Assembly: GCA_964394725.1 (NCBI GenBank)
Contig: CAYMYS010000005.1
Location: forward strand, 1 to 55,347
Direction: 5' to 3'
Source: an uncultured Syntrophaceae bacterium
GTDB taxonomy: Bacteria > Desulfobacterota > Syntrophia > Syntrophales > UBA2210
Length of the DNA stretch: 55,347 nucleotides
How positions within the stretch are numbered: the first letter of the stretch is position 1; every line of letters starts with the position of its first letter. Below the pieces are notes generated by a model. The model was not told the DNA's origin, did not search any database, and saw only the letters and a program-made list of their open reading frames with translations. This document shows positions 1 through 55,347 of the stretch, one piece after another. Made by a program: the position numbers and the translations under genes.

Positions 1-118
1 CGGCGATGCGCTCGTAAACGGCTTTATCGTGGCATTGCAGATCCCAGGGGCGATCGCCATTGATGCGGATATCCGCCTGGCCAAAGAGATTCTCTATCCA
101 GTCCGGCAGTTTAGACAT
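1..118 (-). CDS. cfa: Cyclopropane fatty acyl phospholipid synthase, N-terminal part (runs off the window)
   Basis: Not in the ORF track. Hand translation from ATG at 118 gives MSKLPDWIENLFGQADIRINGDRPWDLQCHDKAVYERIA, matching the Cfa N-terminal 'ING.RPWD...' pattern; GAAGGAG RBS just upstream. Confidence 0.75.
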   Translation of the reverse strand, partial: MSKLPDWIENLFGQADIRINGDRPWDLQCHDKAVYERIA

Positions 119-521
119 GTCTTCTCCTTCCATTTTATGTAAATAGACAGCTTTTGCCCAGGGTGACAGGGTGATGGTTATGTTTTCAGTTTACCGCCTG
201 GTTCCCGGCAGTAGCCCAATATATAACACCCTATCCATTGGCTACAGCCCCGCCCATCCAGTCGTCAGCACTTATTCTATATCATATTTGAGGAAAATAT
301 CATCATTTTTTCTCGGTATGGGAACTGTGTGCAAGGGTGAAATCTTTATTCTTGACTTTCCTTTGACCCCATGATGGTATTATGACCTTAAATACTTGCC
401 TTTGGCCGTCAGACGCGTATTATCTAACATAGAAGCCCTTTCTGTGATAGGTTGTAACCAGTTTCAGGTGTCGTGATCTCAATAGAAAGTAAACAGAAAG
501 TAAGCGGGAAAGGAAAAAGCG

Positions 522-1124
522 ATGGGAATCAAAGAACAGCGGTTAGTCCTTGGCGTTGACCTTGATGGCGTCTGCGCTGATTTCTATGGCAGGATGCGCG
601 AAATAGCAGCAGAGTGGTTCGAGCGCGATCCCGAGGACCTGCCGACAGAAGTCAGCTACGGGTTAGAAGAATGGGGTATTATTGATTCTAAACAGTACAA
701 TGACCTGCACCGCTTCGCTGTTACGGAACGTAATCTCTTCAAAACTGAAAAAATGATAGATGGTGCTCGAAAGTATCTCTGGATGCTTTCAAATGAAGGA
801 TATCGTATACGTATTATCACACATAGATTGTTTATCCAGCATTTCCATAAGGTTGCCGTACAGCAAACAATCGAATGGCTCGACAATCAGGGAATTCCCT
901 ACTGGGACCTCTGCTTTATGAGGGATAAAAACGAAGTCGGCGCGCACATATACATCGAGGACAACCCGGAGAATATCAACGCTATGAGGGCAGCCAACCT
1001 GCACACAATTTGCTTTGGGAACAGCACCAATGTTCACATCAGTCAACCCCGCTCTGCAACATGGAAGGGTGTCTACGAACTGGTGCACGATTTGTCGGCA
1101 ACACTCTCAATCGATGAAGGCTAA
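522..1124 (+). CDS. HAD-superfamily 5'(3')-deoxyribonucleotidase (NT5C-like)
   Basis: N-terminal GVDLDGV (DxDGV) HAD motif I; C-terminal YIEDNPEN motif; 200 aa. Confidence 0.8.
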
Positions 1125-1137
1125 CGATTCCTCAAAC

Positions 1138-1163
1138 CGGGGTCAGGTCTCAACATTTGACAT
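1138..1163 (+). repeat. 26-bp dispersed repeat, copy 1 (CGGGGTCAGGTCTCAACATTTGACAT)
   Basis: Identical to 2342..2367. Confidence 0.9.
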
Positions 1164-1441
1164 GCACCACTCCGGTATTTGACATTTCTATTAGAGTGCT
1201 TAGATTACGAATGATATTCAAATGGTTGTTGATTTATTTTAAAGTAACTTATATAATTCAGCCCTTTGCAAAATAAATCAAGTAAATTTATGTAACGCCT
1301 GCCTCAAACTGTATACGAGGACTGCACGTGCGGCCATGCTTTTTATCCTGTCCGCTACCCTATTCGCGATTGAATCTGATATCACAGAAAAATTATCGCT
1401 GGAAAAGGCGATTGTTTTTTTGCAGGTTAAGGAGAAAAGAT

Positions 1442-2422
1442 ATGCTCAGTTTTTTACCTGCTCCCATACGAGGAGCAGTTTCTCTGGTCCTATACGTCGT
1501 TAATACACTTTTCTGGTGTATGCCGATTTTTTTCTTTGCCATTATCAAACTTGTTATTCCCTTGCCTGGTTTTCATACATTTACCAGCCGTCTGCAGAAT
1601 GCCTTTGCTGATTACTGGGTGGCTTGTAACAGTTTCAATATATGGCTGACAGACAAGCTTACCCTTGATGTGAGCGGAACGGACACACTGAATAAGAAAG
1701 ACTGGTATCTCGTAATAGCCAACCACCAGTCGTGGCTGGACATACTTATCTTACAGAAGGTATTTTATGGCAAGATTCCCTTTCTGAAGTTCTTCATCAA
1801 GAAGGAACTATTCTGGGTGCCCATTCTGGGACTTGCCTGGTGGGCCCTTGATATGCCCTTTATGAAGCGGTATTCGAGCCGATTCCTTGAAAAGAAACCA
1901 CACCTGAAGGGAAAAGACCTGGAAACCACGAAAAGGGCCTGTCGGAAGTTTAAAAATGTCCCTGTGTCTATAATGAATTTTGTTGAAGGGACACGATTTG
2001 CAATCGAAAAGCACCGCAAACAGCAATCGCCTTACAAGAATCTTTTGCGTCCCAAGGCAGGTGGAATTGCCTTTACCCTTGCCGCGATGGGGGAACAACT
2101 GAACCACATCCTCAATGTAACTATCGCCTACCCTGAAGGTGCCAGGGGATTTTGGAATTTTTTATGCGGAAAGGCCTATGAAGTGAAGGTACATGTTGAA
2201 TCTCTCCCTGTTAACAAAAAACTCCTGGGAGATTATTTCAGCAGCAGCATATATCGTGATAATTTTCATGCATGGCTTAATTCTATGTGGGAAGAGAAAG
2301 ACGAAAATTTGTCTAGACTCCTGTCGGGGTCAGACTCCTGTCGGGGTCAGGTCTCAACATTTGACATCTGCGCCCCCGCAGCCGGACTACAGCATAATGA
2401 ATCACTGCATTCCGGCTGCTAG
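1442..2422 (+). CDS. YihG-like acyltransferase (PlsC family)
   Basis: NHQSWLD (HxxxxD) motif, FFIKKEL and FVEGTRF motifs. Start moved from 1328 to ATG 1442 because AAGGAG lies just upstream. The C-terminal tail is altered by a 17-bp duplication. Confidence 0.85.
   Translation: MLSFLPAPIRGAVSLVLYVVNTLFWCMPIFFFAIIKLVIPLPGFHTFTSRLQNAFADYWVACNSFNIWLTDKLTLDVSGTDTLNKKDWYLVIANHQSWLDILILQKVFYGKIPFLKFFIKKELFWVPILGLAWWALDMPFMKRYSSRFLEKKPHLKGKDLETTKRACRKFKNVPVSIMNFVEGTRFAIEKHRKQQSPYKNLLRPKAGGIAFTLAAMGEQLNHILNVTIAYPEGARGFWNFLCGKAYEVKVHVESLPVNKKLLGDYFSSSIYRDNFHAWLNSMWEEKDENLSRLLSGSDSCRGQVSTFDICAPAAGLQHNESLHSGC
2315..2348 (+). repeat. 17-bp tandem duplication (AGACTCCTGTCGGGGTC x2)
   Basis: Two exact adjacent copies, 2315..2331 and 2332..2348. 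Confidence 0.92.
2342..2367 (+). repeat. 26-bp dispersed repeat, copy 2
   Basis: Identical to 1138..1163. Confidence 0.9.
2378..2419. terminator. Hairpin between convergent genes, possible terminator
   Basis: GCAGCCGGA (2378-2386) pairs with TCCGGCTGC (2411-2419); no clear U-tract. Confidence 0.35.
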
Positions 2423-2440
2423 CAGAAAGAGCTGCCGCTG

Positions 2441-3259
2441 TTAATCACCATTTACATTCATTACCGAAACATCGTATTTGACACCGACAACACTCTTAAC
2501 ATTTTTAATGACCCTCTTGAGACGGGCCATTTCTTCCTGTGTCTTCGTATAGCCCCAGACATGAGCTATGCCCCTTTCGTGAACTTCAATGTGCAGCAGA
2601 TTGATGTTGAAATTATTTCGCAGTACCTCTGCCTCTATTCTTTTAACGAGAGAGAGTTTCTCCATCGCTTCAGAAGCCTTCAATCCACACACGGCTATCT
2701 CTTCCGATCGTCCCGCTTCAATTATTATACCGGCAGCCGTTTCCGGTGACATCTTGTCACAGTTTATAATAATATCGTAGAGAGATGGACTGCTCCAATC
2801 TTCATGAAAGACGTGCCTGATATAGTCCTTGCGTTTATTGTCACTTTTTTCTATCAGTTTTTCGGCCGCCTCGCGGCTCAATCCCTGATGCTTCATCATA
2901 TCGGCTATTCTTTTTTTCTTCGATCCATAGATGTGTACATGGAGAGCACTGTCAAAATCCCTTAAGAGTTTTTGACTGCCGTGACCTATGATGACACCGT
3001 GACATCGTTTCGCCACCTCATAAATTACCGATGCCATCAAATCCAGATATAACTGAGGTTCACTTCTTATAATCCGGTCAAAAAACCCGGGGGCCTTCGT
3101 ATCAAATCCCTTCAGTTCATCTGCTTTCAGACCCATTTGAAGGGCTTCATCCCTCAGTCTCGCGTCATCATACAGTTCAAGCTCCAGTTCCTTCGCAACG
3201 ATTTGCGCAATTTCCACACCTCCGCAGCCTTTCTTCCTCGAAATCGTAATTAAAGCCAT
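2441..3259 (-). CDS. Cytidylate kinase-like family protein with a C-terminal BON-like domain
   Basis: ITISRKKGCGG N-terminus and YDIIIN motif of the Cytidylate_kin2 family. The last ~70 aa (IHIEVHERGIAHVWG..RVIKNVKSVVGV) resemble a BON domain. Confidence 0.7.
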   Translation of the reverse strand: MALITISRKKGCGGVEIAQIVAKELELELYDDARLRDEALQMGLKADELKGFDTKAPGFFDRIIRSEPQLYLDLMASVIYEVAKRCHGVIIGHGSQKLLRDFDSALHVHIYGSKKKRIADMMKHQGLSREAAEKLIEKSDNKRKDYIRHVFHEDWSSPSLYDIIINCDKMSPETAAGIIIEAGRSEEIAVCGLKASEAMEKLSLVKRIEAEVLRNNFNINLLHIEVHERGIAHVWGYTKTQEEMARLKRVIKNVKSVVGVKYDVSVMNVNGD

Positions 3260-3668
3260 TGTATTTCCTCCTCTGTTCTAGAATTTAACTCACTTCAACT
3301 GAACCTATTCAAAATGCCCTTGGCATTAATGGCATAACTATCTGTCATGTATTACTGTTTTATGATAACCTTTTATCTCTTTATGCCAAATTAATTGATC
3401 GATGTCAAGACAATTATAGTGTAGAGGAATAATTTTTGTACAACAGGAAGAAGGAAAATTGATGGTCTTTACCATTCATATGTAAGAGTTTCAACTTGAA
3501 CTGAGTGGTTGCGGGCAGATGACAACCGGTTTTGGACAGCAATAATAGTCACAATTTGCATGTACCTCATCGTAGGAACAAGACGGCATTCCATTCCAAC
3601 ATCTATGATTATCAGCGTAGTATTTTAAATGTTTTGATTGTTTCTTACAATAGATATTTTGAGACGAG

Positions 3669-4739
3669 TTAGACACTGAAGCGAATATTGAGGATATCTC
3701 CGTCTTTCACGGTGTAATCCTTTCCTTCAAGGCGAAAATGGCCGCCATCACGAACTGCCTTTTCGGAACCACATTCAATAAGATTATCATAGGAAAAACA
3801 TTCGGCACGTATAAATCCCCGTGAAAGATCTGAGTGGATTGTCCCCGCAGCCTCTACTGCCGTGTCGCCATTGTGGATTGTCCATGCCCTCACCTCGTCC
3901 GTACCAACGGTAATGAAACTGATGTAACCCAGCATTTGGTAAGCAAAACGTGTCAGACGGTTGCGTGCCGAGTCCTTGATCCCCATATCTTCCATGAAAA
4001 GTTTCACCTCTTCATAACTACTGAGGCGCGACAGTTCCATTTCAAAGCTTCCTGAAAATTCTATGATCTTGTACTTTTCCTTTAATTCTGTGATCATAGC
4101 ATCATTGCGGCCGAAATTGTCCTCACCGGAGTTGAGAATAATAAAGAGCGGTTTCTTCGTTACGAACTGAAAGCCGCTGATCAGGCGTTCTTCCTCTCTG
4201 TTCAGATCAAGATCACTGATATGGCGGTTGTTGTTTAATTCTTCCTCGATCTTCCTGAGTATTCGCTCTTCATTTTCCAGTTCAGTTGTTTTCTTACCCC
4301 TCTTGAAATTCCATTCGATACGTTCAAGCCTGTTTTCCGCGACTATCAGATCTGAGAGAATAAGTTCAGTATCCATCGTCTCTATATCTACGCGGGGTTC
4401 AGGATCTCCCATGAGATCATCGGAAAAGTTTCGAACCACCATGGCGATGGTATCCATCGTCTTTATGAGGCTCATCTGGGCAGTAGAAATACTCCCCTCA
4501 CGGGCAGATCCCTCGGAAAAACCGATAAAATCGACGAGTTCTATGGTGGCATAGATCGTCTTTTTCGGCTTGTACATACCGGAAAGGGTATTGATTCTTT
4601 CATCGCCTACATCGACGATGGCAATATTCGGTTCTGCCTTGTTGTTCGTGTATGCCGTAACCTCCGCCTCCAATTTCGTAAGCGCGTTAAAGATTGTCGT
4701 CTTGCCGGAATTTGGTAATCCCAGGAGTCCTATCTTCAT
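3669..4739 (-). CDS. ychF: YchF/Obg-like ATPase (DUF933)
   Basis: GLPNSGKTT P-loop, AGTIHSD, GFIRAE and EGKDY.V.DGD C-terminus. Start is ATG 4739 or GTG 4748. Confidence 0.88.
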   Translation of the reverse strand: MKIGLLGLPNSGKTTIFNALTKLEAEVTAYTNNKAEPNIAIVDVGDERINTLSGMYKPKKTIYATIELVDFIGFSEGSAREGSISTAQMSLIKTMDTIAMVVRNFSDDLMGDPEPRVDIETMDTELILSDLIVAENRLERIEWNFKRGKKTTELENEERILRKIEEELNNNRHISDLDLNREEERLISGFQFVTKKPLFIILNSGEDNFGRNDAMITELKEKYKIIEFSGSFEMELSRLSSYEEVKLFMEDMGIKDSARNRLTRFAYQMLGYISFITVGTDEVRAWTIHNGDTAVEAAGTIHSDLSRGFIRAECFSYDNLIECGSEKAVRDGGHFRLEGKDYTVKDGDILNIRFSV

Positions 4740-4916
4740 GTAAATCACTGTCCTTTGATTTATTCGTCTATTTTACTCAGTAAAAATAATGTTGATGCTT
4801 ACTGCAATATACTATTGAATCTAACAATGCATTGCCTAAAGTCAAGTATAGTCGATGTTTTGTGTATCAATGCTCCAAAGATAATCATATATGTTACCGG
4901 CGAATGTGCCAATCAG

Positions 4917-4963
4917 AAAAGGGTCACATCAAGCTGACTCTTGATGGCATAATGTGACCCTTT
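4917..4963 (-). terminator. Intrinsic terminator-like hairpin
   Basis: AGGGTCACAT / ATGTGACCCT arms; followed by TTTT on the minus strand. Confidence 0.5.
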
Positions 4964-4992
4964 ATTAACTACAACAGCGATTACTGATCATG

Positions 4993-5030
4993 AAAAGAGG
5001 GCCGGAAGGAAACATTCCCTTCCGGCCCTC
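4993..5030 (-). terminator. Intrinsic terminator of the symporter gene
   Basis: 13-bp perfect stem GAGGGCCGGAAGG / CCTTCCGGCCCTC, then TTTT on the minus strand, ~70 bp after the stop codon. Confidence 0.75.
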
Positions 5031-5097
5031 AACATTTGTGCCATGACGTGTAGGTTTATATATCTTTATCAGCCGATAGTAACATCAGGTCTCATTG

Positions 5098-6564
5098 TTA
5101 ACTACTATAAGATGCCTGGTGCATCTGTTCGACTAATTCGGCTGTTTCCTTCTTCGGCGGAGCGGTGAGCAGAGATCCGACAACCATGAAAATAATCGAT
5201 GCAGGCAGCGAGATCAAGATGTCTGCCAGGAAGGGAACGATCTTCATTGTGTGAACAATAAGAAAGACTGCAAACCCGCCAAAGCAACTCAGGAATCCAC
5301 CAACGTTGTTGCCGCGTTTCCACCAGATACCGAAGGCAATCGGGACGGCAAAGGCGGAACCCGTTCCTTCCACGAGGAGACCGACGATATAGCCGATACT
5401 CTTTGTCTCGAAAAGCGCCCCGACCATTGTAAGCACACCGATAATCGCGATCACGTACTTTGACAGACGAATGACGTCTTTTTCCGTCATTTCGGGCTTG
5501 AAAAATTTCTTTACGATATTCCCGGAAAACTCTACACCACAGGCAAGGAGCATCCCGCCTGTCGTCGACATGATCGCTGCAAGAATGCCTGCAACGGCAA
5601 ATCCTCTAATTATAGGGGGAAAGAGTTCATTCATAACGACAATGTATGTCCTGTCTACGTTGCCCAGTTTCGGCGCAATAATCAGACATGCACCTGCAAC
5701 ACCGATATATCCGATAAGATGGAATGCCCAGCAGAGCACAGAAGTCAATGCGACACCGCGACGTCCTGAATCGACATTCCGTGCCGTAAAATGACGCATG
5801 ATAATATGAGGTGATGAAAAGCAGAAAAATGATACTCCGAAGAACATGCCGATATAAGTCCAAATCGACAGCTTCGGACTGATCCCCAGAAAATCGGGTT
5901 TTATCGCCAGCGCCTTCGGCATCATCTCGCCTATGCCTCCGAAGTGAATTATGGCGACAATCGACAATCCCACCATGAAGCTGAACATGATAATGCCCTG
6001 CATGAAGTCGGTCCATGTTATGGAAAGCATTCCCGCCATGACCACATAGCCTACATAGACGCATCCGATCAGGACAACGGCTGACTTAAAGGGAATTCCC
6101 AGTATGTAGGAACCTGCGAGACCGCCACCGATCAACTGCGGTACGATGTAACAGGGGTATAGAATGAGAATGATGATACTGCTCGCCAGACCGGTGGAGG
6201 TTCCAAAACGCTCCGCCAGGAAGTTTGAAAGTGTGAACTTACCCCTCATTTCACTATAGCGTCGCAACGGTCCACTTACAAGGAGCATCGACCAGGCATA
6301 GCCGAAGGAGAGCGCACAGCCCACACCAATTGTAGTGAATGACCACCCCATCTTGTATGCCAGACCGAGAAACCCGAGGAAGCTTGCGGCGCTGACATTG
6401 GATGCAAACATAGCAAAGCCGTTTACCACCGAGTTGATGTTCTGCCCCGCACCCCAGTATTCCGCTTCACCTGTAGATGCCTTCTTTGAAAAGTGCACCC
6501 CAATCCATATACAAAGAGCAAAGTATAAAACAGTTATGATTAATTCTGTGACCATAATTTCCAT
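5098..6564 (-). CDS. Sodium:solute symporter family transporter (ActP/PutP-like)
   Basis: ~13 hydrophobic segments; SAASFLG, WTDFMQG and GILAAIMST motifs; AAGGAGG RBS. Confidence 0.9.
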   Translation of the reverse strand: MEIMVTELIITVLYFALCIWIGVHFSKKASTGEAEYWGAGQNINSVVNGFAMFASNVSAASFLGFLGLAYKMGWSFTTIGVGCALSFGYAWSMLLVSGPLRRYSEMRGKFTLSNFLAERFGTSTGLASSIIILILYPCYIVPQLIGGGLAGSYILGIPFKSAVVLIGCVYVGYVVMAGMLSITWTDFMQGIIMFSFMVGLSIVAIIHFGGIGEMMPKALAIKPDFLGISPKLSIWTYIGMFFGVSFFCFSSPHIIMRHFTARNVDSGRRGVALTSVLCWAFHLIGYIGVAGACLIIAPKLGNVDRTYIVVMNELFPPIIRGFAVAGILAAIMSTTGGMLLACGVEFSGNIVKKFFKPEMTEKDVIRLSKYVIAIIGVLTMVGALFETKSIGYIVGLLVEGTGSAFAVPIAFGIWWKRGNNVGGFLSCFGGFAVFLIVHTMKIVPFLADILISLPASIIFMVVGSLLTAPPKKETAELVEQMHQASYSS

Positions 6565-6582
6565 AGTTGCATCCCCTCCTTT

Positions 6583-6798
6583 TTATTTATCTTTTTCCCA
6601 TTTACGAAGCACCGGAATTGCGGCATATAAAAGTACGACGCCCGCTAAACCACCACCACCAATCAACCAGGTTACCAACGGGATCCCCAGCCACTCCGCC
6701 TTCGAAGCGAAGGCAAAAAACGAAAGAATCGCATAACCCATCACTATAATAAACAAATAAAGTCCGGGATTCTTCAGTGATGCAAATTCCTTTTTCAT
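6583..6798 (-). CDS. Small two-TM membrane protein preceding the symporter (YjcH/DUF485-like position)
   Basis: 71 aa, two hydrophobic helices, AAGGAG RBS, 18 bp upstream of the symporter start. Confidence 0.7.
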   Translation of the reverse strand: MKKEFASLKNPGLYLFIIVMGYAILSFFAFASKAEWLGIPLVTWLIGGGGLAGVVLLYAAIPVLRKWEKDK

Positions 6799-7008
6799 AA
6801 AACACTCCTTTCCCTGTTAATGAATAGATTTTCAAACCTGCTGTCATGGCATACCCGGAAACGCCTCTGTCTCCTGCTTCCAGCGCGGCATACTAAATAC
6901 AAAATACGCATTTTTACAATCGGGTTACGTCTCTTTTTTGTTTAGGATTACGCATCCCTCATATATGGGAATATATGAATATTAGACGTAACGATTCAGG
7001 AAATACTT

Positions 7009-7027
7009 CATAGGACTATGTCCTATG
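7009..7027. promoter_or_regulatory. Perfect inverted repeat CATAGGAC-TAT-GTCCTATG, candidate regulator site
   Basis: 8-3-8 palindrome between the response regulator stop and the transporter operon start. Confidence 0.5.
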
Positions 7028-7080
7028 CTTCCAGAGGGAAATCAAACACAGTGATGAGATAAGGGAGTAATGGCGGGATG

Positions 7081-7728
7081 TTAACCGATTAATTTGTTCT
7101 GAATAGCGTAAAGCGTTATCCCGGCGTTGTTCTTCATTTTCATCTTTTCCAGGATATTATTTCGGTAGGTGCTGATGGTCTTGACGGAAAGAGACAGCTC
7201 ACCCGCAATCTCAGTGACTGTTTTTCCCAATGCGATCATCAGCATAACCTGGTATTCACGATCTGAAAGTGTTTCATGGGGGAGCTTGTCTGTGTACTTA
7301 TCGAGATAATAGGTCAATTTTTCCGCAAGAGAGTGACTTACGTATCTGCCGCCTTTGGCAACTTTACGAATAGCCGCAATAAGTTCATGAGGTGCACTCG
7401 ACTTTGTCAGATATCCCGATGCGCCTGCGCGAAATGCCCTCACTGCATATTGTTCTTCTGGATATATACTTACAATTAATACAGGCACTTGTGTGTGTTT
7501 GACCTTTAATTCCTTTAATATCTCCAGACCGTCTCTGCCGGGCATGGAAATGTCGAGCAGCATGATATCGTATGTGTTCTTTTCCACCAAATCGAGCACC
7601 TCTTGACCATTACTCGCTTCATCGGAAATCACCATGTCGTATTCATCGGAGAGCGTTTTTTTAAATCCCTCTCGGACAATGGGATGATCGTCGGCTAACA
7701 GGATATTTATCTTCTTAATCTTCTTCAT
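7081..7728 (-). CDS. NarL/FixJ-family response regulator (REC + LuxR HTH)
   Basis: LADDHP, LLDISMP, GYLTK and LSDREYQV..SVKTISTY motifs. Confidence 0.93.
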   Translation of the reverse strand: MKKIKKINILLADDHPIVREGFKKTLSDEYDMVISDEASNGQEVLDLVEKNTYDIMLLDISMPGRDGLEILKELKVKHTQVPVLIVSIYPEEQYAVRAFRAGASGYLTKSSAPHELIAAIRKVAKGGRYVSHSLAEKLTYYLDKYTDKLPHETLSDREYQVMLMIALGKTVTEIAGELSLSVKTISTYRNNILEKMKMKNNAGITLYAIQNKLIG

Positions 7729-9173
7729 AGAACTTCTCCCAGTTGTGTGCAGGGCATAATGACCTCGATAACGGTTCCCCTGCCCTTTTCCCCATCAATT
7801 GAAACAGTGCCCCCCCAGTGATGGACGCGCTCCTTGATACCGATCAGGCCGAATGAATCGAGTTTCATCAAGTCTTCATCGCCTATCCCTTTACCATTAT
7901 CCCTTACACACAATGTAATCGTGTTCCCTTCCTCTGTAAGGCCGATCGATACTGCTGTAGCGGCTGCATGGCGAGAAATATTCGTTAGCGTCTCCTGGAA
8001 AATCCGGAATATTGCAGTAGACAGGTCGGGATCAAGGTCTATTTCTTCAGGTTCAACGCTGATATTACAGGATATGCCTGTCCGCTCCTGAAAATCTTTT
8101 GCCTGCCAGTCGATGGCGGCTACGAGGCCGAGGTGATCCAGCATAGCCGGTCTGAGATCCTTGTATATCCTGTGCAGTGTTTCCATTGTTATGGAAATAA
8201 GATTGGACATCGATTCAATCTTGTCATCCAGGGATTTCTCTTCAGGAGATATATGCTTTCGTAAGAGAATGATATCCGTATTCAGCGCCGTGAGCAGTTG
8301 CCCCAATTCATCATGAAGCTCACGAGCGATATGGGTCCTCTCCTTTTCACGAACCAATTGGAGATGTGCGGAGAGTTTTTGCAGTTGAATCCGCGATTCT
8401 TCCAGTTTTCGCTCCGCCCGTTTACGGTGTGTAATGTCTTCGTAGATGGCCACAATGCTCTTCCCGGGTTGAACATTACCAATTCCCGATACGCTGATCA
8501 GACACTCGATTTCCGTACCATCTTTTCTTCGACAGGGAAACTCCTGAGCGAATGCGCCCGACCTTTGTATTACGGGATATATCATTCTAACAATTTTTCC
8601 ATACTCTTCTTCGTTTCGGTACAATACGCGAATGCTTTTCCCGATTAATTCCTCGGCATCCCATCCAAAGACGGATGCTACACCGCTATTGGCAAAGAAG
8701 ACATGCCGATCTCTCAATCCTATGACTGCATGGGGAATGGCTTTTAAAATGGATGATTCGAGGGTTTCCAGTTCGAGAACCTTATGCCAGGATTTCATCT
8801 GTTCGGTGATATCGATTGAACTTCCCAGGACCGCACGTCTGCCCCTGTAACGAATGGATGTTACCGCTCCATCTATCCACCGAAGTTCACCATCCCTTGT
8901 TGTTATTCTGAATTTATAGGATGAATCGCCGTCATCTTTCAGCATCTTGATGGCATTTTTCCGTAAAGATTTTCTATCGTCGGGATAAATATAGTTACTG
9001 AAATCCCCACCCAGAAGTTCCTCCTTTGCCCGTCCCAGACACAGTAAGGTATAGTTATTTACAAACTGGATTTTCCCATCCTGCATTATGTACATACCCA
9101 CATGGGAATTCTTCTCCAAGGACTTGAACAAGCTCCCTTCAAAGATTGTATTTTGCAATATGCCCTCATCCAT
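7725..9173 (-). CDS. Soluble PAS-PAS sensor histidine kinase (HisKA_3)
   Basis: Two PAS/PAC domains, IARELHDELGQ H-box, ETLTNISRHA, VRDNGKG and FGLIGIKER; no TM segments; 4-bp overlap with the regulator. Confidence 0.92.
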   Translation of the reverse strand: MDEGILQNTIFEGSLFKSLEKNSHVGMYIMQDGKIQFVNNYTLLCLGRAKEELLGGDFSNYIYPDDRKSLRKNAIKMLKDDGDSSYKFRITTRDGELRWIDGAVTSIRYRGRRAVLGSSIDITEQMKSWHKVLELETLESSILKAIPHAVIGLRDRHVFFANSGVASVFGWDAEELIGKSIRVLYRNEEEYGKIVRMIYPVIQRSGAFAQEFPCRRKDGTEIECLISVSGIGNVQPGKSIVAIYEDITHRKRAERKLEESRIQLQKLSAHLQLVREKERTHIARELHDELGQLLTALNTDIILLRKHISPEEKSLDDKIESMSNLISITMETLHRIYKDLRPAMLDHLGLVAAIDWQAKDFQERTGISCNISVEPEEIDLDPDLSTAIFRIFQETLTNISRHAAATAVSIGLTEEGNTITLCVRDNGKGIGDEDLMKLDSFGLIGIKERVHHWGGTVSIDGEKGRGTVIEVIMPCTQLGEVL

Positions 9174-9286
9174 CTACGTTCACCGGTAAAATTTCGTGTT
9201 TTCGCATGTAACGTTTATCTTTGCAAATTAAATGGTATACCTTCTCACAACTTCTCCAACGGGTGGGCATGGGCCGACCGACCCTT

Positions 9287-10663
9287 TTACTCTTTATTTT
9301 GCTTGAGCGCCTTTTTAAATACTTCAAATTCGAGGCCACCCATCTTTGAGTTTATCATTACAAAACCCACCAGAGATGATATTATGCAGGCAGACATAAA
9401 ACCTGTTCCGTAGAAACTGTATCCCATGTGTATAGACAGCAAGGTTACACCGGCGTTTAAGGCGAAAAATAATAGATTCATTTTAACCAATGCGGCATAG
9501 TCGTCGAGGTACTGAAGCACGAGAAAGCAAAAGAAATAGAGCGAGAAAAAGATCGTGCCCAGTAAGAGGTAATGGAATACAAAGGGGTTTCTCCAGGGAA
9601 GGGGGATAACCTTTATGTAAATCAGAAAGAGAATAAACATCGATATGCCGCCGTAGAAGATAAATATTGACGATGAGACATAGTTTATCCCCCTAACCAG
9701 GTTATATTTTTCAAGGGCAAGTTCCCTGAAGGGAAAATTGTTTGAAATCTTGAAGATAAAGGCCTCATAAGGTCCGGTAATTTTGCCTTTGACACCCCGG
9801 TATACAAGGAAAGAGCCGATCATCATTATTAAGAGAGCCACAAAAAAGGGGAGATCATATTCCGTGTAATATCGAAAGAATGTGTCAACTGCACCCCTTT
9901 CCCCCAGCATATACCAGAATATGAATTTATCACTCCAGAAGCCCAGACTGAATGTGAAGATGGCAAATCCCAGATTTACCAGACCCCGGCGTTTGAGGAA
10001 ACTCCAGTCAATCGCAATGGGATCTCTGAGATAGACCTTGATTACATATGAAGCCCCCAGGGCTACCGGTATCACTGCAGTCAGAGAAAATATGGCCAAA
10101 AGGCCCTTGGTGTCAACGGGCCTCACTATAAGAAATAGTGTCAGGGTTGTTACGATTCCAAACGTAAATACCATGAGAAAGATCTTTTCTCTCTTGAGAG
10201 AACTCAGGGTCGTACTTATACACCATAAAAGAGACATCAGTGCAGTCATCCCTACAAAACCTACCTTGAGATCGAATGGAATCTGTGAGAGGGGAAAGAC
10301 AATAAGAGACGAAACGACGGAGGAGATGATAACAATGAGTATGCACAATGAGATCATCCCGTCTGTTATTGCCTGATATCTCATAAGAAATATCTCATCC
10401 GCCATGTAACGGGTAAACATCGCATGAAATGGAGACGATATGATCAGCGACAATGCCGTCGCATAGGTGATCAAGAGATAAAAGAGTACGGGAGACGTTC
10501 CGTGCACGAGAAAGACGGTAATACCCATTATTCCCAGGCATACAACGGTGAGGAGCCAGGGACCCACAGCCTCCATGACATTGACGGCTTCTTTTATAAG
10601 TGAACCACTGAGCGTCCTTTTCTGGACGTATTTCTCCAGTAAGAAATTAATCCCTGCCATCAA
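9287..10663 (-). CDS. pelG: PelG-like exopolysaccharide transporter
   Basis: MAGINF.L.K N-terminus and GPW(L)L motif as in PelG; WSDKFIFW and YDLPFFVA motifs; ~12 TM; lies downstream of pelF. Confidence 0.8.
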   Translation of the reverse strand: MMAGINFLLEKYVQKRTLSGSLIKEAVNVMEAVGPWLLTVVCLGIMGITVFLVHGTSPVLFYLLITYATALSLIISSPFHAMFTRYMADEIFLMRYQAITDGMISLCILIVIISSVVSSLIVFPLSQIPFDLKVGFVGMTALMSLLWCISTTLSSLKREKIFLMVFTFGIVTTLTLFLIVRPVDTKGLLAIFSLTAVIPVALGASYVIKVYLRDPIAIDWSFLKRRGLVNLGFAIFTFSLGFWSDKFIFWYMLGERGAVDTFFRYYTEYDLPFFVALLIMMIGSFLVYRGVKGKITGPYEAFIFKISNNFPFRELALEKYNLVRGINYVSSSIFIFYGGISMFILFLIYIKVIPLPWRNPFVFHYLLLGTIFFSLYFFCFLVLQYLDDYAALVKMNLLFFALNAGVTLLSIHMGYSFYGTGFMSACIISSLVGFVMINSKMGGLEFEVFKKALKQNKE

Positions 10664-12113
10664 TAAACTCCCCGTAAATCTCCCTGTATCTGCGAATGAC
10701 CAACTCTTCCCGATAATAATTTTCTATCCTTTTGATGCCCTTTTCCGCCATTCTGTTTGCCAGTTCCGTATCCCTCAATATATGTATCGTGGCCTCAGCT
10801 ATTCCCTTTGGATCCATAACCCTCTCAACAACGCCTGCTTCACCAATGTCATCATTATTCCCGTAAATAAGTTCACGGCAGGCACCCACATCTGTTGCCA
10901 CAACAGGGACACCACTAGCCATTGCCTCCATCACCACGAGGGGCATTGCCTCTTTTATACTGGTGAGAAGCAGGACATCCATCGTCTTGTAATATTCTTT
11001 AACGTCGGCCCTGCCGGTAAAGGTAACAGCGCTTTCGAGATGGAGCATTTTCGTCAGCTCCTCGCATTCCTTGTAATAATCGGGCTGTTCATCCGTTGGA
11101 CCTATAACATAACCATGAACATCTCCATACCCTTGCTTTATAATTGCCATTGCCTGGATAAATGTCTTTACGTCTTTGACACTGTCGACCCTCCCTACCA
11201 TGCCCACTATTCTCGGTGTCTTCGTACATCGTCGCTTTCGTGCCTCCTTGAAACGCTCAATATCGATGCCGTTGGGTATTACCGTAATGGCATTCCCATC
11301 GGCCCCGTATTCCATTTGCAGCCTTCTGTTTCCCTCATAGAGCGTTATCATGCGATCACAGGTTTTGTACTGCCAGAGACATATTGCGGTAAAAAAGTCG
11401 ATCCACATATCCTTCAGGTAGGGATCATCGAGCCATTGAGATTTCAATAACTCCATCTCTCTCTCCTGAAGATAGATACCGTGTTCCGTAATCATCGATT
11501 TTCTCCCGTACATTGCCGATTTAATGCAGGCAATGAGCCCTCCGTAGCCCGTACTGGGAGAATGGTATATGGTCGCCGTTGGAATCTTTGCGATCATGGA
11601 GAGGAGCCTGAAGAGGATGAGATGTATATTTCGATGATTATAGAAGTATTTAATAAATCCCACATCACCTCGGAATTCTTCATATATATGTGTAAGGAGT
11701 GAAAATGCGTCCTCGTCATTGAGAAAGTTGTTGAATATATTTGGAGAATAATCGGTTATCAGTTCCTTCACAAATAACAGATTTTCATGTGAGACTGTAT
11801 TATCCCGCCAGTCCATCATGAGCCGGAAAAGTCTGTCCGACAATAAACGCCACTTCCTCGCCGACAGCCTCAATGGTTTCGCATTTTCTATTTCGTCGTA
11901 ATCGAATATGACGTATTCATCGTAGGAAATCACATTTTTGGGGAGGGTATATTTCATATCTTCCCTGCGTTTTTTCTCTGCAATGAGCGCCACCACTGAG
12001 AAGGTAAATTCCGTCGTATTCTCCATAAGCCACTGAAGCCATGATGAAACCCCTCCGGTGACGTAGGGATAACTGCCCTCTACAACCAGGCAGATGTCAG
12101 CACTCTTTTCCAT
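10647..12113 (-). CDS. pelF: PelF-like GT4 glycosyltransferase
   Basis: ADICLVVEGSYPYVTGGVSSW, STGYGG, TEHGIY..ER, GRV..VKDVKTFI and EAMPLVVMEAMASG motifs. Confidence 0.92.
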   Translation of the reverse strand: MEKSADICLVVEGSYPYVTGGVSSWLQWLMENTTEFTFSVVALIAEKKRREDMKYTLPKNVISYDEYVIFDYDEIENAKPLRLSARKWRLLSDRLFRLMMDWRDNTVSHENLLFVKELITDYSPNIFNNFLNDEDAFSLLTHIYEEFRGDVGFIKYFYNHRNIHLILFRLLSMIAKIPTATIYHSPSTGYGGLIACIKSAMYGRKSMITEHGIYLQEREMELLKSQWLDDPYLKDMWIDFFTAICLWQYKTCDRMITLYEGNRRLQMEYGADGNAITVIPNGIDIERFKEARKRRCTKTPRIVGMVGRVDSVKDVKTFIQAMAIIKQGYGDVHGYVIGPTDEQPDYYKECEELTKMLHLESAVTFTGRADVKEYYKTMDVLLLTSIKEAMPLVVMEAMASGVPVVATDVGACRELIYGNNDDIGEAGVVERVMDPKGIAEATIHILRDTELANRMAEKGIKRIENYYREELVIRRYREIYGEFIDGRD

Positions 12114-13096
12114 GTCTTACAAGCCTCTTTTACCTTATCGGGGATGAACACTCCTCCGGCTGTCTCTATCAACGCGTAAAGATTATCGAAGGCATCTCTG
12201 TCTTTAAGCCTTATGGAAAGCTCAAACTCGTAGGTTATCCATTTCGGGAAAAAGTAATTCCCCCCTGCCCTGATTTGTTTGTAAATTTCTTCCGCCTCTT
12301 TTATCCTGTCCGATTTAAGGAGAAGTTTTACTGCAAATTGCGCGTCATCTTCAGATCCACCTTCTTTGTAGGCGATTACTGCATAATGACAGGCACTCTT
12401 TTCATAAAACTGCTTCATAATGGGATCACATAAATCAAGATTGTATATCTCATGATAGAGGCTTGCAAGTCGACCTGGTATTGTCTCGTCGGGATTTTTC
12501 ATTGCCTCCAGTTCCGCTATGTCAGATAAGATTGAATCAATCTTCTTGCTTATCATGTCGATGGCCATGAGAATGACGCTCTGATAGGGGCTGAAACGTA
12601 TGATATATTTAAGAATGCTCGATTTTATTGATGACCATTCCGACTCTCCCAGGAGTCCTATCATCTTAAAGGCATCTTCCCTTTTCATGCTCTTTATCAA
12701 GAGTGCCTCCGAAATGGGCAAAATTCTACCGGAGAATTGCCTTGTCATAACTCTCAGTATTTTTTTATCTACCTTTTCGAAAGATTCACTCCTTACGGGG
12801 TATACCGGTACAAAGCGGAGAAAGAGGGGGAGGCACAGGGCGGTAACGGGACCTGCCATAGGAATGAAGGCAATGGCGATAATAAAAATGGTAAACCCTC
12901 TGGTAATAATTTTCTCTCTCAGAAGTCGGTCCGATGCGGCAAGGGAAATATATATCAAATAGGTCAGTCCCATGGTTACACCGTGGGCAAAATAAAACTG
13001 GACGAGATCGGTCCAGCCTTCTATTCCCCTCAGAAAGAAGACGACTGCTGCAATTTCCGATATTGTCCAGTAAAAGTAAAGCTTACTGCCCATCAT
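12080..13096 (-). CDS. PelE-like membrane protein with TPR-like helical C-terminus
   Basis: N-terminal TM helices then an all-helical domain; occupies the pelE position between pelD-like and pelF genes with overlapping start/stop codons. Confidence 0.6.
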   Translation of the reverse strand: MMGSKLYFYWTISEIAAVVFFLRGIEGWTDLVQFYFAHGVTMGLTYLIYISLAASDRLLREKIITRGFTIFIIAIAFIPMAGPVTALCLPLFLRFVPVYPVRSESFEKVDKKILRVMTRQFSGRILPISEALLIKSMKREDAFKMIGLLGESEWSSIKSSILKYIIRFSPYQSVILMAIDMISKKIDSILSDIAELEAMKNPDETIPGRLASLYHEIYNLDLCDPIMKQFYEKSACHYAVIAYKEGGSEDDAQFAVKLLLKSDRIKEAEEIYKQIRAGGNYFFPKWITYEFELSIRLKDRDAFDNLYALIETAGGVFIPDKVKEACKTWKRVLTSAWL

Positions 13097-14285
13097 ATCT
13101 CCCGATAGTTATATTCTCTTCAGTTTTTTTCAGGCGCTCTATGACTGCATGTACATATTTCTCTTCAGTCATGGAAAGGAATACAACCATCTCGCTATCG
13201 TTCAGCATATAGAATTCATCATACATCCGTAAGGTCCTTGACAGTTTATAGACCAGTCTTTCCGAGATCATTCCCGAAATGTGGAGCAGACAGAAGGCTA
13301 GTTTATACTTTTTATAGCGGGCAACGTTTCTCTTCAGAAAGGTTTGAGACACATCGGGACGATAGGCAATAACCGATGCGAACCGGCTGTATGACCGCAT
13401 TTCTTCTCTGTAAAGTTGATTCTCGATACTGTTTTTCACCCAGAAAGCCGCTATCTTGAGCAGATTGATCAAATCTTCCGAAAGGTTGATGAATCTGATC
13501 TCTTCCACAATGATGATATATCTCAGCTGTTCCGATGATGAAAGTATCGGTATTGCCATAACCAGTTTGTTACCAAACTCCCTGGGCACAATGACCTCCT
13601 GTTTGGAAGCGGCGACACGTAAGATTTCCGGCATATCTTCCGTTTTCCATTTGAGTACCTCGGGTAGCGTCGTCGAACCGAAATAAGACAACCGGTTGAA
13701 TTCGTGCTTGGTAACTGGTTCATATATGCTTGATTTTTCCACATGACAGTGTGCGTATAGGACGTACAGTATCTCGTCAAACAATGTCATGGTGTCCGTG
13801 ATTCCCGACAGCCTTCTGAAGGCCTGATACATGATCTTTGGTGATTCCATATCGGTCAGCACTTCATGGAAGGCATCGGTTAGGGCCCTGTCCTTTTCCG
13901 ACAGATCGATACTAAGCGTTTCGATACGTTTTTCGAGTATCCTGTTGGTAATATCAGTGTTTGTGGTCTTTAGTTCGTTTGCCGACCGCACAAAGCCGGT
14001 TACAAGGATGGTTACGAGAAAGAAACTCGTTTCCATGTAGTTTTGAGTCAAAAAGATAAAGGAACTTTGCTTTATAAAGGCGTAGATGAAAAGGCCGGAA
14101 AAGATCACTGTTCCGAGGGCGCCTTTAATGCCGTAATAGAGCGTAAAAATAATGCCGACAAAGCATAAGAGAAGAAATTGAAATTTTAAGGTGGTTATTC
14201 CTCTGGTGTGGAGAAACCAAATAGCACTATAAAGAGCAATAAGTTCACATAGGAAAACGACGTTTTTCAACCATGTACGCTTCAT
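13083..14285 (-). CDS. PelD-like c-di-GMP receptor (TM + coiled coil + GAF + degenerate GGDEF)
   Basis: ~4 TM helices, a coiled-coil stretch and a GAF-like region. The C-terminal domain has RMYD (RxxD I-site) followed 5 aa later by NDSEM in place of GGDEF. Confidence 0.7.
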   Translation of the reverse strand: MKRTWLKNVVFLCELIALYSAIWFLHTRGITTLKFQFLLLCFVGIIFTLYYGIKGALGTVIFSGLFIYAFIKQSSFIFLTQNYMETSFFLVTILVTGFVRSANELKTTNTDITNRILEKRIETLSIDLSEKDRALTDAFHEVLTDMESPKIMYQAFRRLSGITDTMTLFDEILYVLYAHCHVEKSSIYEPVTKHEFNRLSYFGSTTLPEVLKWKTEDMPEILRVAASKQEVIVPREFGNKLVMAIPILSSSEQLRYIIIVEEIRFINLSEDLINLLKIAAFWVKNSIENQLYREEMRSYSRFASVIAYRPDVSQTFLKRNVARYKKYKLAFCLLHISGMISERLVYKLSRTLRMYDEFYMLNDSEMVVFLSMTEEKYVHAVIERLKKTEENITIGRYDGQ

Positions 14286-14341
14286 TTACCGGTTCCGTTC
14301 GTAAGATACTTCTAAAAGGGCCAAAACTGGGATTTTATATG

Positions 14342-14680
14342 TCAATTGCTAAAGGATTTAACGGCAACGTTCTTTGACTTATGTATTTCGATGACTCTAT
14401 CAAGCCGGATGAGTTTAAATAATGCCACAATCTCTTCGGCGGCATTGCACATTTTCACGTCTCCCTTTTCCGCCCTGGCCTTTCTCAAACAAGAGAGGAT
14501 GGCACCACAACCGGAGCTGTCGACGAATCTGACATGAATCATATCTAATACAGCGCGAGGATTTTCCTTTATGATCGGTTCTATATCGCGTTTAAATTCA
14601 GGACTGTTAGTCGCATCAAGCGTATTGTCGGGGATGGTTATCACCTCGACATTTCCAATTCTTTCACGATCGAATTTCAT
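14342..14680 (-). CDS. STAS anti-sigma factor antagonist (RsbV/SpoIIAA family)
   Basis: 112 aa; LDM..V.FVDSSG.G motif with the phospho-acceptor serine. Confidence 0.9.
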   Translation of the reverse strand: MKFDRERIGNVEVITIPDNTLDATNSPEFKRDIEPIIKENPRAVLDMIHVRFVDSSGCGAILSCLRKARAEKGDVKMCNAAEEIVALFKLIRLDRVIEIHKSKNVAVKSFSN

Positions 14681-14804
14681 AGTCTCTTCTCCTCGTGTAT
14701 TTTCTTTCAGCCTATCATCCTAACGTGCTAGGATCAATCATATTTCCGAAAGGATACAACTTTTCACCACTTATCAACTGAATAAGTTACCCAGCGGGTC
14801 ATCT

Positions 14805-15983
14805 TCAATTATTTTTCTTGATGGATTCCTTAACCTTGACAACGACACAGGTCATATCGTCTGAGAATGTGTCGCATCCCGAAAATCCTGTCACCGTTAC
14901 CTTTATTTTTTTTATAAAATCGTCACAGTCACGTTTGTAGTTCTTTTTGACAAGGTCTTCCAGCCGCTCTATTCCAAAGAGTTCCCCCCTGCTATTGTGC
15001 GCTTCCGTGATTCCATCGGAATAGAAAAAAAACAGATCTCCTTCCTTGAAGGAGGCCGAACTTTGCCGGTATACCTCATCTGCCCAAAAACCGAGGGGCA
15101 TGTTTTCCCCCTCCAACCTGATACACTTTCCATCATCATGCTTAAAGTGAAGTGTGCTTGTATGTCCGCAGTTTATAAAGCAAACCTTTTTGCTTCGCAT
15201 ATTCAAGCGTAAATAGAAGAGCGTTACAAAACTTTCCAGCCTGATCAACTCATCTGTAATTTCGGAATGAATCCTATTGACTATCTCTGCCGGTTCGGGG
15301 GGTATACAACTTTCCGATCCTATGATTATTTGATTGACGGCCCGGAGCAATTGATTCTTTGTTGCCGCCCCGAACATGGCCGCAGGGATTCCCTTGCCCA
15401 TAACATCCGCCACAATGACATCAAATATTTCATCATTGTATTTAATAAAGTCGTAGAAATCGCCATCGATCTTCTGTGATGGAAGCGTCAACGCAGCTAT
15501 TTCTACTCCGGGAATATCCTTGGGTGGGTCCTCAAGCAGGAGCGTTCTTTGTATTTCGTATCCTATTCTGGCAATCTGCCTTTCCCGTTCCTTCCTGACG
15601 TCCATCTCTTTCTTCAGTGTCAGAGCAGACTTGACCCGTGCCAGCAGTTCAACCTTATTGAAGGGCTTTTTAATATAATCCATCGCACCGGCATCAAAGG
15701 CGGCCTGAAGTGATGTTTCATCCGTCTTTCCGGTAACCATGATTATGGGAATATCTTCAAACCTGTTATCCGATTTTATCTTTTGACATGCCTCGATTCC
15801 GTCTATCTCGGGCATCATGATATCCATGAGTATCAGGTCTACAGCGTTATCGGCATCATCCAATACCTGAAATGATTCCCGGCCCGACGATGCAAGCATA
15901 CTGTCCCCGTATCCCGATTTTTCCAGTATCGCGGCAAGAAGGATTCTACTATCCGACGAATCATCAACGATAAGAATATTCAT
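14805..15983 (-). CDS. Response-regulator receiver + PP2C/SpoIIE phosphatase (RsbU-like)
   Basis: ILIVDDS and LILMDIMMP receiver motifs; IDGDFYD, ADVMGKG, YSDGITEA and DDMT PP2C motifs. Confidence 0.92.
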   Translation of the reverse strand: MNILIVDDSSDSRILLAAILEKSGYGDSMLASSGRESFQVLDDADNAVDLILMDIMMPEIDGIEACQKIKSDNRFEDIPIIMVTGKTDETSLQAAFDAGAMDYIKKPFNKVELLARVKSALTLKKEMDVRKERERQIARIGYEIQRTLLLEDPPKDIPGVEIAALTLPSQKIDGDFYDFIKYNDEIFDVIVADVMGKGIPAAMFGAATKNQLLRAVNQIIIGSESCIPPEPAEIVNRIHSEITDELIRLESFVTLFYLRLNMRSKKVCFINCGHTSTLHFKHDDGKCIRLEGENMPLGFWADEVYRQSSASFKEGDLFFFYSDGITEAHNSRGELFGIERLEDLVKKNYKRDCDDFIKKIKVTVTGFSGCDTFSDDMTCVVVKVKESIKKNN

Positions 15984-16166
15984 AATACTCCCTATATTTT
16001 GTTGATAGCGTTCTCCGCAAAATCTATTTGTATAATAAATTGTTTATTATTATACCACACTTGTTACCGTAAATTTCAAGGGGTTCGGAAGAATTATCGA
16101 TAATATTTGTCTTGACCCTTGGTATACCCTCTGCTAGAAATCACGCTATTGTCTATTATTTAATAG

Positions 16167-16358
16167 TTATGGTTCTGTAAAAAGTAAGATTTTCTCTCTG
16201 GAAGACTATTCCGGGGATGATTTCTATGCTTGGCTAAAAATCTAAAACTCGTGCTAAAGCACTCAAACAATTAAATTTTATTAACGCCAATTACCGTAAT
16301 CATCTGTTTCCAGAAATGCTCAAAGCCGTTTGAAAATGACTTTTAACCGGTCTGTCAA
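16167..16358 (+). mobile_element. MITE-like dispersed element, copy A
   Basis: Hand alignment to 29623..29806 (reverse strand) gives ~82% identity over ~168 aligned bases plus an 8-bp indel. Degenerate ~21-bp terminal inverted repeats; TAG flanks both ends. Confidence 0.65.
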
Positions 16359-16459
16359 TAGTTAATATATGCGATTAACCCCTCACGATCGAAATGATAG
16401 GGTAAGGCAACAGTTCAGTGTTTACAGTGATCGGTTTGCGCTTAAAATAACAGAAGATA

Positions 16460-16490
16460 CTCGTTCCCACGCTCCTGCATGGGAATGCAT
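16460..16490. repeat. REP-like palindrome CTCGTTCCCACGCTCCTGCATGGGAATGCAT
   Basis: TTCCCA.GC / GC.TGGGAA stem with one mismatch. Resembles the TTCCCACGCTC..CGTGGGAA REP-type repeats I recall from many Proteobacteria. Confidence 0.55.
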
Positions 16491-16592
16491 AGGGGATTGA
16501 AATAATGGGAAGAAGCCGCTACAAAATCCCTGAATCTGCGACCCATGGAATCCCTGGATCATCTTCTACAACTAATTTAGAGAAGAAAAATC

Positions 16593-17948
16593 ATGAATAA
16601 ACAAATATGCCTGATCAATCCCTGGATCCACGATTTTGCGGCCTATGACTTCTGGTCCAAGCCCATAGGAATCTTATATCTTGCGTCTATCTTGAGGAAA
16701 AACGGATACGATGTCAATTTCATCGATTGTCTGAACCCCTATCACCCGGCAATGAAAGATGAATTCCAAATCAAACCGCCCAAAAGGCGACTGTGGGGTA
16801 ATGGCAAATACGCCAAAGAGGCCATAGAGAAACCGGAACGATTAAGGAATTTTTCCCGCAGATATAATCGGTACGGCATAACGCCACGAATTTTCACAGA
16901 AGAACTCATGAAGCTCGGCAAAGCGGACCTGGTCTTCGTGACATCCATGATGACCTACTGGTACCCCGGGGTTTTTGAAGCCATCGATATCACCAGGCAG
17001 ACATATCCCGACAGTACCATCGTCCTCGGTGGAAACTACGCCACACTCTGCAGTGAACATGCGAGACACAATTCCGGCGCCGATATAGTCATTGCCGGAG
17101 AAGGTGAAAAACACATACACGAATTGTGTGATCTTTCCTATTTCATGCCCGATCTCACACATCTCGATTCCTATCCCTACCCCGCCTTTGACCTCCTTTC
17201 CTCGATAGATCAGGTTCCCATCATGACATCACGCGGCTGCCCCTTCAAGTGCACCTACTGCGCATCCCACCTCTTGAATGATGGATTCAGGGTCCGTGAT
17301 CCCATCAAAGTGGTTGATGAAATAGAATTCTGGAACAGAAACCACGGCGTAATGAACTTCTCCATTTATGATGACGCCTTTCTCGTCGATTCCGCGAATC
17401 GGGCCATTCCCATGATGAAAGAGTTGTTGAGAAGGGACTTACATGTGAGTTTCCACTGCCCCAACGGCCTGCATCTCAGAGAAATTACTGGAGAGGTCAG
17501 CCGTTTGATGCTTCGGTCAGGCTTCCGAACAATTCGTTTCGGCTTCGAGACATCCAACATCAGAAGGCAGATGGAAACGGGTGGAAAGATCACGAACGAT
17601 GAAACAGCGGCGGCAATTAAACATCTCAAGAACGCAGGCTACGGATCGAGCGATATCGGCGTCTATATTCTCTGCGGCCTACCGGAACAGTCGGCAGCGG
17701 AGGTACATGAAAGCATCGCCTTCATAAAATCACTGGGGGCACGTCCCGTAATTGCCGAATATTCACCAATTCCGGGGACACAACTGTGGGAGGAATCTAT
17801 CGCCGCGTCGCCCTTCGATATACAGGGAGATCCGATATTTCAGAACAACACACTGATACCCTGTCGGAGTGAAAAACTCACCTATGAGATGTACCGTACA
17901 CTAAAAGATGAAACAAGGAGGGCAATTCATGGCGGCAAAACCAGCTGA
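16593..17948 (+). CDS. Cobalamin-binding radical SAM protein
   Basis: N-terminal B12-binding-type domain (LGGNYAT) and CPFKCTYC (CxxxCxxC). Confidence 0.9.
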   Translation: MNKQICLINPWIHDFAAYDFWSKPIGILYLASILRKNGYDVNFIDCLNPYHPAMKDEFQIKPPKRRLWGNGKYAKEAIEKPERLRNFSRRYNRYGITPRIFTEELMKLGKADLVFVTSMMTYWYPGVFEAIDITRQTYPDSTIVLGGNYATLCSEHARHNSGADIVIAGEGEKHIHELCDLSYFMPDLTHLDSYPYPAFDLLSSIDQVPIMTSRGCPFKCTYCASHLLNDGFRVRDPIKVVDEIEFWNRNHGVMNFSIYDDAFLVDSANRAIPMMKELLRRDLHVSFHCPNGLHLREITGEVSRLMLRSGFRTIRFGFETSNIRRQMETGGKITNDETAAAIKHLKNAGYGSSDIGVYILCGLPEQSAAEVHESIAFIKSLGARPVIAEYSPIPGTQLWEESIAASPFDIQGDPIFQNNTLIPCRSEKLTYEMYRTLKDETRRAIHGGKTS

Positions 17949-18196
17949 TCGATGGGCACGTTCCAAAAACTTTTTTGATATGCTTGTTGATATGGAAAGC
18001 GACATGACCATTTGCACTGGTTTTCGAAAAGTATCGTGGCTTACAATTGATCATAGTACGACAATACAGAGTCATCACGAAAGAATCGAAGTTTCATGGT
18101 GTGAAATACCATGATTTCCTTGTATGTTATTTTTCTTTTGCTTATGATCCCAATGGGTAGTATTATTTACACAAAGTTTCTGATTCGGGAGTTATT

Positions 18197-19312
18197 GTGA
18201 TGAATCGACTTATATGCAGAAAGTGTAAAACCGAATATAGCTTGGATGAGCCGCTATGGCGTTGTCACTGTGGCTCTATACTTGACATTGAGTTTGAACC
18301 GGTCTTCAATCTTGAAGCAATAAAAAAGAGAAGGCCAACCATGTGGCGTTACAGGGAGGCGATTCCTGTCACCCAGACCAGTAATATTGTAACCTTTGAT
18401 GAGGGTTTTACACCCCTTTTGGAGGTTACTTTTTCGGGGAAACCCGTTCTGATCAAGCAGGATCATCTCTTTCCCACTGGCTCTTATAAGGACAGGGGTG
18501 CTTCCGTTCTGATCAGCAAGATAAAGGAACTGGGGATTAAGAGTGTCGTTGAAGATTCTTCTGGAAATGCCGGATGTGCAATCGCCGCATATTGTGCACA
18601 GGCAAACATCGCCTGCGACATACTCGTTCCCGAAAATACTTCCAGAGGAAAACTGGCACAGATAAACCTCTACGGCGCTTGTTTAAAGAAGATTCCTGGA
18701 ACCAGAGAAGAAACAGCCCAGGCCGCCCTTAAGTTATCTGAAAATGCCTATTATGCGAGTCATTCATGGAATCCCTTCTTTTCCCAGGGAACGAAGACCT
18801 TCGCCTTCGAGGTATGCGAACAGCTCGGTTGGAAGGCGCCTGACACGGTAATACTCCCTGTGGGAAATGGAACCTTACTACTGGGCGCATATATCGGTTT
18901 TAAAGAGTTGTTTCATGCGGGCATCACGTCACAGGTACCGAAACTGATTGCAGTCCAGTCGGACAGTTGTCCGCCCCTGTACCGCGCTTTTAAAGACGAC
19001 ATCGATTATATTCCCGATATCGCGACTGAACCCACGCTTGCCGAGGGGATAGCGATCACAAAGCCGGTACGAGGACGTCAGATCGTCGATGCAATAAGGG
19101 AAACAAAGGGAGATATTTTCACCGTCAGTGATGCCGAACTGAAGGCATCTCTGAAAGAGATCTGCGGGAAGGGTTTCTACATAGAACCGACATCTGCCGT
19201 GACAACAGCGGGGATAACCAAATATGTGCAACAGTCCCCTTTGTATGAAATAGTAGTGTCGGTTTTTACGGGACATGGTCTCAAATCAACGGAAAAAATG
19301 GGAAGCCTATGA
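18197..19312 (+). CDS. thrC: Threonine synthase (short, fold-type II PLP)
   Basis: N-terminal Cys knuckle, PTGSYKDRG (PLP lysine), SSGNAG, PVGNG and IEPTSA motifs. Confidence 0.88.
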   Translation: MMNRLICRKCKTEYSLDEPLWRCHCGSILDIEFEPVFNLEAIKKRRPTMWRYREAIPVTQTSNIVTFDEGFTPLLEVTFSGKPVLIKQDHLFPTGSYKDRGASVLISKIKELGIKSVVEDSSGNAGCAIAAYCAQANIACDILVPENTSRGKLAQINLYGACLKKIPGTREETAQAALKLSENAYYASHSWNPFFSQGTKTFAFEVCEQLGWKAPDTVILPVGNGTLLLGAYIGFKELFHAGITSQVPKLIAVQSDSCPPLYRAFKDDIDYIPDIATEPTLAEGIAITKPVRGRQIVDAIRETKGDIFTVSDAELKASLKEICGKGFYIEPTSAVTTAGITKYVQQSPLYEIVVSVFTGHGLKSTEKMGSL

Positions 19313-19530
19313 ACACACTTCTGTGGTGGGGGACAAAACTTTTAATCGGCTTTGTATCCCTCTTTTTTCTTATCAGAGGAATCGATGTGTTGATCGGCTC
19401 ATACCATCTCGACAATCCCCTCGAGTTTATCATGTACTTTTTTTCATCGAGCCTGTTGATAATGGTGAGCGCCATCGGTGTCTATTATGCCCTGTTACAG
19501 ATATATAACTTTTTTAGAAGGAATGATTGA
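19309..19530 (+). CDS. Small two-TM membrane protein, unknown function
   Basis: 73 aa with two hydrophobic helices; 4-bp overlap with the thrC stop, and ends 1 bp before the next ATG. Confidence 0.65.
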   Translation: MNTLLWWGTKLLIGFVSLFFLIRGIDVLIGSYHLDNPLEFIMYFFSSSLLIMVSAIGVYYALLQIYNFFRRND

Positions 19531-19531
19531 A

Positions 19532-21043
19532 ATGAAGTTTACAGTAAAATGCCGTAGTATCGCCATGATTGTGGCCGTGATTTCCCTATTTTTTACTGCT
19601 TCTCTCAATGCCTTCGCCTACGATCTCGAAAAAAAGGTGAAGAAATTTACATTAAAAAACGGCCTTAAAGTGCTGATAGTTGAAAGGCACCTGAGTCCCA
19701 CTGCATCTTTCTACATACGATATAAGGTTGGCGCCGCCGATGAGGCCGACAGTCACACGGGAACGGCCCATTTACTTGAGCACATGCTCTTTAAGGGGAC
19801 AAAGACTATCGGAACAACAAGCTACTCCAAAGAGCGCAGGATACTTGCCGAGAGGGATGATGCGATAAATGCCCTGGATCTTGAAAAAATAAAGGGGGAC
19901 AGGGGAGATAAAAAGAAGATCGACCGGTTGGAGGAGCAGTTACGACTGCTCCAGAAAGAGGCCAAGAAGTACATCGTAGAAAATGAAATCGATCGCCTCT
20001 ATACGGAAAACGGGGGGATAGAGTTGAACGCCTCGACGGGTTACGATGTCACCACCTATCATGTAAGCCTTCCTTCGAACAAGGTTGAATTATGGGCACG
20101 CATCGAAGCGGATAGAATGCTCAATCCCGTCTTTAGAGAATTTTATTCCGAGCGCAATGTGGTCATGGAGGAGAGAAGGCAAACGATCGAATCAAATCCC
20201 GACAGAAAGCTTATGGAGCAGTTTCTTGCCGGGTCTTTCATCGTTCATCCCTACAGAAGACCGGTCATAGGATGGGCCCCCGACATGCCCTTTCTCAATA
20301 TCGACTATATGAAATCTTTCCACAAGACCTATCACGCTCCCAACAATACCGTTATAGCCATAGTGGGGGATGTTTCATCACCGCAGGTCATGACTATTAT
20401 AGAGCAATATTTCGGAAATATACCCTATCAGGATATACCCGTCAAAAACATACCCGAGGAGCCGACACAGATGGGTGAACGAAGAATAGAGTACGTGTCC
20501 GATTCAAATCCCCAGCTATACATCGGCTATCACAAACCGACCCTCCCCTCTTTCGATGACTATGCCTTTGACATAATCGATACAATACTCTCACGAGGCA
20601 GGACGTCGAGACTCTTCAAATCTCTTGTAACGGAAAAGGGGATTGCGACAAAGGCGGATACTGCCAATGGTCTCCCCGGCGCAAGATATCCCAATCTTTT
20701 CGCGATATTCGCGACACCCCGGCAACCATTTACCGTCAAGAACCTGGAAGAGGCCATCTATGAAGAATTGGAGAGATTAAAAAATGAACTTGTCGATGAA
20801 CGTGAAATCGCAAAGGCAAAGAATCAGCTCAAGGCGGATTTTCTGAGGGGACTTAAATCGAATTCCGGTCTCGCGAGCACCCTGTCATACTATGAGGTGA
20901 TTACCGGCGACTACCGCTATATAACGAATCATATACAATATATCGAAAAGATTACTGCACGGGATATCATGAGGGTGGCAAACAAATATCTTACTCGTGA
21001 AAACAGGACCGTTGCCGAACTTGTAAAGAAGGAGAACAAATGA
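19532..21043 (+). CDS. M16 family zinc peptidase, catalytic subunit
   Basis: HLLEH (HxxEH) motif and signal peptide. Start moved to ATG 19532 (GAAGGA upstream). Confidence 0.9.
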   Translation: MKFTVKCRSIAMIVAVISLFFTASLNAFAYDLEKKVKKFTLKNGLKVLIVERHLSPTASFYIRYKVGAADEADSHTGTAHLLEHMLFKGTKTIGTTSYSKERRILAERDDAINALDLEKIKGDRGDKKKIDRLEEQLRLLQKEAKKYIVENEIDRLYTENGGIELNASTGYDVTTYHVSLPSNKVELWARIEADRMLNPVFREFYSERNVVMEERRQTIESNPDRKLMEQFLAGSFIVHPYRRPVIGWAPDMPFLNIDYMKSFHKTYHAPNNTVIAIVGDVSSPQVMTIIEQYFGNIPYQDIPVKNIPEEPTQMGERRIEYVSDSNPQLYIGYHKPTLPSFDDYAFDIIDTILSRGRTSRLFKSLVTEKGIATKADTANGLPGARYPNLFAIFATPRQPFTVKNLEEAIYEELERLKNELVDEREIAKAKNQLKADFLRGLKSNSGLASTLSYYEVITGDYRYITNHIQYIEKITARDIMRVANKYLTRENRTVAELVKKENK

Positions 21044-22452
21044 AAAGACTATCTCTAATAATTTTTCTGGTTTTTTCTCTGGCTGTCGCCGGCTGCACTT
21101 CCTTACCACATAAAGACCCGGACAGCATCACCTATGCGGATTCCCAATTTGACCTTCTGCAGGCGGAACGCATAACACTGGGAAATGGTATTATCATCTA
21201 TCTCCTTGAAGACCACGAACTCCCCCTCGTCAACATTTCGGCAGTTATCAGGACGGGGTCCGTTTACGATCCACAGGGGAAAGAAGGACTGGCGGAAATC
21301 GCCGGTTCCGTCATGCGTACGGGAGGCACGAAAAGAATGCCGGGCGATAAAATAGACGAAGAGCTGGACTACATGGCGGGCGCCCTATCCGTATCCATAG
21401 GCAGAGAATCGGGTACCGCCTCGCTCTCTATTCTAAAGGAAGACATGGACAAGGGTGTTCATCTCTTTTCAGATGTCGTGATTAACCCCGTCTTTGAAGA
21501 GGCAAAATTAAAGCAGGCACAAAACTTGACGATTGAATCACTGAGAAGAATATATGACAACCCGCAACACCTTGCCTTCCGCGAATTTACAGGGCTCATC
21601 TATGCGGGCAATCCACGGGGAAGATTGTCCTCTATCGGCTCTGTCAAGAATATCACGAGAGCCGATCTCACTCGTTTTCACGGGCAATTCTTCTATCCCG
21701 GAAATATTATGATGACGGTGTCGGGAGATGTAAGAAAAGACGAAATCATACCCATACTGAACAGATATTTCGGACAATGGAGCGCCGATGGAACAGTTGA
21801 CACCATTCCCCCTCTCCGTAGAACGATGGATAGATCAGTTGGTTACATCTTTAAGGACATTCCTCAGTCGGTAATAATTCTTGGTCAGATAGCACCGGGT
21901 AAGAAGGAGCCCGATTTTTTCTCTTTTCAGGTACTCGATTTCATTCTCGGCAGCGGCGGTTTCAATTCACGTATTTTTAACGAAGTCAGAAATAATCTCG
22001 GCCTTGCCTACAGCGCAGGGAGTTTCTATTCGGCACATAATGATTATGGTATATTTGCCTCCTATGCAATGACAAAGTCTGCATCAACGGCGAAGGCCCT
22101 CTCTGTTATTCGCTCCATAATCGACGATACACGGAATGTCACCGTAAAAGAGAAGGAATTGGCCTGGGCTAAAAAATCGATGGATTCCAGTTTCGTCTTT
22201 TCCTTCACATCGTCAGCTCAGATAGCAATGCAGCATTTGATGCTTGAGTACAATGATCTCCCCGAAGATTTCCTGTCCACCTATCGCGGCAAAATAAACA
22301 TAGTATCACTGGAAGATGTAAAGCGGGTGGCCCAAAAATATCTATCAAGTGAAAGTGAGACCATACTCGTCCTCGGAAATGACACAAAATTCGACGAACC
22401 CCTTTCCCGCTTCGGAAAGGTGAAAAAGATAGAGGTACACAATGGTAGATAA
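21040..22452 (+). CDS. M16 family non-catalytic partner subunit, lipoprotein
   Basis: Lipobox VAGC; M16 fold motifs (EVR..LGLAY) but no HxxEH. Confidence 0.85.
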   Translation: MKRLSLIIFLVFSLAVAGCTSLPHKDPDSITYADSQFDLLQAERITLGNGIIIYLLEDHELPLVNISAVIRTGSVYDPQGKEGLAEIAGSVMRTGGTKRMPGDKIDEELDYMAGALSVSIGRESGTASLSILKEDMDKGVHLFSDVVINPVFEEAKLKQAQNLTIESLRRIYDNPQHLAFREFTGLIYAGNPRGRLSSIGSVKNITRADLTRFHGQFFYPGNIMMTVSGDVRKDEIIPILNRYFGQWSADGTVDTIPPLRRTMDRSVGYIFKDIPQSVIILGQIAPGKKEPDFFSFQVLDFILGSGGFNSRIFNEVRNNLGLAYSAGSFYSAHNDYGIFASYAMTKSASTAKALSVIRSIIDDTRNVTVKEKELAWAKKSMDSSFVFSFTSSAQIAMQHLMLEYNDLPEDFLSTYRGKINIVSLEDVKRVAQKYLSSESETILVLGNDTKFDEPLSRFGKVKKIEVHNGR

Positions 22453-23680
22453 GACAATATTTGAGCGAATCTGCAAGAGAATAGAATCATCTCGTGACGA
22501 TATGATTGAACTACAGAGGTTACTCACCGCCATACCGGCCATTGGCCCTGAAAACGATGGTGACGGAGAGTATGAAAAGGCGAGGTTTCTCATTGATTAT
22601 CTCCGTTCCAGGGGATTTACAGATATTGTAGAGTATAATGCGCCCGACGACAGGGTTTCGTCGGGTGTGAGACCCAATATCGTAACGACTCTTCCCGGAG
22701 ATAAAGAGAATCAAACAGTATGGATACTGACGCATATCGATGTCGTACCGCCCGGAGAGATGAATCTCTGGGATCACGATCCCTACGAAACCGTCGTCAG
22801 GGACGGAAGGATTTACGGCAGAGGGACGGAGGACAATCAGCAGGAACTGGTAGCCTCCATCTTTGCGGCAAAGGCCTTTATTGACGAGGGCATCAGCCCG
22901 GTCTCAACAATCGGCCTCGCATTCGTTGCCGACGAGGAAACATCGAGCGCAAAAGGTCTCGTGTACCTCCTTGCAACGGGGAAGAATCTTTTCAAAATGG
23001 AGGATATTATCGTAGTGCCCGATTTCGGCAACCCCGAGGGTTCTATGATAGATATCGCCGAAAAGAGCATACTGTGGCTGCAATTCACAACGCGGGGAAA
23101 GCAGTGTCATGGAAGTACGCCCGAGAAAGGCAGAAATGCCTTTTTAGCGGCATCCCATCTCGTAGTGAGGCTCAATGACCTCTATAAGGTCTTCGATGCA
23201 TCTGATGCCATATATGAGCCTCCCGTATCAACCTTCGCACCGACGAAGAAAGAGGCAAATGTTCCCAACATAAATACCATACCTGGTGAAGATGTCTTCT
23301 ATCTCGATTGCCGGATACTCCCCTCCTACGATCTCGATCTGATTTTAGCGGAGATAGATAAAATGACGAAAGAGATCGAAGAACAATTCGATGTTTCCAT
23401 AGAATATAAAAAGGTTCAGGAAGCGATTGCACCGTCGCCTACATCTCATAGCGCCCCCGTTGTTTCAGCCCTCAAAGATGCCGTCCAAACAATATACGGC
23501 ATTTCTGCCGCACCTGTAGGAATAGGAGGCGGAACAGTTGCCGCTCATCTCAGGAAAGAGGGATACCCTGCGGCCGTCTGGTCCAGACTTGACAAGACCA
23601 TGCACCAACCGAATGAATACTGTGTTATTGCAAATATGATCGGCAGTGCGAAGATTTATTCGCATCTGTTCCTGCAGTGA
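22442..23680 (+). CDS. M20 family metallo-hydrolase (DapE/ArgE-like)
   Basis: THIDVVP, GRGTEDN, DEE and HQPNE metal-binding motifs. Confidence 0.88.
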   Translation: MVDKTIFERICKRIESSRDDMIELQRLLTAIPAIGPENDGDGEYEKARFLIDYLRSRGFTDIVEYNAPDDRVSSGVRPNIVTTLPGDKENQTVWILTHIDVVPPGEMNLWDHDPYETVVRDGRIYGRGTEDNQQELVASIFAAKAFIDEGISPVSTIGLAFVADEETSSAKGLVYLLATGKNLFKMEDIIVVPDFGNPEGSMIDIAEKSILWLQFTTRGKQCHGSTPEKGRNAFLAASHLVVRLNDLYKVFDASDAIYEPPVSTFAPTKKEANVPNINTIPGEDVFYLDCRILPSYDLDLILAEIDKMTKEIEEQFDVSIEYKKVQEAIAPSPTSHSAPVVSALKDAVQTIYGISAAPVGIGGGTVAAHLRKEGYPAAVWSRLDKTMHQPNEYCVIANMIGSAKIYSHLFLQ

Positions 23681-23692
23681 TGACAAAATCTA

Positions 23693-23721
23693 TTGCAATC
23701 AAAAATACATGATGATAGCAT
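23693..23721 (+). promoter_or_regulatory. Candidate sigma70 promoter for phoH
   Basis: TTGCAA-N17-TAGCAT. Confidence 0.4.
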
Positions 23722-23789
23722 CACCCCTTCATTTTTGAGGTTTTTATTGCAAAAATAAAACTCGGAAACAAAAAAGGTCATATAATTAC

Positions 23790-24782
23790 TTGAAGGTACA
23801 GGCGTCGCAGAGCGTTTACTCCAAAAAGGTCGACTTCCCGGATATCAACACACAAAAAGTACTTTTCGGAGAGCATGACAGTCATATTAAGCTCATCGAA
23901 GGGATGGAAGCGGTAAGGCTTACGGTGAGGGGGGACAGTGTATCAATTTCGGGAGATTCCTTCAGTGTCGACCTTATCGAGAATATGCTAGTCCAGCTTT
24001 ATGCGATAATCAAGAAGGGGTACCCCATATACGCCGCCGATATTGATTACGCACATCGTATTCTTTCCACGAACAGTTCAATCAATCTTGAAAAGATTTT
24101 CCTTGATACCGTCTTCATTTCGTCCAACAAAAGGGTCATAACGCCCAAGAGTGTTGCCCAGAAACTATATATTGATTCCATAAGAAAGAGCGACATTGTA
24201 TTTGGCATAGGCCCTGCGGGAACGGGGAAAACCTATCTTGCAATGGCGATGGCAGTCGCTGCGCTGCTTGAGAAAAAGGTAAACCGCATAGTCTTAACGA
24301 GACCGGCCCTGGAGGCCGGTGAAAGACTGGGATTCCTCCCCGGCGATCTTTCCGAAAAGGTCAACCCCTATCTTAAGCCACTCTATGATGCCCTCTATGA
24401 TATGGTAGTCTTTGACAGGGCGTCTGCAATGATAAGCAAGGGAATTATCGAAGTTGCCCCTCTCGCCTTTATGCGGGGCAGAACCCTGAATGATTCCTTC
24501 GTAATTCTCGACGAGGCACAGAATACGACGACTGAACAGATGAAGATGTTCCTGACACGGCTGGGTTTCGGTTCCAAGGCCGTTATAACGGGCGATGTGA
24601 CCCAGATTGATCTTCCCCCCGGGAAAACACCTGGTTTAGTTGAGGCTGAAGGAATCCTGAAGAAGACGGATGGGATTAAATTCATCTATTTTTCTGAGAT
24701 AGATGTAGTGAGGCACCCGCTTGTTCAGGATATAATACGTGCCTATAATAACCTCGATAGAAATAAACGGGAAGGCAGATAA
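23790..24782 (+). CDS. phoH: PhoH family protein (YbeZ)
   Basis: GPAGTGKTYLA, GFLPGDL, RGRTL, LDEAQN and TGDVTQIDL motifs. Confidence 0.93.
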   Translation: MKVQASQSVYSKKVDFPDINTQKVLFGEHDSHIKLIEGMEAVRLTVRGDSVSISGDSFSVDLIENMLVQLYAIIKKGYPIYAADIDYAHRILSTNSSINLEKIFLDTVFISSNKRVITPKSVAQKLYIDSIRKSDIVFGIGPAGTGKTYLAMAMAVAALLEKKVNRIVLTRPALEAGERLGFLPGDLSEKVNPYLKPLYDALYDMVVFDRASAMISKGIIEVAPLAFMRGRTLNDSFVILDEAQNTTTEQMKMFLTRLGFGSKAVITGDVTQIDLPPGKTPGLVEAEGILKKTDGIKFIYFSEIDVVRHPLVQDIIRAYNNLDRNKREGR

Positions 24783-24803
24783 CCTGCCGGGATCTTTACT
24801 GAC

Positions 24804-27185
24804 ATGCTCAAAATCAAGAAGACACCAAATGGAAAGAAGTTAATCTCGGAAAAGCTTGTTTCATTATTTCCGCTGGGGAGAGACCTCATTTTTCAGAGAT
24901 GGGTCCTCGCAATTGTGATGAGTCTTGTCGTTTCATTGATACTCTACCCTCAGATTATTCACCGCAGCCTCCCTGTCTACACGGTGGATTCTATTGCAAC
25001 AGGAAATATAAAGGCAGATCGGGATTTTCTTGTAGAGGACAAGGCATCAACAAAACAGAAAAGGTTGATAGAAATAGAGAAGGTTAGACCCCTCTATGAC
25101 TATGACAGCGATATGCCGGCCAGGTTGGGAATCATTCTGGCAAAGGCATTTCTCAAGGCAGGTGAAGACTTCAGAAAGGCCGAAGCACAAAAAGACCCCG
25201 CTTTTGAAAATAATTTAAGGACCAATTTCGAGAACCTTTCACAGATTAAGCTTACCGACAATGAATACAAAAGGCTTTACCAGTATAAATTTTCCTTTGA
25301 CATATCCAACGATGCAGTAAAGCTGATTTACGCTCTCTATAACCGAGGACCGATAAGCAATGAATCAATCAAGAGCATTATCCGCGACAAGGGTATCGCA
25401 ATCCGTGACATAAAGACCCAGGAAGAGAAGGAGAAAAACGATCTTTCATCGATACGGGTTATGGCCGATGTCCATAATCTCATCCTCGAGGATTCAAAGA
25501 CTGTTCTTAAAGACAGGTCAAAGCGCATAATACCGATAATCGTTGCCCTGGCTACCAGGATGGTTCGTCCCGATCTGACATTCGCAAAAAATGCCACGGA
25601 AAGCAGAAAGCAGATAGCCTGGGATAATATCAAACCGGTATTTTACAAGGTTCAGAAAAATGAGATGATTATCAGGGAAGGAGAGAAGATAACCCCTTCC
25701 GACCTGGACAAGCTCAACATACTCTTTCAGGACCGGGAGGGGAAGAGCATGTTAAACTTCTCCGCCTTCCTCGGTATGTTTCTTACCGTTTTACTGTTAT
25801 CATATATCCTCTACAAGATGTTTGACCACTTTCTCAGATCCTTAAAACAGACAAATATCGACCTGCTGCTTCTGAGCCTGACGGTGATACTTCAGTTGCT
25901 TCTGGCAAAGGCAGGTATATTTATTTGTGAATCAATCGAGTATACATTTAATATCGTCTCGGCAGATACAACCATCTTCGCTATACCGATGACCGTTGGC
26001 GCCATGCTTATTGCCCTCCTTCTCAACAGGCGAATGGGCCTGATTTTTGCTATTGGTGCTTCTTTTCTGTTATCTTTCCTCTTCGAAGATAAATTGTCGA
26101 TGTTCCTCTTTTCCTTCATCGGGAGCGCCGTAGCTACACATCGAATTGTACATTGCAAACAGCGTTCCGACTTTTTCAAGGCCGGTCTGTTGATTGGTCT
26201 GGTGAATATGGCAATTATCATCAGTTCCTCACTATTGTCGGGTAATCTATTCATCACCGATACACTCCTCAAGCTTCTCATGGGATTCACCGGAGGTATC
26301 TTGTCGGGAATTATAGTATCGGGCATAGTCCCCGTTTTTGAGGCATCCTTCGGCTATACCACGGACATTAAACTACTGGAGCTTGCAAACCTCAATCAGC
26401 CTATTTTTCAACAGATGATCATGGTGGCGCCGGGAACCTATCATCACAGTATCGTTGTGGCATCCATGGTCGAGGCCGCAGCGGAGGCTATCAATGCCAA
26501 TTCTCTTCTGGCAAAAGTCAGCGCCTATTATCATGACATAGGCAAGTTGAAAAAGCCGATTTATTACATAGAAAATCAACAAAACTGGGAAAACAAGCAC
26601 GATTCCCTCACACCACAGATGAGCAGCCTCGTGATAACATCTCATGTGAAGGAAGGATGCGCCCTTGCACAGAAGTACAAACTGGGAAGACCCATCATTG
26701 ACATAATTAGGCAACATCATGGTACGAGCATCGTAAGCTATTTTTACGAAAAGGCAAAAAAGGATAAAGATGCATCCGATCAGTCGACTCTTGAAAGTGA
26801 TTTCAGGTATCCCGGCCCAAAACCCCTTTCAAGGGAAGCGGGACTTGTTCTCCTGGGCGATGTCATTGAGGCATCGTCACGAACACTAAAAAATCCCACC
26901 CCTTCGAGGATAAAAAATCACGTTATAAGCCGCATCAGACAGGTGCTTGCCGAGGGACAGCTCGATGAATCGGAATTAACGCTGCGCGATCTCAGCAAGA
27001 TCGGGGAGAGCTTCAACAGAATCCTTACAGGCATATTCCATCACAGGATAGACTATGACGAGCCTTCTATTGAGGTGAACGGGGGGAGTAAAGAAAACAA
27101 TGTCGGTATTAGTAAAAAATCAGCAAGAAAAAATAAAAATAAACGTTCCAAAGATACGGAGCTATCTATCCAGGATCTTAGTTAA
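24804..27185 (+). CDS. 7TM-HD (HDIG) membrane phosphohydrolase, PgpH/YqfF-like
   Basis: Extracytoplasmic domain, 7 TM helices, APGTYHHS..YYHDIGK and HHGT motifs; located between phoH and ybeY. Confidence 0.9.
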   Translation: MLKIKKTPNGKKLISEKLVSLFPLGRDLIFQRWVLAIVMSLVVSLILYPQIIHRSLPVYTVDSIATGNIKADRDFLVEDKASTKQKRLIEIEKVRPLYDYDSDMPARLGIILAKAFLKAGEDFRKAEAQKDPAFENNLRTNFENLSQIKLTDNEYKRLYQYKFSFDISNDAVKLIYALYNRGPISNESIKSIIRDKGIAIRDIKTQEEKEKNDLSSIRVMADVHNLILEDSKTVLKDRSKRIIPIIVALATRMVRPDLTFAKNATESRKQIAWDNIKPVFYKVQKNEMIIREGEKITPSDLDKLNILFQDREGKSMLNFSAFLGMFLTVLLLSYILYKMFDHFLRSLKQTNIDLLLLSLTVILQLLLAKAGIFICESIEYTFNIVSADTTIFAIPMTVGAMLIALLLNRRMGLIFAIGASFLLSFLFEDKLSMFLFSFIGSAVATHRIVHCKQRSDFFKAGLLIGLVNMAIIISSSLLSGNLFITDTLLKLLMGFTGGILSGIIVSGIVPVFEASFGYTTDIKLLELANLNQPIFQQMIMVAPGTYHHSIVVASMVEAAAEAINANSLLAKVSAYYHDIGKLKKPIYYIENQQNWENKHDSLTPQMSSLVITSHVKEGCALAQKYKLGRPIIDIIRQHHGTSIVSYFYEKAKKDKDASDQSTLESDFRYPGPKPLSREAGLVLLGDVIEASSRTLKNPTPSRIKNHVISRIRQVLAEGQLDESELTLRDLSKIGESFNRILTGIFHHRIDYDEPSIEVNGGSKENNVGISKKSARKNKNKRSKDTELSIQDLS

Positions 27186-27549
27186 GATCAACTGTGAGGG
27201 AAAAGAACTGAGTCTGCTCTTCGTCGATGATAGAGAAATCACAGAGATCAACAGACAATACCTGAACAGAGATCATCCAACCAACGTTATCTCCTTTCCC
27301 ATGCTGGAAGGTGAATTCGGCAACATAAATCCCCATGTTTTGGGAGACATCGTCATTTCCGTCGAGACGGCCTTGAGGGACGCCCAAAGCGAAGGATTAG
27401 AATTTGATGACGAAGTGGCCTTCCTCCTCATTCATGGTGTTCTGCACCTTATCGGCTATGACCATGAAAAGTCCGAATCAGAGGCTGTAATCATGAAGGA
27501 GAAGGAACGCGAATTATTCCGGGATCTAAAGGGATATCTCATCGACTGA
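27100..27549 (+). CDS. ybeY: rRNA maturation endonuclease YbeY
   Basis: PTNVISF, LGDIVIS and HGVLHLIGYDH motifs. Confidence 0.95.
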   Translation: MSVLVKNQQEKIKINVPKIRSYLSRILVKINCEGKELSLLFVDDREITEINRQYLNRDHPTNVISFPMLEGEFGNINPHVLGDIVISVETALRDAQSEGLEFDDEVAFLLIHGVLHLIGYDHEKSESEAVIMKEKERELFRDLKGYLID

Positions 27550-27559
27550 CAAACCGGAG

Positions 27560-29548
27560 TTATTCCTTTACGATTATTGTCTGTCCCGCATAGAGTATCG
27601 TCTTTTTATTGAAATTATTCAGTCTAAGAAGCAGTGCGAGGCTAATCTTGTTTTTCTCCGCAATCACCGATAAACAGTCTCCCCTCCTGACGGTATAGGT
27701 CTTTGACGGAGATGTGACGGGGACATAATTCCCATTTCGTATCGTAATAGTCTGCCCCACATATAAACGACTGCGGCTCAATCTGCTCAATCTTTTTGTT
27801 TCCGATATGGTGGTATTAAAGCGTTTCGCGAGCAGCCACAGAGAGTCACCTCGCTTCACCCTGTACTTGATAATCTTCCCATTTACCACTCCTCTTTGAG
27901 CTGCCGGTTTACTTGTCTTACTCTGAGAAACCCTGTAGCCGCTCGACGGTATCTTGAGCCATCTGCCAGCTCGGATTGTGTTTCTGCTTCTCAGGTGATT
28001 TGCGGCAACGATCGCCCTGACCGATGTTTTGTATCGGTCTGCTATTACGGAGAGTGATTCGCCTCGCCGAACCTTGTGTCTCACATAGGCGGGGCCCGGT
28101 TTCTTCGCCTTCGGAATTTTGTCTGCGATACGGGCGAACTTCTCTCCCGTTCCCATGGGAATTTTCAAATCATATTCCCTTTCGGGCGTAATCTTGTATC
28201 TTAATTCCGTATTGATTGCATCAATCCTGTTTACCGGTATACCGAGATGAGCTGCGATGTCTTTCAACCGCATCGATTTCTTGATGACCACCGTCTCATA
28301 GGGGATTGGCTTCTCCAGGCTATCCCCGAGATCGATGCCGTATTTTGCAGGATCTTTTATGACATGCAATGTCGCTATAAATCGCGGAACATATCGAGCC
28401 GTTTCAGAGGGAAGCTGTCGATAGAGATCCCAGAAATTATCAAGGTAATTCATATGCTGCCGAGATATCGCCTTGAGCACCCTTCCCTCTCCGCAATTAT
28501 ATGAGGCGAGCACGGTATACCAGTCACCGAATATTTCGTGCAGTTTCTTCAGATAGGCTATTGCCGCATCCGTCGCTTTCTCGGCATCCATTCTTTCGTC
28601 GATCCAGACATCTCGTTTGAGACCGAATTTGTACCCCGTCGAGGGAATAAACTGCCACAACCCGAGTGCCCTCGCCCGTGAGAGGGCCTTGATCTTGAAG
28701 CCACTTTCTACGAGGGGCAACCATGAGAGTTCCTCGGGCAGACCAGCCTCTTTCAGTTTCTTGAGAATCATGGGCCGGTAGAGTCCTGATCTTTGATAGG
28801 AACTGATGAAGAAACTTTTTTCAAAGGTTTGAAAGCGTTTGATCTCCTTCTGCACGTCGGCATTCATAATCAGTGGCACCTCGCTCTGGTGCCCCGTGGC
28901 AACATTACTCCTCGCTGTGTAGATCTCCAGGATTCTTTTTGCTATAAGAAAGCGGAGATCGTCTTTCTGCCAGGATATATCGGGATCCCCGTCAAGGTCG
29001 ATTATGAGGGAATAGGCATCGTCCAGCAACCCCAGAGCACCGTCCAACTCCCCCTTTTCCCACAGATTTTGAGACTGCCCGAGAAGTTCCAGTGCCTCGT
29101 CAGTCTTTTCCTGTCCCTGATTTTGGATTTCACCGGTACTCTCTTTCGACTCGGAGTTTACCCTGTTTTCGTTCTCGACTTTCACATTGGATGGGAGTTC
29201 TTCTGTGGAATGGTCTTCTATCTCTTCCTTACTTTCTGAGACACTTTTCTCATTGACGATGCTTTTGGGAACAATGTCTTCTTCCTTTGCTATTGAAAGA
29301 GGCGTTTCTTCCTGTCCCTTATTCTCTAAGGTAATTGATTCTCTCTCGGCTTGTTCAATTACCTTTGACTCTCCCTTTTGTTCTTCAAGGGCAATTGTTT
29401 TTTTCTCTTCTTCAAGGACAGTTGATTCCCTCTGAGGAGCAACGGGGGGTGAGACCTGTTGTGTGTCTATTTGAATTGGATATGTACATGAAATAAATAA
29501 TAAAGAAACCAGACAGGTGGAAACGAGTAAACCTCTCAACTTGATCAT
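27560..29548 (-). CDS. mltD: Membrane-bound lytic transglycosylase D-like lipoprotein with 3 LysM domains
   Basis: Lipobox FISC, LVES, GLWQFIP..G and YNCGEG SLT motifs; three V..GDS/ES LysM repeats. Confidence 0.88.
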   Translation of the reverse strand: MIKLRGLLVSTCLVSLLFISCTYPIQIDTQQVSPPVAPQRESTVLEEEKKTIALEEQKGESKVIEQAERESITLENKGQEETPLSIAKEEDIVPKSIVNEKSVSESKEEIEDHSTEELPSNVKVENENRVNSESKESTGEIQNQGQEKTDEALELLGQSQNLWEKGELDGALGLLDDAYSLIIDLDGDPDISWQKDDLRFLIAKRILEIYTARSNVATGHQSEVPLIMNADVQKEIKRFQTFEKSFFISSYQRSGLYRPMILKKLKEAGLPEELSWLPLVESGFKIKALSRARALGLWQFIPSTGYKFGLKRDVWIDERMDAEKATDAAIAYLKKLHEIFGDWYTVLASYNCGEGRVLKAISRQHMNYLDNFWDLYRQLPSETARYVPRFIATLHVIKDPAKYGIDLGDSLEKPIPYETVVIKKSMRLKDIAAHLGIPVNRIDAINTELRYKITPEREYDLKIPMGTGEKFARIADKIPKAKKPGPAYVRHKVRRGESLSVIADRYKTSVRAIVAANHLRSRNTIRAGRWLKIPSSGYRVSQSKTSKPAAQRGVVNGKIIKYRVKRGDSLWLLAKRFNTTISETKRLSRLSRSRLYVGQTITIRNGNYVPVTSPSKTYTVRRGDCLSVIAEKNKISLALLLRLNNFNKKTILYAGQTIIVKE

Positions 29549-29622
29549 AAAAAGAAACTCCCATTCAACAGTTATGCAGCATGACTAAACTATTTTGTTT
29601 ATAATTGCAATGAATAAAAAAC

Positions 29623-29806
29623 TTTACGAATCAGTACAAAGTCATTTTCGAGCGGATTTGAGCATTTCGGAAAACAGCTGATAGCAGTGGTTGGCGTTAA
29701 GAAAATCTAATTGTTTGAGTTCCTTAGTACGATTTTTAGCCAGGTGCCGAAATCATCCCCGGAATGGTCATCAAGCGAGAAAACTGACCTTTTACCGGAC
29801 CATCAA
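29623..29806 (-). mobile_element. MITE-like dispersed element, copy B
   Basis: Reverse-strand homolog of 16167..16358; begins TTGATGGTCCGGTAAAAGGTC and has a degenerate inverted copy at the other end. Confidence 0.65.
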
Positions 29807-29887
29807 ACTTGTCTCAGTGGACAATAGTGAGTCACCGGATAAAGAGTTAACCCAGCAGTACGAGTCTGTTTAAAAGAGGCAAACCAA

Positions 29888-30977
29888 TCAGCTCATAAGG
29901 TATGCTTCCATCAAATCATTAATGTCTCCGTCTAATACCCTGTCCACATTTCCCACTTCCATGCCTGTCCTGTGATCCTTTATCAATTTATAGGGGTGAA
30001 GAACATAGGAACGTATCTGACTTCCCCATGCAATCTGCTTTTTACCCTTATTCATTTCCTTCATTTTTTCACTTTTTTCTCGCAGTTTCATCTCGTATAG
30101 CCTTGACTTTAAAACCTTGAGAGCCGTCGCCTTATTTTTATGCTGTGATCGTTCATTCTGGCACTGAACAACAATTCCTGTGGGCATGTGCGTAATCCTG
30201 ATGGCGGAATCTGTCTTATTGACGTGCTGGCCGCCCGCGCCACTTGCCCTGTAGGTATCTATGCGGAGGTCATTTTCATCGAGTTCGACGGGCACATCGT
30301 CACTAACCTGTGGATAGACAAATACTGAGGCAAATGATGTGTGTCGCCTCCTGCCGGTATCGAAGGGTGATATGCGTACAAGCCGGTGAATTCCCACTTC
30401 AGCCTTTGCATATCCGTATGCATATGGGCCGTCTATGGTTACTGTCACACTCTTTGTGCCCGCTTCATCACCTGCCTGAAAGTCTATGATTTCAGCGGTG
30501 TAATCGCGTCTCTCCGCCCATCTGAGATACATGCGCAGAAGCATCTCCCCCCAGTCCTGGGCCTCCGTACCACCGGCTCCTGCATGGATGGTCATGATGG
30601 CACTTCCCGGATCCTCTTCATTGCCTAACATCATCTTAAATTCGTCATTTCTGACAGACGATTCAAGGTCATCGAGATTGTCTTTAACCTCCTGAAGCGT
30701 ATTATCGTCATTTTCTTCCTTGGCCATCTCAAAGAGCATCGTCAATTCCTGGAGAGTCTTTTTCTTATCATTAAGGTTTGTTATTACCTGTTCCAGATTA
30801 TTTTTTTCTTTGAGGATATCTCTGGCCTTTTCATGGTCACTCCAGAAATCCTCCTTTTGTGCCTCCTTCTCCAGTATCCTTATTCTCTTTTCCTTTTCAT
30901 CTATTTCAAAGATAACCTCGAAGTGTATCTATTCTTTTCTCCAATTCCTTTAAGGTTTCATAAATAGTCTCTATCAT
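29888..30977 (-). CDS. prfB: Peptide chain release factor 2 with programmed +1 frameshift: join(30977..30909, 30907..29888)
   Basis: ATG 30977 gives MIETIYETLKELEKRIDTLRGYL then CTT TGA (30911-30906) with AGGT 3 nt upstream. The +1 frame continues into the SPF and GGQ motifs; ~362 aa in total. Confidence 0.95.
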
Positions 30978-32490
30978 CTCTAACTCTCCTCTTCAGTGAA
31001 AATAAAAATACAAATACAACAAGGACAATACAGATATATATGAACACATTACCATAGGTTCCATAAAATGTACTGCACTGTAATAACTTTACCCTTCCAT
31101 TGAGGACCGATCTTTCAAAGAGTTCCGTCCTGGAAGTTATCTTTCCCCGGGGATCGATTATTGCGCTTATCCCCGTATTGGCCGCCCGTATAAGGTAGCT
31201 CCGGTTTTCCACTGCGCGGAACGCAGCCATTGTCAGATGCTGGTAAGGCGCCGATGTCCTGCCATACCAGGCATCATTCGTTACGTTTACGAGGAGCATG
31301 CTCCCCTTTTTTCCGAATTCCGCACTGATTGCGGGAAAAATTGCCTCATAACAAATCAAAATACCGATCTTCTTGCCATCCATTACCACGGGGTTTATGT
31401 CCTCGCCTGTTATGAAATCTCCGGCGCCGACAACCAGCTTTTCGACAAAGAAGAGAAGTCTCTTCAGCGGAACATATTCTCCAAAAGGTACGAGGTGCAT
31501 CTTATCGTATCTCCCGATGACATCGCCCTCGGGAGATACCATGTATGCGCTGTTTTTAAAAAAATATCTTTCCTTGTCGCTTACATAACTGGGACTGCCA
31601 AAAAGGAGATATGATCCCGTATGTCTGGCGATATCTAAAATATTCCTGTGCATCTCATCGATGTTCTGAAAGTAAAAGGGGGCGGCAGTCTCGGGCCAGA
31701 CTATAAGCCTCGGTTTTGTCTTCGATGCCTTGAGCGACAACTCACGGTATATCCTGAGCGTATCCGACTGATACTGAGGATCCCACTTGACGGACTGGTC
31801 TATATTCCCCTGAATAAGCGAAACATTGACAGGTGAAATGTCCTTCAGTAAGTTTTGCACATCTTCGATACGATAGACTCCATAACCCATGACGAGAAGG
31901 ACGACCAGTATACCCGAGGTCACTTCTGTGAGAATTGTTCCCCTCCTACTTTTTATCAGTACATCGTAGATAATACAGTTTACCAGGACAATCAAAAAGG
32001 TTATCCCGTAGATCCCCGTAACATCTGTAATCTGTATCAGTAATGTAATATCATATTGAGAATAAGCAAGGTTTTCCCAGGGAAAGCCCGTCAGAAAATG
32101 TGATTTTACAAATTCAAGTACTGTCCACACCAAGGGGGCCGCATAAATCTCCCTTACTCCCCTCTTTCTGAAATAGACCAGGGCCACTGAAAAGAGGGAG
32201 ACATAGAGGCTCAGATAGAGTGCCAGGAGAACCATGATGGAAATACCGAGGTAGAGGGGCAAATATCCGTAATGCACTACCACGAAAGAAACCCAGTATA
32301 TGATCCCTATATTGTAGACGAGCCCTGTTGTCAAGCCTATGAAGAATGCCTCTGAAAGGGATTTGCCCTTCAGGGCGCAGAGAAGGGGAATGACGGCAAC
32401 CCATATAAGATATTGGAATTCATATTTTGGAAAAGAAATGAAGAGTAAGATTCCCGAGGCCAGCGATAGAATGAATGCCTTCCTGTCCAT
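30958..32490 (-). CDS. lnt: Apolipoprotein N-acyltransferase
   Basis: GFPW, WPETA, KMHLVPFGEY, ICYE and NDAW motifs. Confidence 0.95.
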   Translation of the reverse strand: MDRKAFILSLASGILLFISFPKYEFQYLIWVAVIPLLCALKGKSLSEAFFIGLTTGLVYNIGIIYWVSFVVVHYGYLPLYLGISIMVLLALYLSLYVSLFSVALVYFRKRGVREIYAAPLVWTVLEFVKSHFLTGFPWENLAYSQYDITLLIQITDVTGIYGITFLIVLVNCIIYDVLIKSRRGTILTEVTSGILVVLLVMGYGVYRIEDVQNLLKDISPVNVSLIQGNIDQSVKWDPQYQSDTLRIYRELSLKASKTKPRLIVWPETAAPFYFQNIDEMHRNILDIARHTGSYLLFGSPSYVSDKERYFFKNSAYMVSPEGDVIGRYDKMHLVPFGEYVPLKRLLFFVEKLVVGAGDFITGEDINPVVMDGKKIGILICYEAIFPAISAEFGKKGSMLLVNVTNDAWYGRTSAPYQHLTMAAFRAVENRSYLIRAANTGISAIIDPRGKITSRTELFERSVLNGRVKLLQCSTFYGTYGNVFIYICIVLVVFVFLFSLKRRVRDDRDYL

Positions 32491-32491
32491 A

Positions 32492-33301
32492 TTATGAGAT
32501 ATTCCTTAGTGCCTCTTGATCTGTTCCTTTTATCCTCACCCGTTTAATCCTTCTCTCGTCTGCAGACTCTATAACCATCTCCAGGTTATTGTACCTGACC
32601 TTCTCTCCCGTTACGGGAATCTTCTTGATTATATGAAAGATAAACCCTCCCAGGGTTTCGAACTGCCCCTCGGGGACCTCTATGCCGAAATATTCCTCAA
32701 ATTCTTCTATCTCTACCCGGCTGTCAACAAGTACATCTCCCTCGGGGAGTGTAATGAAGGGATCATCCTCTTCGTCATGCTCGTCACGAATCTCACCGAC
32801 GATTTCCTCAATCAGATCTTCCAGTGTAACCAGTCCCGAGGTGCCGCCATATTCATCTATTACGATGGCCATATGCGATTTCTTTTCCTTCAACTCATGA
32901 AAGAGGAGATTTACACTTTTTGTTTCCGGAATAAAGTAGACCTTTCTCACAACTGACTGAATATTCTTGTCCACATTCTCTTCCGACGAAAACCCTATCA
33001 GATCCTTTACATTTAAAATTCCAATAATGTTATCAATATGTTCATCATAAACAGGCATCCTTGTATGGCCTTGCTTCGAAATGAACTGCAGAATGTCTTC
33101 AATCAATGAATCGCTGCTGACTGCAATTATTTCCGTCCGGGGCACCATAACTTCCCGAACCATTTTCCCCCTCATTTCAAGGACACTCTTTATCATGTCG
33201 CCAGATTGCTTGTCTATGGTGCCATCGGCTATTCCGGTTTTGATGATTGATTGTATCTTATCTTCAAGGAAGGACAATTTGTTATTTTTGTAACTCTTCA
33301 A
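32492..33301 (-). CDS. corC: CorC/HlyC family CBS-domain protein
   Basis: VMVPR, HTRMPVY, VIDEYGGTSGLVTLEDLIEEIVGEI.DE motif. The true start may be ATT at 33343. Confidence 0.9.
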   Translation of the reverse strand: MKSYKNNKLSFLEDKIQSIIKTGIADGTIDKQSGDMIKSVLEMRGKMVREVMVPRTEIIAVSSDSLIEDILQFISKQGHTRMPVYDEHIDNIIGILNVKDLIGFSSEENVDKNIQSVVRKVYFIPETKSVNLLFHELKEKKSHMAIVIDEYGGTSGLVTLEDLIEEIVGEIRDEHDEEDDPFITLPEGDVLVDSRVEIEEFEEYFGIEVPEGQFETLGGFIFHIIKKIPVTGEKVRYNNLEMVIESADERRIKRVRIKGTDQEALRNIS

Positions 33302-33523
33302 GAGGATCCCGGCTATCCAGGCTTTTAATTTTTCGGTAAAAATCTTCCCCCTCCTTATTGTATTGCAGTCTCTCTGTTTTCTTCGGTTTTACCTTATATT
33401 ATGCCTGACAAAAAGGCAAGAATCGAATTTAGCCTCATATACATCTTGAAGTATATGGTTACATATTATAGACTTACACATCACTCTAAAATTGTTCAAA
33501 GAGCAGGGCGGTATTTCCTCACT

Positions 33524-34222
33524 ATGAAGACAGACAAAGAGTTAATAAACGAACTGGAAAGCATGTATCGTCAAGTGGCGGAGGAAAACATTGGAGACAC
33601 AAAATCGGCATTGCAAAAGATTCCCCTGGCGTTGGAAACCGATTCCACGGAAAGGCAGACGCCTCCACCCCGACGCCCTAAAACCGGAATTTTTTTGCTA
33701 AGCCTTTTTTTAATCCCCTTAATGGGCTTTTTCCTCTGGCCTCAGATATATCACGAAGGATTGACCAAGTCAGGAGATAAGATTTACCCCGTACGAACAA
33801 ACAAAATCACGGGAGGGAAGAGTTACTTTTATAAAGACAAGTGGAGAAGTAATCCCCTACCGACGGCCAGGCCCGTCAGGTCGCCCATCACGATTTCGAT
33901 GGAATCGCCTCCCCCGATGATTGACGATGCGGAAAAAGTACCGCTATCAACGGTTCCACCATCACATGAGGGAAGATACACGATACAGATCAAGGCTATT
34001 AAGGATTTCAAAAAAGTGAATGATTTTTTGGCACTGCTTCAAAAGAGGGGCTTTAAACCTTTTTGGGAAGAGGTCACAATCAAGAATAAAGGGATCTGGT
34101 ACAGGATTTTTATCGGACGTTTTTCAGACACATCTGAAGCAACAAAATACCTCAACGAAAATAAGATCGCTGTCTCCTATCCGGGGAGTTTCGTTCAGAA
34201 GGTCTCTTCCAATCTGTCTTAG
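33524..34222 (+). CDS. SPOR-domain membrane protein
   Basis: One TM helix, Pro-rich linker, C-terminal YTIQI..WYRIFIGRF SPOR motif. ATG 33524 is preferred over 33401. Confidence 0.8.
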   Translation: MKTDKELINELESMYRQVAEENIGDTKSALQKIPLALETDSTERQTPPPRRPKTGIFLLSLFLIPLMGFFLWPQIYHEGLTKSGDKIYPVRTNKITGGKSYFYKDKWRSNPLPTARPVRSPITISMESPPPMIDDAEKVPLSTVPPSHEGRYTIQIKAIKDFKKVNDFLALLQKRGFKPFWEEVTIKNKGIWYRIFIGRFSDTSEATKYLNENKIAVSYPGSFVQKVSSNLS

Positions 34223-34848
34223 CCTTCAAGCCTTTTCATATAGCGCTCTACCACACCGTCAACATCATCGGAAAAGTAATGCACATAGGCCTTCAAGAAT
34301 CCCTTCAAATGAAATCTTGAAGGAAGGTTATCGAATTGATCATTTTCAATGTAGCGCAAGAATTCGATCCATATTTTTGTTCGCTCGGCAATATTCTCTA
34401 ACTTTATCCCCGTCTCCTTTCTCATCCGTGTCAGGTCCATACCCGTTATGGTCTCCTGTGCAAGGATCTCCTCGTGGATTGCCGTTCTTTTCTTTCCCGA
34501 AATTTCAGATTGCACGGCTGCTTTTGGCGGTGTGGTTTTCTGCTTTGGCTGATACATCGGTCTTTTGTTGACCTTACTCTTGTGCAACTCTTCATCCAGT
34601 ACACCCAACCTGATCAACATCTTGTCATATTCCGCTCTCGTCTTCTCATTAACCAGCGTGGAAAATGCCGCTTCCAATCGTGCAAGTATCTTCGCCCTTT
34701 CTCCTTCTGAGAAGAAGGAATAACTTGCCAGTGAGCTGTCCTGATAGACCTGCAGGGCTGTATTATAGGCGTGCCTCACCTCAAAAGGTGTGGCATCAAG
34801 AGTGATATCGAGCATTTCGTAGTAGTTTAGCTTCTCAAATAATTTCAT
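34219..34848 (-). CDS. Degenerate J-domain + HTH_25 (RodZ-like Xre HTH) protein
   Basis: NYYEMLDI..DAT..EV..AY J-like start without HPD; C-terminal G.DL..MRK..GI.LE.IAERTKI..IE..F..LP..GFLKAY. Confidence 0.75.
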   Translation of the reverse strand: MKLFEKLNYYEMLDITLDATPFEVRHAYNTALQVYQDSSLASYSFFSEGERAKILARLEAAFSTLVNEKTRAEYDKMLIRLGVLDEELHKSKVNKRPMYQPKQKTTPPKAAVQSEISGKKRTAIHEEILAQETITGMDLTRMRKETGIKLENIAERTKIWIEFLRYIENDQFDNLPSRFHLKGFLKAYVHYFSDDVDGVVERYMKRLEG

Positions 34849-34853
34849 TGTAG

Positions 34854-35750
34854 TTAACTACCCGTCAATAGTACGTTGTTGCAAATCTCTCTCAGATCGG
34901 TCGTTGTTTGCGTGTATGGATACTTATACACGAAGGCCGTTTTTTTGCATACGGCATCGTGAACCCGATCGTCAAATCCAACATTCCCCAGAAAATGCAT
35001 TTTGATTCCAACATGTTTTTCTATGATTTTGCACATGAGAACACCGAGATTTGGGTTATCCTGCTGTCGCATTTGGTTGATAACCAGCTTAAACTTCAGT
35101 TCCGACAGATTCTTTTCTATGAGCTTACCCTTTTCCGGATCGTGCTCTTTCACTATATCTATGAGATCTTCAAGATAATCTATTGTTCCGCTCTTATTTT
35201 TCGCCGTTGCCTTTTCGATAATGCTTCTGAAATCGTGTACGCTGAGCATATGCCGTATTTTTCTGACATATACGGAGCGCGTCAGTCGGTATACATTTTC
35301 TATCGATGTCGGTTCCGGTGTGGTCACAAATATACCTGAATTGGACATCATGAAAAAATCTATGGTATTAAAGGAGGTCCCGGCACCGAGATCTAGCAGG
35401 ATATATTCGTACGGAAGTTTTGATATGGCTCTCAAAATCTTTAACTTTTGCATATAGATGATGTTGGCCATATCCAGATTGTTCCTGGCGCCACTGATCA
35501 TAAAGAGATTTGGAACGGATGTCTTAATTACCACCTCGCCAAGCGTCTTTACATTATGGTTTATAAAATCCGATAAACCTCTTTCCGGATCGGATATGCC
35601 CATTATGGTATGCAGGTTTGCGGCACCAAAGTCGGCATCTATAAGGAGGGTCTTTTTGCCGTGCATGGCTAGTAAAATACCGAGACTGCCCGTCAGAAAA
35701 CTTTTCCCCGAGCCTCCCTTGCTTCCACCTATTGGCCAAATATGCTTCAC
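34854..35750 (-). CDS. FlhG/MinD-like P-loop ATPase
   Basis: Deviant Walker A KGGSGKS, LIDADFGAANLH, LDLGAG and TPEPTSIEN motifs. Confidence 0.85.
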   Translation of the reverse strand: MKHIWPIGGSKGGSGKSFLTGSLGILLAMHGKKTLLIDADFGAANLHTIMGISDPERGLSDFINHNVKTLGEVVIKTSVPNLFMISGARNNLDMANIIYMQKLKILRAISKLPYEYILLDLGAGTSFNTIDFFMMSNSGIFVTTPEPTSIENVYRLTRSVYVRKIRHMLSVHDFRSIIEKATAKNKSGTIDYLEDLIDIVKEHDPEKGKLIEKNLSELKFKLVINQMRQQDNPNLGVLMCKIIEKHVGIKMHFLGNVGFDDRVHDAVCKKTAFVYKYPYTQTTTDLREICNNVLLTGS

Positions 35751-35830
35751 AGGTTACCTCCGCGTGAAAGTCTGTGGGAGAATATAACATATTCTCATAA
35801 TTTTCAAGCAGTTTGATCTCGCCTAGAATC

Positions 35831-35863
35831 AAAAAGGGGTTAACTTTGCAGTTAACCCCTTTT
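35831..35863 (-). terminator. Intrinsic terminator after the tRNA-Val/tRNA-Asp pair (possibly bidirectional)
   Basis: AGGGGTTAAC / GTTAACCCCT stem with A/T tracts on both sides. Confidence 0.8.
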
Positions 35864-35868
35864 ATTGT

Positions 35869-35945
35869 TGGCGGGGTCGATGGGACTCGAACCCACGGCC
35901 TCCGGCGTGACAAGCCGGCGTTATAACCAACTTAACTACGACCCC
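35869..35945 (-). tRNA. tRNA-Asp(GTC)
   Basis: GGGGTCG/CGACCCC acceptor stem, CCGGC-TTGTCAC-GCCGG anticodon arm, GTTCGAG T-loop, CCA; 77 nt. Confidence 0.96.
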
Positions 35946-35954
35946 GAATATGCA

Positions 35955-36030
35955 TGGTAGGCGGAACAGGACTTGAACCTGTGACATCCACGGTGTAAGC
36001 GTGGCGCTCTCCCAACTGAGCTACCCGCCC
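35955..36030 (-). tRNA. tRNA-Val(TAC)
   Basis: CCACG-CTTACAC-CGTGG anticodon arm, GTTCAAG T-loop, CCA; 76 nt. Confidence 0.95.
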
Positions 36031-36097
36031 TCGCCCGACATGGATGCATTAATAAACCAAAAACACAGCTGCTGTCAAGCAATTTGTAATGTAAAAT

Positions 36098-38512
36098 TCA
36101 GGCATTTACATATATTTCTTTTGCTTCGGTAAATTCCCTTTTGGTGGAAGATTTTTCTTCTCTTTTTTCCACTTCCTCAATGAGTGCAATGTGCAACACC
36201 TCATCTACGCTCTCGACAAACACAACCTCTATCTCCTTCAACACCTTTGCAGGAATATCAGCCATATCTCTCTCGTTTTCCCTGGGGATAATGACTGTTT
36301 TGATGTTTCCCCTGTGTGCAGCCAACAGTTTTTCCTTCAATCCCCCTATGGGCAATACCCTTCCTCTCAGTGTAATTTCTCCGGTCATGGCAATATCACT
36401 CCTCACTTTCCTCTTGAGAAAGGATGAAGCGATTGTTGTAGCTATTGCAATTCCCGCCGAGGGACCATCCTTCGGAATTGCTCCCTCAGGGACATGGACA
36501 TGTATATCCGATTTTTTATGGAAGTTGTCATCAAGCCCCAGTTCGGCTGCTCTCGATCTTACATATGTCAAAGCAGCCTGGGCAGATTCCTGCATCACAT
36601 CTCCCAGTTTTCCAGTCAGTATGAGTTTACCCGATCCGCGGACCACGGAAGATTCTATGTACAGGAGTTCTCCTCCCACCTCTGTCCATGCCAGCCCGAT
36701 CGACAATCCAATCTTGTCCTTCCCTTCCGTCTCTCCAAATCGATACCGGGGTACACCGAGAAGCGTTTCTATAGATTTTGATGTGATCTTGATTTGCTTC
36801 TTCGCTCCGTTCGTAACAATTTTCCGCGCCACTTTTCTACAGACCGAGGCGATTTCCCTCTGAAGGCTCCTGACACCGGCCTCTCTCGTATAGCTTCTGA
36901 TTATTTTCAGCAGTGACCCCTCGCTGAAATTTATATTATCCTTCTTCAGGCCATTCGCTTCCATTTCCTTGGAAACGAGATACTTCTTTGCAATGTTCAG
37001 TTTCTCCGGTTCCGTATATCCGGCAATTCGTATGACTTCCGTTCTGTCCTGAAGGGCCGCCGGAATCGTCTGTAAAACATTGGCTGTCGTTATGAACATG
37101 ACATCCGACAGGTCATAATCCACTTCGAGATAATTGTCATTGAAGGCAAAATTCTGCTCGGAATCAAGCACCTCCAAGAGAGCCGAAGCCGGATCTCCCC
37201 GGAAATCAGAGCTGAGCTTATCAATTTCATCGAGGCAAAAGACAGGGTTGTTTGAGCCCGCCTTTTTCAACAACTGGACAATTTTACCCGGCATCGCTCC
37301 AATATAGGTCCTTCTGTGCCCCCTGATTTCGGCTTCATCCCTCAGGCCACCCAGCGATAACCTCACAAAATCCCTGTTCGTTGCCCTGGCAATGGATTTT
37401 GCAATCGATGTTTTTCCCACACCGGGAGGACCCACCAGACAAAGGATAGAACCTTTTTTCTTGTCTGCCAGTATCTGTACCGCCAGATATTCAAGGATTC
37501 TCTCTTTCACCTTTTTCAGACCGTAGTGATCTTCCTCTAAGACTGCCTCCGATTCACTCAGGCTGTTCGTCGTCTCCTTCTTCTCATCCCAGGGAAGAGC
37601 AAGGACCCAGTCTATGTAGTTCCTCACAACCGTCGATTCCGCCGACATAGGTGCCATCATCTTCAGCTTTTTGATCTCTTTTTCTATCTTTTTATGGGCC
37701 TCTTCGGAGAGATTCTTTTCCTCAACCTTCTTGGTAATTTCCTGTATCTCACTCTTTATGCTATCCTCTTCGCCCATCTCTTTCTGGATGGCTCTCATCT
37801 GCTCATTGAGGTAGTAATCCTTCTGCGTCTTTTCCATCTGCCTTTTGACGCGTTTTCTTATTCGTCCCTCGACCTCAAGAATCTCAATTTCGGCCTCAAT
37901 CAAGGCATAGATCTTCTCAAGTTTTTCGGCCACATTATCCATCTCAAGTATCTTCTGTTTCTCGTCCAACTTTATCTGTAAATGTGATACCGATAAATTG
38001 GCAAGTTTCGAAGGATCGGTGGAAGTGGAAATGGATACTATCATCTCTGAGGGAACCTTCTTGCTCAGCTCCGCATACTTGCCCAGAGACTCGATTACAT
38101 TTCTCATCAGGGCCTTGATTTTGATCTCATCTAACTCGTCAATATCATCTTCCTGTTCCTGAACCTCGACGATAAAGAAATCCGAATTGGGCACAAATTC
38201 CCCGATCCTGCCCCGCCTTTTTCCTTCGACGAGTACTTTTACCGTATCGTCGGGAAGTCTCAAGAGTTGGATTATCGTACCGATCGTCCCTATTCTGTAG
38301 ATATCATCCTCACCGGGATTATCATTTTCCGCTTCCTTCTGGGCGGCAAGAAAGATACTTTTTTCGTATTTCATGGCCGATTCCAAGGCGTTAATCGATT
38401 TTTCCCTCCCCACGAAAAGGGGTACGATCATGTGGGGAAAGACGACTACATCCCTGAGTGGCAGCAACGGCACCACTATTTTTTCTTCTGTTTCGTTATG
38501 TATACTAACCAT
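36098..38512 (-). CDS. lon: Lon protease
   Basis: [16 protein letters not shown] and PKDGPSAG motifs; 804 aa. Confidence 0.97.
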
Positions 38513-38520
38513 ATGATTTT

Positions 38521-39810
38521 CTATCCTGTTTTTTCTTGCTCTTTCTCGTTTTCGATCTCACTCTTTGTTTCATAAACAAGCATTGGAATTTCTTTATTTA
38601 CTACCACATCCTCGTTTATTAAACATTCCTTAACCCCCTCTCTGGAGGGTATGTCGTACATAATATCAAGCATGATATTTTCCAGAATTGCCCGCAGACC
38701 CCGGGCACCGGATTTTCTTTCCGCCGAGAGTCGCGAGATTTCTCTCAGCGCCCCGTCTGTAAAGGTAAGCTTCACATCTTCAATCTTGAACATCTTTTTG
38801 TACTGCTGCACTATTGAATTCTTGGGTTCCACCAATATTCTGACAAGATCGTCTTCCGTCAAATCATAGAGTGTGGCTATTACGGGAAGGCGCCCTACAA
38901 ATTCGGGTATGAGACCGTATTTCAAGAGGTCTTCCGGTTGAATATCGGCAAGCGTTTCGCCGACGTTTCTTTCATTTTTGCTCTTGACTTCGGCTCCAAA
39001 TCCCATTGAGTTGACACCGATCCTCTTTTCAATGATGTCGCCTAGTCCATTAAAGGCACCGCCGCATATGAAGAGGATATTCGTCGTGTCCACCTGTATA
39101 AATTCCTGCTGCGGATGTTTCCTCCCTCCCTTAGGGGGAATATTTGCCAGTGTGCCCTCAATTATTTTCAGAAGGGCCTGTTGTACCCCTTCACCCGATA
39201 CGTCTCTGGTAATGGAGGGATTACCCTCTTTCCTCGAAATCTTGTCAATCTCATCAATGTATACAATGCCACGCGAGGCCTTTTGAACATCGTAATCGGA
39301 ATTCTGTAAAAGACTCAAGATAATATTTTCAACGTCTTCACCGACATAGCCCGCTTCCGTCAGCGTGGTGGCGTCTGCTATCGTGAAAGGAACGTTGAGC
39401 ATTCGTGCCAGTGTCCTGGCCAGAAGTGTCTTTCCCGACCCCGTTGGTCCTATGAGTAATATGTTGCTCTTTTGAAGTTCTACACCATCGCTACCGACAT
39501 CCGAAAAAATCCTTTTATAGTGATTATACACAGCGACAGACAATGTCTTTTTCGACCGTTCCTGTCCCACCACGTACTGATCAAGAAATTTCTTTATTTC
39601 CCTGGGCGATGGAATCTCATTAGAGAAACCGTCTATTTCTTGTAAATCTTCCTCTTCTTCTACGATGCACCGGCACAGCTCTATGCACTCATCACATATA
39701 TAAGCGGAAGGACCTGCCACCAGTTTCCGTACTTCACTTTGTGTCTTTCCGCAAAAGGAACACACAAGCATAGTATCTCCAGTCTCACCTGTCCTGTCTT
39801 TTTTACTCAT
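38521..39810 (-). CDS. clpX: ClpX ATPase
   Basis: CSFC..CDEC zinc finger, GPTGSGKT and [10 protein letters not shown] motifs. ATG 39810 is the preferred start. Confidence 0.97.
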
Positions 39811-40417
39811 GATTATCTCCCGCTTTCTCAACCACTTCCCTTTTCCCGATTACTTCGTCTATAATTCCGTATTTCTTGGCTTGCTCGCTCGTCATGAAAT
39901 AATCTCTGTCCGTATCCTTTTCTATTTTCCGTATGGACTGGCCTGTATGTTTTGCCAGTATTGCATTCAGGTCCCGTTTTAACCGCAATATCTCCTTTGC
40001 CTGAATACCTATATCGGTAGCCTGGCCCTGGAATCCGCCCAGCGGTTGATGTATAAGGATGCGTGAGTTTGGAAGAGCTATTCTTCTACCCCTTTCACCC
40101 GCTCCCAGAAGGACGGCACCCATGCTTGCAGCCTGACCCATGCACACGGTACAAACGGGGGGTCTTATGTATTGCATTGTATCATAAATTGCCAATCCCG
40201 AACTCACCAGCCCTCCCGGTGAATTGAGGTAGAAAAATATTTCTTTATCGGGGTCATCAGATTCTAAATAGAGCATCTGGGCTACAATGAGATTGGAGAC
40301 CTCGTCATTAATAGCCGTGCCGAGAAAGATAATCCTGTCTCTCAGCAGCCGGGAATATATATCGAATGCACGTTCCCCACGGCCGTCCTGTTCAATTACC
40401 ATCGGAATTAGAGTCAC
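39803..40417 (-). CDS. clpP: ClpP protease subunit
   Basis: DIYSRLL, NSPGG, AASMG and HQP motifs; GTG start. Confidence 0.97.
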
Positions 40418-41722
40418 CTACTTTGTCTCCTTTTGCTCCTTTTTCTTCTTTTCCATTTTAATTTCCGCATGTTCCACAAGATAGTCGAGCGTCTTTTGTG
40501 TCGCCATCTCGTCTCTCATACGCTCTTTCATGTCATTCTTTTGTGATGCTTCGATACGGGGTCCTATCTCTTTCAGTCTCTCTTCAAGTTCTTTCTCGTC
40601 ACAGGTGATCGTTTCCTTTTCGGCAATCTTATTCAGAAGAAGGGATGCCTTTACCGTTTTTTCCGCCTGATCCTTAAAATTATCGTGCATCTTTGAACTG
40701 ATTTTGATGGCCTCCTCCGGTTTCATCCCATTATCTACCATGTGATTCTGTGCGTTGATCATCATCATGTATATCTGTCTTTCCACATAGACCGAGGGAA
40801 CTTCAAAATCATTCTTTTCTATCAGTTTATCGACCAGTTGGCCTTCCACCTCTGATTTTACTTTTCTCTCTTCTTCATCTTCAATAGATTTTTTTACATC
40901 TTCCTTAAAATCTTTTATCGTGTCGTACTTCTCAAAGTTCTTGACGAAGTTTTTATCCACTTTGGGAAGTATTCTTTCTCGCAGGTCTTTTACCTTAACT
41001 GAGAAGATACATTCCTTGCCGGCGGCATTTTTCATTTGGAAGTTTTCGGGAATGGTAATCGTAATCTCTTTTTCATCTCCCTTTTTGACACCGATAAGTT
41101 GCTCTTCAAAATCCGCGAATAAGACCTTCGAACCAATTTGCAGTGTGTGGTCTTCTGCAGAAAGCCCCTTTTGAACCTCACCGCCGATAGTACCCGTGAA
41201 GTCTATGGTCACAAAATCATCTTCCTTCACGGCACGGTCTTCTTTTACCTCTTCCTGGGTGCTGTACATCTCTCGTATCTGGTCGATTCTATCATTCACA
41301 TTACGAGCAGTTACCTTTATTTCCCTTTTTTCTATTTCAAGACCGAGGTAATCTTCAGGATCGACTACCGGTTCTATTTCGACGGTTGCCGTAAATTGAT
41401 AATCCTTGTCCCGTTCTATGCCCTTTTGCTCAATTATCGGCTTGTCTACGGGCATGATATCATTTTCTCTTATGGCATCGGAATAATATTTCGTCACCAG
41501 GGTTGATACCGCTTCTTCCTCGGCCTGATCCTTGTAGTATACTTCCAGAACCTTCCTTGGGGTTTTCCCGGCCCTGAAACCTTTGATTTTGGCTTTTTTA
41601 CCTATTTTTTTATATGCCAGATCCAGCTCTTCAGCCACATTGGCCCACGGTATATCGAATGACAACGTTCTCTTTACAGGATTGCTCTCTTCTATTCTTA
41701 CAGGAGATGCTGTACCGCCCAC
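40418..41722 (-). CDS. tig: Trigger factor
   Basis: GFRAGK ribosome-binding motif and FKBP domain. Start is GTG 41722 after AAGGAG; the longer ORF overlaps tRNA-Leu. Confidence 0.92.
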   Translation of the reverse strand: MGGTASPVRIEESNPVKRTLSFDIPWANVAEELDLAYKKIGKKAKIKGFRAGKTPRKVLEVYYKDQAEEEAVSTLVTKYYSDAIRENDIMPVDKPIIEQKGIERDKDYQFTATVEIEPVVDPEDYLGLEIEKREIKVTARNVNDRIDQIREMYSTQEEVKEDRAVKEDDFVTIDFTGTIGGEVQKGLSAEDHTLQIGSKVLFADFEEQLIGVKKGDEKEITITIPENFQMKNAAGKECIFSVKVKDLRERILPKVDKNFVKNFEKYDTIKDFKEDVKKSIEDEEERKVKSEVEGQLVDKLIEKNDFEVPSVYVERQIYMMMINAQNHMVDNGMKPEEAIKISSKMHDNFKDQAEKTVKASLLLNKIAEKETITCDEKELEERLKEIGPRIEASQKNDMKERMRDEMATQKTLDYLVEHAEIKMEKKKKEQKETK

Positions 41723-41751
41723 GATGTTACTCCTTATCTTTATTTTTTGAG

Positions 41752-41838
41752 TGGTGCGAGAGAGGGGAGTCGAACCCCTATCCGCGCAAGCGGGCTGGAT
41801 CCTAAGTCCAGTGCGTCTTCCAGTTCCGCCACTCTCGC
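41752..41838 (-). tRNA. tRNA-Leu(TAG)
   Basis: GCGAGAG/CTCTCGC acceptor stem, CTGGA-CTTAGGA-TCCAG anticodon arm, long variable arm, CCA; 87 nt. Confidence 0.96.
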
Positions 41839-41855
41839 TAAACTTAGAACTTACC

Positions 41856-41886
41856 ATTATATAGTAACTACAACCGGAATTGTCAA
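41856..41886 (-). promoter_or_regulatory. Candidate sigma70 promoter for tRNA-Leu-tig-clpP-clpX-lon
   Basis: TTGACA followed after 17 nt by TATATAAT. Confidence 0.55.
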
Positions 41887-41949
41887 CAGTGAAACTTGCC
41901 GCTGAATGTGATTGTATTGGATGGTCTAATTTACAGGACTTTAGATAAC

Positions 41950-42026
<77 letters not shown>

Positions 42027-42046
42027 ACTCGACATTAATTGGAGGG

Positions 42047-42076
42047 ACACTATCACCTATTATGCTTCTCTGTCAA
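42047..42076 (-). promoter_or_regulatory. Candidate sigma70 promoter for tRNA-Pro
   Basis: TTGACA-N18-TAGTGT with a TG extension. Confidence 0.5.
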
Positions 42077-42091
42077 GAGTGGCGAACCCAT

Positions 42092-42700
42092 TTATTCATT
42101 CACTCCGACAAAAAAATGCCCTTTTATACGCTCATATCTCTTTGCTCCGATACCATTCATCATTTTCAGATCTTCTCTCTTTGAAAATCTTCCCTTCCTC
42201 TCTCTCAGTTTCATTATCCTCTCGGCCGTTTTCAATCCTATGCCCGGAACAAGTAATAAGTCCTCAAGCCCGACATTATTGATATCAATGGGCATATCAA
42301 GGGCAAGCCTTGTTCGGTCATCTATCCGTTCCATCTTCAGGTATTGATCACTTTTATAGATTACGATCCTGTCTCCCCCTACGAGGGTTCGATGAATCGA
42401 TTCGTCAACAATTCCAATCTTATCTGAAATGCCCGTCGCCCTGAATAAATCATCAATCGTTGCGCTTTGGGAAGGCAGAAAATAGATTCCCCTTCTATCC
42501 GTTTCCCCTGCTATCTCCACTATAGTTCCATCGTGGTTCCTGTCGTCATTATAGGGGAGTATACATTGTGAAGGAACATAAAAGGATCCCCAGGTCAGCT
42601 TCACCAGGCATATAAGTGCGACAACTGAGGCAATAAGACAGGCGCCGTGTATCTGCCCATCATCATAGGTTTCATTTTTCTTTATCCAGTTCAAAGGCAT
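42092..42700 (-). CDS. ComEA-like helix-hairpin-helix DNA-binding protein
   Basis: N-terminal TM, IDINN...EDL..VPGIG..TAERI and F...EDL..M.GIG motifs. The start is uncertain (42700 or 42721). Confidence 0.8.
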
Positions 42701-43895
42701 CGTGAAGTACCCGGACGGCAAGTTCCGTATATTTTCGTTTGATGGCGCAGGAGATCTTGATTTCAGATGTACTGATCATCATAATATTGATGCCCTCTCC
42801 CGCAAGTGCTGAAAACATCTTTGAAGCAACACCGGAATGGCTTTTCATTCCGAGGCCTATCACGGATACTTTGGATATCTTCTCATCGCAGTCTACCCTT
42901 CTTGCGTTTATGTCCTTTGCGACTGTATCGAGAATATTTTTTACCTCAGCAATGTCTTTCATTGAAACGGTGAAGGTCAAATCGGCATAACCCTCTATAC
43001 TCGCGTTTTGTATAATCATATCTACTATTATATTGCGCTCTGACAAGGGTGTAAAAATCTTTTCCGCCACACCCGGTTGATCCGGGACATGAATGACAGT
43101 AATCTTTGCCTGATCTTTATCACATGTTACGCCGGAAACGAGTTCTCTTTCCATATCACTATCCTCCTTGGTCACTAATGTCCCCCTTTCATCGTTGAAT
43201 GAAGACCTGACATGTATGGGAACATCATACAGTTTTGCCAATTCTACTGAACGAAGCTGCAATACCTTGGCTCCCGCGCTGGCCAATTCCAGCATTTCCT
43301 CATAGGTTATCTTCGTGAGTTTTCGCGCCCTTTCATAAATGTTTGGATCTGTCGTATACACACCATCAACATCGGTGAATATCTCACAACAATCGGCCTT
43401 CAGTGCCGCAGCCAGTGCAACTGCACTCGTATCAGACCCCCCCCGTCCCAGGGTTGTTATGTCGTCCTTATCATTGATACCCTGAAATCCGGCAACCACT
43501 ACGATCTTTCCCTCTTTCAATTCCTTCTTGATCAGGTCCGTTTCTACCTTCTGTATTCTTGCCTTCCCGTGTTCCCCATCGGTAAATATTTTGACCTGTG
43601 AACCAAGCAGCGATTTTGCAGGATATCCGATTTTTTTCAATATCATTGCAAGCAGTGATATGGTTACCTGTTCCCCCGTGGAGATGAGCGCATCATGCTC
43701 CCTTTCATCGGGATCATTATCTGTTGCCCTTTCTGCCAGCTCCATAAGTCTATCCGTTTCGCCTGCCATGGCGGACAGGACCACCACAACGTCATTCCCC
43801 TCGTCTTTGACCCGCGCAACCTTTCTGGCTACATTCCGAATCTTTTCCGTATCGCCAACAGAAGTCCCACCATATTTCTGAACGATTAATGCCAC
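42672..43895 (-). CDS. lysC: Aspartate kinase
   Basis: [19 protein letters not shown] and [10 protein letters not shown] motifs; two ACT domains. Confidence 0.96.
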
Positions 43896-43965
43896 CTACT
43901 GAAGACCTCCTCATTTATTTGTGGTCCTTCTTCAATTTAGTTGGAGAAGAGGAACCAAGAATTCC

Positions 43966-44173
43966 AGGAGTCAAAGATTCAAGGGTATGTTTTCTAAAGA
44001 CTTTATAATCGCTTTTACAATTTTTTCGATTGCTGCTGTGTCTTTTTTGAGTGTAACCCCTTCACCCGTTTCAATTAAATCTAAATCCCCTGCTAATAAT
44101 ATCTGCTTTCCCAATTCGCAAACCGAAACATTCTCTGTAATTTTTAAGCTTTTCGCTTGAATCCTTGACCCCT
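43966..44173. repeat. 18-bp imperfect inverted repeats flanking the pseudogene
   Basis: AGGAGTCAAAGATTCAAG (43966-43983) versus CTTGAATCCTTGACCCCT (44156-44173); 16/18 complementary. Confidence 0.8.
43971..44151 (-). pseudogene. Remnant of a four-helix-bundle (23S rRNA intervening-sequence protein family) gene
   Basis: One frame reads (AAG)LKNYRE, like the family's M-LKNY.EL start with ATG changed. It joins in another frame to SVCELGKQILLAGDLDLIETGEGVTLKKTAAIEKIVKAIIKSLENIPLNL*, like the family C-terminus. The middle is missing. Confidence 0.65.
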
Positions 44174-44239
44174 CGTACCCACTGGGATCACGCCTGCATA
44201 ATTGGAAACAACCCCTTTATCTTGCCTAATTAACTACAA

Positions 44240-44713
44240 CTAATCGGCAGATGACCCTATTTTATTTATCATCTCACTTCCATTATTACCTGTACAGGAA
44301 ATCGTGATTTCTCTTTTTCCCTCATCAAGGTATTTTAGCCATATAAATATCGAATCGGAAGGAATAATATCATCTATCTTCTCCGCCCACTCAACTACAA
44401 TGACTCCTTCGCCGAAAAAATATTCCTCATATCCCATATCTCTAAGATCCGCCGAACCGGAGAGGCGGTATACATCGAGGTGATAGAGAGGGACTCTTCC
44501 GGGGTATTCGTTAATGAGTGTAAATGTGGGGCTCGTAATATAGTATTTTTCCGATACGCCCAAGCCCCTGGCGATTCCCTGTGTAATACATGTCTTCCCC
44601 GAACCGAGATCACCCATCAGAGCAACGATGCTGCCTTCTCTCAGATTTTTGCCGATGAAAGTCCCCAGGTTAATCGTGTCGTCAACGCTATGTGAAATCA
44701 GCTCTACCTTCAT
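44240..44713 (-). CDS. tsaE: tRNA threonylcarbamoyladenosine biosynthesis ATPase TsaE
   Basis: GDLGSGKT, ITSPTF, HLDVYRL and VEWA motifs. Confidence 0.95.
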   Translation of the reverse strand: MKVELISHSVDDTINLGTFIGKNLREGSIVALMGDLGSGKTCITQGIARGLGVSEKYYITSPTFTLINEYPGRVPLYHLDVYRLSGSADLRDMGYEEYFFGEGVIVVEWAEKIDDIIPSDSIFIWLKYLDEGKREITISCTGNNGSEMINKIGSSAD

Positions 44714-45090
44714 TATCTTTCGATTATTACAATCGCCGTGGCCAATCTGTCTGTGTGGGAAATACTTACGTGAGTATTCTTCACATCGCGGGACCTGACA
44801 TAATCCTTCGATTTACCCTGAATCTTCAACTCCGGCTTGCCTCTCTTATCATTTACTACCTCTATATCTTTCAGATTCACGCCACCAGCCATCCCTATGC
44901 CAAGGCATTTCAAAAAGGCCTCTTTTACGGCAAACCGTGCTGCATAATGCTGTGCCGGCGCAGCCTTACTTTCACAGTATTCTATTTCCCTGTCGGAATA
45001 GACCCTTTCGAGGAATTTAATTTTCCATTTATCACGTATCCCTTCAATCCTGGAAATATCGACGAGATCTATTCCGACAGCATCTATCAT
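44713..45090 (-). CDS. acpS: Holo-[acyl-carrier-protein] synthase
   Basis: GIDLV, ARFAVKEAFLK, GKP and VSISH motifs. Confidence 0.95.
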   Translation of the reverse strand: MIDAVGIDLVDISRIEGIRDKWKIKFLERVYSDREIEYCESKAAPAQHYAARFAVKEAFLKCLGIGMAGGVNLKDIEVVNDKRGKPELKIQGKSKDYVRSRDVKNTHVSISHTDRLATAIVIIER

Positions 45091-45102
45091 CTCAGGTTCC
45101 TT

Positions 45103-46296
45103 CTAATTCCTCATGATGGCATCGGTCATTCGTGATACCCCTTTTAAAAACCCCACATCGTGAACCCGTACTATATTGGCACCGTTCATGATAGCGGCCG
45201 TCACTGTCGCCGCCGTTCCATCGACACGATCAGCAGCCTCTTTGCCTGTTACCGCTCCAATGAAACTCTTGCGAGATGTTCCGACCAGAATGGGCCTGCC
45301 GAGTGACTTAAACTCCTTCAGTCGTTTGATAATAACATTGTTATCATCTGCACTCTTCCCAAAGCCGATACCTGGATCGATAATGATGTTTTCCCGATCT
45401 ATTCCGGCAGACTCTGCCGCATCGATCCGCTCACTTAAAAATCGCGTTATCTCTCCCATCACCGATCCATAGGAAAGATCTCCCCTCTGCATAGCTTTTG
45501 GAATACCCTTCATATGCATTAAAATAACAGGGACCCTGTAATGTGCCGCCACTTCGGCCATCCTCTGATCATGACGCATGGCACTTACATCGTTTATTAT
45601 CTCTGCGCCCGATTCTACGGCTGCACGGGCGACTTCGGCCTTCATCGTATCAATAGATATGGGAACATCTATTTGCCTCTTCAATTCCCTGATCAATGGT
45701 ATGACCCGTTCCAATTCCTCTTTCAGTGTTATGGGGTCTGCCTCCGGCCTCGAAGATTCACCCCCGATATCGATGATATCCGCACCTTCCTGGACCAGAT
45801 TCAGGGTATATTCGACGGCATCTTTCAGGCTTCCGAACATACCACCATCGGAAAATGAATCGGGAGTCATATTGACAATACCCATAATAAGCGTTCTGTC
45901 ACCAACAGGAATTTCACGCTTCGGCGTCTTCAGTGTGAAGGTGTCTCTGTTCAGATTTGCAATGATCTTTCTGATATTTTCTGCGACTTCGCTCAGATGA
46001 AAGGGCTGCAGGGATAACTTGTCAGCTAACTTTACAATCTGTTTAAGGCTGCCCATGATGATCGCATCAGTCTTCTCTGTGGTGCATCCCACTGTTCCCC
46101 GTGCAACCGCCACGTCACCGCCGATTGAAAGCATCTCCTGTTTCATGATATTCGCTAGTTTGCATTCAATCCCTTCAATATAAAGGTTGAGCGTCTCCAT
46201 CTTCGAAACCATCGCCTCAACTCCATATGGATCGACGCCAATCCGTTCCAGCTCTTTTCTTGCTTCTAAGGACGATGCTATCTGGAGATATCTCAC
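45103..46296 (-). CDS. folP: Dihydropteroate synthase with N-terminal extension
   Basis: [38 protein letters not shown] and VRVHDV motifs; ~115 extra N-terminal residues. Confidence 0.93.
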
Positions 46297-48128
46297 TTTG
46301 TACTTGCTTCCGTTTTACGTCTCGGACTTCTCCTTTTTTTCTTCGTAGAATTCACAATGGCATCCAGTTCGTCGGCATTCAACACTTCCTTTATTAAAAG
46401 CTCTTTCGATATCTTATGAAGGATTTCCAGGCTTTCTGAAAGAAGTGATTTTGCCCTCTCGTAGTTTTCAGTCACAATCTTGGAGACCTCTTGATCAATC
46501 TTCACTGCCGTCTCTTCGCTGTAATCCTTATGGGTGGCAATTTCCCTTCCGAGAAATATTTCTTCATCCTTTTTCCCGAATGTGAGTGGTCCCATCACTT
46601 CGCTCATTCCCCACTCACAAACCATTTTTCTTGCAAGTACGGTAGCCCTCTCTATATCGTTCCCCGCCCCTGTGGTAAAGTCATTCATAATAAGTTCTTC
46701 GGCCGCTCTGCCGCCCAGCAGTATGGCTATATTATTAATGAGATAGGACATGGGATAGGTATGTTTTTCATCCACCGGTAACTGCTGTGTCAATCCCAGT
46801 GCCCTGCCTCTTGGTATAATTGTCACTTTGTGTATGGGATCGGTCCCGGGAATCAACTTGGCAACCAGGGCGTGACCCGCCTCATGATATGCAGTGTTCT
46901 TCTTTTCTTCATCACTGATGACCATGCTTTTTCTCTCCGTGCCCATAAGGACCTTGTCTTTTGCAAATTCAAAATCGTCCATACTTACAAGGTCTTTATT
47001 GAAACGTGCCGCTTTCAGGGCTGCTTCATTTACCAGATTTTCTATATCGGCACCCGAAAATCCCGGTGTTCCCCTGCCCAGCACAGAAAGATCAACATCC
47101 TCATTGAGGGGCACTTTCTTTACGTGAACCTGAAAGATCTTTTCCCTCCCCCTAACATCGGGGAGCGGCACCACAACCTGCCTGTCAAACCTCCCCGGTC
47201 TCAATAGAGCCGGGTCCAATACATCAGGCCGGTTCGTAGCAGACATGATGATGACCCCTTCATTAGATTCAAATCCATCCATTTCCACGAGCATCTGGTT
47301 CAATGTCTGTTCTCTCTCATCATGACCACCGCCCAACCCTGCGCCTCTATGGCGTCCCACAGCGTCAAGCTCGTCTATGAAGATTATACAGGGCGCATGC
47401 TTTTTCCCCTGATTGAAAAGATCCCTCACACGTGAGGCACCGACTCCCACAAACATTTCGACAAAATCGGAACCACTGATACTCATAAAGGGGACTTCTG
47501 CCTCGCCTGCTATAGCACGTGCAAGGAGTGTTTTTCCCGTTCCCGGCGCTCCCACGAGAAGGACACCCTTGGGTATCCTTCCGCCAAGCCGTGTAAATTT
47601 CTTCGGATCCTTGAGAAATTCCACCACTTCTTCAAGCTCTGCCTTTGCCTCTTCAATGCCTGCCACATCATCGAAGGTGACATTTTTTGATTTGTCAGTC
47701 ATCAGTTTGGCCCTGCTTTTTCCGAAGGACATCGCCTTTCCGCCGCCTCCCTGCATCTGTCTCATAAAAAAGACCCAGACGCCGACCAAGAGGATTATGG
47801 GAAGCCATGAAATAAGAATAGTCATGTACCAGGGCGTGCCCTCATCCGGTTTCGCTGAAATTCGTACCTTTTTGTCTCTTAATGTGGAAACCAGATTGGC
47901 ATCTTTTGGCGCATAGGTCTTAAAACTCTTTCCGTCGACAAGTTTACCTTCCACGTTGTTGCCTTGAATAGTAACCTCTGATACTTGCCCCTTATCGATT
48001 AAGTCAACAAGATCACTGTATACAATCTCGTCCCACATCCTCTGTGGTTGATTGAACATATTAAAGAGAAGTACAAATACGAGACTGATCACAATCCATA
48101 GGGCTATATTTTTTTGCAATTGATTCAC
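46293..48128 (-). CDS. ftsH: ATP-dependent zinc metalloprotease FtsH
   Basis: Two TM helices, [15 protein letters not shown] and HEAGH motifs. Confidence 0.97.
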
Positions 48129-48182
48129 TTTTTCTTTCTCCCTGTCGAGAATTCACGGTAATTTAGATGACCTTGATTTGTA

Positions 48183-49577
48183 TCAAATAATCTCAGCTTT
48201 TACCACCTTTTCCGTCGTGTTGGTCAATCTGACCCTATCGCTCATTTTCACTCCCATTATCCACAATACGGACTTCCGGTCAACTAAAAGGGGTATCCGG
48301 CTTCTTCTTTTTTTTGGTATCTTTTCATCGATAAAGATTTCCTTTATCTTTTTTGTCCCTTCCATACCGAGGGGTTGCATCCTCTCTCCCTCTTTCACAT
48401 TTCTAATTTCAAGGGGAAGGGCTATCGCATTATAGTCCATATAAATTGCCCTGTCGTCTGTAAAATCATTATCCTCACCGTCTACAAGGTCAATTTTTAT
48501 TCTCATATCGGCTTCGCGAATATCGATTATTCCCGGTATTTTTACGTCATAGGTGAAGGAAGCCGCACGCAGCGCTGATTCATCCTTTGCCTTTGAAAGA
48601 ATCAGTGTATCATATTCACGTTCAATCTTCATACAAAAGGGCAGATCGAGAGAACCGTTCGACCTGTTCCCGTTAATCAGATTGACTACTGCCATGACAT
48701 GCACATAACCTATTCCCATCGTTTTTGAAGAAAGCCTTTCAAGGAGATACTTTATCACCCTCCGCTGCATCGCTATGTGCAGGCTTTTGAATTGCGATAT
48801 AGTGATCCGAACCGCGTCACCATGGAGGTGTATTTCCCAGTTTTTCAGTGTCCTCTCTACTATACTTTCAAAATAATCATCTTCTTCCCTCAGGATATCC
48901 GCCATCTGACCCAGATTTTCAACCAATCTATCATTGTAGCTATCACGCAATTCCGGTATAAGGTCTCGTCTTATCCTGTTTCTCACATAGACTCTTTCCA
49001 TGTTAGAACTGTCGGTAACATATTGCATGCCCTCATTTTTCAGGAATGCCAGTATTTCGTCCCTCGTCACCTCCAGAAATGGCCGTATATACCTTTCGTC
49101 ACGCAGCGGAAGCATCCCCTTCAGACCCTCCACACCGCTTCCCCTGAGAAATCTCATGATTATAGTTTCTGCCTGATCGTTCAGATTATGTCCCAGTGCA
49201 ATCTTGTTTAACCCTTCCTTCCGTGAGAGTTCTTTCAGGAATTTAAATCGCTCTCTTCTACAGATATTCTCAATGGAGCCCCCCTCTTTCTTCTTTATCT
49301 CCTTGATGGAAACATATGTGCACTTCACTGGAATCGCCATCGATGCTCCCAACTCCTTCACAAATAACTCGTCTCTGTCAGATTCCTTCCCCCTCAGACC
49401 ATGATTGACGTGGGCCGCTACAAGACGTAGTTCGTAATCTCCTGCCAATAGTGAGAGGAACTGTAAAAGGGCTACAGAGTCAGGACCTCCTGAAATGGCT
49501 ACACATATACGATCGCCACGATCGATCATCCCGAAGCGCTCTATCGTCCTCATTACTTTATTGGGAAAAGTGTTCAT
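48183..49577 (-). CDS. tilS: tRNA(Ile)-lysidine synthetase
   Basis: AISGGPDS, AHVNHGLRG, GHNLNDQAET and RNRIR motifs. Confidence 0.95.
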   Translation of the reverse strand: MNTFPNKVMRTIERFGMIDRGDRICVAISGGPDSVALLQFLSLLAGDYELRLVAAHVNHGLRGKESDRDELFVKELGASMAIPVKCTYVSIKEIKKKEGGSIENICRRERFKFLKELSRKEGLNKIALGHNLNDQAETIIMRFLRGSGVEGLKGMLPLRDERYIRPFLEVTRDEILAFLKNEGMQYVTDSSNMERVYVRNRIRRDLIPELRDSYNDRLVENLGQMADILREEDDYFESIVERTLKNWEIHLHGDAVRITISQFKSLHIAMQRRVIKYLLERLSSKTMGIGYVHVMAVVNLINGNRSNGSLDLPFCMKIEREYDTLILSKAKDESALRAASFTYDVKIPGIIDIREADMRIKIDLVDGEDNDFTDDRAIYMDYNAIALPLEIRNVKEGERMQPLGMEGTKKIKEIFIDEKIPKKRRSRIPLLVDRKSVLWIMGVKMSDRVRLTNTTEKVVKAEII

Positions 49578-49580
49578 ATA

Positions 49581-50222
49581 TTAGAAGAATAATTCTTTCA
49601 GTTCTGTGATGGCCTCACATGAATAATCGGGATCCAATGCAAGCAGGATGTCTCTTTCTCCCAGACCGTTTAAAAGGGCACAACTGAGGGCACCCGAATT
49701 TTTTGCCAGTTTCATATCATTCCACCCATCTCCGACAACAACGGTCTTTTTTATGTCTGCCGAATATTTTTGTGCCAGCAACATCATGAGCGCCGGATCG
49801 GGCTTCTTATAGGGAGCGCCGTCTCTTCCGATTATTTCTTCAAATTGTTCAGCTATCCCTAATTTATCGGCAATAATGCGAGAAAGCTTCTCTACCTTAT
49901 TTGTGACTATAATCTTTTTCGTATCCTTAAAATGATACAGGACATCCGAAACACCGGGATAGAGAGACGTCGTATCCACACAATGAACCGTATAATAAGA
50001 CATAAACAGTTCATATGCCTCATTTATCCTGTCGCTCTTATTTCCAACTGACCTTTCAATGAGTTTCTTTACGCCATCTCCCACATATCCTGCAATTGTT
50101 TCTCCTTCCAATGGTGGCAGTGACATCTCTTTCAGTGTAAAATTAACTGCAGAGACAAGATCATTTCCTGAATCTATAAGGGTTCCGTCGAGATCGAATA
50201 CCATAAGGTCTATTTTTTTCAT
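49581..50222 (-). CDS. HAD hydrolase, phosphoglycolate phosphatase-like
   Basis: FDLDGTL, TNK, KKPDP and VGDG.ND motifs. Confidence 0.85.
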   Translation of the reverse strand: MKKIDLMVFDLDGTLIDSGNDLVSAVNFTLKEMSLPPLEGETIAGYVGDGVKKLIERSVGNKSDRINEAYELFMSYYTVHCVDTTSLYPGVSDVLYHFKDTKKIIVTNKVEKLSRIIADKLGIAEQFEEIIGRDGAPYKKPDPALMMLLAQKYSADIKKTVVVGDGWNDMKLAKNSGALSCALLNGLGERDILLALDPDYSCEAITELKELFF

Positions 50223-50481
50223 TATTCCTCTCATTTCTCAAATATTCTTAGATTATTATAATAACTCATATGCCAATAGCAAGAAGCATGGAATGAGTTT
50301 TTTGACGTCTGCACGGTAAGCGTTGAATATCCTTTTTATGGCATTTTTCATCATTGTATGGTACGAGAGGTGCCATATCTGCTTGGATCCATTTTGGTGG
50401 ACTGGGACGGACTCAAATATTCTCTAGACGGATGTCCCTTCTCATACCACTGGAAGGGCTTTTTTTTAAGGAGGATAAAGG

Positions 50482-51300
50482 ATGAGCACAGAAGTAAAAT
50501 TAAACAGGATAACAGCTCTGTACAGCAACGAAATGAAGAAAAGGGGTGAAAAAATTACCATGCTTACGGCATATGATTATTCCACCGCTCTTAAAGTTGA
50601 CGAAGCCGGCATTGATATCATACTGGTAGGAGATTCCCTTGGCATGGTTATTCTTGGCTATGACAGTACCCTTCCTGTCACCATGGAGGACATGATTCAT
50701 CATACGAAGGCAGTCTCGCGGGCTGCAAAACATGCCATGGTTATTGGGGACATGCCCTTTATGTCCTATCATGCATCGACCGATGACGCTGTGTATAATG
50801 CCGGACGCTTTCTCAAGGAAGCGGGGGCCCATGGCATTAAACTTGAGGGTGGAAGAGAGATATCGAATGTTGTAAGCAGGATATCCGCTGCAGGGATACC
50901 GGTTATGGCACATCTCGGTCTTACCCCTCAAGCAATTCATAAATTAGGTGGATACCGGGTACAGGGAAGGGACAAAGGGGATGCCTCAAGGATATTAGAA
51001 GATGCTAAAATCCTTGAGGATGCCGGTGCATTTTCCCTGGTACTGGAATGTGTTCCTGAAACACTTGCCCGAGAGATCACCGAATCACTGAATATCCCTA
51101 CTATTGGCATAGGAGCCGGCGTACACTGTGATGGGCAGGTCCTCGTAGTAAATGACATGCTCGGATTATATGAAAAATTCACACCGAAATTTGTAAAAAA
51201 ATATGCCGACTTGGATCTTGTATTGAAAAATGCCTTTAAACACTATATCGATGATGTGAAATCGGGTGCATTCCCCGGTGACGAACACTCTTTTCATTAA
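50482..51300 (+). CDS. panB: 3-methyl-2-oxobutanoate hydroxymethyltransferase
   Basis: LTAYD, LVGDSLG, KLEGG, HLGLTPQ and GIGAG..CDGQVLV motifs. Confidence 0.96.
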   Translation: MSTEVKLNRITALYSNEMKKRGEKITMLTAYDYSTALKVDEAGIDIILVGDSLGMVILGYDSTLPVTMEDMIHHTKAVSRAAKHAMVIGDMPFMSYHASTDDAVYNAGRFLKEAGAHGIKLEGGREISNVVSRISAAGIPVMAHLGLTPQAIHKLGGYRVQGRDKGDASRILEDAKILEDAGAFSLVLECVPETLAREITESLNIPTIGIGAGVHCDGQVLVVNDMLGLYEKFTPKFVKKYADLDLVLKNAFKHYIDDVKSGAFPGDEHSFH

Positions 51301-51552
51301 TATTCTCTATTTTGTCCTTGTCATTTCACCGGGAATATTCTATAAAGATTCGGTATTACTGGATAATATCACCGGTTTTTTGTATAATCAAGTTAAAACC
51401 GAACACTTTCAATACGCTGTTATGATAGAAGCATTTATTTCCTTCGAGACTTTAGATATATCGAGTATGCCTTCAGCTTATTGATAAAGAGCTGGGCGAA
51501 TATTGCTGCATTGAACATACGCAAAAAGAGACATAACTTTCGAAAGGAGTTA

Positions 51553-52230
51553 ATGATAATGAATATTCTTATTTTTGGTCCTAATGGAAGCGGTAAGGGA
51601 ACTCAGGGTGCAATTGTTCAGAAAAAATTTGGTTTACCTCATATAGAGACGGGGGTGATCTTCAGAGAAAACATTACCTCCGGGACCGACCTTGGCAAAA
51701 AGGCCAAGGGGTATATCGAAAGGGGTGAATTGGTTCCAGATGACATTACCATACCGATGATTCTGAACCGCCTCCAAGAGGATGATTGCAGAGAAGGCTG
51801 GCTTCTTGATGGTTTCCCAAGGAATCTTGCCCAGGCAGAGGCACTCTACGATGCCCTGCAAAGTGTAAAGATGAATTTGGATTATGCCATAGAGATTCTC
51901 CTCGACAGGGAAACGTCCAAAAGACGGATTATGGGAAGAAGATTGTGTGAAAAAGACAATAATCACCCCAACAATATATACATAGATGCCATCAAACCGG
52001 ATGAAAAAGATGGAATCTTTATATGCAGAGTCTGTGGGGGAAGCCTTACTACCCGTGATGATGACCAGGATGAAGCCACAATTGACAAAAGACACAACAT
52101 CTATTACGATGACGTAACGGGGACTACGGCAGGAATAAATTACTTCAAGGAAAGGGTTACAGTCATAGGAATAGACGGCCTGCCCGGAGTCAAGGAAGTT
52201 TCCAAAGATCTTCTGAAGAAGCTGGGCTAG
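51553..52230 (+). CDS. adk: Adenylate kinase with metal-binding LID
   Basis: GPNGSGKGTQ and LDGFPR motifs; C-x5-H-x19-C-x2-C in the LID. Start is ATG 51553 or 51559 after AAGGAG. Confidence 0.95.
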   Translation: MIMNILIFGPNGSGKGTQGAIVQKKFGLPHIETGVIFRENITSGTDLGKKAKGYIERGELVPDDITIPMILNRLQEDDCREGWLLDGFPRNLAQAEALYDALQSVKMNLDYAIEILLDRETSKRRIMGRRLCEKDNNHPNNIYIDAIKPDEKDGIFICRVCGGSLTTRDDDQDEATIDKRHNIYYDDVTGTTAGINYFKERVTVIGIDGLPGVKEVSKDLLKKLG

Positions 52231-52251
52231 CAAACCTCGGATTGAATTCAC

Positions 52252-52285
52252 AAAAGCCTTCCTTTATTTTGCGGGAGGCTTTTTT
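52252..52285 (+). terminator. Intrinsic terminator after adk
   Basis: AAAAGCCT..AGGCTTTTTT. Confidence 0.65.
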
Positions 52286-52300
52286 AGTAGAGACACGTAT

Positions 52301-54100
52301 ATGGAACATATCAGGAATTTCAGCATAATAGCACATATCGATCATGGCAAATCAACCCTTGCCGACAGATTGATACAGTCTTCAGGAATCATCAATGAAC
52401 GTAACTTTAAAAATCAGATTCTTGATACCATGGACATCGAGCGTGAGAGGGGAATCACCATAAAAAGCCAGGCAATAACGATTCCCTATCAGGCACGTGA
52501 CGGACAAAATTATAAACTGAACCTTATCGACACACCGGGGCATGTCGATTTTTCCTATGAAGTGTCTCGTGCCCTGGCATCATGCGAGGGCGTCTTACTG
52601 CTTGTCGATGCCGCTCAGGGTGTGCAGGCCCAGACCGTTGCCAACCTGTATATGGCCATGGAACATGATCTTGAAATAATCCCCGTGATTAATAAGATTG
52701 ATCTTCCTGCAGCCAATGTTGAGGAGGTTATGGAACAGATTGATTCGGAACTGGGACTGGATCCCTATTCGAGCATCACCTGTTCCGCAAAAGAGGGTAT
52801 CGGCATAGAAGACATTCTCGAAGCGATCGTCGAAAAGATTCCTCCTCCGAAAGGCATAGAGTCTGACCCTCTGACTGCCCTCATCTTTGACGCACACTAT
52901 GACGATTTTCGAGGAACGATTGTCCATTGCCGTATTTTCGATGGCTCATTAAAGCCAGGCGACATAATCCGCTTCATGTACAATGACACGAAATACAAGA
53001 TTGAAGAAGTCGGCTACTTTTCACTTGCCAGGGAAAAGAAGGATAGTCTGCGTGCAGGTGATGTCGGTTACATAATCGCAGGAATAAAAACGGTCTCCGA
53101 TGTTCACATTGGCGACACCATGACCCTTGACAAGAATCCCTGTAGCCAGCCACTTCCAGGATTTAAGGAGGTTAAACCGGTAGTTTTTGCATCAATCTAC
53201 CCGATTTCCTCAGATGATTACGCAGAACTTTCGGATTCACTCGATAAATACAAACTCAATGATGCATCCTTTACATATCAAAAGGATTCCTCCAGCGCAC
53301 TGGGGCAGGGTTTTCGATGCGGTTTCCTGGGACTTTTACACCTGGATATCGTACAGGAACGCATCGAAAGGGAATATGGCATCTCGATCCTTTTTTCTGT
53401 TCCCAGTGTTAAATATCGTTTCACACTGACTGACGGTCAGATTATCTTCATTGATAACCCCACCTACTACCCCGGCGCCGCTGCTATCGCGAAGGGGGAA
53501 GAACCCTACATCAGGGCAACGATGATGTTTCCTGAAAGATATACAGGTCCCGTCATGAAACTATGCAGGGACAAGAGGGGAGAAAATTCTATCCTGAATT
53601 ATCCCAGTCCGGGGCGCGCCGAACTCGTCTTTGAAATGCCTCTGGCAGAGGTCATTACCGATTTTTACGATCGCATAAAGACCATCACACAAGGATATGG
53701 TTCATTTGATTATGATTTTATCGACTACAGGGAAAGTGAACTGACACTCCTCGATATTCTTGTCAATGGAGAAAAGGTAGATGCCCTGTCACAGATTGTT
53801 CACAGGAACCGTGCACGCGAGCGTGGACTCTTTGCCTGTGAAAGGTTGAGAGAAGAGATACCGAGACAGATGTTCAAAATAGCAATTCAGGGTGCCATTG
53901 GGGGGCAGATAATTTCGCGTACTACCATTTCTCCCTTTAGAAAGGATGTAACGGCAAAGTGTTATGGCGGTGATATCACCCGTAAGAGGAAGCTCCTTGA
54001 AAAGCAGAAAAAAGGGAAAATGAAAATGAAAACAGTGGGATCGGTTGCAATTCCTCAAAGTGCCTTTCTTGCCGTTTTAAAATCCGATGCAAATTCCTAA
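52301..54100 (+). CDS. lepA: Elongation factor 4
   Basis: AHIDHGKSTLAD, DTPGHVDF, NKID and KCYGGD..RKRKLL motifs. Confidence 0.97.
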   Translation: MEHIRNFSIIAHIDHGKSTLADRLIQSSGIINERNFKNQILDTMDIERERGITIKSQAITIPYQARDGQNYKLNLIDTPGHVDFSYEVSRALASCEGVLLLVDAAQGVQAQTVANLYMAMEHDLEIIPVINKIDLPAANVEEVMEQIDSELGLDPYSSITCSAKEGIGIEDILEAIVEKIPPPKGIESDPLTALIFDAHYDDFRGTIVHCRIFDGSLKPGDIIRFMYNDTKYKIEEVGYFSLAREKKDSLRAGDVGYIIAGIKTVSDVHIGDTMTLDKNPCSQPLPGFKEVKPVVFASIYPISSDDYAELSDSLDKYKLNDASFTYQKDSSSALGQGFRCGFLGLLHLDIVQERIEREYGISILFSVPSVKYRFTLTDGQIIFIDNPTYYPGAAAIAKGEEPYIRATMMFPERYTGPVMKLCRDKRGENSILNYPSPGRAELVFEMPLAEVITDFYDRIKTITQGYGSFDYDFIDYRESELTLLDILVNGEKVDALSQIVHRNRARERGLFACERLREEIPRQMFKIAIQGAIGGQIISRTTISPFRKDVTAKCYGGDITRKRKLLEKQKKGKMKMKTVGSVAIPQSAFLAVLKSDANS

Positions 54101-54106
54101 TCCATT

Positions 54107-55249
54107 ATGACCGGATCAAAGAGACAGAGCGTACCTGGCCTCTATATACACATCCCATTCTGTGTATCAAAATGCGATTATTGCAACTTCTACTCCGTGA
54201 CAGATTGCTCAAAAATCCCCATATTTATAGAATGCCTCCTCAATGAGATAGAACTATATAAAAACTATTTTGATCGGTTTGATACGGTTTATCTTGGTGG
54301 CGGAACACCGTCGATTCTGAACCCGAAACAACTGGGAATAATCCTGGACGAAGTGCACAAATACTTTTTGATTCTCGAAGATGCCGAAATAACCTGTGAA
54401 GTAAATCCAGGTGATCTCTCTCTAAACTATCTCCATTCTCTGCACGACATGGGGATAAACCGCCTGAGCATTGGAGTCCAGTCATTCGATGATGACCTCC
54501 TCACATTCCTCGGCCGCAGACATTCAGCATCGGAAGCTATGAATGCTCTTGATAACTCACGCAAGGCGGGATTTGAAAATATAGGCTTTGATCTTATATA
54601 TGGTATTCCCGGTCAGAACTTAAAATCCTGGGAGAAAGATTTACATCAGGCGCTCTCATTTGAGTCTGAGCATATATCTTGCTATGAGTTGACACTTGAA
54701 GGTGATACACCGCTTGCTTTCAAATATACGAATGGAGATATCTCACTGCCTGATAACGAAATGCTGTATAAACTTTTTATTGAAACCTCCGAATTTTTAG
54801 AGGATGCCGGATACATCCACTATGAAGTATCCAACTTTGCCAGGAACATAAATCTTCAATCACGACACAATCAAAAATACTGGGATCATACATCGTATCT
54901 TGGTATCGGTCCTGCCGCCCATTCCTTTCTTAAAAACAAACGTTGGTGGAATCATCGGTCTCTTGATCATTATACAGGTGATGTAAAGGAGAGGAGGCCA
55001 CCTATCGGTGGTCGGGAAGGGCTGACATTAAAACAACTGCGTGATGAAGCGCTCTATCTTGGACTACGCACACGAAAGGGTATACATCTAAAAGACTTTT
55101 TAATGAGATATAACTGTGATCTTCTTCGAGAAAAGAAAGAAATTATAAAGAGACTTACAGAGGATCACTTGATTGAAATCCATAATGGTACTTTACAGCC
55201 CACAGTGAAAGGACTCGCCCTTGCAGACAGTATCTACCGTGAACTATGA
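54107..55249 (+). CDS. hemW: Radical SAM heme chaperone HemW (HemN-like)
   Basis: YIHIPFCVSKCDYCNF, GGGTPS, YEVSNF and HNQKYW motifs; follows lepA. Confidence 0.9.
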   Translation: MTGSKRQSVPGLYIHIPFCVSKCDYCNFYSVTDCSKIPIFIECLLNEIELYKNYFDRFDTVYLGGGTPSILNPKQLGIILDEVHKYFLILEDAEITCEVNPGDLSLNYLHSLHDMGINRLSIGVQSFDDDLLTFLGRRHSASEAMNALDNSRKAGFENIGFDLIYGIPGQNLKSWEKDLHQALSFESEHISCYELTLEGDTPLAFKYTNGDISLPDNEMLYKLFIETSEFLEDAGYIHYEVSNFARNINLQSRHNQKYWDHTSYLGIGPAAHSFLKNKRWWNHRSLDHYTGDVKERRPPIGGREGLTLKQLRDEALYLGLRTRKGIHLKDFLMRYNCDLLREKKEIIKRLTEDHLIEIHNGTLQPTVKGLALADSIYREL

Positions 55250-55255
55250 CACTAC

Positions 55256-55290
55256 AAAAAAGCCTGACCGAACCGGTCAGGCTTTTTTTT
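55256..55290. terminator. Bidirectional intrinsic terminator
   Basis: AAAAAAGCCTGACCG-AAC-CGGTCAGGCTTTTTTTT, between hemW and a convergent tRNA. Confidence 0.9.
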
Positions 55291-55294
55291 CTTT

Positions 55295-55347
55295 TGGTGG
55301 CGGTGCAGGGAATTGAACCCCGGACACTACGGATATGAGCCGTATGC
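55295..55347 (-). tRNA. tRNA with CAT anticodon, probably elongator tRNA-Met (5' end outside the window)
   Basis: TACGG-CTCATAT-CCGTA anticodon arm, GTTCAAT T-loop, CACCGCC-A-CCA 3' end. Confidence 0.85.

Follow-up and report, generated by a model that had tools for sequence, protein, structure and literature searches.

The window (the whole stretch of DNA analysed here, 55,347 nucleotides from an uncultured Syntrophaceae bacterium) contains at 9287-14285, on the minus strand, four overlapping open reading frames in the order pelD-pelE-pelF-pelG:

13083-14285, minus strand: pelD, 400 aa, assigned by hhalign and Foldseek matches to canonical PelD
12080-13096, minus strand: pelE, 338 aa, assigned by an hhalign match to canonical PelE
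10647-12113, minus strand: pelF, 488 aa, cytoplasmic GT4 glycosyltransferase (polymerase) with a DUF3492 N-terminal domain, NF038011
9287-10663, minus strand: pelG, 458 aa, polytopic inner-membrane protein of the Pel synthase, PF16933

Successive genes overlap by 14 nt (pelD/pelE), 34 nt (pelE/pelF) and 17 nt (pelF/pelG). PelF, which combines DUF3492 (PF11997) with a Glycos_transf_1 domain (PF00534) of the GT4 type, matches the NCBIfam PelF equivalog NF038011 over its full length (1-489/489) with 423.6 bits against a cutoff of 100, and PelG matches Pfam PF16933 (1-452/452) with 221.9 bits against a cutoff of 29; a search of the PDB recovered no solved close relative of either protein. The first-pass annotation had recognized this gene order and the strong PelF and PelG identities from the sequence, and both stand, down to the exact coordinates: the region is a real, intact pelD-E-F-G set encoding an inner-membrane Pel synthase machine. 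An Rfam search near the operon recovered no riboswitch or other Rfam element, and pattern scans of the operon region for promoters and terminators returned background levels only.

The D- and E-like products recovered no Pfam or NCBIfam matches, and single-sequence and profile searches with them against PDB sequences gave insignificant matches to the PelD GAF domain (E ~0.5) or nothing. With matches of E up to 1 admitted, the window PelD and all 34 family members still miss PF16963 (PelD_GGDEF), whereas canonical PelD controls do match it. Profile-profile comparison with hhalign unified the PelD family (profile A1) with canonical PelD, whose profile members carry PF16963 (97.3% probability, E 2e-11, 347 columns), and the PelE family (profile A2) with canonical PelE (98.3% probability, E 2e-14, 316 columns). 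A lack of Pel homology in these two proteins, at which the first-pass annotation had been prepared to abandon its reading, is thus not what is observed. The AlphaFold model of PelD (pLDDT 76) has as its best PDB folds the P. aeruginosa PelD structures 4etz, 4dmz and 4eu0 (Foldseek, E 8e-9), and the protein is laid out as four N-terminal TM helices, a long helix, a GAF domain and then a shortened, degenerate GGDEF-like domain. In PelE, membrane helices at the N terminus lead into a TPR-like, all-alpha domain (AlphaFold pLDDT 80, all-helical), and its model retrieved weak, generic TPR matches only in Foldseek. Within PelD, R353, D356 and R384 are invariant in the 34 family members and align in hhalign with R391, D394 and R425, which are likewise invariant in canonical PelD. 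In P. aeruginosa PelD is a c-di-GMP receptor, the binding residues of which (R367, D370 and R402) likewise comprise an RxxD motif and a distal arginine (PMC2170427). By this alignment R353-x-x-D356 and R384 constitute a candidate c-di-GMP I-site. The D-like family that the published Desulfobacterota loci appear to use is hence identified as PelD by both profile and fold.

Among essentially every ORF of the window of at least 100 aa no pelA, pelB or pelC, GH114 or CE4 domain, TPR-porin, PelC-type lipoprotein or epimerase was found, in agreement with the first-pass annotation, and all of these are also missing from the 66.5-kb parent contig, of which all but about 1.2 kb was checked. The synteny survey of Desulfobacterota that it had suggested resolved three types of pel locus; all relatives found are from this group, with which the organism, a relative of sulfate reducers, therefore belongs. 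A profile search of genome contigs with PelD recovered 17 Desulfobacterota loci, none with more than 45% identity, which leaves the window's subclade without a reference genome. Type 1 loci (Desulfacinum hydrothermale, MAGs and metagenome contigs) are the nearest outgroups. In these pelG faces a convergent operon coding for a TPR protein (~870-950 aa), a ~700-aa protein matching residues 248-818 of PDB PelA 9cgy (E 1e-84) and a GH114 protein, with PelC-like and AMIN-TPR genes further upstream. Type 2 loci comprise a TPR gene, pelDEFG, GH114, a second TPR gene and a GGDEF cyclase; they are devoid of STAS and PP2C genes, and no deacetylase was found within 10 kb of them. Type 3, represented by the window, has STAS and PP2C genes and no GH114 or TPR. 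The five lineages of the window's subclade (the window, L007/8, L009, L010 and L114-118) share the arrangement REC-PP2C/STAS/pelDEFG/HK/RR/SSF, with no export genes nearby. In the Desulfobacterota family the export and modification genes (pelC, GH114 hydrolases, PelA-type deacetylase and TPR) form an operon of their own even when adjacent to the synthase genes; in the nearest outgroups this operon runs convergently towards pelG, and in the window's subclade it is detached.

Two genes upstream of pelD, conserved together with it, had escaped the first-pass annotation:

14342-14680, minus strand: single-domain STAS protein of the anti-sigma-antagonist type (Pfam STAS, PF01740; TIGR00377)
14805-15983, minus strand: receiver-PP2C (SpoIIE) serine phosphatase, 392 aa (Pfam Response_reg, PF00072, and SpoIIE, PF07228)

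The STAS gene precedes pelD on the minus strand, separated from it by 56 nt, and is probably the first gene of the pel operon. Every Type 1 and Type 3 locus whose sequence continues past pelD carries a STAS gene immediately upstream, across PelD identities of 39-100%, with the exception of Desulfacinum, where it is 2.3 kb upstream. The FVDSSG motif of the STAS protein, containing the phosphorylatable serine, is invariant in eight orthologues, and dN/dS for the gene is 0.05-0.17. The REC-PP2C protein is likely to be the phosphatase of the STAS protein. A C-terminal RsbW-type kinase domain (HATPase_c_2) is absent from the 392-aa version in the window; the orthologues in L007, L009, L114 and L006 (527-538 aa) possess it, and in Desulfacinum the RsbW-type kinase is encoded by a separate gene. 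This placement of STAS and PP2C genes directly upstream of pelD is the less expected result of the analysis; it is SypA/SypE-like and has not previously been tied to Pel. In the syp locus of Vibrio fischeri SypA is a STAS protein and SypE a kinase-REC-PP2C protein (PMC4517449, PMC10120452). The resemblance extends to a STAS protein of one domain whose phospho-serine is conserved, encoded first in an exopolysaccharide locus and with a REC-type PP2C as its predicted partner. However, syp is not a Pel locus, and the domain order in the present family is REC-PP2C-kinase as opposed to the kinase-REC-PP2C of SypE, with the window copy lacking the kinase domain. It is possible, though less likely than not, that the STAS protein acts on PelDEFG directly, activating or inhibiting it according to its own phosphorylation, in which case Pel output would need both c-di-GMP and the partner switch. 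If so, PelDEFG would be a target of the kind long sought for SypA-type STAS proteins, and the kinase-less variant in the window would be locked in one state. For a synthase-dependent exopolysaccharide system, the STAS link suggests a second level of control that is open to testing.

Across four lineages of the window's subclade dN/dS is 0.05-0.22 for the STAS gene and pelD-G, and the cluster is maintained under purifying selection. Its GC content is 0.435 against 0.447 in the flanks, and horizontal transfer was considered and rejected on this composition. That the cluster is a decaying remnant following loss of the export genes is very improbable: its local isolation and the deletion of the neighboring kinase domain would suit such decay, but the reading frames are all intact with coupled overlaps, the dN/dS values are low throughout the above range and the I-site and the STAS phospho-serine are invariant.

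For the missing export genes the first-pass annotation had offered either a split locus or a minimal Pel system. The former is now the better supported, by the separate export operon and by an unlinked subclade of such operons (L039, L037, L119/120 and L051), in which the genes are ordered HK, REC-GGDEF, Hpt, pelC, GH114, AMIN-TPR, GH114, PelA deacetylase, TPR, the pelC product matching PDB PelC with E 2e-12. Neither the 10 kb upstream of this operon in L119 nor the 7.5 kb downstream of it in L039 contains pelDEFG. The two subclades co-occur in the JGI metagenomes Ga0272441 and Ga0272442, and the Cytidylate_kin2 flanking the operon in L039 shares 91% amino acid identity with one downstream of pelG in L114. 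The receiver of the L119 REC-GGDEF protein is 59-62% identical to that of the pelD-adjacent REC-PP2C protein, as against only 49% for its Type 1 orthologue. In tetranucleotide composition L119 correlates with the window at 0.947, inside the range of 0.939-0.953 obtained within the window itself, and L039 correlates with L114 at 0.918. In physically linked loci, used for calibration, PelD identities of 73-78% go with 66-70% for the deacetylase and 56-61% for the TPR protein; the observed divergence, with PelD 73% between the window and L114 and deacetylase and TPR 63% and 59% between L119 and L039, fits this calibration. On the matching composition and divergence, the related flanking genes and the co-occurrence, the window's own genome may well contain such an export operon. 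On balance the locus is probably the synthase half of a Desulfobacterota-type Pel system, with the export half most likely elsewhere in the genome.

Some findings on individual lineages speak against the split reading. No window-type PelD was found in the samples holding L119, and there is no sample in which low-GC lineages of both subclades occur together. L039 and L037 are more divergent from each other (77%) than the two PelD lineages in the samples concerned (dN about 0.04), and so cannot both be the partners of these. A metagenome scan with the deacetylase profile recovered for the most part collinear pel operons of canonical type from other phyla and nothing attributable to the window's organism. 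One deacetylase match with a window-like source pattern, P0239, was rejected as coming from an unrelated organism of 66% GC with its own pelFG.

The second of the two readings supposes that the pelC/pelA/pelB operon has been deleted and that PelDEFG acts alone, making a non-deacetylated polymer that is retained in the periplasm or by the cell, or exported by unrelated machinery. Such a system appears unlikely, although several observations speak for it. The export genes are not on the 66.5 kb, and among the matches listed in the deacetylase profile search there are three sister-lineage proteins and none from the window's assembly or NCBI MAG; as a deacetylase of the window's genome would be expected to score among those matches, its absence counts against the split reading. 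The synteny between L039 and L114 breaks immediately upstream of the shared Cytidylate_kin2, which fits insertion of the export operon and is equally compatible with its deletion in the window's lineage; Type 2 loci, too, are without a deacetylase within 10 kb, and the adjacent phosphatase has lost its kinase domain. Against it stand the purifying selection on all five genes across the subclade and the unlinked export operon, matching in composition and phylogeny, in co-occurring relatives; moreover, P. aeruginosa needs all seven pel genes, and without the deacetylase there is no extracellular Pel (PMC10269871). If the lineage were really without PelA, PelB and PelC, it would demonstrate the usefulness of the synthase half alone in a diderm.

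A further reading, that of a Pel-like synthase making a chemically different glycan, the partners of which need not be PelA, PelB or PelC, arises because PelF is only 32-39% identical to PelF of canonical collinear operons. PelG is only 22-30% identical to its counterparts there, the PelD protein has no Pfam PelD_GGDEF match, and divergent pel loci may make other polymers (Whitfield et al., PMC7112168). This is nonetheless improbable, in that PelF exceeds the NCBIfam equivalog cutoff four-fold and the nearest outgroups pair the same synthase clade with PelA-, PelC- and GH114-type genes.

Under the split system favored above, and by analogy with P. aeruginosa, PelF would polymerize a nucleotide-sugar in the cytoplasm, PelD, PelE and PelG would form the membrane complex handing the chain to the periplasm, and c-di-GMP at the retained RxxD...R site of PelD would switch the machine on. 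The STAS gene is very probably the first of the operon, and the phosphorylation state of its product would depend on the receiver-PP2C phosphatase next door and, among relatives, on the fused kinase as well. Such a partner switch, analogous to SypA/SypE, could act as a second input. The periplasmic and outer-membrane half, presumably comprising a PelC lipoprotein, GH114 hydrolases, a PelA-type deacetylase and TPR proteins, would be encoded off this contig.

Pel, a partially deacetylated alpha-1,4 GalNAc polymer, is a major biofilm matrix polymer, and the same chemistry would be predicted for the product of the present locus. In the pelABCDEFG system of P. aeruginosa PelDEFG form the inner-membrane synthase complex (Whitfield et al. 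2020, PMC7099134, cited in PMC10553843). The window shares with it the DEFG order, the TM-GAF-degenerate GGDEF layout of PelD and the three c-di-GMP-binding residues, but differs in that pelD is preceded by STAS and PP2C genes, with pelA, pelB and pelC absent upstream, and in the shorter C-terminal domain of PelD, which PF16963 misses. In the Desulfobacterota family, moreover, the GH114 and deacetylase parts of PelA are encoded by two different genes. A search of the TPR proteins and export operons for a PelB porin domain (HMM of canonical PelB C-termini; PDB sequence search) found none, which speaks against the split reading. Like the pelDEA(DA)FG operon of Bacillus cereus and other Gram-positives (PMC7112168), the locus places pelD-pelE first and pelF-pelG last without pelB or pelC, but its pelE and pelF overlap by 34 nt with no deacetylase gene in between, and its host context is that of a diderm. 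The latter is indicated by an Lnt and a TolB-like protein, alongside PelC and TPR genes in relatives. Together with the STAS and PP2C genes, the hybrid HK, REC-GGDEF and Hpt genes of the L119 operon, with a receiver paralogous to that of the PP2C protein, recall the HptB-HsbR-HsbA-HsbD cascade of P. aeruginosa, in which biofilm formation is controlled by a diguanylate cyclase along with REC-PP2C-kinase, STAS and Hpt proteins (PMC5085249). However, unlike the Pseudomonas Hsb genes, which are not pel-linked, the module here would be divided between two pel operons, as gene neighborhood suggests.

The window PelF is 62-64% identical to PelF of the MAGs CR9063A and SM7059A, which by their names we take to be seep MAGs of the Seep-SRB1a/1g kind. 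The pel operon has reportedly been put forward to mark syntrophic sulfate reducers. Pel in Desulfobacterota has been published before: the operon is known in syntrophic Seep-SRB1a/1g (Murali et al. 2023, PMC10553843), which the first-pass annotation had missed, and the role in syntrophic aggregation that it proposed is plausible but not new. Those loci belong to the same phylum and PelDEFG clade but are of Type 2 (GH114, TPR and a GGDEF cyclase, without STAS or PP2C), whereas the window has STAS and PP2C and is without GH114 or TPR. The Desulfobacterota version of Pel has a bona fide PelD with predicted c-di-GMP binding and two separable operons, and of the three locus types all but Type 2 have a conserved STAS/PP2C switch at the head of the synthase operon. 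Genome surveys scoring pel by a contiguous pelA-G will misjudge such organisms.

Downstream of pelG lie three further genes:

7725-9173, minus strand: PAS/HisKA_3 histidine kinase (Pfam), directly downstream of pelG
7081-7728, minus strand: NarL/LuxR response regulator (Pfam)
5098-6564: SSF permease

In NCBIfam the kinase and regulator match MctS and MctR best, in each case below cutoff. L007, L009 and L114 keep the order HK-RR-small ORF-SSF; the HK/RR pair is conserved in the window's subclade only, being absent from Type 1 and Type 2 loci, and it probably belongs with the SSF permease and not with pel.

Most of a metagenome contig of 66.5 kb (k141_704441, ENA ERZ27317826) is covered by the window in reverse complement, and four minus-strand ORFs occupy exactly the coordinates assigned to the pel-like cluster, 9287-14285, with overlaps of 14, 34 and 17 nt. 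The third ORF is PelF, scoring 423.6 bits against the NCBIfam model NF038011 (cutoff 100) and combining DUF3492 and GT4 domains, while the fourth is PelG, matched over its full length by PF16933. The first two ORFs (D- and E-like) recovered no match in Pfam or NCBIfam, and sequence searches of the PDB with them gave nothing significant. They belong to families of 62 and 53 clusters, respectively, both confined to Desulfobacterota-type sequences. Profile-profile comparisons were made against canonical PelD and PelE proteins taken from collinear pelA-B-C-D-E-F-G loci, whose PelD members were confirmed with PF16963. The D-like family aligned to PelD in 347 columns, which extend from the transmembrane region into the C-terminal domain, at a probability of 97.3% (E 2e-11); the E-like family aligned to PelE in 316 columns at a probability of 98.3% (E 2e-14).

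Structural models point in the same direction. In the D-like protein as modelled by AlphaFold (pLDDT 76), four N-terminal helices and a long helix are followed by a GAF fold and a short alpha/beta domain, and the top fold matches of the model in the PDB are the cytoplasmic structures of Pseudomonas aeruginosa PelD (E 8e-9); in the PelE model, membrane helices precede a domain of helical repeats. Residues R353, D356 and R384 of the D-like protein do not vary within its family, align to the Arg, Asp and Arg that are the only ones invariant in the C-terminal domain of canonical PelD, and match in spacing R367, D370 and R402 of P. aeruginosa PelD, each of which is necessary for binding of c-di-GMP and for pellicle formation (PMC2170427). 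The profile, fold and residue evidence thus confirms the overlapping pelD-E-F-G order proposed in the first-pass annotation, including the Pel homology of its D- and E-like members. By the features tested, among which the Pfam PelD_GGDEF model was the sole failure, the cluster belongs to the PelDEFG synthase family and is predicted to work like it.

The accompanying claim that pelA, pelB, pelC and an epimerase gene are lacking from the window is upheld. Pfam analysis of essentially all window ORFs of at least 100 aa recovered housekeeping genes (Lon, ClpXP, trigger factor, FtsH, Lnt, RF2 and LepA among others) and no GH114/GH166, CE4, TPR, porin, PelC-like lipoprotein or epimerase gene; gene calls on the parent contig, which cover it except for about 1.2 kb, likewise include no such gene. 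The cluster represents neither a complete diderm pel locus nor, with nothing encoded between pelE and pelF, the Gram-positive pelDEA(DA)FG type.

More than 40 loci that carry this clade of PelDEFG or a related export operon were compared, and three arrangements emerged. Type 1, found in Desulfacinum hydrothermale DSM 13146, several MAGs and JGI contigs, has a sensor-PP2C-kinase protein, a STAS gene, pelDEFG and often a GH114 gene, followed by a convergent operon. This operon ends in genes for GH114, a protein of about 700 aa and a TPR protein of about 870-950 aa, with PelC-like and AMIN-TPR genes further upstream. The protein of about 700 aa has no Pfam match but aligns to residues 248-818 of the solved PelA (9cgy; E 1e-84) and is therefore its deacetylase part. 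Type 2 comprises low-GC Desulfobacterota MAGs, among them CR9063A and SM7059A, and is exemplified by locus L016:

L016, 8574-19373: TPR (455 aa), pelDEFG, GH114 (257 aa), TPR (775 aa), GGDEF cyclase

The same order recurs in L018, L019, L021-L025, L027 and L028; no STAS or PP2C gene is present in Type 2, nor any PelA-type deacetylase within 10 kb. Type 3 comprises the window and four further lineages (PelD identity 72-80%), in which export genes were not found alongside pelDEFG. Its order in the window is as follows:

14805-15983, minus strand: REC-PP2C protein, 392 aa, ending right after the PP2C domain (a kinase domain may follow in Type 3)
between this gene and pelD: STAS gene
9287-14285, minus strand: pelDEFG
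5098-9173, minus strand: PAS/HisKA_3 kinase, NarL-type regulator, 71-aa ORF (6583-6798, no Pfam match) and SSF permease, following pelG in all Type 3 loci

Within Type 3, purifying selection acts on the five genes running from STAS through pelG (dN/dS 0.05-0.22), and the composition of the cluster agrees with its flanks. Judged from these arrangements, the synthase and export halves are always separate transcription units in this family, which in Type 3 are no longer neighbors. The kinase and regulator have MctS and MctR as best NCBIfam matches, below cutoff, and since every Type 3 locus has the small ORF and SSF permease after them, this two-component unit is more likely to regulate the transporter than to belong to pel. 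Two other configurations were encountered. One, a further pel architecture (L109, 8630-22232), belongs to an organism of 66% GC in the same study series and has PelC-like, GH114, deacetylase, two TPR, PelD and EAL/HDOD genes and convergent pelF, pelG and a 374-aa gene. In the sister lineages L007 and L114 an 846-aa REC-MshEN-T2SSE-REC ATPase (5258-7798), lacking in the window, lies between the B12-radical-SAM and REC-PP2C genes.

As no reference genome for the window's subclade was present among the genomes searched, the whereabouts of the export half could be approached only indirectly. Searches recovered a deacetylase subclade (L039, L037, L119/L120 and L051) with 63-77% mutual identity and about 50% identity to Type 1. 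The L119 operon encodes, in order, a hybrid kinase, REC-GGDEF, Hpt, PelC (PDB PelC 5t0z/5t10/9h80, E 2e-12), GH114, AMIN-TPR, GH114, deacetylase and TPR proteins; the 10 kb upstream of the L119 and L120 operons and the 7.5 kb downstream of the L039 operon contain no pelDEFG. Five observations tie this putative export operon to Type 3 organisms. First, two JGI metagenomes yielded both the export loci L039 and L037 and the Type 3 loci L116 and L117. Second, the Cytidylate_kin2 gene directly after the L039 TPR gene shares 86% nucleotide and 91% amino acid identity with the copy that L114 has 6 kb downstream of its pelG, and 78% amino acid identity with window 2441-3259. Third, at 59-62% identity, the receiver of the L119 cyclase is closer to those of Type 3 REC-PP2C proteins than is the Type 1 orthologue, at 49%. 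Fourth, tetranucleotide correlation with the window is 0.947 for L119 and 0.943 for L120, within the range of window pieces against each other (0.939-0.953), and at most 0.913 for other loci; L039 is the top non-homologous match to L114 (0.918) and L007 (0.907). Fifth, in physically linked Type 1 pairs PelD identities of 73-78% accompany 66-70% for the deacetylase and 56-61% for the TPR protein, a relation fitted by 73% between window and L114 PelD and by 63% and 59% between L119 and L039.

These links speak against the alternative that the export half is truly absent from this genome. In its favor, no deacetylase of the subclade from the window's assembly or its NCBI MAG is among the matches listed, where it should have scored within range and where three sister proteins do appear; the break in synteny just upstream of Cytidylate_kin2 would fit a deletion of the export operon just as well. 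The low-GC lineages of the PelD and export subclades share no sample, and L039 and L037 are too divergent from each other to be, both of them, partners of the two PelD lineages in their samples. Given these caveats on evidence from sister lineages, we lean slightly towards a split system whose matching export operon is known from those lineages, and consider true absence rather unlikely.

An HMM of canonical PelB C-termini detected no porin domain in the large TPR proteins, whose repeats reach the C-terminus:

L119, 12091-14652
L119, 6736-9042
L006, 15077-17941

The independent assemblies of L119 and L120 (ERZ24794671 and ERZ24794672) both stop about 100 nt past the TPR853 stop codon, which suggests a repeat or strain-variable junction there.

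Wherever a Type 1 or Type 3 locus extends upstream of pelD, a 112-aa STAS gene lies 13-71 nt before pelD, except in Desulfacinum, where the distance is 2.3 kb. This linkage spans PelD identities of 39-100% and GC contents of 44-68%, and the STAS phospho-serine motif FVDSSG is retained. The preceding gene always encodes a PP2C phosphatase with a variable sensor domain (REC or FHA-GAF-PAS), and in relatives an additional RsbW-type kinase domain: the REC-PP2C orthologues of L007, L009, L114 and L006 have 527-538 aa and a C-terminal HATPase_c_2 domain. As only 124 nt separate REC-PP2C from STAS in the window, its kinase domain is deleted rather than frameshifted. Ahead of the L119 export operon (224-5044) lie a dCache-HAMP-PAS hybrid kinase, a REC-GGDEF protein with intact GGEEF and RxxD motifs, and an Hpt protein. 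The resemblance of the cyclase and PP2C receivers suggests that one phosphorelay may feed both c-di-GMP synthesis and the STAS switch. The known systems most like this one are SypA/SypE, which head the syp polysaccharide locus in Vibrio fischeri (PMC4517449), and, in P. aeruginosa, the HptB-HsbR-HsbA-HsbD cascade (PMC5085249); no report of a STAS switch linked to Pel was found in the incomplete collection of literature searched. Desulfobacterota pel operons (Murali et al. 2023, PMC10553843) and rearranged pel loci with pelB fission (Bundalovic-Torma et al. 2020, PMC7112194) have been described; new here are the demonstration that the D-like protein is PelD, with its candidate I-site intact, the two-operon architecture in three arrangements, and the conserved putative STAS/PP2C regulatory module.

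Elsewhere in the window the following features were noted:

41755-41838: Rfam tRNA, overlapping the 5' end of the trigger-factor ORF listed at 40418-41857
35872-36030 and 41953-42026: further tRNAs
55298-55347: cut tRNA
29888-30745, minus strand: release-factor ORF

Because of the overlap, the trigger-factor start is probably over-extended. A programmed +1 frameshift is usual in prfB, and the release-factor ORF, of only 285 aa and with a PCRF match beginning at profile position 56, has the pattern expected if it is such a gene.

Follow-up and report, generated by a model that had tools for sequence, protein, structure and literature searches.

The window, by which we mean the whole 55,347-nucleotide stretch analyzed here, carries on its minus strand a co-directional run of genes comprising a phosphatase, a STAS protein and pelD, pelE, pelF and pelG. 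PelF (10647-12113), a GT4 glycosyltransferase, matches NF038011 with an E-value of 1.2e-126 and 423.6 bits (cut-off 100) and contains DUF3492 and Glycos_transf_1 domains, while PelG (9287-10663) matches PF16933 at 2.1e-65 and 221.9 bits (cut-off 29). PelD and PelE returned no sequence matches in Pfam, NCBIfam or PDB sequence searches. The PelD-like protein (13083-14285), a predicted c-di-GMP receptor, comprises four TM helices, a coiled coil, a GAF domain and a degenerate GGDEF domain with RMYD (RxxD) and NDSEM motifs. Its AF2 model (pLDDT 73.7) has the P. aeruginosa PelD structures 4etz, 4dmz and 4dn0 as its best PDB matches (Foldseek, E 5e-8 to 1e-6), and both R353 and D356 of the RxxD motif are invariant in 43 homologues (alignment A1); on the strength of this model we assign the gene as PelD with a putative RxxD c-di-GMP site. 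The PelE-like gene (12080-13096) encodes a membrane/helical-repeat protein without an HMM match that is assigned from position and size only, and its counterpart in 17 of 17 related loci occupies the same position with 39-54% identity. PelA, PelB and PelC components are absent from the window. PelF, PelG, the PelD fold and the RxxD motif are shared with the canonical Pel systems of P. aeruginosa (pelABCDEFG) and B. cereus (pelDEA(DA)FG), but here pelDEFG is separated from the putative accessory genes (GH114, TPR, PelC-like), which are found on another contig.

Upstream of pelD are the two genes that the initial annotation singled out as a partner-switching pair, and the pair is real, co-directional with pelD and with nothing predicted in between. 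The STAS gene (14342-14680, minus strand) encodes a single-domain, HsbA/SypA-like protein of 112 aa (PF01740, 3.9e-15; TIGR00377 anti-sigma-factor antagonist, 4e-14). It does retain DSSG, as had been noted, within the motif FVDSSGCG (conserved FVDSSGCGAILSCLRK), where S55 (codon 14516-14518) is the candidate phosphoserine, and DSSG is retained in all pel-linked STAS homologues compared. The protein shares 67-77% identity with its nearest counterparts encoded ahead of pelD, 41-51% with those of most deeper lineages and 31% with the one from Desulfacinum. The phosphatase gene (14805-15983, minus strand) encodes a truncated HsbR-like REC-PP2C protein of 392 aa (Pfam Response_reg, 9.2e-30; SpoIIE/PP2C, 1.2e-38). 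The REC domain keeps its phospho-acceptor, D54, the PP2C motifs DGDFYD, ADVMGKG, YSDGITE and SDDMT are all intact, and 27 of the 27 columns that are invariant across 11 relatives are retained. In NCBIfam the one related name is Pseudomonas RssB, which the protein matches at 83 bits, below the cut-off of 700.

The STAS stop codon and the pelD start codon (14285) are separated by a 56-bp spacer (14286-14341, minus strand), and 124 bp separate the PP2C stop from the STAS start. Consensus scans, which are a weak tool, detected nothing resembling a terminator on the minus strand of the two gaps and predicted no promoter in 14286-14341. The STAS-pelD spacer measures 55 bp in the syntenic relatives L029 and L031 and ranges from 13 to 134 bp among other relatives. 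Upstream of the phosphatase gene, a non-coding region common to a divergent radical-SAM gene (15984-16592, minus strand) contains a candidate promoter, TTGAAA (about 16074-16079) and TGgTATAAT (16049-16057) with a 19-nt spacer, which was read from the sequence and is not enriched in the consensus scan relative to shuffles. We infer that the phosphatase, STAS and pelDEFG genes are co-transcribed. A search for RNA runs returned none.

Homologues of the PelD locus were found through searches of metagenome and genome contigs, taxonomic relatives being uninformative. A screen of 60 genomes from the same genus, family or order turned up no PelD homologue, and just 2 other genomes have one among 400 sampled from the phylum; the Pel cluster is rare and patchy. 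The syntenic relatives L029/L030 and L031, whose PelD is 73% identical to that of the window, encode a 527-aa REC-PP2C-HATPase_c_2 protein, a 112-aa STAS protein and pelDEFG, in that order. At the nucleotide level the window is ~70% identical to L029/L031, and synonymous sites are saturated. REC-PP2C-kinase, STAS and pelD also follow one another in L015 and L047, and in L012, L013, L014, L017 and L045 the first protein is (FHA)-GAF-PAS-PAS-PP2C-kinase, again followed by STAS and pelD. Relatives of the phosphatase are 524-579 aa long with a C-terminal HATPase_c_2 domain; the kinase is fused in the closest of them (77% and 67-68% identity), including the closest homologue, P0066 (77%, 524 aa). 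On predicted domain content, the module commonly carries the kinase in fused form, and this is the HsbR/CrsR architecture. The initial annotation had found no RsbW-type kinase or sigma factor nearby, which holds for positions 1-27 kb of the window, but its view of the pair as a system with no anti-sigma kinase does not extend to the relatives, whose RsbW-type kinase is fused C-terminally, and the window instead presents a deletion and a relic.

The window phosphatase consists of REC and PP2C only, with no HATPase_c_2 domain detected by Pfam, because its kinase domain has been deleted. This genome has lost ~106 codons of the domain, and DNA alignment with L029/L031 shows ~333 bp missing at the kinase position. 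A relic of the RsbW-type kinase domain persists at 14767-14826 (minus strand), overlapping the new stop codon (14805-14807) and extending into the 124-bp gap. Read in the shifted frame, it gives IHQEK (14812-14826) and then KMTRWVTYSVDKW (14767-14805), and the latter is identical at 10/13 positions to the C-terminus of P0066, QMTDRVTYSVDKW (tblastn). Independent contigs from salt-lake metagenomes carry portions of this truncated region (X2, 14668-14818 and 14789-14880; X4, 14766-14921). The kinase-free state is a derived, lineage-specific deletion with a recognizable relic and does not reflect how the system is designed. A tblastn search of the rest of the genome for the lost domain found nothing. 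The one stand-alone RsbW-like gene in the entire genome, on contig C105, was considered as a relocated copy and rejected, since its product is only ~26% identical to the fused domains; HATPase_c_2 matches on contigs C145, C176 and C168, considered as a SypE-like protein, are ordinary histidine-kinase fragments.

With the cognate kinase gone, the phosphatase is left without an obvious substrate state, and the module may be decaying in this lineage. In its full form, this explanation holds that the switch stopped working after kinase loss, that its genes are still open as the deletion is recent, and that Pel is controlled by c-di-GMP and PelD alone. The deleted domain and its frameshifted relic agree with it, as does the relic’s similarity to P0066, which equals that of the coding part (77%) and so suggests a recent deletion. 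The PP2C part is also slightly more diverged from L029/L031 (61-65% identity) than these are from one another (71%). However, the phosphatase retains its REC acceptor Asp and every invariant PP2C column, STAS retains DSSG, and the window PP2C gene and a contig that derives from a related sequence (run X3) differ almost solely at third codon positions, as under purifying selection. Kinase-less REC-PP2C and STAS pairs moreover appear stable in L050 and in L026 (Desulfacinum), where a kinase was sought beside the STAS gene and the two upstream ORFs had no Pfam match, and the orphan RsbW-like kinase on C105 would be available in trans. We consider decay of a non-working remnant rather unlikely.

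The association of the module with pelD is conserved. Linkage of PP2C, STAS and pelD, whose absence from relatives had been named among the conditions that would refute the initial proposal, was found in four deep lineages of the PelD tree, and the module-less TPR type forms one derived clade; about half of the pelDEFG loci in the window’s PelD family are without the module (the TPR clade and L020). In L044, the position before pelD is taken by a non-orthologous module, Hpt - RsbW - STAS - REC-PP2C (20-27% identity), with a stand-alone kinase present and a sigma factor absent. This linkage in relatives makes it reasonable to propose, as was done earlier, that Ser phosphorylation adds a layer of control to a Pel-like system, and a literature search found no published description of such wiring, although the switch type itself is known from HsbR/HsbA and SypE/SypA.

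The same module family also occurs outside pel loci. One member lies inside a Wzy-type EPS cluster (L051), L049 and L050 contain REC-PP2C family members away from pel, the former with an HK-Hpt-REC-PP2C adjacency, and the REC-PP2C-kinase family, with >533 proteins at E<=1e-40, greatly outnumbers the PelD family. Most of the REC-PP2C-kinase proteins are probably not beside pel, and adjacency alone cannot fix the target. The module could accordingly serve a sigma factor or another global target, with its position next to pelDEFG reflecting a shared biofilm regulon; HsbR/HsbA and CrsR/CrsA, which act on sigma and anti-sigma factors, including RpoS and FlgM, provide the model (PMC6482189). Against this, no sigma or anti-sigma gene was found in the window locus or in any related locus examined, STAS abuts pelD at 13-134 bp while the input domains of the module vary between REC and FHA-GAF-PAS, and the same slot is filled by the non-orthologous module in L044. 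A non-Pel target is, in our judgment, unlikely.

The initial annotation further suggested that the PAS kinase beside pelG (7725-9173) may feed the phosphatase REC domain, which would make the pair a kinase-free design driven by histidine phosphorylation. The kinase does adjoin the pel locus, and this adjacency is kept in the two closest syntenic relatives. However, it is a PAS-PAS HisKA_3 kinase with a NarL-type regulator of its own (best NCBIfam names, MctS/MctR); the two genes overlap and lie upstream of a unit encoding a small protein and an SSS symporter. The kinase is also missing from the more distant module-bearing pel loci (absent from L012-L017, L044, L045 and L047). The kinase-free state is, in addition, derived rather than designed, and a paralogous REC domain has its own histidine kinase and Hpt on contig C37. 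The comparison does not support this suggestion, and we regard it as very improbable.

Contig C37 of the same genome carries a dCache/PAS hybrid histidine kinase, an Hpt protein (PF01627, 8.7e-9) and a REC-GGDEF cyclase beside putative Pel accessory genes, namely a PelC-like lipoprotein, two GH114 genes and two TPR proteins; no deacetylase domain was identified among them. The TPR proteins and a 697-aa protein on this contig are homologous to genes that flank pelG in relatives. The phosphatase REC domain is 54% identical to that of the C37 cyclase (E 4e-44), the next-best REC domain in the genome being 37% identical, and the Hpt within the L044 pel locus shares 56% identity with that of C37. 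The C37 hybrid kinase-Hpt pair is thus a better input candidate for the phosphatase than the PAS kinase beside pelG, and the REC-GGDEF protein is a concrete candidate for the cyclase that had been raised as an alternative to PelD as the STAS target.

Likeness to the HsbR family lies in domain order and adjacency. The STAS protein HsbA has the anti-sigma factor FlgM and the cyclase HsbD as partners, and the kinase domain of its regulator sequesters RpoS; no FlgM, RpoS or sigma-factor links are seen here. Both HsbR/HsbA (P. aeruginosa PA3346/PA3347) and CrsR/CrsA (Shewanella oneidensis) have the order REC-PP2C-RsbW-type kinase and STAS that is seen in the relatives (PMC6482189). The three-domain regulator is found in L029, L031, L015, L047 and P0066, the window copy being this protein minus its kinase, and the window STAS is an adjacent, HsbA-type protein with a phosphorylatable Ser (DSxG). 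The precedent chain runs HptB -> HsbR -> HsbA -> HsbD (PMC6482189), a network that includes an Hpt protein and a GGDEF cyclase; in the present case Hpt occurs in the L044 pel locus, beside the L049 REC-PP2C gene and, together with REC-GGDEF, on C37. HsbR/HsbA belongs to an hsb/flagellar context, whereas the module here lies within the predicted pelDEFG operon.

SypE has the domain order RsbW-kinase - REC - PP2C, unlike the REC-PP2C-kinase order seen here and in relatives, and syp is not known to be a synthase system of the Pel type. What the Vibrio fischeri syp locus shares with the pel loci of the relatives and with L051 is a STAS protein (SypA) and a response regulator with serine-kinase and PP2C domains (SypE) within an exopolysaccharide locus, of which the window keeps the phosphatase half; the phosphorylation state of SypA gates biofilm formation, and its target is still unknown (PMC4517449, PMC10120452). 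The RsbU/RsbV/RsbW-sigma B and SpoIIE/AA/AB-sigma F systems have a cognate sigma factor and a stand-alone kinase, neither of which is present in the window, and no related locus has an operon of this type, L044 having the stand-alone kinase only. Neither of the two main phylogenomic papers on Pel mentions STAS or anti-sigma components, and to our knowledge c-di-GMP binding to PelD is the only established post-translational control of Pel.

We conclude that 14805-15983 and 14342-14680 probably form a degenerate partner switch of the HsbR/HsbA type that is firmly tied to the pelDEFG synthase operon at its 5′ end. By comparison with the relatives, the ancestral protein would have joined a PP2C phosphatase and an RsbW-type serine kinase to an input domain, either REC or FHA-GAF-PAS, and would have set the phosphorylation state of the adjoining STAS. 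We infer the STAS target, the phosphodonor and the direction of the effect as follows. One phospho-form of STAS would act on Pel production, most likely post-translationally by binding PelD, PelF or a diguanylate cyclase, in an echo of the binding of HsbD by HsbA~P and of SypA in the syp locus. Here, the internal deletion and frameshift have removed the kinase and left REC-PP2C and STAS intact, and STAS is therefore predicted to be held unphosphorylated, unless the orphan kinase on C105 phosphorylates it. The likeliest REC input would be the C37 hybrid kinase and Hpt, such that one phosphorelay may control both the STAS switch and the amount of c-di-GMP available to PelD.

A stronger version of this proposal, which we offer tentatively, makes STAS a subunit of the Pel synthase or a gate acting directly on it, in either case dependent on phosphorylation and docking on the GAF/degenerate-GGDEF region of PelD or on PelF. 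Polymerization would then need both c-di-GMP and the correct STAS phospho-state, each supplied by a single Hpt phosphorelay, and the kinase-deleted allele would be a natural “locked” variant.

As a polymer of the biofilm matrix, Pel is widespread, and a conserved partner switch in front of pelDEFG whose sensors are interchangeable suggests that a synthase-dependent polysaccharide machine receives a second control input. The genome studied here may serve as a natural experiment in which the kinase half was deleted and the phosphatase and STAS were kept, and the linked Hpt, cyclase and hybrid-kinase locus supplies concrete candidate partners. A related arrangement is carried by the cultured Desulfacinum hydrothermale DSM 13146, a possible test system.

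On the minus strand, the gene for a 392-aa REC-PP2C phosphatase (14805-15983; Response_reg 9.2e-30, SpoIIE 1.2e-38) lies 124 bp ahead of one for a 112-aa single-domain STAS protein (14342-14680; PF01740 3.9e-15, TIGR00377 4e-14; motif FVDSSGCG with S55), which is followed after 56 bp by four overlapping pel genes. The third and fourth encode PelF (NF038011, 423.6 bits; cut-off 100) and PelG (PF16933, 2.1e-65), and the second is assigned as PelE from gene position alone. The first product, PelD-like, found no match in HMM or PDB sequence searches, but the top structural matches of its AlphaFold2 model (43 homologues as input; pLDDT 73.7) are the P. aeruginosa PelD crystal structures 4etz, 4dmz and 4dn0 (E 5e-8 to 1e-6), in agreement with the remark that divergent PelD proteins evade BLAST and HMMER (PMC7112168). 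The RxxD residues R353 and D356 are invariant across the PelD-like family. No terminator-like hairpin is predicted on the minus strand in either the 124-bp or the 56-bp gap, and the first 27 kb of the window are free of genes for sigma factors, anti-sigma factors and RsbW-type kinases. Together, these features confirm the initial annotation's observation of a phosphatase/STAS pair ahead of pelD with no RsbW-type kinase nearby.

Homologues of the PelD-like protein form 62 clusters; metagenome bins of Desulfobacterales/Thermodesulfobacteriota account for nearly all of them, and Desulfacinum hydrothermale is also represented. In a survey of 17 genome and 7 metagenome loci, the linkage of the module to pelD proves conserved and old; the initial annotation had named absence of this linkage from relatives as a refutation, and relatives do carry it. 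On a single strand, genes for [input]-PP2C-kinase, STAS and pelD-E-F-G follow one another in L012, L013, L014, L017 and L045 with (FHA)-GAF-PAS-PAS as input (proteins of 985-1146 aa), and in L015, L047, L029 and L031 with REC as input. L032, which has the nearest PelD (80%), begins within a STAS gene. In Desulfacinum (L026), a STAS gene and a REC-PP2C gene lie directly before pelD, the REC-PP2C gene being in divergent orientation. The STAS-pelD spacer ranges from 13 to 134 bp across loci, and the block FVDSSGCGA(I/L)LSCLRK is kept in the pel-linked STAS proteins. At L044, the same slot holds Hpt, a stand-alone RsbW-type kinase (176 aa), STAS and REC-PP2C (module 289-2714), followed by pelDEFG and GH114; this non-orthologous set, whose proteins are 20-27% identical to those of the window, suggests independent recruitment or displacement. 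The PelD tree puts the loci that carry the module into four deep lineages and gathers those in which a TPR gene precedes pelD instead into a single derived clade. In this sister pelDEFG clade (L016, L019, L022, L023, L025, L028, L046), a 450-500-aa TPR protein is encoded upstream of pelD instead of the phospho-switch, the members checked have GH114 after pelG, and some TPR-type loci (L016, L018, L023-L025) have a GGDEF-like region a few kb downstream. A REC-PP2C-kinase gene and a STAS gene also occur within a Wzx/Wzy-type polysaccharide cluster (L051 3129-12193; GT1, GT2, Wzy_C, flippase), where the regulator is 53% identical to the window phosphatase; in Desulfobacterota, the regulator/STAS family may control exopolysaccharides more generally.

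The absence of an anti-sigma kinase noted initially holds for the window's first 27 kb, but it is not a feature of the system, as the relatives' regulator carries the kinase itself and the window copy has lost its kinase domain by deletion. L029/L030 and L031, the nearest of the syntenic contigs (PelD identity 73%), share with the window the order radical-SAM gene, regulator, STAS, pelDEFG, PAS kinase, NarL regulator, small protein and symporter, and their regulator is a 527-aa REC-PP2C-HATPase_c_2 protein. The nearest phosphatase homologue among 5.8 billion proteins (P0066, 77% identity, 524 aa) likewise contains the kinase domain, as do about 105 of the best 120 matches. In DNA alignments, the window is ~333 bp short in the interval from the PP2C domain end to the ribosome-binding site of STAS. 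The 124-bp gap still encodes KMTRWVTYSVDKW out of frame (14767-14805, its reading beginning on the new stop codon's final base), the counterpart of QMTDRVTYSVDKW near the P0066 C-terminus; slightly upstream in the same shifted frame, window IHQEK corresponds to P0066 IHRGE. The missing DNA and the out-of-frame relic thus identify the lesion as an internal deletion of ~106 codons plus a frameshift, with loss of the kinase ATP-binding core. The deletion does not look like an assembly error: the Logan assembly of the run with the best coverage spans 14200-16100 with zero differences, and short contigs from two other salt-lake samples span parts of the shortened stretch at 98-100% identity (X2, 14668-14818 and 14789-14880; X4, 14766-14921). 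No second copy of the lost domain was found in the 97%-complete genome by tblastn with the relatives' kinase domain as query. Between the radical-SAM gene and the regulator, L029/L030 has a gene for an 846-aa REC-MshEN-T2SSE ATPase-REC protein (5258-7798, minus strand); in its place the window shows nothing but 610 bp of non-coding DNA (15984-16592), and L031 likewise lacks the gene.

The REC-PP2C and STAS genes that remain look functional from their sequences, as the window protein retains each of the 27 alignment columns that do not vary across the PP2C domains of eleven relatives, neither the REC acceptor Asp (D54) nor the Ser of STAS is missing, and a related contig from run X3 differs from the window PP2C gene nearly exclusively at third codon positions. 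Moreover, the family repeatedly contains REC-PP2C proteins of about 390-400 aa without the kinase, at times beside STAS (L050) and at times behind a hybrid kinase and Hpt (L049). Identity to L029/L031 is 73% for REC, 61-65% for PP2C, 67-77% for STAS and 73% for PelD. Alternatively, the pair may have lost its function recently. The genome's only stand-alone RsbW-like gene (C105:4247-4687; 146 aa, HATPase_c_2 85 bits) encodes a protein only ~26% identical to the relatives' fused kinase domains and is flanked by an HD_5-domain gene and rml (dTDP-rhamnose) genes (C105 2654-4687); it is an orphan, with no adjoining STAS or sigma gene. The genome's other single-domain STAS gene (C91:7427-7825) adjoins a gene for a 627-aa protein, which from its sequence looks like a putative GH13 sucrose phosphorylase.

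Tracing the products of genes that flank pelG in relatives brought up a second contig of the genome, C37, probably the other half of the Pel-like system. Its minus strand (207-14866) encodes, in order, a 1285-aa dCache-HAMP-PAS3-HisKA-HATPase-REC-REC hybrid kinase, a REC-GGDEF cyclase with intact GGEEF, an Hpt protein (PF01627, 8.7e-9), a PelC-like lipoprotein, two GH114 hydrolases, two TPR proteins and a 697-aa protein 50-54% identical to the products of genes downstream of pelG in L013, L014 and L017. Given these accessory genes, the window pelDEFG is probably not a stand-alone synthase. The phosphatase REC is 54% identical to the C37 cyclase REC (E 4e-44), against 37% for the runner-up REC in the genome, and the C37 Hpt is 56% identical to that within the L044 pel locus. 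The PAS kinase (7725-9173), suggested initially as feeder of the phosphatase REC, is a poor candidate, as this HisKA_3 protein has its own NarL-type regulator, encoded by an overlapping gene, the pair's best NCBIfam names are MctS/MctR, and its gene precedes a symporter unit and is absent from all more distant pel loci. Judging by paralogy and gene neighbourhood, we therefore regard the hybrid kinase and Hpt of C37 as the likelier, still putative phosphodonor. Kinase, NarL regulator, a 70-aa protein and an SSS symporter form one unit (5098-9173, minus strand), syntenic in L029 and L031, that probably serves to control monocarboxylate uptake, with no relation to Pel.

The switch itself is of a known kind: the relatives' regulator shares its domain order with HsbR/HsbA and CrsR/CrsA, and the likeness to SypE/SypA lies in placement inside a polysaccharide locus. 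Because of the kinase deletion, the window protein lacks one of the three domains that define HsbR, and its likeness to HsbR is drawn by domain order. Full-text literature searches returned no paper naming Pel genes with STAS, partner switching, HsbA or SypA, and neither "STAS" nor "anti-sigma" occurs in the two Pel phylogenomic papers. The conserved Pel linkage is the point of interest; two features are specific to this genome, the allele with its kinase deleted and the wiring split over two loci. In the ancestral module, as proposed from HsbR/HsbA (PMC6482189), the REC phosphorylation state would select kinase or phosphatase activity on STAS, one form of which would bind a downstream partner. 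Since STAS abuts pelD irrespective of the sensor domain and a sigma or anti-sigma gene is present in none of the loci examined, the likeliest partner is a component of the Pel machinery (PelD or PelF), or else the linked cyclase. In this genome, STAS should remain unphosphorylated, barring action in trans of the C105 kinase, and in that state Pel would be either on, by the logic of SypA, or off, by that of HsbA~P-HsbD. Elsewhere in the window, a plus-strand gene (24804-27185) adjoining a PhoH-like gene encodes a 7TM receptor of 793 aa that carries an HD hydrolase domain on its intracellular side (7TMR-HDED, 7TM-7TMR_HD, HD).
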